Source of the DNA: Lepidodermella squamata
Taxonomy: Eukaryota > Animalia > Gastrotricha
Direction of reading: 5' to 3'
Assembly: GCA_047495785.1 (NCBI GenBank)
Contig: JBLDXI010000021.1
Span: forward strand, 2,610,225-2,674,224
DNA length: 64,000 nt
The translations under genes were made by a program, and so were the position numbers. Numbering within the stretch: position 1 is the stretch's first letter; every line of letters begins with the position of its first letter. Below, piece by piece: positions 1 to 64,000 of the stretch. The notes under the pieces are model-generated. The model saw nothing but the letters and a program-made list of their open reading frames with translations. It did not search any database and was not told the DNA's origin.

Positions 1-12
1 TTTAATTTTCAG

Positions 13-252
13 TGTCAGAAAATGCGCGATGACATTGCCAAACTTCGCTCTCGTCTAGCGGACAAAGAAAAAGAATCATCTGAATCGATCCGACAAGCTA
101 CCTCAGAATTGCAGCAATCAAGTCTCAAGCTGTTCGAGGCAGCGTACAAGAAAATGTCTGCTGAACGCGGTAGTTCCGGTGGTTCGTCATCTGACCAGTC
201 CAATCAGCAGCAAAGTCAGGACAGTTCAAAATCCGAAGAACGTAAAAACTAA
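13..252 (+). CDS. HSPA9: Mitochondrial HSP70 (mortalin) last coding exon
   Basis: Acceptor ttttcag at 6-12; [27 protein letters not shown] matches the mortalin C-terminus (no EEVD); AATAAA ~275. Confidence 0.88.
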
Positions 253-1100
253 TTATGTTTAGGTATTAAATAATAATAAAAGATGCTCTTTTTGATTGTA
301 ATATCCTTTCGAAGCGCGTCTTGTGTGACAAGTTTTTATTTGAATCTTAGATTTATTTCTGTATCATCGAGGTTATTCGACCGGAAAAATATTATTTACG
401 AACAGAACCGAGCACAATGTGCCTTCTAGCGTCTCATCCCGTTGTTTTCATGATTGTGAATTAGTCCTCTGATAAATGATTATTGTTGCGGCTTTCTAAT
501 AAACACGAGCCTGTCTTTATTGCTGAATCTTACTTCGAGGTTGGATTCGTCGAGTGTACAATTTGTTCAACTCTACGATTACTTCATAGCAAGTTGCGAG
601 CTTGCAAAAGAAGACGACTTTCCAGGTATAAGTTAGCCCATTATTTTGAGTTGGCTTAGTATGCTGTCATTGAAAGATGAGAATCATCGGGATGTCTGCT
701 GCTTGATGTTCAACAAGCATCTCAAGTCGTAAAAGAGTGAGATCAGTGTTTTAGCGACAAGATTGACGTGCACTATTGACGTATGCTATTTTTCAAGAAT
801 ATTCAGTAGAAATGGGTAATCATCAATATTCACAAGAGAATGAGCTAATAGCTAATACACGCCGATAAGCATCACGTCTCATTAGTAAACGGCCTTGGCA
901 CTTCACGAATAAGCTGAACATTTGCAAATAGCTTCATCAGGTTACCCTCCCCCGCTGATGTCACAACTGTCGAACCCCCTCTTTTTCGCATGTCAATAAC
1001 AGATCAACCACCTTGTGAAATGATGAAATAAAAAAGTGAAAATCCGAGCATTAAAAATGTGGGGGTCGCAAAGAATCGAACTTCTTTCTTCTTTCTCCTC

Positions 1101-1148
1101 TTTCGCTCTCTCTGCTGGCTGTTCATATAGGCCCGATTTTGCATTTGC
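1101..1148. repeat. Dispersed ~50-bp repeat (also ~27421-27467 and ~32011-32051)
   Basis: Shared core ataggcccgattttgcatttgc preceded by a pyrimidine-rich tract at three loci. Confidence 0.7.
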
Positions 1149-2252
1149 AAACGATTTTTTAAGGTTGATTTTTTTAAATTGCGAACAAATTAATTTAATG
1201 AGGAAATCAACCGTAGTATAACCATAATAGAAATTTCAGTAGTTTTTCCGTAGTACTATTACAGTAGCACTCACTTTTCGACGATACTATTAATTATACT
1301 ACTACTACTATTATACTATCACTCCGCCTATTAAAATTACTACGGTAAAAAAAAATAAAAATCATCAACAATTAGTCGAACCACCGCATTCGACTAGAGC
1401 ACTGCTTCTAATTTTACAATGCAAATCGCACGATTTCTAATTATGAGTTGTTCTAATTAGCGAATTAGAACACGCATGTTTTTTTATTGCGCGTAATCAC
1501 TCATTCATAAAACAGCAACGCATTTTTTCGCACAACAATAAATTTTATTTTCTATCGCACACACAATACGCTGTTACTAACCGAGGCGAGGTTACAAAAG
1601 GCGAGCGCAGCGATGCCTTTAAAATCAAACGAGGCGAAGCCGAGTTTAGATGTGGAAGGCGAGTGAAGAGAGCCTGGATGAGACGTTGAAACGAGTCGAA
1701 GCATGAGTGGAACAAGGCGCAGCCGAGTGTAACGAGTGCGGAGACGAGTTTTAACGTATTTCAATTTTTTTAAGCAACAACTTTTCTGTCTGCTGTTTAT
1801 TGAACGTATTATCGCCGCCGCCAAGCAACTAAACTCCTATACCAAATACCTATAGTTGGGTTTTGGAATTCGCTTTCTTGATGATTACATATGTAGCTAC
1901 ATTAGATGCCGCGATTTCACCTCACCTGCTCTTTGCACTTGATACTTAATATTCTCAGAGTAGTCCACGGGCCGAATTTTCGGAACCCGACCCGGCCCGT
2001 ATATGAACGAATCTGAAAACCCGGCCTTTGCTGATTCCGCTTAATGAACGCCCGAAGGCATTTGATTCCACAAGTGCGGGCCACGGTACGACATGCTTAG
2101 CTGGCCTCGCTCGGACGTGTAGGTGGGTTTGAACATGGGTTCAAAATTACGACAGCTGTAGCCGTGGCTGCGATCGTGAACATCAACGTGTGAATTCATC
2201 CGGCGCCATCTGGTTCAGGCTCTTCCACACGAATGTACATAGGTGGCACATA

Positions 2253-2557
2253 GGGGGCACACAGTAGTTCAGTGGATAGCTGTCTGCTGTGTATTGAGCG
2301 TCAAGATCGATGGGCACGAGTTCGATCCCCACCCGGGTCGACCGTGGTTTATCAATGACGCTCTACCCCGACGGTGGCCGACCACTCCATCGTGTTACAA
2401 AAGTGAAAAGTGGTAGATTAGGAGTGTCAGCGAGACTGCACTAATCGCTACCGAGCTGTCCTCAAGAGACCCCAACAAGCGACCCTAAGAGCGCTCATTC
2501 GGGACCCATGGCTTCGGCCCATCCATTCAACGAATGGGACGTCTCAATAATAAAAAA
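2253..2557 (+). mobile_element. tRNA-derived SINE
   Basis: A box TAGTTCAGTGG (2265-2275), B box GAGTTCGATCC (2318-2328), non-tRNA body, A-rich tail aataataaaaaa (2546-2557); no canonical cloverleaf. Confidence 0.7.
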
Positions 2558-2627
2558 GGAATTTTCGAATTTTTTTTACATAGGTGCATCGCGTGTTTCT
2601 GGCCGACTGTTATAGCCACCCAAGTCG

Positions 2628-3699
2628 ATGCCGCAGCGCATCCGCCAATGGATGAGTGCCGTACTATCAGCTGTGAATGTACTATCAGTTATCAGATCAG
2701 TCTTTTTTCCATTATTTCCAAAGACGCCCGAGACTGAACCGTTCGTTTGTAATTTGACGAAAGGAACAACAACCACCAACCTGCAGTCGCCCGTTTTCGA
2801 CCACACCGTTTTGCAGAAGTTGATGCTTGAAGCCTATCAGTCGCCCGGGCCGCCCGCAAACCATGTTTTTATGCGAAGAATATAAAACGCCAAGTCAATT
2901 TTTACCTGTAGCGCATAAAAGAACGAATCCTTTGAGGAAGCAGATACGATTCTAATTCGATGGTTCACGCTGAAGAAAGGTCTCGAGAGGAACTACAATG
3001 TTGAACCGTTTCTTACCGACGTGCCATCGATGTTGATGAGACACGGCATCAGTAGCCGCGCTGACCTATTTACCCTCGTTCTGCAATACGAGCACGCCAT
3101 CGACATCATAAGACCACTGGTCAAGCCCGTCGATCTGAAACCATGCTGTGACACTAGATTCACCGATGTATACGATTTCGAACCGCCTGTCGGACGTGAG
3201 ACAGAGGTAAACGTCAATCTCGCGGGCCGAGTTCTACAATTCACCCATAAAGGCATCGTCACTACGACTCAGGGCGACCACAACCGCGACATTGCTGGGG
3301 CTGTCTTAACAGTCGTTAATTCAGTGAATGTTATGCTAAGTTAGTAATGCTATTTTTTATATTTATTCAGTTATTTGAAAGTCGCGGTGCTCAAGAGATC
3401 AAATTCATTTATTCATGTTTGAATCTTGATTTCTTTCGCAGATATCCTGATCTGGGGCGACAAGGAAGTAGCATTATTGGAACGTCAGCAGCGTGAACAC
3501 TTGATAGCTGGCAACATGTGTGGGCATTTTTGGTTCAAGCTCGTGTTCGACGGGATGGCATAATTGTGACGTGTGGCCGTACTTTCATCGGGCTTGACAG
3601 CACTGCTCGCCGAGATTTGATGGTGCAGCCCAACAGATCAGACCGCTGGGAGTTTCGCCGGACGGACACCGTTTTGTTGCGGGATCTCGAAGCAGCTCG
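2628..3699 (+). CDS. Possible multi-exon gene of unknown product, bounded by a MITE
   Basis: Three consecutive + ORFs (2628-2885, 3021-3344, 3518-) separated by short AT-rich intron-like gaps; no recognisable domain. Confidence 0.3.
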
Positions 3700-3701
3700 T
3701 A

Positions 3702-4920
3702 CCGTCAGTTGGGGCTATCCGGACGGCGAAAAAAAATTACCCCCTGATTTTTTTGCATTTTTACACGTTTCAGAAGGTCCTGATTCCAATGGAACCAGGA
3801 TTCCGAATAGCCCCACGGATGGGGCTATTCGGACAGGTGTGGGGCTATTAATTATACATAAATATTCAATTCAAATATTGCTAATATGCTGTGTTCAGTG
3901 GTCGAGTGGCTTTGGATGTGCTTCTAGAAAGCATAGCAAAGTACAACAGCAGGGTTCGAGTCCACGCCGCGGAGCAATTTTTCGTCCGAATAGCCGAATT
4001 GGGTCATTGGGGCTATTCGGACGAATGTTCATGCAAACGGGAGAATGAGCATGGCTCCAAAACTACCCGGCCGTTAGCAATGAAATTTTGCACGGAGTTT
4101 GGTGGAAAGACGACCCACATGCCATAAAAATTTCATGACCTGAGAGTAAGTGGTTGTGAAGATATGAGCTTACCTTTCAGGTGTAAGTTAAACTCAGTTT
4201 AAGCACTGTTCTGCGTTGAATTACCTGGACCAGATGAGAATTTTGCTGGACCTGCGATCAATTTTTTCTGAACCTACAGATGATAGGGCACCCATGAAAA
4301 TTTAAACCGCCCCGATCCGACTCATACTTTTGTCTAATTAATTGCGTCCTTTTAGCCCCACGGAAAAATGATGTTGTGGGGCTATTCGGTCTGCCATTTG
4401 AATATGCTAATGAACTGCGTTGTTCAAACGTTCCTGGCTGATTAAAGCGGACTTTTACTTCATTTACAATTTAATTTTTGAATAAGCTGGAAAGACTGCA
4501 AAATACTAGTGTTACTGGCCTACGACATTGCCAATTAATTAATTACGACTATAATTGACAAATAATTCAACTAAAAATCAGTGTTTTAGTTTGCTCAAAT
4601 TCTTGGGCATACAAATAATAATAATACAATTTTGCGGAAAAAAATTGCTCCGCGGCGTGGACTCGAACCCTGCTGTTGTACTTTGCTATGCTTTCTAGAA
4701 GCACATCCAAAGCCACTCGACCACTGAACACAGCATATTAGCAATATTTGAATTGAATATTTATGTATAATTAATAGCCCCACACCTGTCCGAATAGCCC
4801 CATCCGTGGGGCTATTCGGAATCCTGGTTCCATTGGAATCAGGACCTTCTGAAACGTGTAAAAATGCAAAAAAATCAGGGGGTAATTTTTTTTCGCCGTC
4901 CGGATAGCCCCAACTGACGG
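3702..4920. mobile_element. Non-autonomous Tc1/mariner-superfamily (CCGT-ended) element with ~280-bp TIRs
   Basis: 3702-3982 is the reverse complement of 4640-4920 (identical peptide appears in both ORF tracks); TA at 3700-3701 and 4921-4922; internal ggggctattcgg sub-repeats. Confidence 0.9.
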
Positions 4921-5774
4921 TATGATTTAAGCCACGTATTTCTTGATTTCCTGCTTTTAAATCATGAGAACTTGATGTAAAACCAATACATGCTTCCACT
5001 GCTAATTTCAAGTTAATTTATACTGGCAGTCATCGCCCGTACCTTTGTTGCCATGGCTAATGACAACGTTGACCCATCTATTTCGAAATTTCGCTCTGCG
5101 TTGTTATGGGCAGCCAAGTGCACCTACCAGAATAATCAAGCTGGGCTTGAAGAAATTTTCCGAAAAAAGCTGACGAATAACCACCAAATTCCGCCATTTT
5201 CAGGTGCAGCCTTTCGTCTCACTTGGCCAGTCATCGTTGAGATAAATTATTATAAAGACATTACTTTGATTGGACAAAAGCCGCTCGTTTTTTGCAGATT
5301 TGCGCCACCCACCTCGCCGCTCTTAATTTACTCGACAGAGTACCCCTTAATTAATGCCCTCGGTTTAGGCTGTTGCTTCATATGTTCTACGCCTTATCTT
5401 CCCTTTATCTTCTGTTGACCGTCTCTCATTCTTCTTTCGTTTTTTACTCTTGCTATCGTTTCTCGTATTATTAATAGTTTATCCGATATAATTATTCTAT
5501 CTCTTTACATTGTTGCTTTTCCAAAATGACCAGCTTTTCACATACTGACTTGTTGAGCGTTTTTTTTGTGTGCCAAAAATATATACAACCACAGTATTAT
5601 TACAGAATTTATACTCATCCCGGTGATTACACTGAAGTTGTGAAAATGAGAAAATATTTGTTGTTTTTCAATCTAAATTGTTGTTTTTCTCGGCGGATAC
5701 CTCGATGCTAATTTGTCTTTATCATTTCATGCACCTAGATATTAACGATATTTGAATTTCACGATCATCCTGTA

Positions 5775-7878
5775 ATGGAAGATTTCACCGACAGCCTAAC
5801 AGAACAGGTCATGACACATTATGGCGTTGAAGCCGCGGGCGATTTCGCCGAAGACCTTACTGCTGCAGATTGGGCAAGAATTAATGGTAATAGCCAATAT
5901 CATTTTTTTACAACAAAAATTAATTGCTGTCGTTGTTTCTTTAGCATGGTGCCAGTCAGATGATGCGCAAGCACAAGAGCCAGTCGTTGCCGCATTACCG
6001 CCGCCTGCTCCTACGTCATCGCCCACGCAAGTTTTAGGCCGTTTCGTGGTTAGCGCAGTTGGCCTTAGAACGGAGACCGAGATAGCGAGTTTCGCTACGG
6101 TCATACCGCCATCAGCTTACCATCGTCAGCGCCACGAATGTCTTTGCGAATTCGTCAGCCCGAGTTTCGGTTGTCTTCGGCGGCAAAGCACAGGCAGCTG
6201 CCTTCCAAGACCTCGGCCATATCCGTTTGCCTCTGGAAGACCGCCTCGTTTACCTGCAAAATTTCATGCCTATTCACCGCTCAACAGGTGTTCTCTACAA
6301 CATCCCTAGCGATGCCGAAGCAGAACGTTTTTTCGCGAAGCTAATCGACGAGCACTTCAATGCGATTGTGCCGATTCGCGATTGCTCCTCGCTGGCGACG
6401 AAGTAGGCGTTAAAAGGCTAACAAAACAATGCAGAGATAAAGCGAAGCGCAGCGTTTTTGTCGCTCGTCTTCCGCTCGACGTCACCGATGAAGACCTTCG
6501 CCTGTTAGCTTCTGGGAAGATTCTCGCCGAGATTATTATACGTGATAATGACCCGCGTTTGAATGCTCGCCGCAAGTCAGCAATCATTCGTTTCACAAGC
6601 CAACAAGAAGCTGTTGATTTCCTCGAAGCCGGTGGGCATTTCCGTGTCGTTCGCAACTGCGGAGTGGTCATTGACTTGATGGGTGCAGCGCGGCGCCTAT
6701 TCAATCACGAGGTGTACCGAGAAGATTGGGCTGCCGACGATCGCCTCGTTTACCTGACGGGTCTGCCGTTAGATGTCACGCTGTTTCAGCTGAAAGCTGC
6801 CTTCCCCGGCGTCACCGTTCATATGTACGCTCCATTTCGAGCCGTTTCACACTTCGCCTCACTCGAATTCGCTACGCGGGCCCAACGCGTCGATTTTTGC
6901 AACACCAACACAACGCCTTATGGTGTCATACAACCTGCGAACTCGATCTGCTCTACATTGATTGGCAGTTTCGAGGGGAAGCTGGCTTATTTGCCAAGCG
7001 GAAGGTTCTGGGAAAGCGAACCTGGCGAGCCCGAATTTTACGCAGCCAACACATTCTCACCCGAAGATCTGAAGATCGTCTTGGGCACTCAAACAGACGG
7101 CGACGTTGAGTCCATAGCCAAGGACAAATTGAGTCGCATCCTCGACGAACGCCTCTCAGGTGACCTCTTTGGAGCGGTTGAGAACGAGCTAAAGCGATTT
7201 CATGGAGATGCTGGCTCTGCCGCAGTCTCGGAATTTCGCCGTTTACGGAATGCCAGGCGCCAATCCGTCGTCTACACTCGGTTTTTTTGCCCCACAAACA
7301 ATGACACGATGTGTCCTCTTCAAATTTACTATCGCTTGCCCGAAGGCAGCCACAAAGCCAATCTGCGCGACTTGCTGTCGACGGAAATGACCCATCAAGC
7401 TTTCCTGAACGCCTTCTATAAGTTCTTGGAGCATCTCACCAGAGATGGAGACTTGATGGGTCGTTATTTAAGCCAGCGTCATCTGGGCTGCCGCGTTAAC
7501 TGCAAGGTGGATAATCTCAACTCCATCGACTACTGCGGCTACATTACCGAGAAGCTCGCCTTTCTAGGCGTAGAAAAGGAACATTGCTATGCCAATACTG
7601 TTTATATCAACTTTGATATCATCGGGTCGGATCTATTTTACATCGGTGCCTCGTGGCGAACATTCCTGCGTCCTGATGAACATCGGCGCCTGATGTATCA
7701 GCAAAAACTTAACAAAACTTTGGGTAATTTCTTCTTTAGGCAACGTTGCCCTTGCCCGTCGAATCCTTTTCGTTGCGTCATTTTGAAAGTTGCACCCTGT
7801 GCTTTCTACCTTGAGCAGCGCCTCATCGATGTTTGTTGGAATTTTATTTCTAACCTTGAGCGCTATCCGAGATATTAG
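5775..7878 (+). CDS. Protein with two RRM domains and a C-terminal GIY-YIG-like nuclease domain
   Basis: ORF 6382-7878: RRM1 (SVFVARLPLDVTDEDL...SAIIRF), RRM2 (LVYLTGLPLDVT...FASLEF), then TVY-x11-YIGAS..R..EH..LEQRLI..N. Exon 5775-5886 splices in frame (intron 5887-5944) to the same frame; one TAG at 6307-6309 unresolved. Confidence 0.72.
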
Positions 7879-8582
7879 CTTGTTTATTGCTGTTGTGCTT
7901 ATACGATTTCCTATTGCCTAGTGCTGGTTGGACGTAAATTTGCCGAAGCTACTTCAAGACTGTTTATTTGACACGTTTCCTTCAACCTTCAATGTTATCA
8001 AGTCGGAAGAAAGCTTCTTTTTGTTAAATGCGTTGGCTCATGCTATTACTTGCATTACTATGTATTATTTGCTTAGTCTCTATTGTGTCATCTCTGTCGG
8101 CTACCTAGTCCTGTGTCCTGTCTAACCCGTTTCGTTTCGATGGATTCACTCGGTGCCTTGTTGTTAATTAACCTGTCGTCTTCATTTTCATCAGCGATCC
8201 ACCACTATATTTATGTGCACTGAAAGATAGTCTACATTTTGAAAACGAGTTTAATTGATTGTTGGGATTTCATTTCGAAGCTATTATGCTTCCGCAGCAG
8301 ACACTAGGCACTTCAATTGTGCCGGAACCTCGAAAGTGTTAAAACCCTCAATTTTTGAATTATATACTTATTGACTGTATGAACGTCTATTGCCGCTGTA
8401 TTGCAACATGGAAGCCATTATTATACACGAGAAATAAACTGAGAGTTTTTATTTTCGTCTTATAAAAACCTACAAATGGAGTCCGGTTCAACAATAGTGC
8501 ACAGACTTGCGCATATCTTTCTTCTTTCCTTCGTTGAGCACAAATCAGGGAGCATCCCTGCAACCCAGTTGATCCTGAATCA

Positions 8583-9212
8583 TCACTTCTTTATCGCCTT
8601 CGCTGCAGTCGACGAATAGCCAAACAGGTTGAAATGTCGCAGCGAACGAACTGCCAAGTGAGTAGCACCAAGGGTAGCGCCGTAACGAACAGGGGCGATC
8701 AGCTTGTACAGTAAATATGCCACAGCAGCATTTCCTGCTGTCGAACGTAATGCTTCTTTCAATCTATCGTTTGTCAGACCCATGCGCTCTAGAAGTCCGG
8801 TTATGTCGAAACCGCTGATTTGAGTAATGCATAATACTTGCAATCAGCTTGCAATCACTTAAAATAAATCTCACCTAGACGCAAGTACATACAACCCGCT
8901 GTACCACCCCAAGCTGAGCACAAGGTGCACCGCCAACATGACCTTTCCGTATTCTCGATAAGCGGCCTTGAATCTTTGAACAAGGGTAGGTTTAACATTC
9001 GAACCATTGCCGTTCACAGGCGGTAAAGCTGGACAAGTTTTTATCGTTGGCTGCTCCCCGCTGGCTTGTTTGCTGCAAAAATTGCGAATATTGAATGTTC
9101 GATAACGATCTAGATGAAGTGCTCGCCGAGATAGACTGCTGGCGTGTAGCCAAGGCCTAGTAGTGAAGCAGGCAACGATGCGACCCGATGCCAGAAGACC
9201 GGCAAGCGCCAT
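8583..9212 (-). CDS. FAM210A: FAM210A-like (DUF1279) mitochondrial membrane protein; exons 9212-8875, 8814-8583
   Basis: QRFKAAYREYGKVMLAVHL...GNAAVAYLLYKLIAPVRYGATLGAT; Arg-rich presequence-like N-terminus; GT-AG intron keeps frame. Confidence 0.85.
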
Positions 9213-10390
9213 CTAGTATGAAAATCCTACATTTCGAAACAAAAGACGATTAGGCGTAGGTGTGTGCACACTTTTATTTATCATATTTATGTACAAAGAG
9301 GACATGGAACAACGCCAAAAAGAAATAAGCGGCAAAACGTAGACAAAACAAACTGGATAATCTTGACGGTCGATAAGATTGTTTCAGTTTATTGATCAAG
9401 ACACATGTGTTTTCACATATGATGACAATTCTTCACAATTCAGCTGAAAAAGGAAGAACGCAGTTGTTGCCACGTTTTGCCTACTACTTTTGATGACCGA
9501 ATGAGCAGGAGAAGAAAATATTTCAGAGAAAAAAATCGATGCAGCCAACGCATGCATGTGGTTGTTTTGAACAACGACAAGAAGGATTTTGCCAGTGTAT
9601 TTAAAATTTATATGACCCGCCGACGCTTTCAATAGGCCTTACGCAGAGAAATCCAGTTGACGCCTTGGGCGAGCATGTACAATAGCTGACCTACGTGATA
9701 TTTCATAAGAGAGGACTTGTGGGTTTAGAGCAGAGATGTAACAGAGTGGGACAGAAAAGCATGATCGCAGATTTAATTCAGAGATTGACTTTGCTTCTGT
9801 CACAAAATTTGCTTTCTTTATTAAACATTCGAAGCGAGAATCGGCGTATATCAAAACAGAAAAATTCAGTCACAGAAAACACGTCACAACACCGAGTTGA
9901 AACGAACGTTGCGATTCATTACACAAATTGATCATCGGTAGCTCGCAAAAACCGACTACGAGAATTTCAATTAAAAATGACAAAAAAGAAAAATAACGAT
10001 CGCCGACGTAACACTTGCAATCATGATCGTTACCATCATGATCAATATTACTATCATATTATTATCATTGAAATATCTATGCAAATAATTGCATCAAGCC
10101 TGTTGGCCTGTTCATCCGATCAAGCACAAAATACATGATGAATGAATGGGAGAGGAAAAAAACAAACGTTTCTAAAATATGTGAGCACGGTCATTTTGCT
10201 TGTTTCCATTGACACTTGCCCATGAAGTACGAGCGGCAAACGCAAACGGAACAGAAGGATCAAAGTTGTAAGGAGAGAACGCGAAAAAGCACAAATTACT
10301 ATGGAAAAATGGCCTAAGCCGATGCTAGAAGTCGGTTTCAAGTTGCTTCTTGTCAGGCGAGAGGCATGCCGATGGAATATCACGGCATGC

Positions 10391-12978
<2,588 letters not shown>

Positions 12979-14205
12979 ATGTTAAGCTGAATCAGTGGTA
13001 GAAAATCAACGACAAGATACCTGCCAAGGAACGGTCTAGAGTTTGACGAGTTCAGCAAGTCACTGTGCAAATAAAACGTGTGAGTGCTCAGACACTACAT
13101 TTATATACAAACGAGACAAACGATAATATTAATTTACGCTTTACCCTTTAATCGTGAATAAGAAATTAAGCAATTCGAGTGTTCAATTCTCAAGCTTGTT
13201 GAACTAGCGCAAGGAGAAGCCGCTGTATTAGAATGACGCGATTTTGGCATCAAAGAGTTACAGATTATGGCTGAATATCACGAGACTTCAAGATCCTTCA
13301 TAACGATCCCATCAGATGTACACAGCGATCTGATAATTGCGCGCTTATCTGCGATAATTTGAGAGAAACTAAATACCAATTACCAATACCGTTATACGTT
13401 ACGTAATAGCTTAAAGCTTAAAGTCGCTTCTAGCACAATCAGTCAACGCAAGCAAGTAGTAGACGTAGACGCAGCGGTGGTTTGCGCAGACGCTTACAGG
13501 GAGCCTACGCTTGGCGTAAGATGGCTGTTTAACTAACTTGACGCTCTGTGCCCCTTCTCTGAAACTGCGATTACTTGTTATTTATTAAAACAAAATTCAA
13601 ATTAATGTTGCCGGTGATAGAATATAATACAAATTATTATAAAATATAATTTTATAAAATTGAAAAATATTTGTTGTTGAAGACTAATTTGATGCTACAA
13701 AATTAAAGCTCCGACTTTTGGCGCCGATTTCAAACTAATGAAATTAGCTCTAGGACCGTTCAACAATCAACATATCTTTGATCGTTAATACCATCGTCTA
13801 CTCAGCCTCATCATCGACCATGCTTCCAATATGGATGTATTGAAAGTTTTATCATTCCCTCCGAAATTAATTGAATTTTACAGCCGCTGATCGTAAATCA
13901 GAAATCGTAGCCTTTCAGCATTTATTATTTATTTCTACTTCTATTTTCTATTGTGTTTTACCGATGTCACTGTGCTTATGGCCGGTACTTCTTGGTTACT
14001 ATATCTGGCTCAGTACCGAGTGCCTTCTGTTTTAGTCTAAATAAGGCGTATTAATGGAGGGAGTGATGTAGATTTTAAGCTTTCTGTGATACACTACGTC
14101 TATTAGTTTGTTCGCATTCCCTAATTATCTTCCCTATAGATATGTTGTACGCCTTTAGAGGATCTAAGCTTATACGGGATAAGCGATAATTTAAACTGTC
14201 GTAGC

Positions 14206-14468
14206 GGCCAAACTGTGAGGGTCACAATCGATCATCATATATCAATCGATTGCTGTAATAAAGGGCTACCGATTGGTGCCAAATCGAAGTCCACGCGGCA
14301 CATTCAGGGTCAAGTTTTGGCCTGAAGACGCGCATTTTTTCAACTTTGAAGGCAAAAATCATATTTCCAGAAGTTCCACGCGGAATTTGATTTGGCACCA
14401 ATCGATAGCCCTTTATTACAGCAATCGATTGATATATGATGATCGATTGTGACCCTCACGGTTTGACC
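14206..14468. mobile_element. MITE with ~80-bp TIRs
   Basis: 14206-14285 is a near-perfect inverted repeat of 14387-14468. Confidence 0.8.
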
Positions 14469-17400
14469 ATTATTTTGGTTAAATACAATGCTCATACCCT
14501 AAAGGCTTAAATCCCTTATATGTGTACAACAGATACAAGTGTCTAGTACAGTTAACAGACAGTTACTTATTTTTTATTAATCTTTAAGCAGTTACTAACT
14601 TAGCCATAGAGAAATTTTTTTTTCAACTTTGAGATGCGCAATGAACAACGAGCAAGGTCTGGCATCAGTAGCGCCCTACGTGTTCGAGGTAAGCATTCCC
14701 ATATACATCTGCCCAACTGGTTGTTAGTTGATTAATGTCGATTGACTGATATCCGCACTCAGTATCATAGTCTTAACAAGATGGTTCAACTTGCAGATAA
14801 GTTAAAAATTGAACTAAGGATTCTAGGCGAGCATTCCCTCAAAGCGTATTTCATCCAAACGCTTCCATTCAGACCGTAGCCTTCTCGGATATAAATTTAT
14901 GACCGCACAACTAGGTTAACTGTTGCCAATTGCTGACCCATCCCATACTCTAAATGCTATAATTCCTAACTTGAGACGACATTGATGAGCAAACCCCGAG
15001 TGTGCGCAAGTGTGCGCGGCGCAATTAAGCAAATGCGGGGATGAGCTACCTATCACCTTAATAGATTTTGTACTCGGAAGTCCGAAGCATATCATTTGAA
15101 TATCATTTGAAGATGTTTTCCGTATCACTTTGAAATAGCTTATTTTTGAATTTGTTGTATCGATGGGTGATTAGCAAAGGTACTTTGCTCGCACAACTGA
15201 CTGTTGTTACCAAATTGTCGAGGGATAGTCAATGAGAACTAGGCATATAGTGCAATGTAATGGTGCTTTGGTGAATAGTGCACGATTCATGGCAGTGATT
15301 TACGTAGTTGCATTGACTATTGACATTCATATATTAATAACTTTTTAGCTCTTACTTGGCTAACAATTGTTTCTTCCGTGCGACCTATGGCTTCAAGCCA
15401 TTTTTGTCTAAGAATCAATGGCTTCTACGAGTTGGAAGAAGTGAACATACTTCATTTCATATTGTTAACCATAGTTAAACAAACCTTTGGTACTCGATAG
15501 AAATGGCGGTTGTCTTCAGCACCTGTAATTATTAAAAAAAATCGGTGTGTTATTCGGAAAACATTCAGTATGTTCACCTTTATAACGAGCTCTGAACTTG
15601 CAATTCGGAAATCCACATGTTGTAGGCATATTTAAGAGATATCTATAAACAGTTATTCAAGTTGACAAAGTTAAATATTGCCTACATAATAATAAGAAGG
15701 TTTGCTACTGCCGTAAATGCTGTTACGCCGAGGTTTCTTTAGAAAGCGCCAATTATATTTTACACCTATTTATCCAGCGCCACTTCAGACCCAAACCTCA
15801 ATTTCTGTCGCAATCCGTTTTTCCGTTAACTAGAACGTGGTACCTGCGCAGCACTGATTAAGCATCAGGTGTCTTGTTAAATGATTTTTAAGAAAAAAGA
15901 TCGCCCCGAAATCGCTCATTGGGTCTGAATTGTCTCTATGATGGAAGAGGTATGAATAATTTGGAAATAAGAGAATGAATGTCATGTCAGTTCGACCGAG
16001 TTGATGCCAGCTTGATAGATTTATTGCTGTTTTGTGGTGTCTTGATCTCGCAATAAGTGAATGCGATGCGACCTAATGGATGTTTACGTGGAATCACTGT
16101 ACCCATCCCACCAAGAGCACCATCAAAAATTGACACTCGAGCTGTAGGCGTCGTCTCCTACTAGTGAGTCTTCTTCCGCAGCGACGGTGTCAGCGCGGCT
16201 CCAGCTCCGATGGCTCATGTGCACTCATTCGCTTGATAGTCGTCGATATTGGCACATACGTGGGTGACGTTTTATCGCTTTCGCCGTGATGCTTGATGCT
16301 GACATTATATATCTTGTTGAAAATACGGCGTTGTGTTGGGCGCATATGAAATTTAGAAAGCACTTGTGCTGGAGATATTAGCAGACAGACACACGACGCG
16401 GAGCCGATATATGCTGGAAGTGGGGCTTCGTTGATCCTAAAATCACGAGCGCAAAATTTGCGGGCAAGAAGAATTTGTGCGGTGAGCACAACCATGTGCA
16501 AAATGCGAATTATAGGCTTTAAAATATGTGGTGGTCGGGTCTTATATTATTAGTTGGGTGGCTGAAAATATTACGCTATTCTTTCTCTAGTGTTGCTACT
16601 CTTCATTTGGTATTGCTACTTCCGTGTGGTGCTGGCCAGAAAATCACAGCGAACGTGTCCTTGCCTGGCCGTATCGTGCCGGTGTGGAAGACGCTGAGTA
16701 CGGAGGTCGATGACGGCGGCGGCGGCGGCGACGCAGAAGAATATTGGCTAGATGATGACGGCAGTGGTTGGCTGGTGGATGTACACGGCACTAAGCAATA
16801 ATACATTGGCGGGCGGCGCCATCAGCGTTGCGTGTGTATTGTTTCTATGTGCCAAATACATGTGCGCGAACGCGCGAGCGCGCGCTGGGATGTAGAGTGG
16901 ATTAAAGATTTTGGTATTAAGAAAATCGATAATTTGCGACCGGGAGCCAGAGTCTTTTCCTCCCTTTGCCAGTCTCAAGTCCTGATTACACGTACTATAG
17001 ATCGCAGCCGGGTGCCTGACGAACGGCGCGGTGTTGTCCTTACCGCCGCTACGAAGCAACCGCTCCAGACCAGGAGGGAGCCGGGCAACGTCGCGCGAAT
17101 GACTGGGACAGTGCAGAATACAGGCCGCGCCTAGTAGTAAGCAGCGCAGTCTAGAAGCAGTGACGGCAAGCTATATTAGCCGCGAATATCCTGAGACCTG
17201 CCTCAGGTACTCTCGTGTATCCTTTATTAATGCTTAATAATTATACACGCATACACAGCCAGCCACCCACCTTTGCTTATTCGCCGTAATTATTATTATT
17301 ACGTGCGCGTTCGCTCTATCGCGTGCCGTGGTGTTGGTTCACGATGATGGTTCTTCTTCCCCCGGTCGATCATGAGGCGCGGCGATATTGAGATTGAATT

Positions 17401-19004
17401 GGAGTCCATCCGTGGTGGCTTCGCCGTGCGCTCTGCGACCTACCTCGCCGCAGCTATCACTTATCGCGGCGCTGTCGCTGCCGGTCTGCGTTCGATTTCA
17501 GCGAACTTGATGTTGATGGTGACAGTAATACTCGCGACGTAGTATGCCACATAGTGGCGTGGTGTGATAATAATATTTTTGATTAGGTGGGAAGACGCGC
17601 GAAACACGAACGCCGCTGTGTGATGTTGATCATTAACGATTAGCTCTTGTCACTTTGGCGCAAATATGATATCTAAGACTTGACAAGCGGCGGGCGACGG
17701 AAGCTCGTCTGGCTACTAGCTGCCTGGCGCTTCTCCTACGTGGAATGCAGATTTTATGGTAGTATCTGCTTATTAGACTTGTCGTCTAATGAAAAAGATA
17801 TGCTAGCTAGCTCGGATGCCCTTCAGACGCGTCAGCCAAATAATACTAAACACCTAATTGAGGCGAGAGAAATAAAACTAGGCTGGTTGGAACTATCATG
17901 AAGTTTAAAATGAGACAAAGAGCACCTATGCGAGTGAATCCTGCTGATTAGTGAGCAACAAACCACTCAGCACGACTACCCTCGGGGCTCCTCTTAACCA
18001 ATCAATCCGCGCAAAGTTGGTTCTGCGCTTAGCGGAGAAGACACAGTAGTGCAGCGATCGCGACGCGCGTGATGCGATACCGGCTTGTTTTCCTGTTTCC
18101 TCTGCGGCATGCGCGCGCGCTGGATCGGCGGCTGAGTAGTTCTTCGACCGTGTGTCGAATTGGCTAATCCTTTTAATCATTGGCAGTCTTAATCGTTTTT
18201 CGGTGCCGCGATGTCATATCGCCTCGCAGTATATACCTATCGCACGTCCGCCATAATTAGGCTTGTAAGCGACCGTCAGCAGCTTGTAGGTGTGATTACG
18301 GATGTGATGAGACCGGTTGCCGATGGAGTTCAGATAGTTGCGCGCGGCCTTTGCCGCTCAGTAATCCTTAATAATATAGACAGATAATATGCGTGTGTAT
18401 ATGTGTGTGTCTATGTCATATCACCTGGTCGACGGCAAAGGGATGAGCTTAAGTAGATGCCAGCCTGCAAGGAAATTCAAACCCCACATTACGCGCCGTC
18501 GCCATCCGTGCGCGCACTCACTAATATAATCACAAATGTGACGATAATGGAAAGAAAACTTGCCGCGGGTGGTGAAGCCTTGTCATTTTCCTGAGACTTA
18601 ATTAGAAGGAGAGCATCACCTCAAGTTGGTCATCGACCAGCGGCGCCGATTGCTGTAAACACGGCGTGTCCTGGCGTAAAACAGGGCGATGAAAACGAAG
18701 CTTTGAATTCTTTCGTATCGTCTGAAAATGAAAACCGAATTTTATAGGTGGAAATCACAGTGAATAGAAAAATGAATGAACATGAGAATATTGTCGAAGA
18801 TGTCAAAGATTGATGCTGATGTCAGGGTTTTTTCGGTTTTCATGTTGAATATCAGTCAATAATTTCATTTATATTATTCTACTTTGAATTAATCTCCGGA
18901 TTGGTATATTTGCACTATTGGAATAGGTCATCGTTGTTTTATTGTTGTGTTTAATCTATTATTCACTGCAAGATCTTGCGTCCGTGATAGGTCGCATATT
19001 TGCA

Positions 19005-22000
19005 ATGACCGTTTTACGTCTCGTTGCAAAACGACTAGCTTCGTTAATATTGTTATCCAGCTGCCTCGTTCATGGACAGAGAGGTAAATTTTCTGGAAAT
19101 CTGCTTGGGAATAGCTTTGATGTGACAATATTGATTAGTCGCTGAAATAGCCGGATACACGCCGTTGGCGGGGAACTGCCCGGGAAATACAATCCCTCCA
19201 ACGCTGCAGCTCAGCCCAGAAGATTGTGCTGTTCGATGCGATGCCGACCCGAACTGCGCTGGTTTTTCATACACGACAAGTGAGTATGAACTCTCGTGTC
19301 TGTTGAAATCAGACGCATGTGCCTCTCCGCTTGAAATGAAGGAGTATTCCTTCTATAAAAAACGTAAGTGCAAATTGGTTCCAGGACATTTTCATCTTGA
19401 AATCATAAACATATCTTAGGCGAAGAAACAATCGCATGCAGTGCTGGGCCAAAGTTACTTCGAAGCCTGAGCGTGGCGAAAATTCCCGGGCGATATTTTG
19501 TAGCGTGTCCCACTTTACAGTTCACGTGCTCCGGCTCACTCTACAGGTAAAACTTTGAAAATTTAAAATTCAACACGATGAGTATGAACATTACAGGTGG
19601 GAATTTTACTCCGCTTCGGAGAGTGGATATCAGGTTCATCTGATTGTTTTGCGGAAAAATGCCCAGCAAGATTCTTATAAGCTTGTGGGCTTCAACGCCC
19701 TCAGCGTATTCAAAAAAGGCCTCACTAATTACACGGTTCATAAAGCCGTACGCGTCGAGGTTCAAGCCAACGATTTCATAGGTTTCATGTATGACGAGAG
19801 CGCTCAGACCGGCGTGGTAGCGTGGCTCGATGCAACAGATAACATGGTGGGATACAGCCAGGACGACTTGCCAACATGTTTCAGGACAACGCTCTGGCGA
19901 TCGGAAGTCTTGCGCCAGAAAGAAAACTTGGTAATCAATGCGCCTCCCGAGAGAACGAAACTGCCGTTATTAAGAGCCTATATTACGAACGATCGTAAGC
20001 GCTTCATTTAATGACTATCCGTTGGATAATTTGTATTGATTAGAGAGTGGCCCTGTGTTGTGCCAGCAGCCACCATTCGTACAGAACGGCTACTATACAG
20101 GCAGTGGGTTTCGGGAAATGTCTACCAGGACGTATACGTGTGATCCAGGCTATCGGCTTATTGGTAAAATTATTGATTATAACGCAATTGTACGAGCTAA
20201 ACCTCTTTTACGTAACCAGACAATCCGGTTATAACGTGCCTCCCAGGTAATGAGAATGTGCTTAATACTGATGATGCCTTAACTGAACTTGTGAGATAGA
20301 TGGCTCCTGGACAAAGCCGCCTACTTGTGAAAAAGAAATGAATCTTGTTGGCGCTACTGGTTGTCCTGATAATCCGATCGTACCTAACGCTCAGCGAGCT
20401 CCTGCAGATGTTCTCATGGCTTCACAACCCGGGCAGCCTGCTATGTCTGCTCCGTCTGCATCTAGCGGAAGCGTGGTCGTTTATCACTGTGACAGCGGTT
20501 ACGAACTCGAAGGTCCTCTCTTCAGCATTTGCCAACCAGATGGTTCTTGGTCAACTCCTCCAACTTGCATTCGTATGTTTTTCTTTCACATTAAGTAGAA
20601 TGGCAATATTAAATATAACACTGTGTCTATATTTTTAACCTTGAAACACAAATCTATAGTTTTTCATACTTCAAATATAGATTTGAATATGAACTATATT
20701 TCTGATCTATATCTGAAATATAGATTCAGGTTTATCTATATTTTTGACCTGGAAAATCTATATTTTGAATATAAATGCCCATTTCCAAGCCTGTCTAACG
20801 GAAAAACACAGGGATATAGTTTTCGCAACGCAATTTATTATGAAAGAAAATGGGGAAATTCAATTTTGAGAATAATTTAGACGGGGACAGCATGGCAGGC
20901 GGGCTGCAAATATTGGCCGTAGGAACCAGGATTTCTCAGAAAACTCCGGAAAATCGAGCAGCATTTCGTCCCCGCTGTGCATGAATTCGCAGCGATTAGT
21001 GGGTCGGATCGCGCAGAAGATCATCGAACAGGTACGGTCAGCAAGTCGTCTCCTTAGATCGATAGAACGCGCCGCGAACACTGAGCAGAAAATCCAGAAA
21101 ATCGGACAGCATTTTGACCCCAATTCGCAGAAATCACCACCGTGAAACTTGATTGAACTTGAAGTACTCTGCCAGCGACAGTTCCGATTCGATCACGCTG
21201 AAAACATCGACGTACCAAACACCGTTGCGACGCGCTAGTCTGAAATTGAGCCATTTTCAACATCCAGAGATGAAATTCCGACGGACTGCTGTCGACTTTC
21301 TTCCATCGCAACCAAACGTGTCGTTCAAATCGAACCAGTTTCTTCGGTTGTAAAGGCGCATGGTTTTCGCGAACGTTGATTTCGAAGGAACCAGGTTTCA
21401 GGGTTGATGGGTTATCGAACCATTCGGCTTCAATTGCGGCAGCTTTGCCAATCGGAGCAGAATTCTGGGAGCATTTGTTCGGGAAATTCGAGCAGAATTC
21501 CGTTCGGACAGAAAATCGACTTTCAAAACGAGACGAAATTCGAACGAATGAGAAAAAATGAGCGAGAATGAGAATAAAGCCATTTTTAGGGGAAATTTTA
21601 AGTTGGATTTTTTATTTTTTAATACTTCTGCGTTGCGAAAAATATAGACACGTGTAATATTTTACGATACAACATTCGTAGAAACCTATATTTTCGTGAA
21701 GCACTCGTATAGATCTCGTAAAACTCATTCACCTCGTGAAATCTCGTCTCCACTCGCCTGCCGGCTCGTTCCGCCTCGATTTCACTCGTTTCATTCGTTT
21801 TACTCGATCTATATTTCGTGCTTCACTCAAATATAGATTCCTACTCATGTTATATCATACAAATATAAAAAACATTATTTACAGCTACACCGGAACCGAG
21901 ATGTCGTGCGGGCCGCCGAGTAACTGACTCATTCAGGATACAATTTGCGCCCAGCCAATCGCCTGATTTTATCGCCTGTCCGTCAATGCGTGTTGGCTGT

Positions 22001-25000
22001 GTCGGGGAAACCAATCGTTGGATCTTTTTCAGCCGCAAGGATGACGGTACCCCTGTGGTGCTAAGTGTGTGGCGCGAAACCTCGGTTGGCCAGTTCGTTC
22101 AAGTTGCCAATTACTTCTGGAATGCAACGGTCGTTGGGCGTGTAGTTTTGGTCATCCCGCCTGAGTCACGTCGCCGCGTCATCCAGGACGACTTCGTTTC
22201 AGTGCACTACATGAGCTCGGAAATGACTCCAGTCATCCCGTGGGCTGATGAATCATACCTGGCTGACTTGCCTTCGCCCGACGAGCTGTACGAATGTTAC
22301 ACTGCCCCACTCTATGACAGCCAGATCGAGCGCAGTATTCGCAAGCAAGGCTTCCTGAACATGCCAATGTACAAAACTCGACGCTTGCCCGCAGTTCAGC
22401 TGCTCATATCAGACGTCGCGAAGTGCACGGCGCCGCCGGTCGTTGCTCACGCCGCAAATAATTTCCCGTCAAATCAAATCGCCAACTTCGGCTATGGCGT
22501 CTCGTATCGAGGTTACGGCGGCGAACCTGACTACGAACTGCGCGACGCCTTACCTGTTGACGTCTCGAACATGCTGGTCGACGCCGGTACTTTGGTGCAG
22601 TACTTTTGCGAAGACGGTTTCCGTATTCAAGGCCGACCATTTGTTACGTGCCAGCGCAATGGAACTTGGACCAAACCTCCAACTTGCCAATGTATTCTTT
22701 ATAATTTGACAACTTGAAAATGATGTAAAGCGATATTTTTATAGCCGTGGTTTACGATTGCAGTGCGGGCAACCCTCCAGAAATGCTGGACATGTTACCG
22801 GCCACCCCGATGCGGAAGCAGCTTTACTTGTTTCCGAACTTGCGGATTGGATGTTCATCTGAAATCGTTAGGTACGATTTTCAAATTCACGATGTGGCCT
22901 TAATTCATTGTGGATTCGCTCATGCTTAGGTGGGAATTCTTCTCTATGGTATCTGAGAAGACAGTGATCTACTTTGATGTTTGGCGCCGCATTGAACTGG
23001 ATATCTATCAGCTGATCAACTCAAACAAAGTTGTTGTCGCTCAGAGCGGAAGAGTTGTCTACGACGTTCCACCAGCCGAGCGTATCTTGGTTCAGCGAGA
23101 TTGCCTCCTAGGCTTCCATTACGAATCGCTCGCTGGGCCTGCTGTCATCCCACTTTACACACCTGAGGATCTCAGCCTGTTATTCCCACCTCCCGATATG
23201 ACGCTCAATAACATTACTAGTGCAGACTTGTTCGCTACCTCAACGCCGTCCCGGCAGCAAATTTTATTGTCTGAGCGACTCTTCGAGTTCCAGTCAAAAC
23301 CCATCAATCACGCAAAATTGCTCAAAGAAATTCGCATTTCTAATTACATGTCCGTAATTGGTCAGACGGCGAATCGGGCCGTTGCTCCGGCATTCGCTGC
23401 ATATGCGCGAAGTAATTTTCCTTGTTTATAAGCCGTCATCTAGCAGCCTTATTTTACTAGGTGTGTCCGGTTGTGGTTTGGCTCCATCCGTCCCTTACGC
23501 TCAATTTACGATGTCAGATCCTCGAGGTTCGGTAGGCAGCATGGCGACCTACGAATGTTTTGATGGATTCGGCTTGATCGGTAACGCTGTCTCGAAGTGC
23601 GGAATCGACCGAAAGTGGTCTGATACTCCGTTTTGCCAGCAACAAGGTACCATTGAACAACTTTGCGGTCGATGAAATAATCCCAAGTTTGTTTTAGTTT
23701 TATGTACCGCGGGATATCCACTGCCAGCTCAAGCGCCCAAGGGGCTCAGCACATTTTTAATGGTCTTCACGAACTTGACCTTCAACTGCAGTGGAGTTGT
23801 TACAGCTTGGAAATATTACAGCCAAAATCATGGAAGAGTTAGTTTTGATCAACCGTTCGTTTCTTCGAAACGTTAGGTCTTTGATGATTATTAGATTGTT
23901 TACTTCGGCGTTTGGCGGCGAATCGATGCTGGTTTGAATCGTTACAAATTGATTGGGTTTAACAAGGTTACAACATCTACCGTTGGGCTTGAAGTAGCCA
24001 TTGTTAATCCCGAGGATTATATTGTGGCGAAACAAGGCGATATGCTGGGTATTCACTACGACTCAGTCAGAACTCCTGTTCATGAAGTCGTAGTACCATT
24101 TTCCTCAAACGAAGGCCCAGCTGTGACGAAAACGTCGCCATTACATCTGCAAATGTCTGATGGCTTCGTTGCCGAACTCGGTCATGGTGATATAATATCC
24201 CGAAATCGCATCGTACGCTTCCTTGGTCCTCACTTCCACGACTGGCGCAGGCCCGCGCTCCAAGCTATTGTTAAAGTGACATTCACTCATTGCGGTGAAG
24301 CTCCTAATGTCGCATTCGCTCGCGTTCGTGTTGAAGACGACAGCCATGGCGCAGAAGGCACTTATGAGTGCTACGGTGCGTTGTATTTTGAATCGTCAAT
24401 TTTATTTGCTTCAATTTGCAATAATTTTATCCAGACGGGTATTATTTAGTTGGAGAACCTACTGTGACTTGTCAGTATAACGGTTACTGGACTACGCCTC
24501 CGAAATGCGTCGCGAATTGTAAGAATTTCACTTGAAAAAATCGAAACTACTATCAAGTTTTTTAAATAGCGAAATGCATTTGGAATCTGTTGCCTTCAAC
24601 TTGGCCTCAAATGGCAACATCAGACCTCGAAGTTTATACGTCACGCCCCATTCTTTGCTCGGGATTTGTGAAGCGTTGGTCGTTCGTTAGCTTGGCTGCA
24701 AGCGGAACTGTTTATTTCGATATATGGCGCCCGATTCGTGGGTCCGACAAAACGGAGACCGGGAAATTTCGGCTGCAATTGATTGGCTACAACACAGTCA
24801 ACAATATAACTCGTAAATGGTCAACTTTAGTTAGTGATTGACAATCAACAATGTTCTATTTCAGGTGGCGTAAACACCATGATTGTTCCCCCGGAATCGC
24901 AAATTTTGGTAAACGTGGGCGATTTGATTGGAGTGCACTATCCGAACTCGTTGAGCAAGGTTATTCCATACCTTGAAGCTAAAGACGATATTCCTGAATC

Positions 25001-26284
25001 TGAGCTGTTTGATGTTGCGACCGCTGCTGGGGTCTATCACGACGAGGATCTCTTCAAGCCATTCCAATATTCTAAATCTTTCGAAAGCGTCCTTCATAAA
25101 ACGAAATATCCGGCAATCGAGGCTTTCATTTACAACGGTATGAAGATAAATGACATGCAGTGACTGCTGATTGAAATTGTTAATTCTTTGTCTTTTTAAT
25201 AAGAGCAAGAAAAACCCTACAAAGCCTGCAATGTGTGGACGACTTGTGCTGCAAATAGCGAATGCATCAGCCTCAACTGCCGCCAACCGACTTGCGTCTG
25301 CAAATTCGGATACTGGTTGTCAGATGACGGTTTCAGGTGCCTGCCTGCTGCTCGCTTGTTGCAGACCTGTGGCTCTTCGAATGTAGCTTGCGCGACTTTT
25401 AACGCTCGTTGCGATCCGGCGTCGAATATTTGCAACTGTAATTACGACATGGAGCCTTCTACGGATGGTACTCGATGCAGACCTCGTTCGACAGCCCAGA
25501 ATTCGTTGCTTAATGAGCCATGCAGTAAGTTCACGTCTATTTATAAATAATCTGAAGGTTTCTGAACCTGAGCTATTCTAGTTACTGAAACAAGCATAGT
25601 CTTTCTATTTTGAAGAATTAAATTGAAAAAATGCATCTTTCCATGATTGAAATACATTTAACTTCAGCCGATTTTCAAGTTTCAATTGTTAGCATTGAAA
25701 TAATTTGCGCGAAAGGGTTTGAACATTGAGCAAGTCTTGCTAAAATGTTTGCTTCAATATTACAGAGAAATCAGAAGATTGCTATCAATCAATGCTTGGT
25801 CAAGATTGTGTTCAAGGACGTTGCCGATGCTCAATAGGATTCAGAGAAAAAACTGAAGAGGAGCTACGAATTGTACCCACCGATACTCGTGAATGCGTGG
25901 AACTGTCTCTAAATTTCAGTGAGTTGGGATATTTGTTTTCGAGAATACCTGTTGATAATTTCCTCCTTTTTAGGCTTCTATCACGCTTACGACGAAAGGT
26001 GCTTTTCAGAAAGCAGCCCGTATTACACAGAGCTCTACGGTGAAAACCTCCGCCTTGGCTCAGATAAACCTGCCGCTGTATCAGCCATCGCGAGGTCAAA
26101 TGTTCGCGAGTCATTGCCTGTTGCACCGACGGCGGCACCGCTGCTTGGAGAGGAATCCGAGTATATATTTGTCGTTTCTCGGCTCAACATAAAGCAATTT
26201 TCAGTTGCTGTTACAGCTTTTGCATTCATCATTTCGGCGTTGGTCACCCTATACATCCGTCGGAAGCGCAGAACTCGTTTTTAG
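19005..26284 (+). CDS. Multi-exon type I membrane protein: signal peptide, PAN/apple, five sushi/CCP modules interleaved with five copies of a ~150-aa repeat domain, EGF/EB-like Cys-rich repeats, TM, basic tail
   Basis: Signal peptide MTVLRLVAKRLASLILLSSCLVHG; PAN (CAVRCDADPNCAGFSY..CLLKS); sushi (YHCDSGYELEG..CQPDGSWSTPPTC; YFCEDGFRIQG..CQRNGTWTKPPTC); TM AVTAFAFIISALVTLYI then RRKRR. Exon boundaries approximate. Confidence 0.8.
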
Positions 26285-28898
26285 TTTACTTCTTTTGTAC
26301 TTTTTATTTACCCGGTCTATTGTATATTTGAACTGATTGTTGATTGCTCAGCTTATCAAGTGCTGCTCAGTAGTGTCTCTCATGATTGTTACGCTAATGT
26401 TGAAGTATCTTCAAAAGGATTCAAGGATTCTTCTTCCTCATTGACTATTCTTACGCCTGTGGTTTCCTCTGATGAACGGTAATGTAATAAAGGAGTTTCG
26501 ACATTTTTATCCTGTTTTTTTTATTTAAGAATGGTATCCGCGATTTCAAAATCGTTATCAGGACCATCGAAAATCTCTAGAACTATGCCGTCAAATATTT
26601 TTTCACCCGCAAAATTTAAATGTCCCGACGCATTACGATCGAAAAAAATTGAGCGTATAGACAATGGCATCGACGTATCAATTTCTGAACGAGCAATACA
26701 GAATTATGAAAAGTACACTACCGGGGAGCGGTAAAATTTTGTCAGGTACAACCTTGACAACGTTTTTTCGAAAAAAACTTTATCCCGCAGTAAAAATCGT
26801 TTTTTCGCAGTAAGTATCTTCTTTTCGCAGTAACACACTTTTTCGCGCAGTAAGGACTTTTCTCTGCAGCAAATCGACTTTTTCTCGCGAACCATTACCG
26901 TGCCAGACCAAAAAGTTCGTTATAAGAAAAGTTCCTTAAAGCAAAGGCTGAAATTCGGAAATTTTCAGCACTTAAATCCGATTCACCGAATTCCGAAGAG
27001 CCGATGACTCTTCATAGAATGAGTAGGTAGACGTATCCGGTTTCTCAACCTCTAGTCTTTGCTTTTAGCAGGCATTGAAACAAAACATTGATTTTTTAGG
27101 AGAAAACTTTCTTTTTTCTATGAAAGCCCCACGTGTGACAGGCGCCAAGGTACCTAGTTCGTTATAGCTAATGTGTATAACGGGCGTTTTGCCGCCGCGG
27201 CGCCAGCTCATAACGTTCGTTATAGACAAAAATTCGCTATAAAATGCTCGCTATAGCTAATGTTGTTTACATGAAAAAGTGCCTATTTTGGAACGAAACA
27301 ACCAAAATCGTTCGTTATAACAAAAGTTCGCTATAACACCGGTTCATTATATCAAGTCCGGCGCCCATATGCCTTTCGCGCATTTATCAGCGTCCTTTTG
27401 TCTTCTTCCTTCTTTCCTATCTTTCGCTCTCTCAGCTGGTCGACATAGGCCCGATTTTGCATTTGCCTCTGCAAGTTAGATAGAATCCAAATAAATAAAA
27501 AGTTGCATCTGATCACATGATATCAGCATTATAACGCCTCATCTTTTTCATTTACAGAGCAGGAAGCAACAACAAGCAGATATTTGCACAGCAGTAATAT
27601 GCACCCCACATTTTCTGTCACCAACTCGTATCGAGTTGCGCCATAAACAAAACGAATTAATGAGTACTTTTCTTCGCCATTTCTTCGTAAATGGATTCTA
27701 AGCTCATGATACCTATTATTAAGTAATTTGTTCATTTATATGAATAGATACCTTTGAGCTCTGAGCATATGCAGTTAATTTTTAAATACCTGCCATATAG
27801 AACCAACTGTATATAATAATTTTTTTACTGGTACTTTTTTCTTTGCAAATTGACGCGGAGAAAATGTTGCCCTATGCCCTATCTGGCCTTGATTTAAACC
27901 TACTTAAAGAATAAGTCTTGAACCGTAGACTCATGCTGCAATTCTCAACCAAAACTGGATGACATAACGGACGAGGCGACGAGTGATTTTGATAACAGCA
28001 GGAATTGACCTGCTTATTCTTCCTCTTCACTCTCTGTTCTTCCTCTCCTTTCTCTATCTTCATATCCTTCTACTCTTCCACTCGTCCTCCATTCTATTTC
28101 CAAAAGAGTTGAGATTGGAAGAAAGAGTAGGAAGAAGGGAAGAATAAGAAAGGGAAGAGGAAGACTGCTTTTGATCATCAAATTGTTGCTCAGCTAGGGC
28201 TTATTAAGAATTCTAAGTGCGTAAACCCCCTGTTTCAACCTCCATAAGTATTACTTCGAAGTATTGCTATGTAGGCCGCCTTCCGATGGGGGAAACCTTT
28301 CAAACAATAAGTGCATTCTAAATGGGATGCGCCGTTTCAACAAGTAAATAATACCGATCGCCGGAAAAAAATTCGACAACATGCCGTTCCGCATGTTAAT
28401 CTTTACTATATCCCTTCGCATCTTTACATATTATTTACCCTGCAAGACCTTTTCCGCTCACCGCGCACGTGCAGCTACCCCATCCCTCTTTAAATATCGA
28501 TTTGATATGATTGGTTCAGAAATCAGGTAAAGGTAAATAAGTATCATTTTCTCAATTAATACATTTTTTGCTGAACAAGTTACGCGGACCATGAGCGATT
28601 TTTAACCGACAAATTGCTCAGCTATATATGCGGTCCTGTACATATGCTATACCTGTTGGAAGCTTGGGCTTAGGTGCGTAATGAAAATAAATCGAATAAC
28701 GTTTAGATCTTAAAAAAGTAAAGTTAATTTACATCGAGCCACTATCTGCGAAAAACGCATGGAAATTGGTTGAGAACTTGTTCTTCATTACACACATTTC
28801 CTAAAAAAACTAACAGAACTAACTGATAGGTATGTACAATCAAACTTATAACATGGCGAGACTTGATTGTTGGCTTTTTGATAAAGTGTGCGCAAAGA

Positions 28899-29618
28899 TT
28901 TTTTTGCCTCGCTTTTTTTGAATAACTTTTCAACCGTAAGTGATGCGAAGACGCGGGTTTGAGCAAATTAAAGACCAGGCGTGGTCTGATTATTCCTTAA
29001 GAGCTTGTTTCAAAAAGATGTACCTCGAAAAGTTGTGCGAGAAATGCGTTTCGCCATTTTTCATACTTTTTCATTTTTGAAAAATGAAAGTTTTGCATCC
29101 GATGTGGCCTGAGTTGATTGTATCTCTCGCCAGAGGCTTCAGATTTTGTTGGCATATGGTCTGTGATGGATCCAAGTCACCGATGCCCGAAGCAAACATT
29201 GCACGACTCTCCGAAACTCGAGGTTTCATTCAATTGGCACGGATCAATCAAAAATTCTGCAAAATCATTTCCGATCGCGGTTGGTGGATAAGACCTTTTC
29301 TGAGGGCGCTAATTCAAATTTCCCTGTTGACGGCGCGTTATTGACCCAATTCCCAACTAAGAAAATTTTCCAATATAAAGCTGTTTCACAGGAGGATGCC
29401 ATTCAACCTCAAATCCTGTAAAATGTCATTTTTCAAAAATGAGAATGTTTGAAATAATCGCGAATTGCATTTTGGTCATCAATTTTCTCTCTCAAATCCC
29501 ATTCTACCGAAAATTTGAGGGAAGATTATACTCCGCACTGGATCTATCGGCTGGCGAAAACCGCATTGAAAAATTCATCATGGTTATGGAGTTATTCAAA
29601 AAAAGCGAGGCAAAAAAA
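28899..29618. repeat. Inverted repeat pair within a probable decayed non-autonomous DNA transposon
   Basis: ttttttgcctcgctttttttgaataac (~28899) vs gttattcaaaaaaagcgaggcaaaaaa (~29591). Confidence 0.5.
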
Positions 29619-32600
29619 TGTTTGCACATACTTTATCTTGGTATCGCTCTACGGCCTACTGGCCCTGGAAACGCTCTACGGAATAGGAACTAAGCAAACT
29701 ATTTTTACCCCGGCGAATCTCACGTTGCTAAGTCACAAAGCCAGTATAAAAAAGGCGGTTTTCGATACATTTTCGCCATTCGGTACTTAATTTTGACATT
29801 CGGTTTACAAGGTGCTCCATACCACTGGGCAGAATTTATATTTCTTGGTATCCCTAGATAGCTCAGGACATGCTGTAAAAGATGGAGCCCAAGCGAACGA
29901 TTATTATCACTGTGAACCTCAAGTTGACAGGTCGCAGAAGTGGTAAGAATTGGGGTGCCGTAGTCGTTTTTTTGCCAAAAACGGGTGACATTTGTTCAAA
30001 CAAGCTTCTCTAGTCCGTTTTCGGATTTTCGATTTATTGGTTAGAGATGCTCTACTGGATAACACCATTCCAGTATTATTTTAACTTGCTAAATTTCAGT
30101 TTAAAACGCGACAAAATCGGCCAAAATAGCCCAAAACGAGACTTTGTAACCAATGATAGATGACATTCGGCCAACGCCAAGTCCCCAACCGCAAAGCGAA
30201 AGTTTAATTTCTCGGTGTCATCTGATAGCCAAGAGCAGTGCTCCGCAAACTTTTTTCACCGCCGGCATTTTTGGCGGCCGAAAAGCCATGGTTTCGGCCG
30301 CAGATACAATCTGACCATTCTCCGGCCGCATATAGTTCTATAATTTAGCAGTTGTTAGACAAAGACAGGTGTCATACGGACAACTGTACGTTCCTATAAC
30401 AGCCTGGCGGATTTTTTATTTTGTTGGGGTAGGTAAATAGCCTGGTAGATGCTCTATGAATCTGGAACCTCGCGCTATGAAATAATTTAGCCACATCGCA
30501 AAAAATTCCACGCGAAAACGAGTCAAAATGGGCTTAATGATAGCTCAGAGAACAAAACTGAGGTGAGCCATAGCACTGAATATTGGCTCTTGGCATGCCA
30601 TTGTTTTTTAACTCGGAGGCACGTGCCAATAAATCTTTGACCTCTTCGATTCCGGAAATCCTTTCGTTGGGCTTGAGATCGGCTAATAAGGCGGTATTGG
30701 AAGTAGGCAGTCGAGGTTTGGACCATCGATCCTATAATCTATAATCTATAACCTGCCCTGTGAGGCCCATGTAAATTAGGCATTTTCTACTTATAACAAG
30801 CGATGTGTTTAATTTTGGATCTCAGCGAGGTCTCGACTATTCAGTCGCGATGATATGCCCGATGGCCATTTTACAAGCCAACATGCCAACCCACAACTAC
30901 TGCCCTTCAAAAAATGGATTCGCCCGCCTTGCGCCTTGATCGTAGAACTTATTCCTTCCACAGGAAATACTATCACGACAAGGCCTTGTGGAAAATGTTG
31001 ATTTTTGTTTGATGTCATCCTTAAATTTGAATCTCAAGCTTCCCGACCTTCCTGAAAGGTTCCACTGATTTCATCCGTAATATTTCATCCACTGACATCG
31101 CTTTTTCCAACCAGATTAAGTTTGATTCGAATTCAGCTTCACATGTTGATTACTTGGTGCAAATAATTTTCGATTTTAGTGCTGGGAGCCTAAAAACTCA
31201 GTTCTTTGGCCCGTGGCACCAATCGATTCCAAAACCAGAAATATGTTGAAGAACCCATGAGCTAGCGGAATCGGGACTTCAAAATGACGTCCTTTGACGT
31301 AAAAAAGGGTTAAATACTGTTCGAAATCCTGACTTCGAACGGATTTTTCTATCTCAAAAATATTCCTAAACCAAATAACCCTTTGCCGAATCAATATCGA
31401 CTTCGTAATCACTAGATATCCACGGTCACCAAGTCATTCTTGAAGTTCCCTCATTTGCTAAAAATTCAGTGAAACTTGGTTCCGAGTGAGAACTGTTTTC
31501 GGATAATTAAAGTCACATTTTTGGATGTCTGATAGAAGAAGACATACCGTAGTTACCGAAATACAAGCCTACCCTTTGTCGGCACTTTGATGTTCTTTGT
31601 AGTGCCGCCTAGGCTTGTATTTCGGTAACTACGGTATGTCTGATGAAAAAAGTCACACCCTCAGCGTCAAGCAAAGTCAGATTTTCCCTCAAAAGCTCGT
31701 TTTACAAAATAAACCAGCCAGTGAAATACATTTATTCTCAGTCAAACAGTTAATCAAGGGTCTTTGGGCAAAAGATGCTCTGAGAAGTAACCAGCATCAT
31801 CCACGAGCATCAAGCGATACTCCTTTTTTAGTCAGTTTTCACTCATAGTTTTTCGTTTCTATAGAAACACACAGAAACACACGTGTGCGACACAAAAATC
31901 GCTGTGTCCGTAAAACAGCAAACAAAATATAAATAGCACCTTAATAATTTTCGAAATGAAATTTGTCGAAAGCTGATTGGCTCGCTTCTTTCTTCTTTCC
32001 TCTCTTTCCCGTCTGTCTGCTGGTCGACATAGGCCCGATTTTGCATTTGCCTTTAAAAGTTTATGTATGGCTCGCTTCAGTGACTCAAAACACAAGAATT
32101 CGTCTATAAAAAAGGAAGAAAAGGCACAGCGCCGCGCGCAGAGGCCAGCCTAAGGAAGAAGAAGGAAGAATAGGAAGTATAGAAAGGAAATAATAGAAAG
32201 GAAGAAAAGGAAGATGAGAGAAGGAAGAGGACGATTGTCTTTCGATGCGTGCAAATGAGATGCACGCCGAGAAGAGGTACCAAGTTTATTTCGATTTGAA
32301 AAAAGCACAAGCTGCGGTGCATTTGGTGCTGCACACACCCTCTACATTACTTGACAGCATTGCTAGTTTTTGTACCTTTTCTTTGCTTGAGTACAAATAG
32401 CTTCCGTGTAATTTGATAACTTACCGGTTTATCGCAACAGATCCGTGCAAGATCGGCTCGGCGGATTTCAACTGTTCGTTCGCTAGATTTAATAATTTGG
32501 AAATTAAATTTATCATACTCATGTCGTTTTTTGAATAGATTGCGCAGTAGCAGATTGTGTTTCGCGTTCTTTGTGTATCTTTGCAAATTCTAGGTTTAGG

Positions 32601-33022
32601 GTAGGACCAACATTTCCCAGCGTAGCTATCACTTCCCAATTTCCCCACACAAGTGAAATGGATTTCCAATCTATATTTAAATTACTCTATCTACTACCTA
32701 ATTAAATCTATATTTAATTTATGCCACTTGCTTTGGTGCTGCACGGGTCTTCTTTATTTACATTTGTTCGTGCGTTCAAGCAATGGCAAAATTCGTTTCT
32801 CTTTCCGTGAAAACGGCACCCTTCTCGATGATCGGCGCTTGTTGCCTTACGCTGTATTATAATCCTCGTAATTCTTATGAATAACATATTTTAAAACTTT
32901 GATGCTTTTTAGAACACTTCATCCATCCGCCTGAATGTGGTTTTCAGTGCGATGTGTATACGTTGTAATATATCGCTCCGGTATCATGGAAATGAACTGA
33001 ATTCAACAGTGCCAATCTCCTC

Positions 33023-36000
33023 ATGGCAATTATCATGACGAAATCTGTACGACCCAACTTACTAGTATTATTTGGCTGCATGTCCATTGGCATTCTGATG
33101 GATCTTGCCTTCGCAGACGTTTTCGGCGAGAGTAATTTCTGGACCAGCTGCTCTCGGCTGCCACGAGGTTGCAATTGCCAAGGACACAGCTATCCCTCAG
33201 ACGGGGTACATTGACAAATTTGCTAAATATATTGATGTTGGGCCCCGAGCCCGATTTCGGCCCATACGCGTTCGGGCCGGCCCCCATGCGGTCCGGTAAC
33301 AGTACTTTACCACTCCGCGCTCGAGCCGGTCTATAACGTGCCGGTATGCGACGTTCACTGCAAATTTAACGCATTTCATCGAATTCCGCTCCACTGCAGA
33401 GCACGGCGCAGAACAATTGGAACCAGTGCTGTTGTTAGTTGTCAGGCGCTCGCGCGCGCCGTACTCGGTCCGCCGGGTTTGGACCGGGACTTAATACAGT
33501 TATCGGGTAGGGCGTTGGTTGCAGGATGACCCAAGCCCGGCGACCCGATTCAAGGCCTGAGCCCGGCGCTGAACAATAGCGCTGGTTCCCATTGTTCTCC
33601 GCGTGCTCTGGCCAACACTTTGGCCGGCCCGTGTGCGGTGAGGCGTGATTTTTCGAGTTTTTTAATTTACATTAAACGTCCCATACGGGCATGTTTTAAA
33701 GCGTCCCGAGCGCGGATCGGCAAATCAATGTTACCCGTTTGCGTACGGGCAGAATTCGGACTCGGGCTCCAACATTGACAAATGGACAGTCGCCACTTGA
33801 ATTAACCTGCTGTGTTATTTCGACAGATGAGCATTGTGTGCAGCGATGTCGAGCTACTAGAATTTGGCGGTTTCCCATCTTTTATACCGGATAAAACGAT
33901 TTCCCTATCATTTTTGAACGTTACTTTCGGGCCGATTTCTTTGGGAAATTTCCAGCAACAAAGCTACGATGCTGATTTTAGGTTAAAAATCTTTTGAAAA
34001 CATTCATTTGTGCTAAAACGAAAAATTTGAAACATCAGGTATGGATCAACTGCTGGCTACATTATTTCAGCGAGGAACGTTGCCGATAAATCTTTTCACT
34101 CATTGAAAGCGTTAACATTCGATAGAACAGGTTATTGTCAATATTCGATCAATCGCGCATTATCTGCTGTCATGGCTTCAGAAAATCTCGCCTTTTTACG
34201 GTCATTTCCAATTTATATTACGTTTAAACTGTTTTCCCCTAAACTGACGTAAAGTAGAAAGTAGAAAGCAAGAATCGTCACTATGCCAACAAGACAGATA
34301 ATGCGCGGAAATCTATACAGGATGGCCGAAAAATTCCGCAGAAGGCGAATTCGATGCGCATCTATTTAATAAGAAGTTTTAAGTGAATGAATTTCAAGCA
34401 TTCTTTATTTGCCAATGGAACTCCTCCATTTCTTGAAACTCCTAATTGAAATGATGTGCATCGAATTCGCCTTCTGCGGAATTTTTCGGCCACCCTGTAG
34501 AGCACAACCAAACACTATTTTTTTAATTCCAGACTTGAAGCGGCTTGATCCAAACGTTTTCAGATCTCTCAACTTGACAAGCCTATATTTGACTTACAAT
34601 CCACTGCTAAGGTAAGGCGAGCTCGTCATGATGGCGATTTTTAGTAGATAGGTATAAACATTCAATTACCTAGTGAGCCCCCTACCTACTAAGGCATTTG
34701 GCTTTGAAAGCCGCGAAAATCGGATCAAACAATGCGGTCCCTTTAGAGTTTCACTGCAATTGAAAAATCACAGTATAGCCTAATGAGTCTTCAGGTATAT
34801 TTTCGGGTACCGTACTGCCCGAATTTTTTGGTATGTCCTCTATTTTTCGTCTTATATGAGAGACCGCCCTTTATTTGAGGCCTGACCTTTATTGTTTCGA
34901 ACCCTTCTCGACTATTCACATATCGTCATACAACGCCTCCAGTCGCTCGGAATCGGCCTCTAAATGGATCGGCATATGCGCGGTTTTTTAACCCGAGGGG
35001 AAGGCGATGATGATAATGATCGTAGTAGAATTTAAATTCCATTCAGCCATTTCGCAATTTATCAATAAATCACGAAATGATGATACACGGGTACCAGACC
35101 CAACCATTATTTGAGGCCTGACCGTTATTATTTCGAATGACCTTTGGACCCGTCTTATACTTGAGGCCGACCTGTATTCGAGACCGACTAACTTTTCGGG
35201 CAGTACGGTATATAGGTAAGTGATGCTTTTGTTTTACTGCACAATCCGGGGAATGTTATTTACAAATGCACAACTAACCCGAATATTATAAGGCCTTTAG
35301 CCAAATTAGACAGGCATTGGAAATTTGACCTTATTGCTATTCTGTTATCTTAGGACGCTCGATGACGAATTCGCTGATATTCTTGCGTGTAAACTTCGAT
35401 TCTGGTCTTTACAGGTAAATACGGATAGGGTGGCCTAAGTTGTGTAGTCTGAAAATGTGTTTGTGTAACCTCTCAAAATGGACAAGTGTCATCTAGAACG
35501 TGTGTGCGCGCCACCTTAATCTTCGAAGTGTAAACAAAACCAAGAAATCGCCACCTAATCTTGAATTATGTCAACAAAACCTTGAAAACGCAGCGCTGAA
35601 CTTGAAAGCGCCTCTAAAGACTGTAAATCGTAACCCGCGCCCATGAAATTGTCAACTTTTTCAGAGAAATTGTAAACTAAACCCTAGCCAACAGAAACTA
35701 ATGGAAAAAAGGCAAAAAGACAAGGGGGTTCGGATGAGTCATAGGTAGATAGCGCCTAGTTTGGCCGGGCCGGGCCGGGTACGGTGACCACGGGCCGGGT
35801 CTGCTTGTTGGACTCCTTTGAAGGGCCTGGCCGGGTTAAAAAATCTCGGAGCGAGCGCGTTCGAGCGGGGTAGCGGGGATTTACCACTCCTCAGGCCGCT
35901 CTAAAACATGCCCGCACGCGACGCTTGCAGGAAAAATGACGAATTCGAACTGGTCTCGCCTTATTGAACGTTGGCCGGCAGATGTGTTTTCATCACCGTA

Positions 36001-37928
36001 TTTTCATCATCGTCTCACGGATAGGGGAAAATTCTGTCTAATAACGGCTTGGGCTAGCATGTCAATAAAAAAATTCTATCCTTTTTCAGGAATATTAGTA
36101 AAATTTTTGAGATCTTTTTCTCCTTGTCCTAAATGATTTTACGTCATTGGGTTAGCAATTAAGTGATTCTCCCAGGGTATTAATAAAGCAGAAAAAGAGA
36201 TCAAGGAAGCTAGTTTTCTCTTCCGCGAACGTCACCAGCTGCGCGCTGGTGTGTTGTTTGTACACAATAATGATCGCTGGGAGTGGACACCCACATTTCA
36301 AAACCATGTGTGCGAGTGTGGATTAGCGCTCGTTGGACGGATGTCTGCAGGATTGAGGACTATTGTAAGCCGGACAGGATTAACGATTATTGCCCACCTA
36401 AAGGTTTTTGTGTCATCAGCTCATTTTGAAGCGAATATTGAACCAGAAAAATACGAAACCTTTTTAGCCAGGATGGCCTATCAAAAATCAAAAATCAAAA
36501 TAAGTCAAGAATAGTATTTCTATTACTATCATTGTCGGCCTGGTGGATTTTTATGGTTCCTGTCACTTTTTTGAGGTCATTGTTCGATGATGAGAGACGT
36601 AGCAAGCGAATTCAGCCCTATCTGTCTTCACAGTCATTTGAAAAAACAACAGCTGACGCAAGGTCATTATTGCAAAACACCCGATTTTCAAATGAATGTG
36701 AAGCGGGGTTGTCCTTGGATCGCGTTTGGTCCGGGTCGGTTCGGGTACAATCGGGTCCGACATCTTAGACCTGAAGACAACAGACAGAGATGGGGCCGAT
36801 ATCACTTACTATGTCTCTAAACATCGACCAATAAATGCCAAATTGAGTGAACAAAGCCGCAGTACAGTACCTCAAGCTGCAGGTTTTCCTCATTTTTGTT
36901 ACACGATCCTGAAAATTCACAGCCAGAAAGCGCAGAAAAAAATGCAAACAATTTACCAGAAAAAGTCATATGACAGCCTCAGGCCTCAGGCCAGCTGTTT
37001 TTAGCTTTCGGTGCGACATAGGCTCTCAACAAATGCAGCGGGCTATTTAAATGGGCATGGACTCAAAGAAATAGGGCTATCGCGCGAATTATTGATTTAG
37101 GACCCCATTTTAACGCACCTGACTACAGTTTCACTTTTGTGGTTACAATTCGCAGGTTTTGTTTACATAGTGCGCGCACAGGTGACACTTTACATTTTGG
37201 CTACGATTTACAGGATTAAGACTACGCAATTTATTTTAGCGATACGGATATTCGGTGTAAAAGCCGCTTTCTTCATGTACTAATTTTCTCTCATCCTGTC
37301 AGACGAATTCCTTTTCATGCAACGCCAATTCATCATGGCTTTTCCATATTTTGAATACCACAGCGCGACGTGGTCAAGGGCGAAGCAAAATGCGTGGTGA
37401 TGTAAGTTTTTTCAAATTTATATACCTATGATAGCATTATATATTTTTCCACTCTGTTCAAAGCCCTTCGCTGTGAAATGTATTGATCCACCATATGCGG
37501 AGAACAAGCCTCTGCTAAATGTTTTTGACAAATCGGTAGCAAAGTCAAAAGTCAGCTGCTCGGTTTCCTTAGACGAAGTCCGAAGTAACAGCGGTGATCA
37601 GGATGCGTCATTCTTTTTCTTTAGTGGGAATAGTACCACAGAAGACGAAAACACGATGCAAACAATACTCCCACTTGTGCTTGGATATGACGTAACCGAA
37701 TACGTTCAGCAGAACTCGCCAGCACTGCATTTACTACGCGAAGCTCATTTACCACCGATTCTGCCTAGTTCGGTATTTACCTGCTACTTATGGATGATCC
37801 TCTCTCTTTTCGCTACGCTGATTGTACTGTTTATCAGCATAACAGGTTCGTGTCATTACTGTTCGAAAAATGACACGAATCCGCAAAAGCAGAATGGTTA
37901 TTTTAGCGATATTCTCTTCAACCTCTGA
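33023..37928 (+). CDS. Leucine-rich-repeat single-pass membrane protein (multi-exon, repeat-laden introns)
   Basis: Signal peptide; LRRNT (SCSRLPRGCNC...IVCSD); LRR exon DLKRLDPNVFRSLNLTSLYLTYNPL; LRRCT (NSFSCNANSSWL...KCIDPP); TM YLWMILSLFATLIVLFISITG. 3' end uncertain. Confidence 0.62.
34318..34497. mobile_element. Tc1/mariner-type MITE (intronic)
   Basis: ~40-bp TIRs cagg.tggccgaaaaattccgcagaaggcgaattcgatgc, TA on both flanks. Confidence 0.85.
34810..35208. mobile_element. CCGTA-ended (Tc2/pogo-type) MITE (intronic)
   Basis: TIR ccgtactgcccgaa / ttcgggcagtacgg, TA flanks, internal tttgaggcc repeats. Confidence 0.8.
35440..37229. mobile_element. Degenerate TIR element, probably with nested insertions (intronic)
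   Basis: Inverted matches ttgtgtagtct/agactacgcaa and tgtaaacaaaacc/ggttttgtttaca near the two ends. Confidence 0.4.
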
Positions 37929-39383
37929 TATCTATATTTCCATATATCTTCATCTCACGCCTTGATAAAGTGGGGTGACCAATTGACCATAATGTGAGAC
38001 TGTGACGTATGATATCATGGCCGATATTAATAAAAGCTTGTGGCTGCTTGTAGATGCCGTTGGAGTGCAAAATATGTGCGTAATTTTTGTGTTTTCTTCA
38101 ATAATTGAGTGCAAGGATTGTTGGCGTATTGTTATGGTGCGTTCACAAACTAACTTCAGAGAGGGTGTCTTGACCGAACTTGAAACTTCGGAACACTCAA
38201 GCGAAACTTCGGTGGCGTTATCAGTGGCAATCAGTGGCAATCAGTGGCAAAGTTTCTATGGGTTAGGGTTAGGTTTTATGGCGAATGACAGGAGGCGTAT
38301 GTTGGAAACTAAGTTAAATATTCGTCAAGTTTTACTAAGTTAGGCTAAACCTTAAACCGAGATTCATCTAAAGATCCCAGTCATTTCGAGACACTTTTCT
38401 ATTAATTTATAAAATTTGACTAAAAAACGCCGATGAAGTCCCTTTTTGATTGATTTAGAATGTGTCATCTGGAACAAACTATTTGCGATTTAGGCTCGCA
38501 ACTTTTCTGCGTAAAAAATATCTCGATGAAAATATCTCTAGATATATAAAAAGTGGTCAGGATTCACTGCACATCTATGGGCTTCTTTATAGCTGTTTAA
38601 CTCATTGACTGCCAAGGCCCCGATGTATCGGTTTTTCCTAGGAGAAACACTAATATCTCCACTAATATTTGAAATGTTCTGCGGTTCACTGTGTGAACAA
38701 AGGGCGCGGTGCGTGCGGGTAACAATGTAAACAGCAATAATAACCACGCATCGCGCGCTACCGCGCTGCAGTCCTGTGTCACGTGCCGGCTGTTTGCTTT
38801 GTTCGATTATTAGAGCGATCGATCAGAGGGGAACGAATAACGAATTCGAATTAATGCGCCTTTTATGATGAGAATGGTGCCATAAACTTCAACAAATGCC
38901 GCGAGTATCATGAAATTCGAGCCAGTGACATATTTGGCTGGTTTTATATGAAATTTAGCTATCACTGTGATATCTCACCCTGCGCGCTTTATTTTCACCC
39001 TGAATAGCAGGCATGGCTATCGCCCAGTCATCGTGAAATCGCACCAAGGGCCACCCATGCATGACAGACGCGTGAAGAAATTCGGCTCCAAGGCGCAATT
39101 TAGAGCGGCCGATGACGATTTTGTTGTCAAGCTGAGCATCTGCTGCTTGGAGGCATTCCTTCAAGGCAACGAGCCCCAGCCAATAGGAGCGCGCGCGGAG
39201 AAAATACTGGCGGGACGGAAAATGTGCGATTTTCTTTCATTTTGAGTACATTGTATGTCTAGCCTTCAGCAAATTTCACCTGTCTTCGAAGGTATTCCCG
39301 GCGCGAGTTATGTTCAAAGCTAGATTAGCCACGATGTACTCTGCACGCTGCCAAGCGAGTTGCCAAGAAGGTTTTTGATGTTA

Positions 39384-39804
39384 CCCAGTCCGGCACGAGC
39401 ACTTTTGGCTCATTCGAACAACTCCGAACAATACGAGTTGACCCCCTTGTTCGCCCGTTTGAATTTTTTTTAGATTTCATCTGTTCAAGTGAAGATTTCC
39501 GATAAAAAATGTCATTGAAATCGCTAAATTGGGATTCTCGCATCACGAAACCCCTAACCCGCCAGGGATTACAGCGTACCTGGCAGGTACAACTGGAGCC
39601 CAAACCTGCCAGGTACGCGTCCCCGGTACTACCCTCCACGTCCCTTGCGTCCCTGGCACTACTTTCAGCGCTGCCGTTTTTAGCGTTTCCCAGCCGAACA
39701 ACTCCGAACAAATCCTAAAGTGCTCAAAAAGAGGCGAACAAAGGGGTCAAATCGAATTGTTCGGAGTTGTTCGAATGAGCCAAAAGTGCTCGTGCCGGAC
39801 TGGG
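39384..39804. mobile_element. MITE with ~50-bp TIRs
   Basis: cccagtccggcacgagcacttttggctcattcgaacaactccgaacaat inverted at 39756-39804; TSD unclear. Confidence 0.8.
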
Positions 39805-40915
39805 AAGTGTGGCCTTTGCCAGATTCAAGTTCATCCTTGAAATTATCCGCACCCTAGTAGATATACCCGAAAGCAATTTATTCTTACTTATCTGAACTTG
39901 GCAATCATCGAGGATTGATATTCGCGCTTCGAAAATTAGAATTTTTCTCTAAAGCTTTCTGATCTACTAGCTCCTAGAATTTGGATTGCCCCTAATTGAT
40001 AGTATTTGTTTCTATAGAAGCTGGCAACTCGAGCTACTATAATTTCAACCTTGAAATATGAGCTATTCTTGAACCTTGACCTTGGATAAATCGTTCACAA
40101 AGTCGGGCTTTGGATCAGTATGTATGTGTTTTTTACGTCAATGGCCGCCATTTCAATTACTGAAGTCATACTGAAGTCGATTAGAGCTTCGAATCAAATT
40201 AACGGAATTTCCTCGGCTTAGCTATGCGGTAAAAACGCTCGAAAACAGTCTGAATTCAGGCTCCTGGTTCCTTGTCAGAATTAACATTTTCGAGAATGGG
40301 ATGAAATGACTTTATGAAGGCCTTCTTTTGTCAGAAGTCTTCAGAAGTCAGAAATAACTAAGCTTAGGAATGGTCGATTAGAATGGGCTTCCTCTATTGG
40401 AACAGCTACGGTATTTGGTATTCGCGCATATTTTTCCAATATTTTTTTTAATTCAGGCCACTATTTGAACTAAACCAGCGTAAAGCTTCTCTACTTCTTA
40501 TTCGAAACAAAGAAAAAACACAGCCACGGTTGAGATAAAATTGAATATTGTATGGGAATTGTATGGTAAATTCCCAAGGCTAGGGCTATATTCCTGCACT
40601 GTATTCCTCAACAAATGGAATTTCAGGTCTTCAATCGAATCACTGGATTTTTCATTATCACGCCTATCTGAGAGATCTCCATATTACAAGGTATTTAGCG
40701 CTATAAGCGGTCAGTATATCGATTCCACAAATCAGTGATTTTCCCTTGGGAATATTCCAGATATCATCTGTCTTGAAACCCAACAAATAATCTTCCACAT
40801 AAAACCCAAGGTCCAAGGCATCATGTGGCTAAAACATAATACTCCCAGGTTCAGGGTAGGCAGCAATATCAAAAACAAAAACCGCTAAATCGCGAGAAAT
40901 CTGAACAATTCGGAT

Positions 40916-40957
40916 GGGTTAGGGTTAGGGTTAGGGTTAGGGTTAGGGTTAGGGTTA
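40916..40957 (+). repeat. Telomeric tract (GGGTTA)7, proximal boundary of the array
   Basis: Direct reading. Confidence 0.97.
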
Positions 40958-43014
40958 TTGGTAATAGTTTAATACAGACGAGCTGCAAACCGGGGCCTCT
41001 CGTTTTACCGAGAGTCAAACCGGGCCCTACCATTACTCCATCATAGGTATCCAAGATGAGCATCATTTTTATGTTTGTGATAATTCTTCATCACAAAAAT
41101 TATGTGTTCCTAACCACTCCGCGATAATACTGAGATCCGATAAAAAATTCCCGACAAATGGCTCAAAGGAACTCAGACAAAATTTGTATTCAAAGAATGA
41201 ATACAATTCAATCAGAAGAATGACCCAGGGGAGTCATTTTCTGTTTGATCTTATTTTACCATGACCCAGGGGAGTCAGGCAAATTATTTATTTTACCATG
41301 ACCCAGGGGAGTCAGGCAAATTATTAATATTTCACCATGACCCAAGGGAGTCAGGGAAATTACAAAGGATAGAATTAGAAATAAATAAATTGTAAACATT
41401 TCAACATAAGTCTACTGCCTTGGAACAGTTTCATAACTTTGAAAAAATTACTTCAAATTACATCAATATTCGTCAAACGTTGAAGCAAAAGTTATGAAGG
41501 GTTTTACACTAGTGCCCTCAAACTTACTATATGTTGAAAACAAAGTTTAACAGATAGTGCTGTTGAAGAGCGATTGATAATTTTACAGTCTTCGAGAAAG
41601 ACTTTTATAAGCTTCTTTGATTGAATGGCTGCGTAAATTATTTGTTCGCCAGATTTTGCCAATCGTCGTGCCAAGTCAAGTCACATGGATCTTATTCATG
41701 CGTTGTATTTAATTAGCGAGTCGTTCTTTATGAATGAAATAAAATTCCAAGCTCAAGTCACGTGCAAACTAAAGCACATAAAAAATTATTTCCAAGATAT
41801 TTCGATGATTTTGCGCTAAAGCCGACCAACGAGAAAAAAATTCCTATACAGAGTACTGCGCACAATAAGAAGTACTACGCGCGCATAATATTATAAGATA
41901 TACTTATAGCCCGCATTCTGTGTGAAAAAAATGAATGTACTGGACAAATGACCAACAAATATAAGTGCGCTTTTGTGGATGTTACCATGAAATCTTCTGC
42001 TTACCTGGTAGAGAACTGTCGAAAGTATCAGGAAATCGATAGAAAAGCATGTGCAACCGTGGGTTATTCACCGCTAGGCGACTTGAAAATGATCTGAAAT
42101 CGCAAAAACCTTGGAAAAATGCACCCACTGGTGTCTTGAGCGGCGTTTCTGCGAAAACCAAAATGGGTTCACCCACAGTTTTTCACATTCCCTAGCCGAG
42201 CACATGGATAGCTTATTAGGGAAGTAAGAAATAGCCAGTTAATATGGAGGACATCCACGGCTTTTCAGTATTTTCCCTCCCGGCTTGAAAATCGTGGAAA
42301 AATCGAAAATTGTATGTTTTTAGTCGCTCTTATCTCGAAAACACCCATGGTTGCACCATAGCTTTTTGTGGTCAAATAGGAGAAGGCACTAGGAGGAAGG
42401 TTTTAACAGGGAAAACAGCAAGAACCACCCCAACTTATCCAAGACTTTTTCGTCCTGATTAGCACTCACTACGTCACACCCAACACCTCGAAAATGCATG
42501 GCCTGGCGTCTTTTGGGGCATTGCTGCAAGAAAGAGCATGGGTTCAACCACAGTTTTTCACGTCCTTTAGTAGAGCACAAGAAGATCTTACTCAGGAAGT
42601 AAGAAATTGCCAGTAAATGCGGTGTTTATCCACGGGTTAAGAGTCTTTTCTCTCCACATCCGATTCAAGTCCGAATCGAAGAGAAAGTGAGGATTTTTCA
42701 TCTTTCATGGCACTTATCTTGAAAAAACCCGTGGCTGCACCATAAGTTTTTGTATTCAAACAGTAGAGGAGATTGAGAAGAAGGTTTCAAAAGAGAAAAC
42801 AGCACGAACCACGACAACTTATCCACGACTTTTTCGCCTTGATGGACAATCACATTTTAAGCTCAAAATCGAACTTCAAAACTGGGCTATTCACCTTACC
42901 TTACGCGGCAGAGCCCTTATTTCACCTGTAACAAGTTGAATGAAGCGCATACTTCTTATAAAATAGCAAATATGCGGGTGCTACCATGATTTGCCATGAT
43001 TTTCCATTCGGTCC
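40958..43014 (-). mobile_element. Non-coding telomere-attached segment C2 (diverged relative of element C)
   Basis: First ~85 nt after the telomere tract are homologous to the start of C; bounded by telomere tracts; internal 37-41-bp repeats x4 (41220-41360) and a diverged ~375-bp duplication (~42170-42860). Confidence 0.6.
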
Positions 43015-43069
43015 GGGTTAGGGTTAGGGTTAGGGTTAGGGTTAGGGTTAGGGTTAGGGTTAGGGTTAG
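43015..43069 (+). repeat. Telomeric tract (GGGTTA)9
   Basis: Direct reading. Confidence 0.97.
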
Positions 43070-44027
43070 TAGGGTTAGTACTATGGTCCTCCGGTTCAAT
43101 GTATTGCAAATTTTCAAGCAAAACTTTCCACCCCGTGACCAAGTTGTCACGGAGGTTCGTGCTGGTCATTGAGGCGCAGGCTTGACGCCACGCGTTGACG
43201 AATTCTTCACGCGGTTCGCCGAGGTTGATGCCGCGGGCCTTGCGGATGACCGTAACCGAGCTGCCTTGACTGCAGACGCTGTTGAAGGCGCGAGCGGTGT
43301 AGAGCGGTAGCGAGTCGGGGTCGCAGTAGAGGAACGCTTGCGACGCGTCGTCGTAGGCTAAGTGGGCGGCACCTGCGTGAGCCCAGCCGGAGCGGAGGCG
43401 AAGCGAGGTGACGGTGGCGGCGGCGAAACTGTCGCGTTCTGCAACGACTTTCGGGTCGACGAGCGAGTCTGTGGGAAAGAATTTGTTCATGCCATTAATA
43501 AAATTTCTTTCATGTGGCGTATAGCCGCCGCTGTTAACAGCAGTGCTAATGCGCGCCCGAATAATAAAATGATTAATAAATGATGCAAGCTTGGCCTGAT
43601 ATCGCTCGAGGATATCGTGACGGTGCTGTTGCTCGAGCCGTTGACGACGGTTAGAGGGCGGTGGTGGCGGCGGTGACGCGTTCCTTGGAGCACGATTGCT
43701 CGGAGCGGGCGGACGCTGCTCTCGCCATGAGCGGTCGCGATAGCGGTCTTCTCGGTCTTGAGGACGGTCTTCGCGGTAGTAATGGCGGTCGTCGCGGTAG
43801 CGCTGACGGTCTTCGTCACGGTGACGGTGTTGTTGTCGATGTTGATCGTCTTGTTCGCGGTAACGCGATTGAGACGGCGGCGGTGGTTGACGATGGCGAC
43901 CGGCGGTTGATGTCGAATTGTGGTAGACATAACGGAAGCCGCCAATGTAAGCGCGCTTCGCCGGATCGTTGTTGGCCGTGGTGAACCCGTTGTAATTATT
44001 TGCAACAAAGCGATTGTGATTTGACAT
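43070..44027 (-). CDS. Family A ORF1 N-terminal half (pLTR copy)
   Basis: MSNHNRFVANN... homologous to B ORF1 MSNRNRFVSNN...; runs into telomere repeats as poly(NP). Confidence 0.8.
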
Positions 44028-44049
44028 TTATCAAGATTTATTTATACTT

Positions 44050-44083
44050 TCAACTAACGCGTTTCAAATTTCATCAGAGTTGA
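44050..44083 (-). ncRNA. Minimal type I hammerhead ribozyme (family A)
   Basis: UCAACU-CUGAUGA-AAUUU-GAAA-CGCG-UU^AGUUGA: 6-bp stem I, intact core, palindromic stem III; cut 28 nt before ORF1 AUG. Confidence 0.85.
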
Positions 44084-45052
44084 GTGTGAAAACAGATAGA
44101 TTCGTCGTCGTATTTAACCTAGCGAAGCTGCGCCCACTCGGTCCAGGTGAGATCGTGTTAGGCGCAGCCGCTTAACGCAACAGCTGTACATTAATTAACA
44201 ATAATCTGTGTGTAACGAGGCGTTGACTAGGCGTGGCGCGGCAGAAGGCGAAAACAGGTGTGCGCCGAGGTGCTGTAATCCCTAATCCCTCGCAGGTGCT
44301 CGGGTGATCACGAGCGGATTAACAGAAGGGAGCGAGAGCGGATAATCATTAAGCAGTGATTAAGTCCTGATGACTACCGGCGTTGAGAGCTACTCGGAAG
44401 GAGGTTTGGCGGACGTAACAAATCGACCGCGAAGAAAAAATCCGGCGTGACAACGGGGCGCAAAAGTAGGCAATTTATCAAAAACTTGCAGAAGTGACAC
44501 AATTGCAGCCGAGGTGTGTTTCTAGATGTAAGAGACCACGGAGAGCTCAAAAATCGAGGTCCCAGACTCACACGAGCTGGCGTTTGGAAGTAAACATCAA
44601 AATACAAAAATATTTTCGGTTTTTTCCGGATTTCGTGAAAACTAAGTCGAAAATCAAAATTCGAAGATCGGAGCAAAAAACTACATCATATGACACATCC
44701 AAATATGCTAGTCATTAAAACGTGGTCATACTTTCATATTAGTGAGCTCGCAGTTTTTGCCGTTTTACGCGAAAACGGTGAGGATTGGCGATCAAACAAC
44801 AGTAACGTGACCCATATGTCTAGAACAGACCACGCGGAATCGATTGGAACTATTTCCCGGGAGAGTAGGTGTCACGGTTAACGAGATAATCGACTTTTAC
44901 GAAAATAAATTTTGGTGAAGTGAGCGGAAGAGCGCGTAAGAGCGCACATAAGTAATTTCAGTGACTATTCACACGTTTCGCAACATTAGAACATTATTAC
45001 AGATTAATTGAGCGAGAGAATTTTGAGGCGAAAAACTTTGAGCCAGAGCACG

Positions 45053-46858
45053 CTAACAGTCTTTAGTGCGGCAGAGCTGCTTGACCAGCGACGGGCCGAG
45101 GCGTGTGACGACGCGATGCCGGTGCCGTTTGGCGACGTCGAGTAGTGGCTGCAGACCGCGAACGAACTTGGTTTCGTGCTCCGGCCGCCAGTCACGATCG
45201 ACCGGTCGCGAGTCAGCACGGTGTCGTAGAAACGGCCAGTCGAGGCCGGCGCAGCCGTCGACAACGCTGCGGCAGATTGCGAAGACGTCCGCGTCGTGAT
45301 AGCCGTACTTGCTGGCGGAGGCGGCGAGACTGAACACGGCCGAGGCCAGGTCCTGTGTGTTGTTACAAATTCGAACAAAATTAAGTAAACGACCAGAAAT
45401 AGCTGCACGTAAGGTGGAAAGAGGGTGATTAGAATCTGCGTGCAATAAAGGCAGCGCATTCATAGGCTTAAAGTAAACCCCTGTTCGAATTGAACCGTCT
45501 TCAAACTTCTGCATTCGCACGTCGAGCACGTTAGCGCAGTCGTTGCTGATGTCGATTTCCAGTTTGATGCGAGGGTGCAGCGCGCTGTAGCCATTGCCCA
45601 GGTTGACGGCGGCTTCGTGGCTGGTAGCGACCGCGAAAATGTCGTCTCGGTAGCGTTTGAACAGTAGGAGGCCCTCGGAGCGGGCGACGAGGTCGCGTTC
45701 GAGAACGAAGAGAAAGGCGTCGGCGACGACGGGCGCGGTGTTCGACCCCATCGGGATGCCGTGCACTTGCCGATAACGAGCGCCTGCAAATAGAAAAATA
45801 TTGAATTTAAGCGTGATTTTTAATATTTCGACAACAAGATGGCGTTCTGCCTGAGACCCGATACTGTTCTCGCGCAGTAGTAGTTCGATAGCGGCGATGC
45901 CTTCGTCGATCGGGACGTTGGTGTAGAGATCGCTGACGTCGGCGGTGAAGAACGTAGCGTCGAGACCGCTTGTGTCGATTGACCGCACGGCTGAAAGCAG
46001 GTCGATTGTAGACATCGCACACGTCGTCATGAAGTAATTCAGCGGTTTACAGAAGGCGGCGGCGACCTTGTCTGCGGCTGCGAGCGCGGTACCTAGACAG
46101 TCGACGATCGGGCGAATCTTCGGTAGACCATCGACGTCGTTCGGTTTATGCATTTTCGGCAAGAAGTAGATGTACCGGTCACGCGTTGGCACGAGGTCGA
46201 GACCGCGGAGCAGCTTGCGTTGCGCCGCGGTACCTGAGGCGTTGATTCGCTCGACCAGAGTCTTCATTGCTTCCAGCCCGGCGGTTGACTCGTCTTCAGT
46301 GGCGTTGACGTAGTTGGCGGTTGACAGATGCTTCGTTGCCATTCGGTTGTAGTCTTCTTTCTTGAGATAGACCATGGCCGAGCCCTTATCCGACTTCTTA
46401 AAGACGCCGTTGTTGCGGAGCGCCTTGATTCGTCGCAGCTGCGGGTCGTCGTTGAGCGGGCCGATTGTGAGCGTTCGGGCAGGCTGAGCGTGACGGATGA
46501 CAACTTGGCCGTTGATGCCTACGATAGGCCCTACGAAGCGTTTCGAGAACGGTACCGCTGGGACCGAGACGTCGTAGCGGTGATCGGCTCGCGGTTGAAC
46601 GGTTGCACCTAGAAGATCTGACATAGATTTTAGTGAGGCAAATTTTTCTTTTTTAGTAAAATTTATAATTTTAAGGCCCCGCTCGAGTGCCTGTTTCTCG
46701 GCGGGCGCCAAACTCCCTGTCAGATCAATGACTGACGGCAGGGAACAGCGGTGAAGGCTGAAGGCGGTACCATTCTGGACAAGGCACGACATGCCCGTCA
46801 GCCCTAGCGACTTTAAAAAACGAGATCGCGGCTTTTCGATGCCTCCCTGCCTTGTCAC
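45053..46858 (-). CDS. PLE reverse transcriptase, family A, no GIY-YIG
   Basis: YFLPKMHK, IRPIV, FTADVSDLYTNVP, QVHGIPMGS, RYRDDIF, NVLDV, thumb YFKP..LHADSNHP; stop ~100 aa later. Confidence 0.95.
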   Translation of the reverse strand: MTRQGGIEKPRSRFLKSLGLTGMSCLVQNGTAFSLHRCSLPSVIDLTGSLAPAEKQALERGLKIINFTKKEKFASLKSMSDLLGATVQPRADHRYDVSVPAVPFSKRFVGPIVGINGQVVIRHAQPARTLTIGPLNDDPQLRRIKALRNNGVFKKSDKGSAMVYLKKEDYNRMATKHLSTANYVNATEDESTAGLEAMKTLVERINASGTAAQRKLLRGLDLVPTRDRYIYFLPKMHKPNDVDGLPKIRPIVDCLGTALAAADKVAAAFCKPLNYFMTTCAMSTIDLLSAVRSIDTSGLDATFFTADVSDLYTNVPIDEGIAAIELLLRENSIGSQAERHLVVEILKITLKFNIFLFAGARYRQVHGIPMGSNTAPVVADAFLFVLERDLVARSEGLLLFKRYRDDIFAVATSHEAAVNLGNGYSALHPRIKLEIDISNDCANVLDVRMQKFEDGSIRTGVYFKPMNALPLLHADSNHPLSTLRAAISGRLLNFVRICNNTQDLASAVFSLAASASKYGYHDADVFAICRSVVDGCAGLDWPFLRHRADSRPVDRDWRPEHETKFVRGLQPLLDVAKRHRHRVVTRLGPSLVKQLCRTKDC

Positions 46859-47750
46859 CGTGAACTGTGGCGATGTGTTCGCATAGGGCGTTGATCGAAC
46901 CGCGGTGAGGTTTGTGAAGACACTTGCTGCCGTCCACCATCTTCTTGCCGCAGTACCAGAAGTGTTCTAATTCGTTCCATTCGACGCCGATTTCCGGGTC
47001 TTCTTTCTTCGTCTTCTGCCACCATTCGCGCCGGTACTTGGCCGTGTTGACTCCGCGTTGCTGAGCGAACGTTTTCGGCGAGACTTGTTGCGCGTTGGTG
47101 TTCGAACGTTTCGACTGACCGGGCGCGTTGTTGTAAACTTTCGATGCGGACGCGGCGTTTTCACCGTACATCTTCTTCGCGGGTACAGCCTTGGGCTTCG
47201 CTTTCGGAGCGACGGTCGAGATCGCTTGTTGTTTCGCGGTGGGCGGACGAGCTGTAGGCGATGGCTCCTTCTCTTCTTCTTGACGCTTCCGCTTCGACGA
47301 CACTGAAGGCGGAGGCGCGACCGGGTGGGTCACGCGTTGAGAGTTCGGCGTGAGCCCGAAGAAATCCGACGCGACCATGATAACATTTTCTCTAGGAAAA
47401 AGTGGGTTATTATTAATTAAAGCTTCGGCCGCTGTAGCGGCAGCCAGAAGCGCTGTGTCGCTCGCAGTATCGATGACAGGTGACGAGATCTTCCTCGGTG
47501 CGGCGGGCTGAACCGATTGTTCAGAGGCGCGTGTTGTGGTCGGAGTGACCGAATCGGTGTTGTTGTTGTTCGATTCGACGACGACGACGGGTGAGGCGTT
47601 ACGTGCGCTGGCCACGACTGGCGGTGAGGCGGTAGGCGTCCGCGTTGTCGGAGACTTGGCGACTGGCGCGGCGATAGGTTCGCTGTTCTTGTTGACGATG
47701 GGTGAGGCGACGGCGGCGGCTGCTGGAGGCGCGACCTTCGATGTGACGTC
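46725..47750 (-). CDS. Family A ORF1 C-terminal half (5'-truncated) with Zn finger
   Basis: S/T/P/A-rich linker, DTASDTALLAAA, REWW, CX9CX14HX4H shared with B ORF1; frame open up to the telomere junction. Confidence 0.8.
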   Translation of the reverse strand, partial: DVTSKVAPPAAAAVASPIVNKNSEPIAAPVAKSPTTRTPTASPPVVASARNASPVVVVESNNNNTDSVTPTTTRASEQSVQPAAPRKISSPVIDTASDTALLAAATAAEALINNNPLFPRENVIMVASDFFGLTPNSQRVTHPVAPPPSVSSKRKRQEEEKEPSPTARPPTAKQQAISTVAPKAKPKAVPAKKMYGENAASASKVYNNAPGQSKRSNTNAQQVSPKTFAQQRGVNTAKYRREWWQKTKKEDPEIGVEWNELEHFWYCGKKMVDGSKCLHKPHRGSINALCEHIATVHGDKAGRHRKAAISFFKVARADGHVVPCPEWYRLQPSPLFPAVSH

Positions 47751-47751
47751 G

Positions 47752-47842
47752 AGGGTTAGGGTTAGGGTTAGGGTTAGGGTTAGGGTTAGGGTTAGGGTTA
47801 GGGTTAGGGTTAGGGTTGGGGTTAGGGTTAGGGTTAGGGTTA
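47752..47842 (+). repeat. Telomeric tract ~15 units (one TTGGGG variant)
   Basis: Direct reading. Confidence 0.97.
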
Positions 47843-48024
47843 TTGTAATGATTTAATACAGACGAGCTGTAAACCGGGGATTCTCCGAAGAGAATGACAC
47901 CGGGCCCTACCACTACTCCCTCGGGAGCCGATCCAGAGAACGTGGTCTCAGTGATCAGAACAAACAATGGAACGATCGGAAACCGCGCGAGATTAATCCG
48001 ATAATATTCAATATCAGGACCACG
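47843..48024 (-). mobile_element. Short 5'-truncated copy of element C
   Basis: Matches 48104-48285; flanked by telomere tracts. Confidence 0.85.
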
Positions 48025-48103
48025 AGGGTTAGGGTTAGGGTTAGGGTTAGGGTTAGGGTTAGGGTTAGGGTTAGGGTTAGGGTTAGGGTTGGGGTTAGGG
48101 TTA
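48025..48103 (+). repeat. Telomeric tract ~13 units (one TTGGGG variant)
   Basis: Direct reading. Confidence 0.97.
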
Positions 48104-48460
48104 TTGTAATGATTTAATACAGACGAGCTGTAAACCGGGGATTCTCCGAAGAGAATGACACCGGGCCCTACCACTACTCCCTCGGGAGCCGATCCAGAGA
48201 ACGTGGTCTCAGTGATCAGAACAAACAATGGAACGATCGGAAACCGCGCGAGATTAATCCGATAATATTCAATATCAGGACCACGAGGGGTTCGCCGATA
48301 TAATTAGATAGTCACGGGGGACTGCTGTATAAACTCGCAAACATTAATTAAACAAGTTCATTACCGAAACTCCAAAGAACGTTGTCGTTTGTAACTGCTT
48401 AAACCAGTTAAACCAGCAATTGTAACTGCATAAACCATGAATGAAATGGAACCGTAAACT

Positions 48461-48529
48461 AAGAGGTAGCCTTTATCAGACCGGTTTCGCTACTTGGCTA
48501 GGGTAGCTCATCAGTGACTTTTACCTCTT
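48461..48529 (-). ncRNA. Type I hammerhead ribozyme with full stem II and extended stem I (element C)
   Basis: AAGAGGUA-AAA-GUCA-CUGAUGA-GCUAC-CCUAGCCAA-GUAGC-GAAA-CCGG-UC^UGAU-AAAGGC-UACCUCUU. Confidence 0.92.
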
Positions 48530-48816
48530 GCAAAAGAATGATTTTATTCTGCTAGCTTGAGCATTTAAATAGGCAGCAGGCCACGTTTATCCAAGCAAGG
48601 TCAGGCGCCACATGCTTGATTTTTCGTGTGTGTAAGATCACGTGAATGCGTGATTTCATGCGTGAAAAACTTTATTTTATTATCGTGCAGCATTTTAATT
48701 TCCCCATAATATAATTTATTAGTGACTTGTTGAAAATGTCGAATGTATTTATTATCGTAATCATTTTATCTCATATAAACAGTTCCATGTCATAAATTTA
48801 AAATCAGACGGTCATC

Positions 48817-51026
48817 GAGCAACATGTGATGAAATTTGAAACCTCAAAAAATTAATTTTAAACTTAGAAATAGGTCATTTGGCATCGCTCTGGAACCTTT
48901 TCGGTCAACGTAACTGGCAACGTGACTTGATATTCACGATCAGCGGTCCTTGTAGTACTAATTCCGTGAAATATTCATGACTTGGTTCAGGATTGAGCTA
49001 CTTGTGATGAAATTTGAGACCTCAAAAAATTAATTTTAAACTTCGAAATAGGTCATTTGGCATCGCTCTGGAACCTTTTCGGTCAACGCAACTGGCAAAG
49101 TGACTTGATATTCACGATCAGCGGTCCTTGTAATACTAATTTCGTGAAATATTCATGACTTGGTTCAGGATTGAGCAACTTGTGATGAAATTTGAAACCT
49201 CAAAAAATTAATTTTAAACTTCGAAATAGGTCATTTGGCATCGCTCTGGAACCTTTTCGGTCAACGCAACTGGCAAAGTGACTTGATATTCACGATCAGC
49301 GGTCCTTGTAGTACTAATTCCGTGAGATATTCATGACTTGGTTCAGGATTGAGCAACTTGTGATGAGATTTGAGACCTCAAAAAATTAATTTTAAACTTC
49401 GAAATAGGTCATTTGGCATCGCTCTGGAACCTTTTCGGTCAACGCAACTGGCAAAGTGACTTGATATTCACGATCAGCGGTCCTTGTAGTACTAATTCCG
49501 TGAAATATTCATGACTTGGTTCAGGATTGAGCAACTTGTGATGAAATTTGAAACCTCAAAAAATTAATTTTAAACTTCGAAATAGGTCATTTGGCATCGC
49601 TCTGGAACCTTTTCGGTCAACGCAACTGGCAAAGTGACTTGATATTCACGATCAGCGGTCCTTGTAGTACTAATTCCGTGAGATATTCATGACTTGGTTC
49701 AGGATTGAGCAACTTGTGATGAGATTTGAGACCTCAAAAAATTAATTTTAAACTTCGAAATAGGTCATTTGGCATCGCTCTGGAACCTTTTCGGTCAACG
49801 CAACTGGCAAAGTGACTTGATATTCACGATCAGCGGTCCTTGTAGTACTAATTCCGTGAAATATTCATGACTTGGTTCAGGATTGAGCAACTTGTGATGA
49901 AATTTGAAACCTCAAAAAATTAATTTTAAACTTAGAAATAGGTCATTTGGCATCGCTCTGGAACCTTTTCGGTCAACGCAACTGGCAAAGTGACTTGATA
50001 TTCACGATCAGCGGTCCTTGTAGTACTAATTCCGTGAAATATTCATGACTTGGTTCAGGATTGAGCAACTTGTGATGAAATTTGAGACCTCAAAAAATTA
50101 ATTTTAAACTTCGAAATAGGTCATTTGGCATCGCTCTGGAACCTTTTCGGTCAACGCAACTGGCAAAGTGACTTGATATTCACGATCAGCGGTCCTTGTA
50201 GTACTAATTCCGTGAAATATTCATGACTTGGTTCAGGATTGAGCAACTTGTGATGAAATTTGAAACCTCAAAAAATTAATTTTAAACTTCGAAATAGGTC
50301 ATTTGGCATCGCTCTGGAACCTTTTCGGTCAACGCAACTGGCAAAGTGACTTGATATTCACGATCAGCGGTCCTTGTAGTACTAATTCCGTGAGATATTC
50401 ATGACTTGGTTCAGGATTGAGCAACTTGTGATGAGATTTGAGACCTCAAAAAATTAATTTTAAACTTCGAAATAGGTCATTTGGCATCGCTCTGGAACCT
50501 TTTCGGTCAACGCAACTGGCAAAGTGACTTGATATTCACGATCAGCGGTCCTTGTAGTACTAATTCCGTGAAATATTCATGACTTGGTTCAGGATTGAGC
50601 AACTTGTGATGAAATTTGAAACCTCAAAAAATTAATTTTAAACTTAGAAATAGGTCATTTGGCATCGCTCTGGAACCTTTTCGGTCAACGCAACTGGCAA
50701 AGTGACTTGATATTCACGATCAGCGGTCCTTGTAGTACTAATTCCGTGAAATATTCATGACTTGGTTCAGGATTGAGCAACTTGTGATGAAATTTGAGAC
50801 CTCAAAAAATTAATTTTAAACTTCGAAATAGGTCATTTGGCATCGCTCTGGAACCTTTTCGGTCAACGCAACTGGCAAAGTGACTTGATATTCACGATCA
50901 GCGGTCCTTGTAGTACTAATTCCGTGAAATATTCATGACTTGGTTCAGGATTGAGCAACTTGTGATGAAATTTGAAACCTCAAAAAATTAATTTGCAACT
51001 TCGAAATAGGTCTTTTGGTTTCGCTC
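48817..51026. repeat. 178-bp tandem repeat, ~12.4 near-identical copies, inside element C
   Basis: ggtc[a/t]tttgg at 48873, 49051, 49229 ... 51009. Confidence 0.97.
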
Positions 51027-51327
51027 AAGAGCACCTCGTTCCCCTTCACAGCCCCTTTGGTTTCTTGGTGATACATTGTACCGAACGGGCAAGATCAGTT
51101 AGGGTTATTGTAATGATTTAATACAGACGAGCTGTAAACCGGGGATTCTCCGAAGAGAATGACACCGGGCCCTACCACTACTCCCTCGGGAGCCGATCCA
51201 GAGAACGTGGTCTCAGTGATCAGAACAAACAATGGAACGATCGGAAACCGCGCGAGATTAATCCGATAATATTCAATATCAGGACCACGAGGGGTTCGCC
51301 GATATAATTAGATAGTCACGGGGGACT

Positions 51328-51489
51328 GGGTTAGGGTTAGGGTTAGGGTTAGGGTTAGGGTTAGGGTTAGGGTTAGGGTTAGGGTTAGGGTTAGGGTTAG
51401 GGTTAGGGTTAGGGTTAGGGTTAGGGTTAGGGTTAGGGTTAGGGTTAGGGTTAGGGTTAGGGTTAGGGTTAGGGTTAGGGTTAGGGTTA
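51328..51489 (+). repeat. Telomeric tract (GGGTTA)27
   Basis: Direct reading. Confidence 0.98.
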
Positions 51490-52460
51490 ATTAGTAAGCT
51501 GCGGTCCGCCTGTATTTTGTTTTGCGCAAGGTGATAAGTAAAAGCCTGCCAGCCCTTCGTAACGTTGGTGAGCAAGTCAGGGCTGCGCATGGCGCGTTTC
51601 ATTTCGTTGCAGGCGCATTGAAATTGTTCGTAGATCGCCGGCCAGTAGATGTTGCTCGACTTGCGCAGGACTCGTAGCACGCTGTTGCTGCTCGCGACAG
51701 TGTTGAAGACCCGCGACGTTTGGGCCGCTCTGTCCGACGGATGGCAGTAGTTTGCTGCTTGGCGTGCATCGGTGAACGCACTTTCGAGAGCTTGCTCGTG
51801 TCCTGTCATGGATTTATGACGTATCTCGGAAACAACATTGTAAAAAAGCAAATCAACGATGCCCTGAGTGCTAGCTTCGAACCGATGCTCGCGCGGGAAA
51901 AACTTCTCGAGCACTGGCCGGAGTGCCTTCTCGTGAGCGGTGGTGGGTCTCTCGTTTTGAGGTTTGGCGTAGTCTTCACTGAAGTTGGCTGTGGCGAGCT
52001 TGGCTAAAATGAAGAAATGATGAATAAAATTGTTGAGTTTCTCGCGGAAGCGATCGAGGAGATCTTGTCGATGTTCCCTCGCTCGACGTTGCCCTTCTGC
52101 TGCTGCCTTAGAAGGTAGCTGCCTGTTGTCCGTTGAGTCTTGCGGTCGCTTCGTACCATCCGCGTGCCGACGGTCTGACTGAGCGTTCGAACCAGACCCG
52201 TGCGAGCGACTGGAGCGGCCGTGCGTAGCACCCTCGTGCGAACGGTAAGATCGAGTGTTCGAACTGGACGCTGCTGCGGAGACTGTCTGTTTCGAGCGGC
52301 TTTGATGACGATCGCGCCGTTCTTGTTGATAGGGCGGATTGTGACGACTCGAGTTGTAATAGACGTAGCGGAAGCGGCCAAAGATGGCCCGTCCCGGGCG
52401 GTCGTTGTTAATTTCTGTAAACCCGTTGTTATTAGAAACAAAACGGTTACGGTTAGACAT
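51490..52460 (-). CDS. Family B ORF1 N-terminal part (pLTR copy)
   Basis: Nearly identical to the first ~325 aa of 54910-57405; reads into telomere as poly(NP). Confidence 0.8.
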
Positions 52461-52469
52461 AATGAGATT

Positions 52470-52508
52470 TATTGGTAGACCGGTTTCACTATTTCTTCAG
52501 TACCAATA
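52470..52508 (-). ncRNA. Minimal type I hammerhead ribozyme (family B, copy 1)
   Basis: UAUUGGUA-CUGAAGA-AAUAGU-GAAA-CCGG-UC^UACCAAUA; 8-bp stem I; cut 17 nt before ORF1 AUG. Confidence 0.9.
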
Positions 52509-53237
52509 TCATACTTCTGATAGAATTATAACGAGTGACATTATTGTGACAGCGCTATGATAACACCGTACCAGGTGCGTGTGCCTCGGACTATGTTAGG
52601 CGCAGCGGATTAGGATTACAAGGTGTTGTTTCGCGCACACGTGTTACTAAGTTCAAGTTAACTACGGCAGGTGTGCGTCTAGGTGTGCGCACTATATCGG
52701 ATTAGCGCACAGATGTTGTGGCCACTACTTGTTAATCGGTGATTCTAGCCAAATGGGTAACAAGGTGTGCTACTAGGCTGGCGAGGCCTTGATGACGAGC
52801 TAACGTGACATCTGTGCTGTTGAGAGACGACAATTACAATGATGAAGATGACCAATAGAAGATTGACAGCTGACGCAAGGCGTTATTGCCGGCGACATCA
52901 AGGTATTGAAAGCAATAAAAGTCATAAAACAGGATATGCCGATTCTAAGGTCGTTATCGACTTTGGATCTCGCTGCGGGTTACTGGTTGATACCAGGATG
53001 GCTTGGCCGCCGTGGTCGTGCGCGACTATGACTCGCTGACGTCCAGAACATTAGACCTCGCTGCGGGTTACTGGCCGATACCGCGTTGAACAGGCTATAA
53101 AACATGAATGGAGAAACATATAATACTGCGTAATGGTGGTAATTAATCTAATGAATTAATTAAGAATAATTAATAAACGGTCGGTAGCTTTGTTGCTACT
53201 CTTGACATCGTCGCTGGCTACTGGTCGATTGGTTCGG

Positions 53238-55064
53238 CTAGCAGTCTTTCGTTCGGCAGAGTTGCTTGACAACGCTTGGACCGAGTCGGGTGACGAGACG
53301 AATGCGTCGCCGGCGTGCGATGTCGTACAGTGGCTGTAGTGGCCGAACGAACTTCGTTTCGACCGGTGGTCGCCAGTCTTGTTGGTAGCGAAAGTTGTCG
53401 ACACGATTGCGTAGGAACGGCCAGTCTTGACCTTCGCAACTTGTGATGACGTCGTGGGCGAGCGCAAAAACATCTGCGTCGACGTAGCCGTACTTGGACG
53501 CGGAACTGGCGAGGCTAAAAATGGCAGAACACAAGTCTTCTGTATTATTGCAAATTCTTAAAAAGTTTAAAATGCGCCCTGTGACTGCGGCCCGGAGAGT
53601 CGATTCTGGGTGATTGGAGTCAGCGTGTAAGAGAGGCAACGAGTTCATGGGCTTGAAGTAAACGCCGGTTCTGATGGAGCCATCGGGGTACTTGCTCAGG
53701 CGGACGTCGAGAACATTCGCACGCTCGGAGCTGATCTCGACTTCGAGCTTTATACGTGGATGTAGTGCGCCGTATTCGTTGCCTAGCGTGACTGCGGCCT
53801 CTTGAGTGGTGCAGATTGCGAAGACGTCGTCTCGATACCGTTTGAACAACATCACGTCGGTTTGGCGTTCGACCAGATCGCGCTCGAGCACATAGAGGAA
53901 CGCGTCCGCTACGACTGGGGCACTGTTGGAGCCCATCGGAATTCCGTGCACCTGACGATACTGAATGCCTGAAAAATAGAAAATGTTTGAATTAAGTGTT
54001 ATTTCGAGCATTGCGACGACGAGGTCGCGTTCGGGTGCGGTTCCGATTGCGTTCTCGTCCAACATGGTCTTGATCGCTGCGATTCCTTCTCCAATCGGTA
54101 CGTTGGTGTACAAGTCGCTCACGTCTGCGGTAAAGAACGTGACGTCGCACCCGCTTGAGTCGATTGCGCGAACAGCGTGTAGTAGGTCGATGGTAGACGA
54201 GGCACAGGTAGTCATGAACCGGTTAAGCGGTTTGCAGTAAGCTGCGGCGACCTTGTCTGCGGCGGCGAGCGCTGTGCCCAAACAGTCGACAATCGGCCGA
54301 ATTTTCGGTAGACCATCTACGTCAAATGCCTTGTGCATTTTTGGTAAAAAATAAATATGACGATCGCGGGTTGGCTCGAGATCGAGCCCGCGTAACAGCT
54401 TGCGTTGTGCGGCTGTACCGGTTGCCATAACGCGGTCGACGAGAGTCTTCATTGCTTCGAGGCCTCGCTTCTCTTCTGATTCTTCGGCGTGCACATAGTT
54501 CGCTGTAGTGAGATGTTTGAGCGCCATTTTCGAGTAGTTCGCCTTTGACATGTAGACCATCGCTGCACCTTTGTCAGATTTCTTGAATACGCCGTCTTTG
54601 CGGAGGGCGCGTAATCGTCGTAGCTGTGGGTCGTCGACGATGGGACCGAGCCGTACTGTGCGAGCTGGCTGTGCGTGGCGGATAACGACTTGTCCGTGGA
54701 TCCCGATAATCGGACCAACGAAGCGCTTTGAGAACGCTACAGAGGGAACCTTGACGTCGAGGCCGTGGTCGGGACGAGGGACGACGGTTGCGCCAAGGAG
54801 ATCTGAAATGACATTAACACAGGCAATTTTATCTTTTTTCGTGAAATTAATGATTTTAAGGCCACGCTCGAGTGCCTGTTTCTCGGCTGGCTGGAGAGTT
54901 CCCGTCAGGTCAACGACGGACGGTAGAGAACAGCGATGCAGCGTCCCGTACGCTCCGTTTTGGACTAGGGATGGGATGGCCCTGAGCCCGAGCGATCCCG
55001 CGAAACCGCGACGCGATGTCTGCGTGTCTGTCTCCTTTTTCGTGCTTCTCGCGGATGTGTGTGA
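53238..55064 (-). CDS. PLE reverse transcriptase, family B copy 1 (frame open from 55064; first ATG 54560)
   Basis: Same motifs as A (YRDD); 168 stop-free codons upstream of the ATG, most homologous to the A N-terminus (LVQNG..LHRCSLPSV.DLTG..EKQALERGLKIINFTKK). Confidence 0.93.
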   Translation of the reverse strand, partial: SHTSARSTKKETDTQTSRRGFAGSLGLRAIPSLVQNGAYGTLHRCSLPSVVDLTGTLQPAEKQALERGLKIINFTKKDKIACVNVISDLLGATVVPRPDHGLDVKVPSVAFSKRFVGPIIGIHGQVVIRHAQPARTVRLGPIVDDPQLRRLRALRKDGVFKKSDKGAAMVYMSKANYSKMALKHLTTANYVHAEESEEKRGLEAMKTLVDRVMATGTAAQRKLLRGLDLEPTRDRHIYFLPKMHKAFDVDGLPKIRPIVDCLGTALAAADKVAAAYCKPLNRFMTTCASSTIDLLHAVRAIDSSGCDVTFFTADVSDLYTNVPIGEGIAAIKTMLDENAIGTAPERDLVVAMLEITLNSNIFYFSGIQYRQVHGIPMGSNSAPVVADAFLYVLERDLVERQTDVMLFKRYRDDVFAICTTQEAAVTLGNEYGALHPRIKLEVEISSERANVLDVRLSKYPDGSIRTGVYFKPMNSLPLLHADSNHPESTLRAAVTGRILNFLRICNNTEDLCSAIFSLASSASKYGYVDADVFALAHDVITSCEGQDWPFLRNRVDNFRYQQDWRPPVETKFVRPLQPLYDIARRRRIRLVTRLGPSVVKQLCRTKDC

Positions 55065-57405
55065 TCAGACCATTGATTGAGCAGCTCTTGCCGACGTGGC
55101 CGCATCGTTTGCCGCTCGGTAGCTTGAAAGCGCACGACCACTTGCCGTTGTGAAACTCGACGAGTATCGACGGATCGCGTATCTTTTCTTTCTTCCACCA
55201 TTCGCGGGTGAACTCTGCTTTGCTCAAGTTCTTCTGTATGGCGTAGTCTTGCTTTGATAGCGTGGTCGTCGTATCACCCTGCTCTTGACGGACCGACTGA
55301 GCGTTCGAACCGTGCATCGGTGGGTTGTGCGCAGGCGGTCGCGATGCCGGTGCCAGGCGTTTGAGACACGTTCCGGGTTGCCCGTACATTTGTTGCGCCG
55401 AGATCGCTTTGACGACGGCGGGCTTCTTGGACGGCGCCGGAAGTTCTGTTGGTGACTTGTCTTTCGGGCTGGTGGCACGAGCTCGCTTGGTGGGCACCGA
55501 GGCGTTTGGCGCACCTGGTCGAGGAGCGTTCTGCGAGACCGCGTTGATCGCTTCACCGAAGAACGAGGCGACCGAGCTGACATCTGAAATAGAATTGCAA
55601 TTATTAAAACGAGATTCGACATTGGCTGCAGCTGCTGCTAGCGCGGTGTCGCTGGCACTGTCGATCGGTGAAGCGTCCTTGCTCGGAGTCTGAGGCAGAG
55701 GCGCGGACGTGGGCGTTAACTGGGCTGCTGTCGATTTGTCGGCAGTGACCGTTTGTGGAGTAGCCGGGCGGGCTACATTGATAGTCGTTGAGTGGTCGGC
55801 GGTCGCCGCTGAATCGCGGCTGCCACCGTTCTTGGTAACCAAGTTGCTAGCTTCAGAAGTTGACCGAGCGGTAGTCGACGCTGAACCGCGACTGTCAACG
55901 CTCTTTGAGACCAAGTTGCTAGCTTCAGAAGTTGACCGAGCGGTAGTCGACGCTGAACCGCGACTGTCATCGCTCTTTGAGACCGAGTTGCTAGCTTCAG
56001 AAGTTGACCGAGCGGTAGTCGACGCTGAACCGCGACTGTCATCGCTCTTTGAGACCAAGTTGCTAGCTTCAGAAGTTGACCGTGCGGGAATCGAGGCCAA
56101 ATCGCGACCGAGACCTCTCTTCGGTACCAGTGCGTTGATCTGAGCGGTTGAACGTGCGGAAATCCAGGTCGAATCGCGTTCTTCTGTGGTGAGCAAGCCC
56201 CAATCACCCGGGCTCGGATGGCCAGTCTGAGCGGTTGAACCGGGAGCCGCCTTGGGTGTCGGTGGTAACGCTTGACGAGCTGTTTCTGATTGACCTGTCG
56301 GCGTAACCGGATTGACGGCCGGGTCGCTTACGACCATCGGCGACGAAGACTGAATGGTGTCGTGCGCTTCAACTGTTATGTTGACAGGTGCTTCCCTTGG
56401 GGAGGCATGGACCTGAGAAAGAGAGTTAGGGTTAATTAGTAAGCTGCGGTCCGCCTGTATTTTGTTTTGCGCAAGGTGATAAGTAAAAGCCTGCCAGCCC
56501 TTCGTAACGTTGGTGAGCAAGTCAGGGCTGCGCATGGCGCGTTTCATTTCGTTGCAGGCGCATTGAAATTGTTCGTAGATCGCCGGCCAGTAGATGTTGC
56601 TCGACTTGCGCAGGACTCGTAGCACGCTGTTGCTGCTCGCGACAGTGTTGAAGACCCGCGACGTTTGGGCCGCTCTGTCCGACGGATGGCAGTAGTTTGC
56701 TGCTTGGCGTGCATCGGTGAACGCACTTTCGAGAGCTTGCTCGTGTCCTGTCATGGATTTATGACGTATCTCGGAAACAACATTGTAAAAAAGCAAATCA
56801 ACGATGCCCTGAGTGCTAGCTTCGAACCGATGCTCGCGCGGGAAGAACTTCTCGAGCACTGGCCGGAGTGCCTTCTCGTGAGCGGTGGTGGGTCTCTCGT
56901 TTTGAGGTTTGGCGTAGTCTTCACTGAAGTTGGCTGTGGCGAGCTTGGCTAAAATGAAGAAATGATGAATAAAATTGTTGAGTTTCTCGCGGAAGCGATC
57001 GAGGAGATCTTGTCGATGTTCCCTCGCTCGACGTTGCCCTTCTGCTGCTGCCTTAGAAGGTAGCTGCCCGTTGTCCGTTGAGTCTTGCGGTCGCTTCGTA
57101 CCATCCGCGTGCCGACGGTCTGACTGAGCGTTCGAACCAGACCCGTGCGAGCGACTGGAGCGGCCGTGCGTAGCACCCTCGTGCGAACGGTAAGATCGAG
57201 TGTTCGAACTGGACGCTGCTGCGGAGACTGTCTGTTTCGAGCGGCTTTGATGACGATCGCGCCGTTCTTGTTGATAGGGCGGATTGTGACGACTCGAGTT
57301 GTAATAGACGTAGCGGAAGCGGCCAAAGATGGCCCGTCCCGGGCGGTCGTTGTTAATTTCTGTAAACCCGTTGTTATTAGAAACAAAACGGTTACGGTTA
57401 GACAT
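54910..57405 (-). CDS. Family B ORF1, complete (831 aa)
   Basis: Conserved N-domain, low-complexity linker with ~4 x 24-aa (72-nt) repeats, C-terminal CX9CX14HX4H finger. Confidence 0.9.
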   Translation of the reverse strand: MSNRNRFVSNNNGFTEINNDRPGRAIFGRFRYVYYNSSRHNPPYQQERRDRHQSRSKQTVSAAASSSNTRSYRSHEGATHGRSSRSHGSGSNAQSDRRHADGTKRPQDSTDNGQLPSKAAAEGQRRAREHRQDLLDRFREKLNNFIHHFFILAKLATANFSEDYAKPQNERPTTAHEKALRPVLEKFFPREHRFEASTQGIVDLLFYNVVSEIRHKSMTGHEQALESAFTDARQAANYCHPSDRAAQTSRVFNTVASSNSVLRVLRKSSNIYWPAIYEQFQCACNEMKRAMRSPDLLTNVTKGWQAFTYHLAQNKIQADRSLLINPNSLSQVHASPREAPVNITVEAHDTIQSSSPMVVSDPAVNPVTPTGQSETARQALPPTPKAAPGSTAQTGHPSPGDWGLLTTEERDSTWISARSTAQINALVPKRGLGRDLASIPARSTSEASNLVSKSDDSRGSASTTARSTSEASNSVSKSDDSRGSASTTARSTSEASNLVSKSVDSRGSASTTARSTSEASNLVTKNGGSRDSAATADHSTTINVARPATPQTVTADKSTAAQLTPTSAPLPQTPSKDASPIDSASDTALAAAAANVESRFNNCNSISDVSSVASFFGEAINAVSQNAPRPGAPNASVPTKRARATSPKDKSPTELPAPSKKPAVVKAISAQQMYGQPGTCLKRLAPASRPPAHNPPMHGSNAQSVRQEQGDTTTTLSKQDYAIQKNLSKAEFTREWWKKEKIRDPSILVEFHNGKWSCAFKLPSGKRCGHVGKSCSINGLITHIREKHEKGDRHADIASRFRGIARAQGHPIPSPKRSVRDAASLFSTVRR

Positions 57406-57414
57406 AATGAGATT

Positions 57415-57453
57415 TATTGGTAGACCGGTTTCACTATTTCTTCAGTACCAATA
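57415..57453 (-). ncRNA. Minimal type I hammerhead ribozyme (family B, copy 2)
   Basis: Same sequence as 52470-52508. Confidence 0.9.
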
Positions 57454-58182
57454 TCATACTTCTGATAGAATTATAACGAGTGACATTATTGTGACAGCGC
57501 TATGATAACACCGTACCAGGTGCGTGTGCCTCGGACTATGTTAGGCGCAGCGGATTAGGATTACAAGGTGTTGTTTCGCGCACACGTGTTACTAAGTTCA
57601 AGTTAACTACGGCAGGTGTGCGTCTAGGTGTGCGCACTATATCGGATTAGCGCACAGATGTTGTGGCCACTACTTGTTGATCGGTGATTCTAGCCAAATG
57701 GGTAACAAGGTGTGCTACTAGGCTGGCGAGGCCTTGATGACGAGCTAACGTGACATCTGTGCTGTTGAGAGACGACAATTACAATGATGAAGATGACCAA
57801 TAGAAGATTGACAGCTGACGCAAGGCGTTATTGCCGGCGACATCAAGGTATTGAAAGCAATAAAAGTCATAAAACAGGATATGCCGATTCTAAGGTCGTT
57901 ATCGACTTTGGATCTCGCTGCGGGTTACTGGTTGATACCAGGATGGCTTGGCCGCCGTGGTCGTGCGCGACTATGACTCGCTGACGTCCAGAACATTAGA
58001 CCTCGCTGCGGGTTACTGGCCGATACCGCGTTGAACAGGCTATAAAACATGAATGGAGAAACATATAATACTGCGTAATGGTGGTAATTAATCTAATGAA
58101 TTAATTAAGAATAATTAATAAACGGTCGGTAGCTTTGTTGCTACTCTTGACATCGTCGCTGGCTACTGGTCGATTGGTTCGG

Positions 58183-60009
58183 CTAGCAGTCTTTCGTTCG
58201 GCAGAGTTGCTTGACAACGCTTGGACCGAGTCGGGTGACGAGACGAATGCGTCGCCGGCGTGCGATGTCGTACAGTGGCTGTAGTGGCCGAACGAACTTC
58301 GTTTCGACCGGTGGTCGCCAGTCTTGTTGGTAGCGAAAGTTGTCGACACGATTGCGTAGGAACGGCCAGTCTTGACCTTCGCAACTTGTGATGACGTCGT
58401 GGGCGAGCGCAAAAACATCTGCGTCGACGTAGCCGTACTTGGACGCGGAACTGGCGAGGCTAAAAATGGCAGAACACAAGTCTTCTGTATTATTGCAAAT
58501 TCTTAAAAAGTTTAAAATGCGCCCTGTGACTGCGGCCCGGAGAGTCGATTCTGGGTGATTGGAGTCAGCGTGTAAGAGAGGCAACGAGTTCATGGGCTTG
58601 AAGTAAACGCCGGTTCTGATGGAGCCATCGGGGTACTTGCTCAGGCGGACGTCGAGAACATTCGCACGCTCGGAGCTGATCTCGACTTCGAGCTTTATAC
58701 GTGGATGTAGTGCGCCGTATTCGTTGCCTAGCGTGACTGCGGCCTCTTGAGTGGTGCAGATTGCGAAGACGTCGTCTCGATACCGTTTGAACAACATCAC
58801 GTCGGTTTGGCGTTCGACCAGATCGCGCTCGAGCACATAGAGGAACGCGTCCGCTACGACTGGGGCACTGTTGGAGCCCATCGGAATTCCGTGCACCTGA
58901 CGATACTGAATGCCTGAAAAATAGAAAATGTTTGAATTAAGTGTTATTTCGAGCATTGCGACGACGAGGTCGCGTTCGGGTGCGGTTCCGATTGCGTTCT
59001 CGTCCAACATGGTCTTGATCGCTGCGATTCCTTCTCCAATCGGTACGTTGGTGTACAAGTCGCTCACGTCTGCGGTAAAGAACGTGACGTCGCACCCGCT
59101 TGAGTCGATTGCGCGAACAGCGTGTAGTAGGTCGATGGTAGACGAGGCACAGGTAGTCATGAACCGGTTAAGCGGTTTGCAGTAAGCTGCGGCGACCTTG
59201 TCTGCGGCGGCGAGCGCTGTGCCCAAACAGTCGACAATCGGCCGAATTTTCGGTAGACCATCTACGTCAAATGCCTTGTGCATTTTTGGTAAAAAATAAA
59301 TATGACGATCGCGGGTTGGCTCGAGATCGAGCCCGCGTAACAGCTTGCGTTGTGCGGCTGTACCGGTTGCCATAACGCGGTCGACGAGAGTCTTCATTGC
59401 TTCGAGGCCTCGCTTCTCTTCTGATTCTTCGGCGTGCACATAGTTCGCTGTAGTGAGATGTTTGAGCGCCATTTTCGAGTAGTTCGCCTTTGACATGTAG
59501 ACCATCGCTGCACCTTTGTCAGATTTCTTGAATACGCCGTCTTTGCGGAGGGCGCGTAATCGTCGTAGCTGTGGGTCGTCGACGATGGGACCGAGCCGTA
59601 CTGTGCGAGCTGGCTGTGCGTGGCGGATAACGACTTGTCCGTGGATCCCGATAATCGGACCAACGAAGCGCTTTGAGAACGCTACAGAGGGAACCTTGAC
59701 GTCGAGGCCGTGGTCGGGACGAGGGACGACGGTTGCGCCAAGGAGATCTGAAATGACATTAACACAGGCAATTTTATCTTTTTTCGTGAAATTAATGATT
59801 TTAAGGCCACGCTCGAGTGCCTGTTTCTCGGCTGGCTGGAGAGTTCCCGTCAGGTCAACGACGGACGGTAGAGAACAGCGATGCAGCGTCCCGTACGCTC
59901 CGTTTTGGACTAGGGATGGGATGGCCCTGAGCCCGAGCGATCCCGCGAAACCGCGACGCGATGTCTGCGTGTCTGTCTCCTTTTTCGTGCTTCTCGCGGA
60001 TGTGTGTGA
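58183..60009 (-). CDS. PLE reverse transcriptase, family B copy 2
   Basis: Protein from the first ATG is identical to copy 1 in the ORF track. Confidence 0.93.
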   Translation of the reverse strand, partial: SHTSARSTKKETDTQTSRRGFAGSLGLRAIPSLVQNGAYGTLHRCSLPSVVDLTGTLQPAEKQALERGLKIINFTKKDKIACVNVISDLLGATVVPRPDHGLDVKVPSVAFSKRFVGPIIGIHGQVVIRHAQPARTVRLGPIVDDPQLRRLRALRKDGVFKKSDKGAAMVYMSKANYSKMALKHLTTANYVHAEESEEKRGLEAMKTLVDRVMATGTAAQRKLLRGLDLEPTRDRHIYFLPKMHKAFDVDGLPKIRPIVDCLGTALAAADKVAAAYCKPLNRFMTTCASSTIDLLHAVRAIDSSGCDVTFFTADVSDLYTNVPIGEGIAAIKTMLDENAIGTAPERDLVVAMLEITLNSNIFYFSGIQYRQVHGIPMGSNSAPVVADAFLYVLERDLVERQTDVMLFKRYRDDVFAICTTQEAAVTLGNEYGALHPRIKLEVEISSERANVLDVRLSKYPDGSIRTGVYFKPMNSLPLLHADSNHPESTLRAAVTGRILNFLRICNNTEDLCSAIFSLASSASKYGYVDADVFALAHDVITSCEGQDWPFLRNRVDNFRYQQDWRPPVETKFVRPLQPLYDIARRRRIRLVTRLGPSVVKQLCRTKDC

Positions 60010-60179
60010 TCAGACCATTGATTGAGCAGCTCTTGCCGACGTGGCCGCATCGTTTGCCGCTCGGTAGCTTGAAAGCGCACGACCACTTGCCGTTGTGAAA
60101 CTCGACGAGTATCGACGGATCGCGTATCTTTTCTTTCTTCCACCATTCGCGGGTGAACTCTGCTTTGCTCAAGTTCTTC

Positions 60180-61061
60180 CATGGGTGGTGCTTTTCCTTG
60201 TTGCTCCCCTCAATGGGTGGCTTGTACTCATTGTGCTCCCCTATACGGGTGGCATTTCATGTTTGCTCCCCTGCACGGGTGGCTTGAATCCATCGATGCT
60301 CCCCTTTATGGGTGGCTTGAATTTGAATCCATTGGTGCTCCCCTTTACGGGTGGCTTGAAACCTTTGGTGCCTTCCTTCGCGGGTGAATTGCCATCCCGC
60401 TATACTCCTCGAGTAATGGAACTAGACGTGGTTCCTAGCATGCCAAAAACCTTAACTTTCATGTTTTGGTTCAAGTAAGGTTTCCTTCTCTAAGGAGCCT
60501 TAAGTTATGGTTCTACATACATTGTTGACCTCAACTTTATAGTTGTAGTTCAATTAAGGTTGCCTTCTCTAAGGAACCTTAAGACATGGTTCTACTTACA
60601 TTGTTGACCTCAACTTTATAGTTGTGGTTCAATTAAGGTCTCACTCTCTATGGAACCTTAAGTTGTGTTCTACACACTTTGTTAACCTTAACCTTATGGT
60701 TTTGGTTCAATTAAGGTCTCCGTCTGGATGGAACCTTAAGTTGTAGTTCTACACACATTGTTGACCTCAACTTTAGTTTTGGTTCAACTAAAGTGTGGTT
60801 CTACACAAATTGTTAACCTCAATCTTATGGTTCGGGTTCAATTAAGGCTTTTGTCTGGATGGAACTTTAAGTTATGGTTCCACGCACGACTTACGTTCAA
60901 CCTTTATTTCAATTGATCATTGAAATCGGTTTAGCCCATCACCTTACTCTGCTGCTAATCCACAGATTAAAAAGTGGTTTACTCTCCTCTCACCGTTGCT
61001 AGAGTGAAAGGGATCGCTAGAGCTTTTATGCCGGGGTTGCTTAGGCTTCCCGTCTGGTAAT
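60180..61061. repeat. Non-coding segment D with ~30-bp repeats (60181-60390) and ~78-bp repeats (~60445-60905)
   Basis: tgctccc....gggtgg x~6; ccttaag..ttctac...ttgttgacctcaac at ~60499, 60577, 60656, 60734. Confidence 0.75.
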
Positions 61062-61130
61062 TAACCTAACCCAACCCTAACCCTAACCCTAACCCTAACC
61101 CTAACCCTAACCCTAACCCTAACCCTAACC

Positions 61131-61171
<41 letters not shown>

Positions 61172-61269
61172 CCCTAACCCTAACCCTAACCCTAACCCTA
61201 ACCCTAACCCTAACCCTAACCCTAACCCTAACCCTAACCCTAACCCTAACCCTAACCCTAACCCTAACC

Positions 61270-61310
<41 letters not shown>

Positions 61311-61349
61311 CCCCAACCCTAACCCTAACCCTAACCCTAACCCTAACCC
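61062..61349 (-). repeat. Inverted telomeric tract (CCCTAA)~48 with a few variants
   Basis: Direct reading; opposite polarity to all upstream tracts. Confidence 0.98.
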
Positions 61350-63983
61350 GGTCGTAAGCGACCCGGCCGTCAATCCGGTTACGCCGACAGGTCAATCAGA
61401 AACAGCTCGTCAAGCGTTACCACCGACACCCAAGGCGGCTCCCGGTTCAACCGCTCAGACTGGCCATCCGAGCCCGGGTGATTGGGGCTTGCTCACCACA
61501 GAAGAACGCGATTCGACCTGGATTTCCGCACGTTCAACCGCTCAGATCAACGCACTGGTACCGAAGAGAGGTCTCGGTCGCGATTTGGCCTCGATTCCCG
61601 CACGGTCAACTTCTGAAGCTAGCAACTTGGTCTCAAAGAGCGATGACAGTCGCGGTTCAGCGTCGACTACCGCTCGGTCAACTTCTGAAGCTAGCAACTC
61701 GGTCTCAAAGAGCGATGACAGTCGCGGTTCAGCGTCGACTACCGCTCGGTCAACTTCTGAAGCTAGCAACTTGGTCTCAAAGAGCGTTGACAGTCGCGGT
61801 TCAGCGTCGACTACCGCTCGGTCAACTTCTGAAGCTAGCAACTTGGTTACCAAGAACGGTGGCAGCCGCGATTCAGCGGCGACCGCCGACCACTCAACGA
61901 CTATCAATGTAGCCCGCCCGGCTACTCCACAAACGGTCACTGCCGACAAATCGACAGCAGCCCAGTTAACGCCCACGTCCGCGCCTCTGCCTCAGACTCC
62001 GAGCAAGGACGCTTCACCGATCGACAGTGCCAGCGACACCGCGCTAGCAGCAGCTGCAGCCAATGTCGAATCTCGTTTTAATAATTGCAATTCTATTTCA
62101 GATGTCAGCTCGGTCGCCTCGTTCTTCGGTGAAGCGATCAACGCGGTCTCGCAGAACGCTCCTCGACCAGGTGCGCCAAACGCCTCGGTGCCCACCAAGC
62201 GAGCTCGTGCCACCAGCCCGAAAGACAAGTCACCAACAGAACTTCCGGCGCCGTCCAAGAAGCCCGCCGTCGTCAAAGCGATCTCGGCGCAACAAATGTA
62301 CGGGCAACCCGGAACGTGTCTCAAACGCCTGGCACCGGCATCGCGACCGCCTGCGCACAACCCACCGATGCACGGTTCGAACGCTCAGTCGGTCCGTCAA
62401 GAGCAGGGTGATACGACGACCACGCTATCAAAGCAAGACTACGCCATACAGAAGAACTTGAGCAAAGCAGAGTTCACCCGCGAATGGTGGAAGAAAGAAA
62501 AGATACGCGATCCGTCGATACTCGTCGAGTTTCACAACGGCAAGTGGTCGTGCGCTTTCAAGCTACCGAGCGGCAAACGATGCGGCCACGTCGGCAAGAG
62601 CTGCTCAATCAATGGTCTGATCACACACATCCGCGAGAAGCACGAAAAAGGAGACAGACACGCAGACATCGCGTCGCGGTTTCGCGGGATCGCTCGGGCT
62701 CAGGGCCATCCCATCCCTAGTCCAAAACGGAGCGTACGGGACGCTGCATCGCTGTTCTCTACCGTCCGTCGTTGACCTGACGGGAACTCTCCAGCCAGCC
62801 GAGAAACAGGCACTCGAGCGTGGCCTTAAAATCATTAATTTCACGAAAAAAGATAAAATTGCCTGTGTTAATGTCATTTCAGATCTCCTTGGCGCAACCG
62901 TCGTCCCTCGTCCCGACCACGGCCTCGACGTCAAGGTTCCCTCTGTAGCGTTCTCAAAGCGCTTCGTTGGTCCGATTATCGGGATCCACGGACAAGTCGT
63001 TATCCGCCACGCACAGCCAGCTCGCACAGTACGGCTCGGTCCCATCGTCGACGACCCACAGCTACGACGATTACGCGCCCTCCGCAAAGACGGCGTATTC
63101 AAGAAATCTGACAAAGGTGCAGCGATGGTCTACATGTCAAAGGCGAACTACTCGAAAATGGCGCTCAAACATCTCACTACAGCGAACTATGTGCACGCCG
63201 AAGAATCAGAAGAGAAGCGAGGCCTCGAAGCAATGAAGACTCTCGTCGACCGCGTTATGGCAACCGGTACAGCCGCACAACGCAAGCTGTTACGCGGGCT
63301 CGATCTCGAGCCAACCCGCGATCGTCATATTTATTTTTTACCAAAAATGCACAAGGCATTTGACGTAGATGGTCTACCGAAAATTCGGCCGATTGTCGAC
63401 TGTTTGGGCACAGCGCTCGCCGCCGCAGACAAGGTCGCCGCAGCTTACTGCAAACCGCTTAACCGGTTCATGACTACCTGTGCCTCGTCTACCATCGACC
63501 TACTACACGCTGTTCGCGCAATCGACTCAAGCGGGTGCGACGTCACGTTCTTTACCGCAGACGTGAGCGACTTGTACACCAACGTACCGATTGGAGAAGG
63601 AATCGCAGCGATCAAGACCATGTTGGACGAGAACGCAATCGGAACCGCACCCGAACGCGACCTCGTCGTCGCAATGCTCGAAATAACACTTAATTCAAAC
63701 ATTTTCTATTTTTCAGGCATTCAGTATCGTCAGGTGCACGGAATTCCGATGGGCTCCAACAGTGCCCCAGTCGTAGCGGACGCGTTCCTCTATGTGCTCG
63801 AGCGCGATCTGGTCGAACGCCAAACCGACGTGATGTTGTTCAAACGGTATCGAGACGACGTCTTCGCAATCTGCACCACTCAAGAGGCCGCAGTCACGCT
63901 AGGCAACGAATACGGCGCACTACATCCACGTATAAAGCTCGAAGTCGAGATCAGCTCCGAGCGTGCGAATGTTCTCGACGTCC
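61350..63983 (+). mobile_element. Family B copy in inverted orientation, 5'-truncated and telomere-capped; ORF1 C-part (to 62775) and RT frame 62621-63983 broken at 63983
   Basis: Reverse complement of 53702-56335; last 17 nt of the window do not match B. Confidence 0.92.
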
Positions 63984-64000
63984 ACTCTCACGAGATGTGT

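Follow-up and report, generated by a model that had tools for sequence, protein, structure and literature searches.

A non-coding hammerhead element between telomere tracts in Lepidodermella squamata: a candidate passenger of endonuclease-free Penelope-like elements

The window, i.e. the whole stretch of 64,000 nucleotides of Lepidodermella squamata DNA that was analysed, carries an array of elements separated by telomere tracts. Element C (48104-51327, RNA sense on the minus strand) is composed of a full unit of 3004 nt (48104..51107, (-)), delimited by the 3004-nt spacing of repeat D9 and by the identity of the restart, and of a restart of 220 nt (51108..51327, (-)) that is identical to 48104-48323 at 220/220 positions. 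The copy is 1.07 units long; the restart ends before a second hammerhead would begin and is capped by telomere repeats. The left junction of C (GGGTTA/TTG; the C-type start junction is written GGGTTA/TTGTAATG) abuts the telomere tract that carries it (48025..48103, (+), GGGTTA x13), while the tract capping C (51328..51489, (+), GGGTTA x27) carries element B. Each unit start is preceded on its left by the 10 bases GTTAGGGTTA (plus strand), which read UAACCCUAAC in the RNA sense. The terminal copy of this motif (48094..48103, (-)) is merged with the telomere tract and is the putative priming site; the identical internal copy (51098..51107, (-)) lies at the unit boundary. The earlier note had described a 3004-nt unit without genuine ORF that starts at a telomere tract exactly at its internal motif, runs ~220 nt into a second unit and ends in a telomere-repeat cap, and these observations were all reproduced.

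The longest ORF within C codes for 49 aa. A 209-aa 'ORF' at C results from telomere repeats being read through and is no real coding sequence. Protein-level similarity of C to any ORF of A, B or their relatives was not detected by tblastn (all E>0.06). A tandem array of 178-nt repeats (48817..51026, unstranded; 12.4 copies, 97% matches), on which the earlier note is silent, accounts for 2210/3004 nt of the unit (74%). The array has a higher-order pattern and some of its monomers are 178/178 identical. No hammerhead was found in the monomers on either strand with one core mismatch allowed; the monomer has, in opposite orientation, a 16-nt match to the hammerhead core of element A (E about 0.002-0.008). 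The telomere-adjacent module on the RNA 3' side of C (48104..48190, (-)) is common to element C2.

A short truncated copy of C, also reported before, is found at 47843..48024 ((-), 182 nt, 5'-truncated) and is 182/182 identical to 48104-48285. This fragment stands between two telomere tracts of unequal length, in which a TTGGGG variant occupies different positions, and its break is at an AGGG(G)TT microhomology. Element C2 (40958..43014, (-), 2057 nt, non-coding), the first insertion after unique host DNA, had been proposed as a diverged relative of C. The kinship holds for a telomere-proximal module of ~85 nt (78% identity over 82 nt by blastn) but not for the rest of C2, which is unlike C and in which no hammerhead was found with one core mismatch allowed. 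This module beside the motif is all that C and C2 share, much like the common tail of SINE families. A hairpin is kept in the module despite different stems (AUUCUC/GAGAAU in C, CUCUCG/CGAGAG in C2); RNAalifold on C + C2 retains it with 2 pairs changed on both sides. The UAGGG of the module can pair with CCCUA of the motif. The module is absent from A and B and gave 0 matches in a metagenome scan. Within their one array, C2, the C fragment and C differ in left flanks and in truncation points, which argues against duplication of a single block. Non-coding sequence X (60180..61064, (+), 885 nt) contains 79-nt and 33-nt tandem repeats, joins an inverted telomere tract and is possibly a further passenger of the type proposed below for C. 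Neither C2 nor X shows unit closure, both being plainly truncated. When C, C2 and X were compared with A, B and their relatives by blastn and tblastn, the only similarities were the motif, the C/C2 module and the 16-nt core match.

The junctions in the array are uniform. Element sequence starts after ...GGGTTA in C, the C fragment, the C restart, C2 and B, with UAACCCUAACU common to C and B, and the four starts of the C family fall at exactly one base and in a single orientation. The register GGGTTA opens 6/6 tracts inspected (host, C2, A, C fragment, C and inverted B), as expected from de novo telomerase addition to a cDNA 3' end. Real telomere tracts in the region are 42-285 nt long and start with GGGTTA, not GTTA.

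A type I hammerhead was identified in C by descriptor search (48461..48529, (-)), its core being weakly aligned to Rfam HH9. The core comprises CUGAUGA (48514-48508), GAAA (48488-48485), the pair A48485/U48480 and C17 (48479); A15.1-U16.1 and H17 are kept and every conserved core position is intact. Helix I is formed by UCA/UGA (3 bp) plus AAGAGGUA/UACCUCUU (8 bp), helix II by GCUAC/GUAGC (5 bp, 9-nt loop), and helix III is the minimal palindrome ACCGGU (2 bp). Type I hammerheads have an open helix I and a short, palindromic helix III (PMC4209133). The structure of C (48529..48461) is canonical by core and helices, in agreement with the complete hammerhead announced by the earlier note, and cleavage is predicted between 48479 and 48478, with the telomere-like motif 375 nt downstream. 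The descriptor matched four times in the 64 kb, always on the minus strand (A, B twice, C), versus 0.115 matches expected in block-shuffled sequence. Helix I sequences differ among A, B, C and nine elements outside the window and are always complementary (covariation), while the helix III/cleavage site GAAACCGGUC is common to C, B and two of the outside elements (L001, L132). Rfam made no call: neither a hammerhead nor any other family was matched at gathering score or E<=10 over 24 kb (40000-64000), and a 141-nt search with the C hammerhead gave 12 bits to Hammerhead_HH9 (RF02275; gathering score 52), a low score because the helix III loop is missing. Thermodynamic folding does not favour the C hammerhead (MFE z = -0.39), z is 0.20 for the 237-nt 3' region of C, and co-folding of C+C, C+B and B+B gave no informative structure. 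Hammerhead cores are not MFE structures, which accounts for the uninformative folding. A metagenome scan for the B-type hammerhead gave at least 120 loci; helix I of at least 5 bp was present in 0 among the 99 scored pattern matches listed, and these matches, some of which bear names including 'human-gut-metagenome', were rejected as chance.

RT genes are found in the neighbouring elements. Element A (43070..47751, (-)) is just under one unit long, with an RT ORF (45053-46858), a hammerhead (44050-44083) and the amino-terminal part of ORF1 (44027..43070, (-)), which runs open into the telomere tract. Element B (51490..60179, (-)) has 1.75 units of 4945 nt, coding two RT ORFs (53238-54560, 58183-59505, (-)) and an 831-aa ORF1 (57405..54910, (-)) that spans an internal motif at 56425-56434, with two minimal hammerheads detected by the descriptor (52470-52508, 57415-57453, (-)). 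The RTs of A and B are RVT_1 proteins whose close relatives are without GIY-YIG (PF01541) and whose distant relatives have it; A and B belong to an endonuclease-free Penelope-like family. The motif AACCCTAAC lies within ORF1 in B and in nine outside contigs whose RTs are only 35-62% identical. It is present in eight of them as AACCCTAA(C) and in L134 only as CCTAACCCTA; in B and the five outside contigs where the frame was determined it is always AAC-CCT-AAC (N-P-N). ORF1 reads through the motif, which is therefore intrinsic to the autonomous family and no leftover telomere. In B and the outside contigs, about 0.8-1 kb separate the hammerhead cleavage site from the motif further downstream; A and B have ~985 nt, and those outside contigs in which both features are in order have 800-970 nt. 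With a motif inside ORF1 and downstream of the hammerhead, the genomic copies are circularly permuted relative to the hammerhead-to-hammerhead RNA, an arrangement that implies an RNA template in circular or concatemeric form. Four of the nine outside contigs close on themselves and, together with the 1.75 units of B, indicate that more-than-unit copies are the rule. C has the layout of A and B, i.e. a telomere tract, an element antisense on the plus strand, a 5' truncation and a new telomere tract, so that the architecture held to be the same as in the autonomous elements (motif, orientation, more than one unit, 5' truncation, telomerase cap) is indeed found in C. Note that B sequence recurs in inverted orientation at 61350-63983, where it matches 53702-56335 with 100% identity and is attached through an inverted telomere tract.

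Telomerase RT has its closest relatives in the RTs of Penelope-like elements, of which the endonuclease-free members prime on telomeric overhangs. Endonuclease-deficient Penelope-like elements are known as Athena/Terminons in bdelloid rotifers and as Coprina in fungi, protists and plants, and form, like C, head-to-tail arrays at chromosome ends with short telomere tracts between copies (PMC8557442, PMC6431247, PMC13159263, PMC4209133). They also resemble C in a 3' junction at a reverse-complement telomeric stretch, 5' truncation, telomerase caps, type I hammerheads with a palindromic helix III, and terminal redundancy. C displays their insertion architecture (flanking telomere tracts, fixed orientation, 3' junction, variable 5' truncation) and, unlike them, encodes no RT and no other protein. 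The telomere-complement stretch of Athena/Terminon is immediately downstream of the hammerhead (PMC6431247), whereas the motif comes 375 nt after it in C and 0.8-1 kb after it, inside ORF1, in A, B and relatives. The two-ORF organisation of A and B is Athena-like and is the sole likeness of this type (PMC13159263); the label of Athena-type RT given in the earlier note is not supported. Judged from its sequence, C is probably one copy of a retroelement that is non-coding and non-autonomous and exploits the telomere priming of endonuclease-free Penelope-like elements, a B-like RT being a plausible candidate for its mobilisation in trans.

A mechanism can be proposed in which we infer, for C, the transcription, the cleavage, the circularity and the identity of the RT. 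The minus strand of C would be transcribed and the hammerhead would cut the RNA to unit length, its 2-bp palindromic helix III predicting action as a dimer. The RNA ends would be ligated into a circle, or uncut concatemers would serve as template; a circular-RNA, more-than-unit model for Penelope-like elements is a published hypothesis (PMC4209133). The G-rich 3' overhang of an uncapped telomere would pair with UAACCCUAAC and a Penelope-like RT acting in trans, most likely B-like, would extend it on the C RNA, copying past one unit of template because the motif is internal. The RT would stop at a random point and telomerase would extend the cDNA 3' end, always in register GGGTTA. As it has a single hammerhead, this C copy is probably a dead end, with a master elsewhere.

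Several observations weigh against C being such a passenger. The copies of C examined all come from one 10-kb array, where C and its fragment are adjacent and 100% identical, so that one may be a local duplicate of the other. A SINE-like partner has the 3'-terminal recognition sequence of its autonomous element; C and B, compared in this respect, share only the motif UAACCCUAACU and the hammerhead segment GAAACCGGUC; blastn found no sequence common to C and A or B outside the 10-nt motif and the hammerhead. The partner RT of C thus stays a candidate. The C/C2 module is missing in A and B, 74% of C is satellite-like, and the hammerhead is neither recognised by Rfam nor favoured by folding.

A further objection is that, for C by itself, the internal motif could equal a 10-nt telomere tract between two successive insertions. 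This is the core of an unlikely alternative, in which C, C2 and X are the 5'-truncated 3' parts of longer, possibly coding Terminon-like elements and the motif is a minimal telomere tract separating insertions of 2995 nt and 220 nt. Telomeric Penelope-like copies are mostly 5'-truncated (PMC6431247), as C2 (2057 nt) and X (885 nt) plainly are, without unit closure, and the closure of C depends on a single junction. However, this 10-nt junction has the same length and sequence as the motif embedded in the ORF of B, falls short of the 42-285 nt of real tracts and starts with GTTA instead of GGGTTA; the autonomous family, moreover, has coding sequence on both sides of its motif, while C has 3 kb without any. 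A one-off chimeric cDNA is considered still less probable. In that case a Penelope-like RT working on a short parasite or pLTR-derived RNA would have switched template to a 178-nt satellite transcript, the copies being local duplicates. The homogeneous array that makes up 74% of C, with 100% identical monomers, fits such an origin, as do the 16-nt match of the monomer to the hammerhead core of A (opposite orientation, E about 0.002-0.008) and the adjacency of the identical C fragment and C. It leaves unaccounted that the restart returns, after the array, precisely to motif and module, and that in C2, at another and older position of the array, the module is attached to an unrelated body.

The same low probability is given to an origin of C without RNA intermediate, as subtelomeric satellite that recombination, break-induced replication and telomere healing have shuffled, hammerhead and motif being relics. 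Tandem repeats mixed with short telomere tracts are typical of subtelomeres, and the inverted telomere and head-to-head junction to the right indicate that rearrangement or misassembly occurs here. Shuffling is nevertheless difficult to reconcile with four C-family starts at the same base in one orientation, with variable truncation points next to caps in fixed register, and with a hammerhead core intact in all conserved positions. That the layout as such arose from misassembly of a repeat-rich chromosome end is most improbable: the inverted B (61350-63983, 100% identical to 53702-56335, via an inverted telomere tract) fits a chimeric join, but the C region is internally consistent, its junction on either side being unique and its tracts distinguishable by length and variants.

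The other close analogues of C differ from it in several ways. Metazoan non-LTR retrozymes consist of tandemly arranged 150-450-nt monomers that all carry a type I hammerhead of their own (PMC7229834, Cervera & de la Pena 2020). They are expressed as circular RNA, and Penelope-like RTs have been proposed to copy them from this form (PMC7229834; Li et al. 2026 preprint). Like C they are non-coding and AT-rich, and their type I hammerhead has a weak palindromic helix III predicting dimer action. Retrozymes are dispersed or in arrays and have no telomere motif, while C has a telomere-priming motif, a 3004-nt unit and one hammerhead. C is no classical retrozyme, and this label, given to it tentatively before, is not supported as a family name: its unit exceeds retrozyme length about tenfold and the 178-nt repeats have no hammerhead. 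Non-autonomous Chlamys Penelope-like elements, e.g. MRC1, are non-coding, with pseudo-LTRs and multicopy head-to-tail insertions (PMC8557442). Their 3' ends are similar to that of the autonomous partner, and an endonuclease mediates their insertion at internal chromosomal sites, whereas C is telomere-bound and has no more than the 10-nt motif and the hammerhead in common with A and B. Drosophila HeT-A, set against TART/TAHRE, is telomere-specific, lacks an RT of its own, relies on RT in trans and forms head-to-tail ends (reviewed in PMC5537684). It is comparable to C as a telomere-specific retroelement dependent on an RT supplied in trans; unlike C, it is LINE-like, encodes Gag, has neither ribozyme nor telomere-repeat priming, and its host is without telomerase. 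Telomerase RNA is, like C, non-coding, and has a CCCUAA-type motif that anneals to the G-overhang and serves an RT of the TERT/Penelope-like lineage as template. The UAACCCUAAC of C corresponds to 10/11 nt of the vertebrate telomerase RNA template. The motif of C would be an annealing site from which thousands of nt are copied once, in contrast to the reiterated template of telomerase RNA, and no telomerase-RNA family match was found in 40000-64000 (Rfam, E<=10).

The earlier note knew of no description of the three-part combination of telomerase, autonomous Penelope-like element and non-coding passenger. The mobilisation of non-coding hammerhead elements by Penelope-like elements/Terminons is a published hypothesis (PMC7229834, PMC7761336, bioRxiv 10.64898/2026.07.22.740005). 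Of a telomere-primed version the literature search found no account. C would carry the retrozyme/Penelope-like parasite-host idea, a hypothesis for dispersed elements, to chromosome ends. A broader proposal, which we put forward tentatively and with considerable doubt, is that C, C2 and perhaps X are separate non-coding RNAs, carrying the telomerase-template-like UAACCCUAAC, that are copied routinely, via circular, hammerhead-processed templates, by a lineage of telomere-bound Penelope-like RTs forming the sister group of telomerase RT. If true, an RT with a trans-acting template RNA would act at chromosome ends, between a self-copying retroelement and a telomerase RNP, and would coexist with telomerase, which caps each product. 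If a dedicated non-coding RNA is copied by an endonuclease-free Penelope-like RT from a telomere-complementary motif, such RTs would be able to use a separate template RNA, which is the step required between retroelement and telomerase. The priming motif conserved in ORF1 and the circularly permuted copies make the long-standing circular-RNA, more-than-unit model of Penelope-like elements directly testable.

The nearest relative found, and the only related organism found, was traced via CtBP (95% aa identity) and is only ~70-74% identical in coding DNA. Synteny with it stops at window position ~25.5 kb, so that this relative is uninformative on the C-bearing chromosome end. A human origin of the window is rejected, its CtBP exon having 65% identity to human and 73% to octopus.

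The last unique sequence of the window ends at 40915 and is followed by an array of elements and telomere tracts. The DNA is that of an animal other than human. On the host side, a CtBP exon (10531-11163) matches octopus at 73%, Biomphalaria at 70% and human at 65% identity, with Sushi-domain ORFs close to it; coding DNA of the closest organism in databases shows an identity of only ~70-74%, and synteny between that organism and the window is lost at ~25.5 kb. The order of the array on the plus strand is (GGGTTA)7 (40916-40957), the non-coding element C2 (40958-43014), (GGGTTA)9 (43015-43069), the reverse transcriptase (RT)-encoding element A (43070-47751), a telomere tract (47752-47842), a fragment of the non-coding element C (47843-48024), another telomere tract (48025-48103), C itself (48104-51327), (GGGTTA)27 (51328-51489) and the RT-encoding element B, present as 1.75 units of 4945 nt (51490-60179). 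Beyond B lie X, a repeat-rich stretch of 885 nt (60180-61064), an inverted tract (CCTAAC)47 (61065-61349) and an inverted piece of B with 100% identity (61350-63983).

The architecture that the earlier note read in C was borne out. The unit (48104-51107, 3004 nt) rolls for ~220 nt into a second one, 51108-51327 being identical to 48104-48323 at 220/220 positions, and the short truncated copy 47843-48024 matches 48104-48285 at 182/182. C starts exactly at the telomere-complement motif, with the 10-nt sequence GTTAGGGTTA immediately to the left of the unit start in both cases (UAACCCUAAC in RNA sense), and it has no genuine ORF, the longest inside it coding 49 aa. A 209-aa 'ORF' at C was rejected as coding; it is telomere-repeat read-through. 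In tblastn searches, none of the ORFs from A, B or six outside relatives had a match in C, C2 or X (all E > 0.06). Absent from the earlier note is a 178-nt tandem array (12.4 copies, 48817-51026) that occupies 2210 of the 3004 nt of the unit. Its higher-order pattern includes monomers identical at 178/178 positions, which indicates a very recent expansion; the identical sets are monomers 3, 5 and 9, monomers 4, 6 and 10, and the pairs 7+11 and 8+12. The monomers carry no hammerhead on either strand with one core mismatch allowed. Each contains, on the plus strand and antisense to C, the 16-mer TGATGAAATTTGAAAC, found also as the core of the A hammerhead (44062-44077; E about 0.002-0.008). It is preceded by G at the position where a hammerhead core needs C3, and could be what is left of an inverted hammerhead repeat, or a chance match.

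The complete hammerhead attributed to C is present on the minus strand (48529..48461). It consists of AAGAGGUA, AAAG, UCA, CUGAUGA, a GCUAC-loop-GUAGC helix and GAAA, followed by C-CG-G, U, C, the predicted cleavage site, UGA, UAAAGGC and UACCUCUU. A descriptor composed of the core, a closed helix II, U16.1/H17 and a helix I of at least 4 bp found four sites over 64 kb, all on the minus strand, versus 0.115 in block-shuffled sequence: this one, A 44050-44083, and B 52470-52508 and 57415-57453. Rfam made no hammerhead call over 24 kb at gathering score or at E<=10; when 141 nt of C were searched, the Hammerhead_HH9 alignment scored 12 bits (cutoff 52), with the core perfectly aligned and the helix III loop deleted. 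This copy of C has a single hammerhead, the restart ending 137 nt before a second would begin.

The minus-strand reverse transcriptases of A and B carry Pfam RVT_1. Their closest relatives (45-62% identical) lack the GIY-YIG domain that is present in remoter matches (28-32% identical), which identifies A and B as endonuclease-free Penelope-like elements. In B the ORF1 start codon follows the predicted cleavage site after 17 nt (52461-52478), in A after 28 nt (44028-44056), so that the processed RNA would begin almost at the ORF. Nine outside contigs (L001, L004-L008, L132-L134, from Logan, ENA and JGI assemblies), whose RTs share 35-62% identity with the A and B enzymes, were compared. All nine have a minimal hammerhead with palindromic helix III directly upstream of ORF1 and a telomere-complement stretch in the sense strand of ORF1, in the form AACCCTAA(C) in eight and CCTAACCCTA only in L134. 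Helix I is different in each element of the family and pairs in all. The motif AACCCTAAC is found in ORF1 of B (56425-56434) and at L001:3797, L004:1870, L005:77/89, L006:358, L007:3425, L008:4132/4144, L132:2063, L133:1426 and L134:46/4245. It lies 0.8-1 kb downstream of the hammerhead (800-970 nt from the cleavage site in outside contigs having both in order) and is kept down to 35% RT identity. The motif is read through in 9/9 outside contigs and in the 831-aa ORF1 of B (L-I-N-P-N-S), with codons AAC-CCT-AAC (N-P-N) in B and in the five outside contigs whose frame could be determined. With RTs diverged to as little as 35% identity, this unvarying codon choice speaks for selection acting at the nucleotide level.

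It follows from this pattern, as read from sequence, that cDNA synthesis in the RT family of A and B would start at the internal motif. Genomic copies would then be circular permutations of a hammerhead-to-hammerhead RNA, with complete ORF1 only in copies longer than one unit; in the terminal B copy, as in A, ORF1 is open into the telomere tract. The permutation calls for a circular template, a concatemeric one or precise end-to-end template jumping. The idea of a circular RNA and of copies longer than a unit dates, for Penelope-like elements, from 2014 (PMC4209133), and a Coprina element has terminal direct repeats (PMC13159263). Exact terminal overlaps of 55, 99, 30 and 30 nt mean that L134, L006, L005 and L007, respectively, come out of assembly as circles or tandems measuring about 4.2-5.0 kb. 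The internal motif and the restart of C are thus the normal signature of the family.

The six tracts inspected, following host DNA, C2, A, the C fragment, C and the inverted B piece, all start in register GGGTTA (40916, 43015, 47752, 48025, 51328 and, on the minus strand, 61349), as expected if telomerase adds repeats de novo starting at one fixed position of its template. An AGGG(G)TT microhomology is found at the C-fragment break. Directly before the starts of C, the C fragment, the C restart, C2 and B the sequence is ...GGGTTA. These junctions fit a scheme in which the telomeric G-overhang pairs with UAACCCUAAC and is extended by an RT, cDNA synthesis halts at a variable point, and telomerase elongates the cDNA end from its fixed template position. 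C most likely represents a non-autonomous retroelement without coding capacity, which a Penelope-like RT acting in trans copied to the chromosome end in this manner, and the trans-mobilised passenger of the earlier note is supported in part. Less probably, C is what a truncation left of some longer element's tail, with a minute telomere tract as its 10-nt motif, or a one-off chimeric cDNA on a satellite transcript; it may also be subtelomeric satellite DNA shuffled by recombination, or its layout may result from misassembly. Variant repeats (TTGGGG, TTGGG at 47816-47821, 48089-48094, 61310-61315 and 61066-61075) occur within a few repeats of the C-fragment, C and X junctions, at differing offsets.

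For trans-copying of C, the best candidate partner is a B-like RT, as C and B have in common UAACCCUAACU and the hammerhead segment GAAACCGGUC, at which A has ACGCGU/U and three outside elements ACUAGU. Nothing else is common beyond motif and hammerhead segment, and an ~85-nt module of C and C2 is missing from A and B, which counts against a specific partnership. If such hammerheads act as dimers through their palindrome (PMC4209133), one may speculate that C and B RNAs pair with each other. The module is also what remains of C2 as a diverged relative of C: these ~85 nt beside the telomere are 78% identical, the other ~1970 nt of C2 bear no relation to C, and a hammerhead is absent from C2. 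The hairpin of the module is kept, with the stem AUUCUC/GAGAAU in C and CUCUCG/CGAGAG in C2, and UAGGG of both is predicted to pair with CCCUA of the motif. Metagenome DNA scans for the module and, among the matches listed, for the B-type hammerhead were unproductive. C2 features a 37-nt repeat (x3, 41251-41362) and a 165-nt pair 375 nt apart, and B ORF1 a 72-nt (24-aa) repeat (x4.3, 55802-56108; inverted copy 61577-61883); internal tandem repeats thus recur in every element of the array.

C has the insertion architecture of Athena/Terminon and Coprina (PMC8557442, PMC6431247, PMC13159263) but lacks their RT, and its telomere-complement stretch does not follow directly on the hammerhead, the place described for it in Athena/Terminons. 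Like non-LTR retrozymes, C is non-coding with a canonical type I hammerhead. It works like a retrozyme, as proposed earlier, without the defining layout of 150-450-nt tandem monomers each with a hammerhead. Penelope-like elements were proposed as retrozyme mobilisers (PMC7229834, PMC7761336, bioRxiv 10.64898/2026.07.22.740005), and non-autonomous ones are known in Chlamys (PMC8557442). In the literature covered, which takes in the two primary Athena/Terminon papers through reviews, no description came up of a telomere-primed passenger that is non-coding and depends on endonuclease-free Penelope-like elements; an earlier description may exist. HeT-A, which relies at Drosophila telomeres on the RT of another element, is a functional analogue of C. 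The significance of the finding rests mainly on how Penelope-like RTs relate to telomerase and on the conserved priming motif within ORF1, through which the circular-template model can be tested.

Note that at 60179/60180 the 5'-truncated end of B adjoins X, beyond which the inverted (CCTAAC)47 tract is joined and then the inverted B piece, identical to 53702-56335 (head-to-head arrangement, 61065-63983). The arrangement reflects a fusion of two telomeres or else a chimeric join in the assembly. X has no hammerhead and may be a further non-coding passenger. It contains 79-nt (x4.4) and 33-nt (x5) tandem repeats and begins directly at the inverted telomere tract (GGTTA|ATTACCAGACGG).

Follow-up and report, generated by a model that had tools for sequence, protein, structure and literature searches.

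A candidate 3′-terminal RNA module beside the telomere-complementary tails of two non-coding retroelement units in Lepidodermella squamata

Why would two non-coding retroelement units with dissimilar bodies carry the same short predicted RNA fold immediately before a telomere-complementary tail? The question is raised by a window of 64,000 nucleotides from the gastrotrich Lepidodermella squamata (the whole stretch of DNA that was analysed; positions are counted from its first letter). From approximately 40.9 kb onward, it consists of retroelement units in one orientation, with telomeric repeats between them. Read along the minus strand, the order is two B units, a short C unit (51328–51099), a long C unit (51098–48101), another short C unit (48028–47840), element A (47751–43070) and the C2 unit (43014–40955), followed by host-side sequence. 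The fold is found in the C and C2 units. As a tentative reading, to which we give somewhat less than an even chance, we propose that it is a shared 3′-terminal RNA module of these non-coding units, which would dock the reverse transcriptase (RT) or present the tail, and which would be a non-hammerhead stand-in for the hammerhead of Athena and Terminon elements.

The surroundings of the array have features of their own. A second array, at approximately 60000–64000, is in the opposite orientation. Here, a plus-strand unit, D, ends at 61064 and is followed by approximately 47 CCCTAA repeats (61065–61349) and an inverted B-like copy, and 72-bp repeats at 61577–61883 mirror those at 55802–56108. 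Near 60.0–60.4 kb the two arrays face each other head to head, with no telomeric repeats where they meet, as after end fusion or inverted duplication. On the host side (1–40900) there are ORFs with weak RRM and Sushi matches, and a word-based protein search with the 498-aa ORF at 6382–7878 found no relatives. The Sushi-domain ORF points to an animal host, as does the metazoan-type hammerhead described below.

The fold is approximately 75 bases long. Its minus-strand letters in long C (48106–48177) and in C2 (40961–41036) were read directly and are those quoted in the original prediction. Two further minus-strand copies, at 47845–47916 and 51110–51181, lie in the short, 5′-truncated C units and are identical to the copy in long C. 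The number of copies in the window is four, on which a 12-mer taken from the fold and a covariance model agree. The covariance-model check that had been proposed was run on the window with filters off, using a model built from the window's own copies. It recovered the four copies, all on the minus strand, with scores of 103.2 bits for each of the three C copies and 88.2 bits for C2, and the next best score in the window was 10.6 bits. The three C copies do not differ from one another across the fold, which leaves C and C2 as the only independent sequences.

In all four copies the fold lies directly 5′ of the telomere-complementary run, as was claimed for it. The gap to CCCTAA, the reverse complement of the TTAGGG telomeric repeat, is 5–6 nt and is filled by a linker that reads AAUAA in C and CAAUAA in C2. 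On the minus strand, linker and CCCTAA-type tail occupy 48025–48105 in long C (approximately 13 repeats), 47752–47844 in the short C unit that follows it (approximately 15 repeats) and 40916–40960 in C2 (approximately 7 repeats), beyond which unique host-side sequence begins. The tail of the short C unit at 51099–51328 has only approximately 1.3 repeats. A single CCCCAA variant repeat is present in each of two tails (47752–47842 and 48025–48103), at differing repeat positions.

What structure is predicted for this RNA? The minimum free energy structure of each isolated segment, from C and from C2, and the RNAalifold consensus all contain the three helices of the original prediction. An 8-bp closing stem encloses arm 1 and hairpin 2. 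Arm 1 has a CCGG/CCGG base, an asymmetric internal loop and a 6-bp distal helix, which is capped by UUCG in C and by a loop of 6 nt in C2. In hairpin 2, a 5-bp stem carries the loop CUCGU, and the junction strands are AGGGC, UU and UUAA. The choice of strand stood up as well: the G-U pairs and the UUCG loop agree with the minus strand, and the adjacent RT genes have the same sense strand.

The third helix was lost when native flanks and tail were included. With 20–80 nt of upstream sequence and 17–41 nt of tail, arm 1 and hairpin 2 stay at probabilities of 0.85–1.0 in both families, but the ensemble probability of the closing stem is approximately 0 in C and in C2. In these folding models the closing stem, which makes the three-way junction, is the least secure helix. 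A competing closure is predicted in which GGUAGGG (48166–48172, minus strand), comprising the end of the 5′ stem strand and junction strand 1, pairs with CCCUA(A)CC in the tail of the same element, with probabilities of up to 0.95–0.99. A complement of 5–7 nt to a hexamer repeat is insignificant by itself. As the two closures compete, two mutually exclusive states may be possible, one in which the tail is free and one in which it is sequestered. GGUAGGG is invariant in all four copies, so covariation is unable to choose between these closures. In addition, a short terminal string that the fold-less elements A and B have as well, UAC then UAACCC, overlaps with the stem's 3′ strand, and the conservation of this strand may therefore have a cause that is independent of pairing.

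Pairwise comparison of C and C2 shows where their similarity begins and ends. It is confined to an island of 92–97 nt (48092–48183 in C and 40946–41042 in C2, both on the minus strand). On the C side it starts 6 nt ahead of the stem and runs through the fold and the AAUAA linker into the tail. The island is 80% identical over 97 columns (E 2e-21) and is the sole similarity between the two units. Upstream of it nothing is alike, in agreement with the claim that homology ends just beyond the structure, and the bodies of C and C2 have no similarity to each other or to A, B and D.

Within the fold, 13 substitutions and a 4-nt indel separate C from C2, and 8 of the substitutions fall in paired columns. 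A single change is two-sided, from U-A to C-G in arm 1, and four pairs are kept by one-sided changes via G-U. In C2, one terminal A-U pair of arm 1 is absent, and a new G-C pair lies at the loop end. The junction had been described as covarying, with changes that preserve pairing. The one compensatory pair in arm 1 is in keeping with the first of these descriptions, but the wording is too strong for two independent sequences; the second holds for the one double and the four one-sided changes and fails at the one terminal pair that is gone in C2. No change falls in the junction strands, the CCGG base or the loop of hairpin 2. The distal part of arm 1 differs in sequence, loop and length between C and C2, yet it forms a 6-bp hairpin in both.

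Two controls bear on these counts. When 13 substitutions were randomly placed on C as the starting sequence, with the observed numbers of transitions and transversions kept, at most one pair was broken in 0.8% of the trials (P ~0.008). As the structure was derived from these very sequences, the simulation is supportive and is no proof. A column-shuffle control gave 243 of 500, which is uninformative because there are only two distinct rows.

Could the pairing be accidental? If so, the fold would have no structural function, the tail would be shared by descent, recombination or template switching, and the pairing would stem from two short GC-rich palindromic stretches together with wobble-tolerant transitions. 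We consider this unlikely, though it is an explanation to be reckoned with. The fold energies are unexceptional, with z-scores of −1.57 and −1.71 and with 12 of 200 and 14 of 200 shuffles folding equally well, and these values, the number of independent sequences and the uninformative shuffle test all agree with chance. So does the closing stem, which is unfavoured in native context. Moreover, of the five changes that preserve pairing, four are single transitions opposite G or U, where pairing is kept at least about half the time by chance. Against accidental pairing stand the rarity with which random placement of the substitutions spares the pairs, the rebuilding of the distal helix of arm 1 with another sequence, length and loop, and the constancy of the unpaired junction strands and hairpin loop while the stems vary. 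The edge of homology also coincides with the edge of the fold.

The units that carry the fold have no ORF of note. The bulk of the long C body is a 178-bp tandem array (48817–51026; 12.4 copies, 97% identity), from which ORFs and a hammerhead core are absent, and the rest includes a hammerhead motif, the fold and the linker. C2 is also non-coding, with no ORF above 65 aa. Its body contains a direct repeat of approximately 350 bp (42116–42459 and 42491–42843, 72% identity) and a 37-bp tandem repeat (41251–41362).

The short C units are 5′-truncated at different points and are 100% identical to long C. As they differ in their 5′ ends, are identical in sequence and keep the module, they show the pattern expected of 3′-end-primed copying. 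Two adjacent C-plus-repeat units have a 261-bp period and are 99% identical, and these could instead be a local duplication, as an alternative to separate additions. The truncation points (48024–48028 and 51325–51328) are C-rich and overlap the adjoining repeat by a few bases, a microhomology that fits the addition of repeats onto a new end.

Does the fold belong to a known class of RNA? The original prediction had recognised no ribozyme class in it, and the fold matches nothing in Rfam 15 at E values up to 10. A search of the whole window at the gathering thresholds returned nothing for the fold. Local searches at E up to 10, including those with 361 nt and 88 nt around the fold, gave no ribozyme or telomerase RNA match, and the models for twister, twister-sister, pistol, hatchet, HDV-like, hairpin and Varkud ribozymes gave no match to it within the same limit. 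No model matched a SINE head or tail derived from tRNA, 5S, 7SL or snRNA, and ARAGORN found no tRNA or tmRNA. Outside the window, a pattern scan of metagenomes for the fold gave six matches, all attributable to chance and lacking both telomeric repeats and hairpin 2, and a scan of prokaryotic genomes and viral contigs gave no match.

The hammerhead was considered as a candidate for the fold itself and was rejected. No circular permutation of the junction strands yields the CUGANGA core that a hammerhead has between helices I and II, the fold lacks both a GAAA that would join helices II and III and a UH cleavage site ahead of helix I, and no Rfam hammerhead model matches the fold at E up to 10.

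A hammerhead is present elsewhere in C. At 48475–48518 on the minus strand of the long unit, 298 nt upstream of the fold, there is a Penelope-type minimal hammerhead of type I with the core strings, a 5-bp helix II, a palindromic helix III and a 4-bp helix I. The descriptor used, which was taken from PMC8557442, gives this one match in the window versus 0.01 expected per shuffled window; the Rfam HH9 match to the motif is weak (12 bits, E 6). In C2, no hammerhead was found. This minimal form has been described for metazoan Penelope-like elements (PMC4209133) and, as a sequence motif, it ties C to that element class.

A second explanation is that the RNA is structured and has another role, either the 3′-end protection or processing of a non-polyadenylated transcript or the activity of an undescribed self-cleaving ribozyme class that replaces the hammerhead. 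A constant core with variable helices is also seen in ribozymes, the fold occupies the site of the Athena and Terminon hammerhead, and no known family was matched. Nothing, however, indicates a cleavage site, and a canonical minimal hammerhead already lies upstream in C, while C2, which has no hammerhead, still has the fold. We regard such a role as improbable.

Which enzyme could copy the C and C2 RNAs? Element A carries an RT ORF at 45053–46858 on the minus strand, of the Penelope-like clade and without an endonuclease domain. The B units carry one at 53238–54560 (minus strand) and a second, identical one at 58183–59505. The A and B RTs are 75% identical over 440 aa, and RVT_1 is the only domain matched by the window RTs. 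Relatives at 45–62% identity are without an endonuclease, and distant relatives (28–32%) carry GIY-YIG. By domain content and identity, the window RTs are probably endonuclease-less Penelope-like enzymes of Athena type, an assignment that was made independently of any phylogeny and that does not separate Athena from Coprina. A PDB sequence search with the RT gave only weak bacterial RT matches and no TERT.

The fold is absent from these RT-bearing neighbours. Element A ends in a tail without the fold, as does the B unit that ends at 51490, and a search by folding for an analogous junction at the 3′ ends of A, B and D revealed no significant structure. The covariance model also found no fold in eight related RT contigs (L001, L002, L009–L014). 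The module was lacking in the RT-bearing A and B, in the plus-strand unit D and in those eight contigs. In A and B the tail comes directly after the last ORF, which extends to approximately 10–20 nt from it; the frame meets no stop ahead of the repeats and continues into them. A GACC-type motif lies approximately 10–20 nt before the telomeric tail in A and B (43070–43110 and 51490–51530, minus strand) and in several of the related RT contigs, including L001 and L010.

Short C-strand telomere-type runs are present on the sense strand, at apparent unit ends, in 8 of the 8 related RT contigs. Three of these contigs have terminal overlaps (99 nt in L002, 30 nt in L009 and 55 nt in L011), and these three were put together from tandem units that lie head to tail, with very short telomere-type runs at the joins. 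The CAAUAA-CCCUAA string of C and C2 also occurs in two of the eight, at 76–100 of L009 and 4131–4155 of L013. This string may be a shared terminal motif that hints at an RT lineage able to serve C-type elements.

The closest precedent comes from Athena, Coprina and Terminon elements. In reviews, these elements are described as attaching to G-rich overhangs via short reverse-complement telomeric repeats, and the repeats as lying immediately downstream of a hammerhead fold, which may expose them (PMC6431247, PMC8557442). What the hammerhead does in Penelope-like and Terminon elements has been called unknown (PMC7761336). The window resembles Athena and Terminon elements in several respects: sense-oriented units end 3′ in reverse-complement telomeric repeats, 5′-truncated units form head-to-tail arrays with telomeric repeats between them, the RTs of the window arrays are of the Penelope-like clade and lack the GIY-YIG endonuclease, and a three-helix fold stands in the hammerhead's place. 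There are differences as well. The fold in the window has no hammerhead core, and the window's sole hammerhead lies well upstream of it; the fold is on non-coding units and not on RT-bearing ones; and the repeat is CCCTAA, as opposed to the ACACCC and TCACCC reported for rotifers.

Non-LTR retrozymes, which are thought to depend on Penelope-like elements (PMC4209133, PMC7761336), offer a second comparison. Like them, C is non-coding, its minimal type I hammerhead has a palindromic helix III, and mobilisation in trans by Penelope-like RTs is presumed. In contrast to the tandem hammerheads of retrozymes, C has a single one and no sign of a circular form, and C2 has none; the distinguishing module here is instead a non-hammerhead fold with a telomeric tail. 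LINE/SINE partnerships supply a third parallel. There, the RT is believed to recognise a short structured 3′ module on the non-autonomous element, but in the present case the autonomous neighbours are without the module.

Finally, the position of the fold invites comparison with telomerase RNA. The RT clade associated with the fold is sister to TERT. The predicted helix order (closing helix, long arm and short hairpin with a 5-nt loop, from 5′ to 3′) resembles that of the CR4/5 domain and, like the boundary helix of telomerase RNA, the stem stands only a few nucleotides 5′ of a run that is complementary to the telomere (PMC4993307). In CR4/5, an adenosine between P6 and P6.1 is reported to be invariant, and P6.1 is a 4-bp stem with a 5-nt loop (PMC4993307). 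Hairpin 2 has the same loop size with a 5-bp stem, but in both families UU separates the two arms and the invariant adenosine is missing, and Rfam gave no telomerase RNA match. A boundary element also differs from this fold in that the RT copies through the fold instead of stopping there.

A third explanation takes the island for the template and 5′ domain of a small RNA of telomerase-RNA-like kind, which would have been reverse-transcribed at chromosome ends and template-switched onto unrelated RNAs. Template switching would yield a sharp edge of homology, which is found 6 nt before the fold in both families, and fragments of rodent telomerase RNA adjoin telomeric repeats (PMC2246262); the helix placed like a template boundary element (PMC4993307) agrees as well. 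However, the short C units extend beyond the fold and remain 100% identical to long C in the C-specific sequence there, which shows the C RNA to be a single transcript, and a boundary element should halt copying, yet the fold is copied. With no Rfam telomerase RNA model matching, and with tail lengths that vary like telomerase-extended tracts, this origin is quite improbable. The bolder version, in which fold and tail are a telomerase-RNA-like template domain on retroelement RNAs, a closure switch gates the template and the whole is a surviving intermediate that links telomere-attaching Penelope-like elements with the telomerase ribonucleoprotein, is very improbable indeed; if true, the junction would bind a TERT-related RT, and its helix would adjoin a telomere-complementary template.

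How, then, might a 3′-terminal module work? Under our proposal, C and C2 would attach to chromosome ends as the neighbouring endonuclease-less Penelope-like elements of Athena type do. The sense RNA, which would end in CCCUAA repeats, could anneal to a TTAGGG overhang, and an RT supplied in trans would copy it from the TTAGGG primer. The fold, 5–6 nt upstream of the tail, would be the first non-telomeric sequence to be copied. It would dock the RT, or control whether the tail is free or sequestered by means of the two exclusive closures, or both, and would replace the hammerhead of Athena and Terminon elements while lacking its catalytic core. What the analysis shows is anatomy: the letters, the two stable hairpins, the island, the surrounding elements and the lack of hammerhead core strings; binding, switching and reliance on an RT in trans are proposals. 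A role in recruiting the RT or positioning the template, as suggested originally, is an inference from position, and by analogy it would fit the published view of the Athena and Terminon hammerhead fold.

Several lines count for the fold as a shared 3′ module: its position, strand and modularity, the pattern of conservation, the truncated C copies, the RT clade, the hammerhead in C and the Athena and Terminon precedent. Against it count the two sequences with their one compensatory pair, the ordinary energies and the unfavoured closing stem, as well as the absence of the fold from the RT-bearing A and B, from the plus-strand D, from the eight RT contigs and from everything searched outside the window.

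Even if chance and two related tails account for the fold, the locus would still hold clear Athena-type arrays in a host with TTAGGG telomeres. If the 3′-module reading is right, the consequences reach the hammerhead of the telomere-attaching elements, for which it has been suggested that the fold and not cleavage presents the telomere-complementary tail (PMC6431247). A fold of similar architecture that lacks the core, located at the hammerhead's position on elements that borrow their RT, would favour this structural reading of the hammerhead fold. It would also offer a compact RNA with which to study how a TERT-related enzyme recognises its template.
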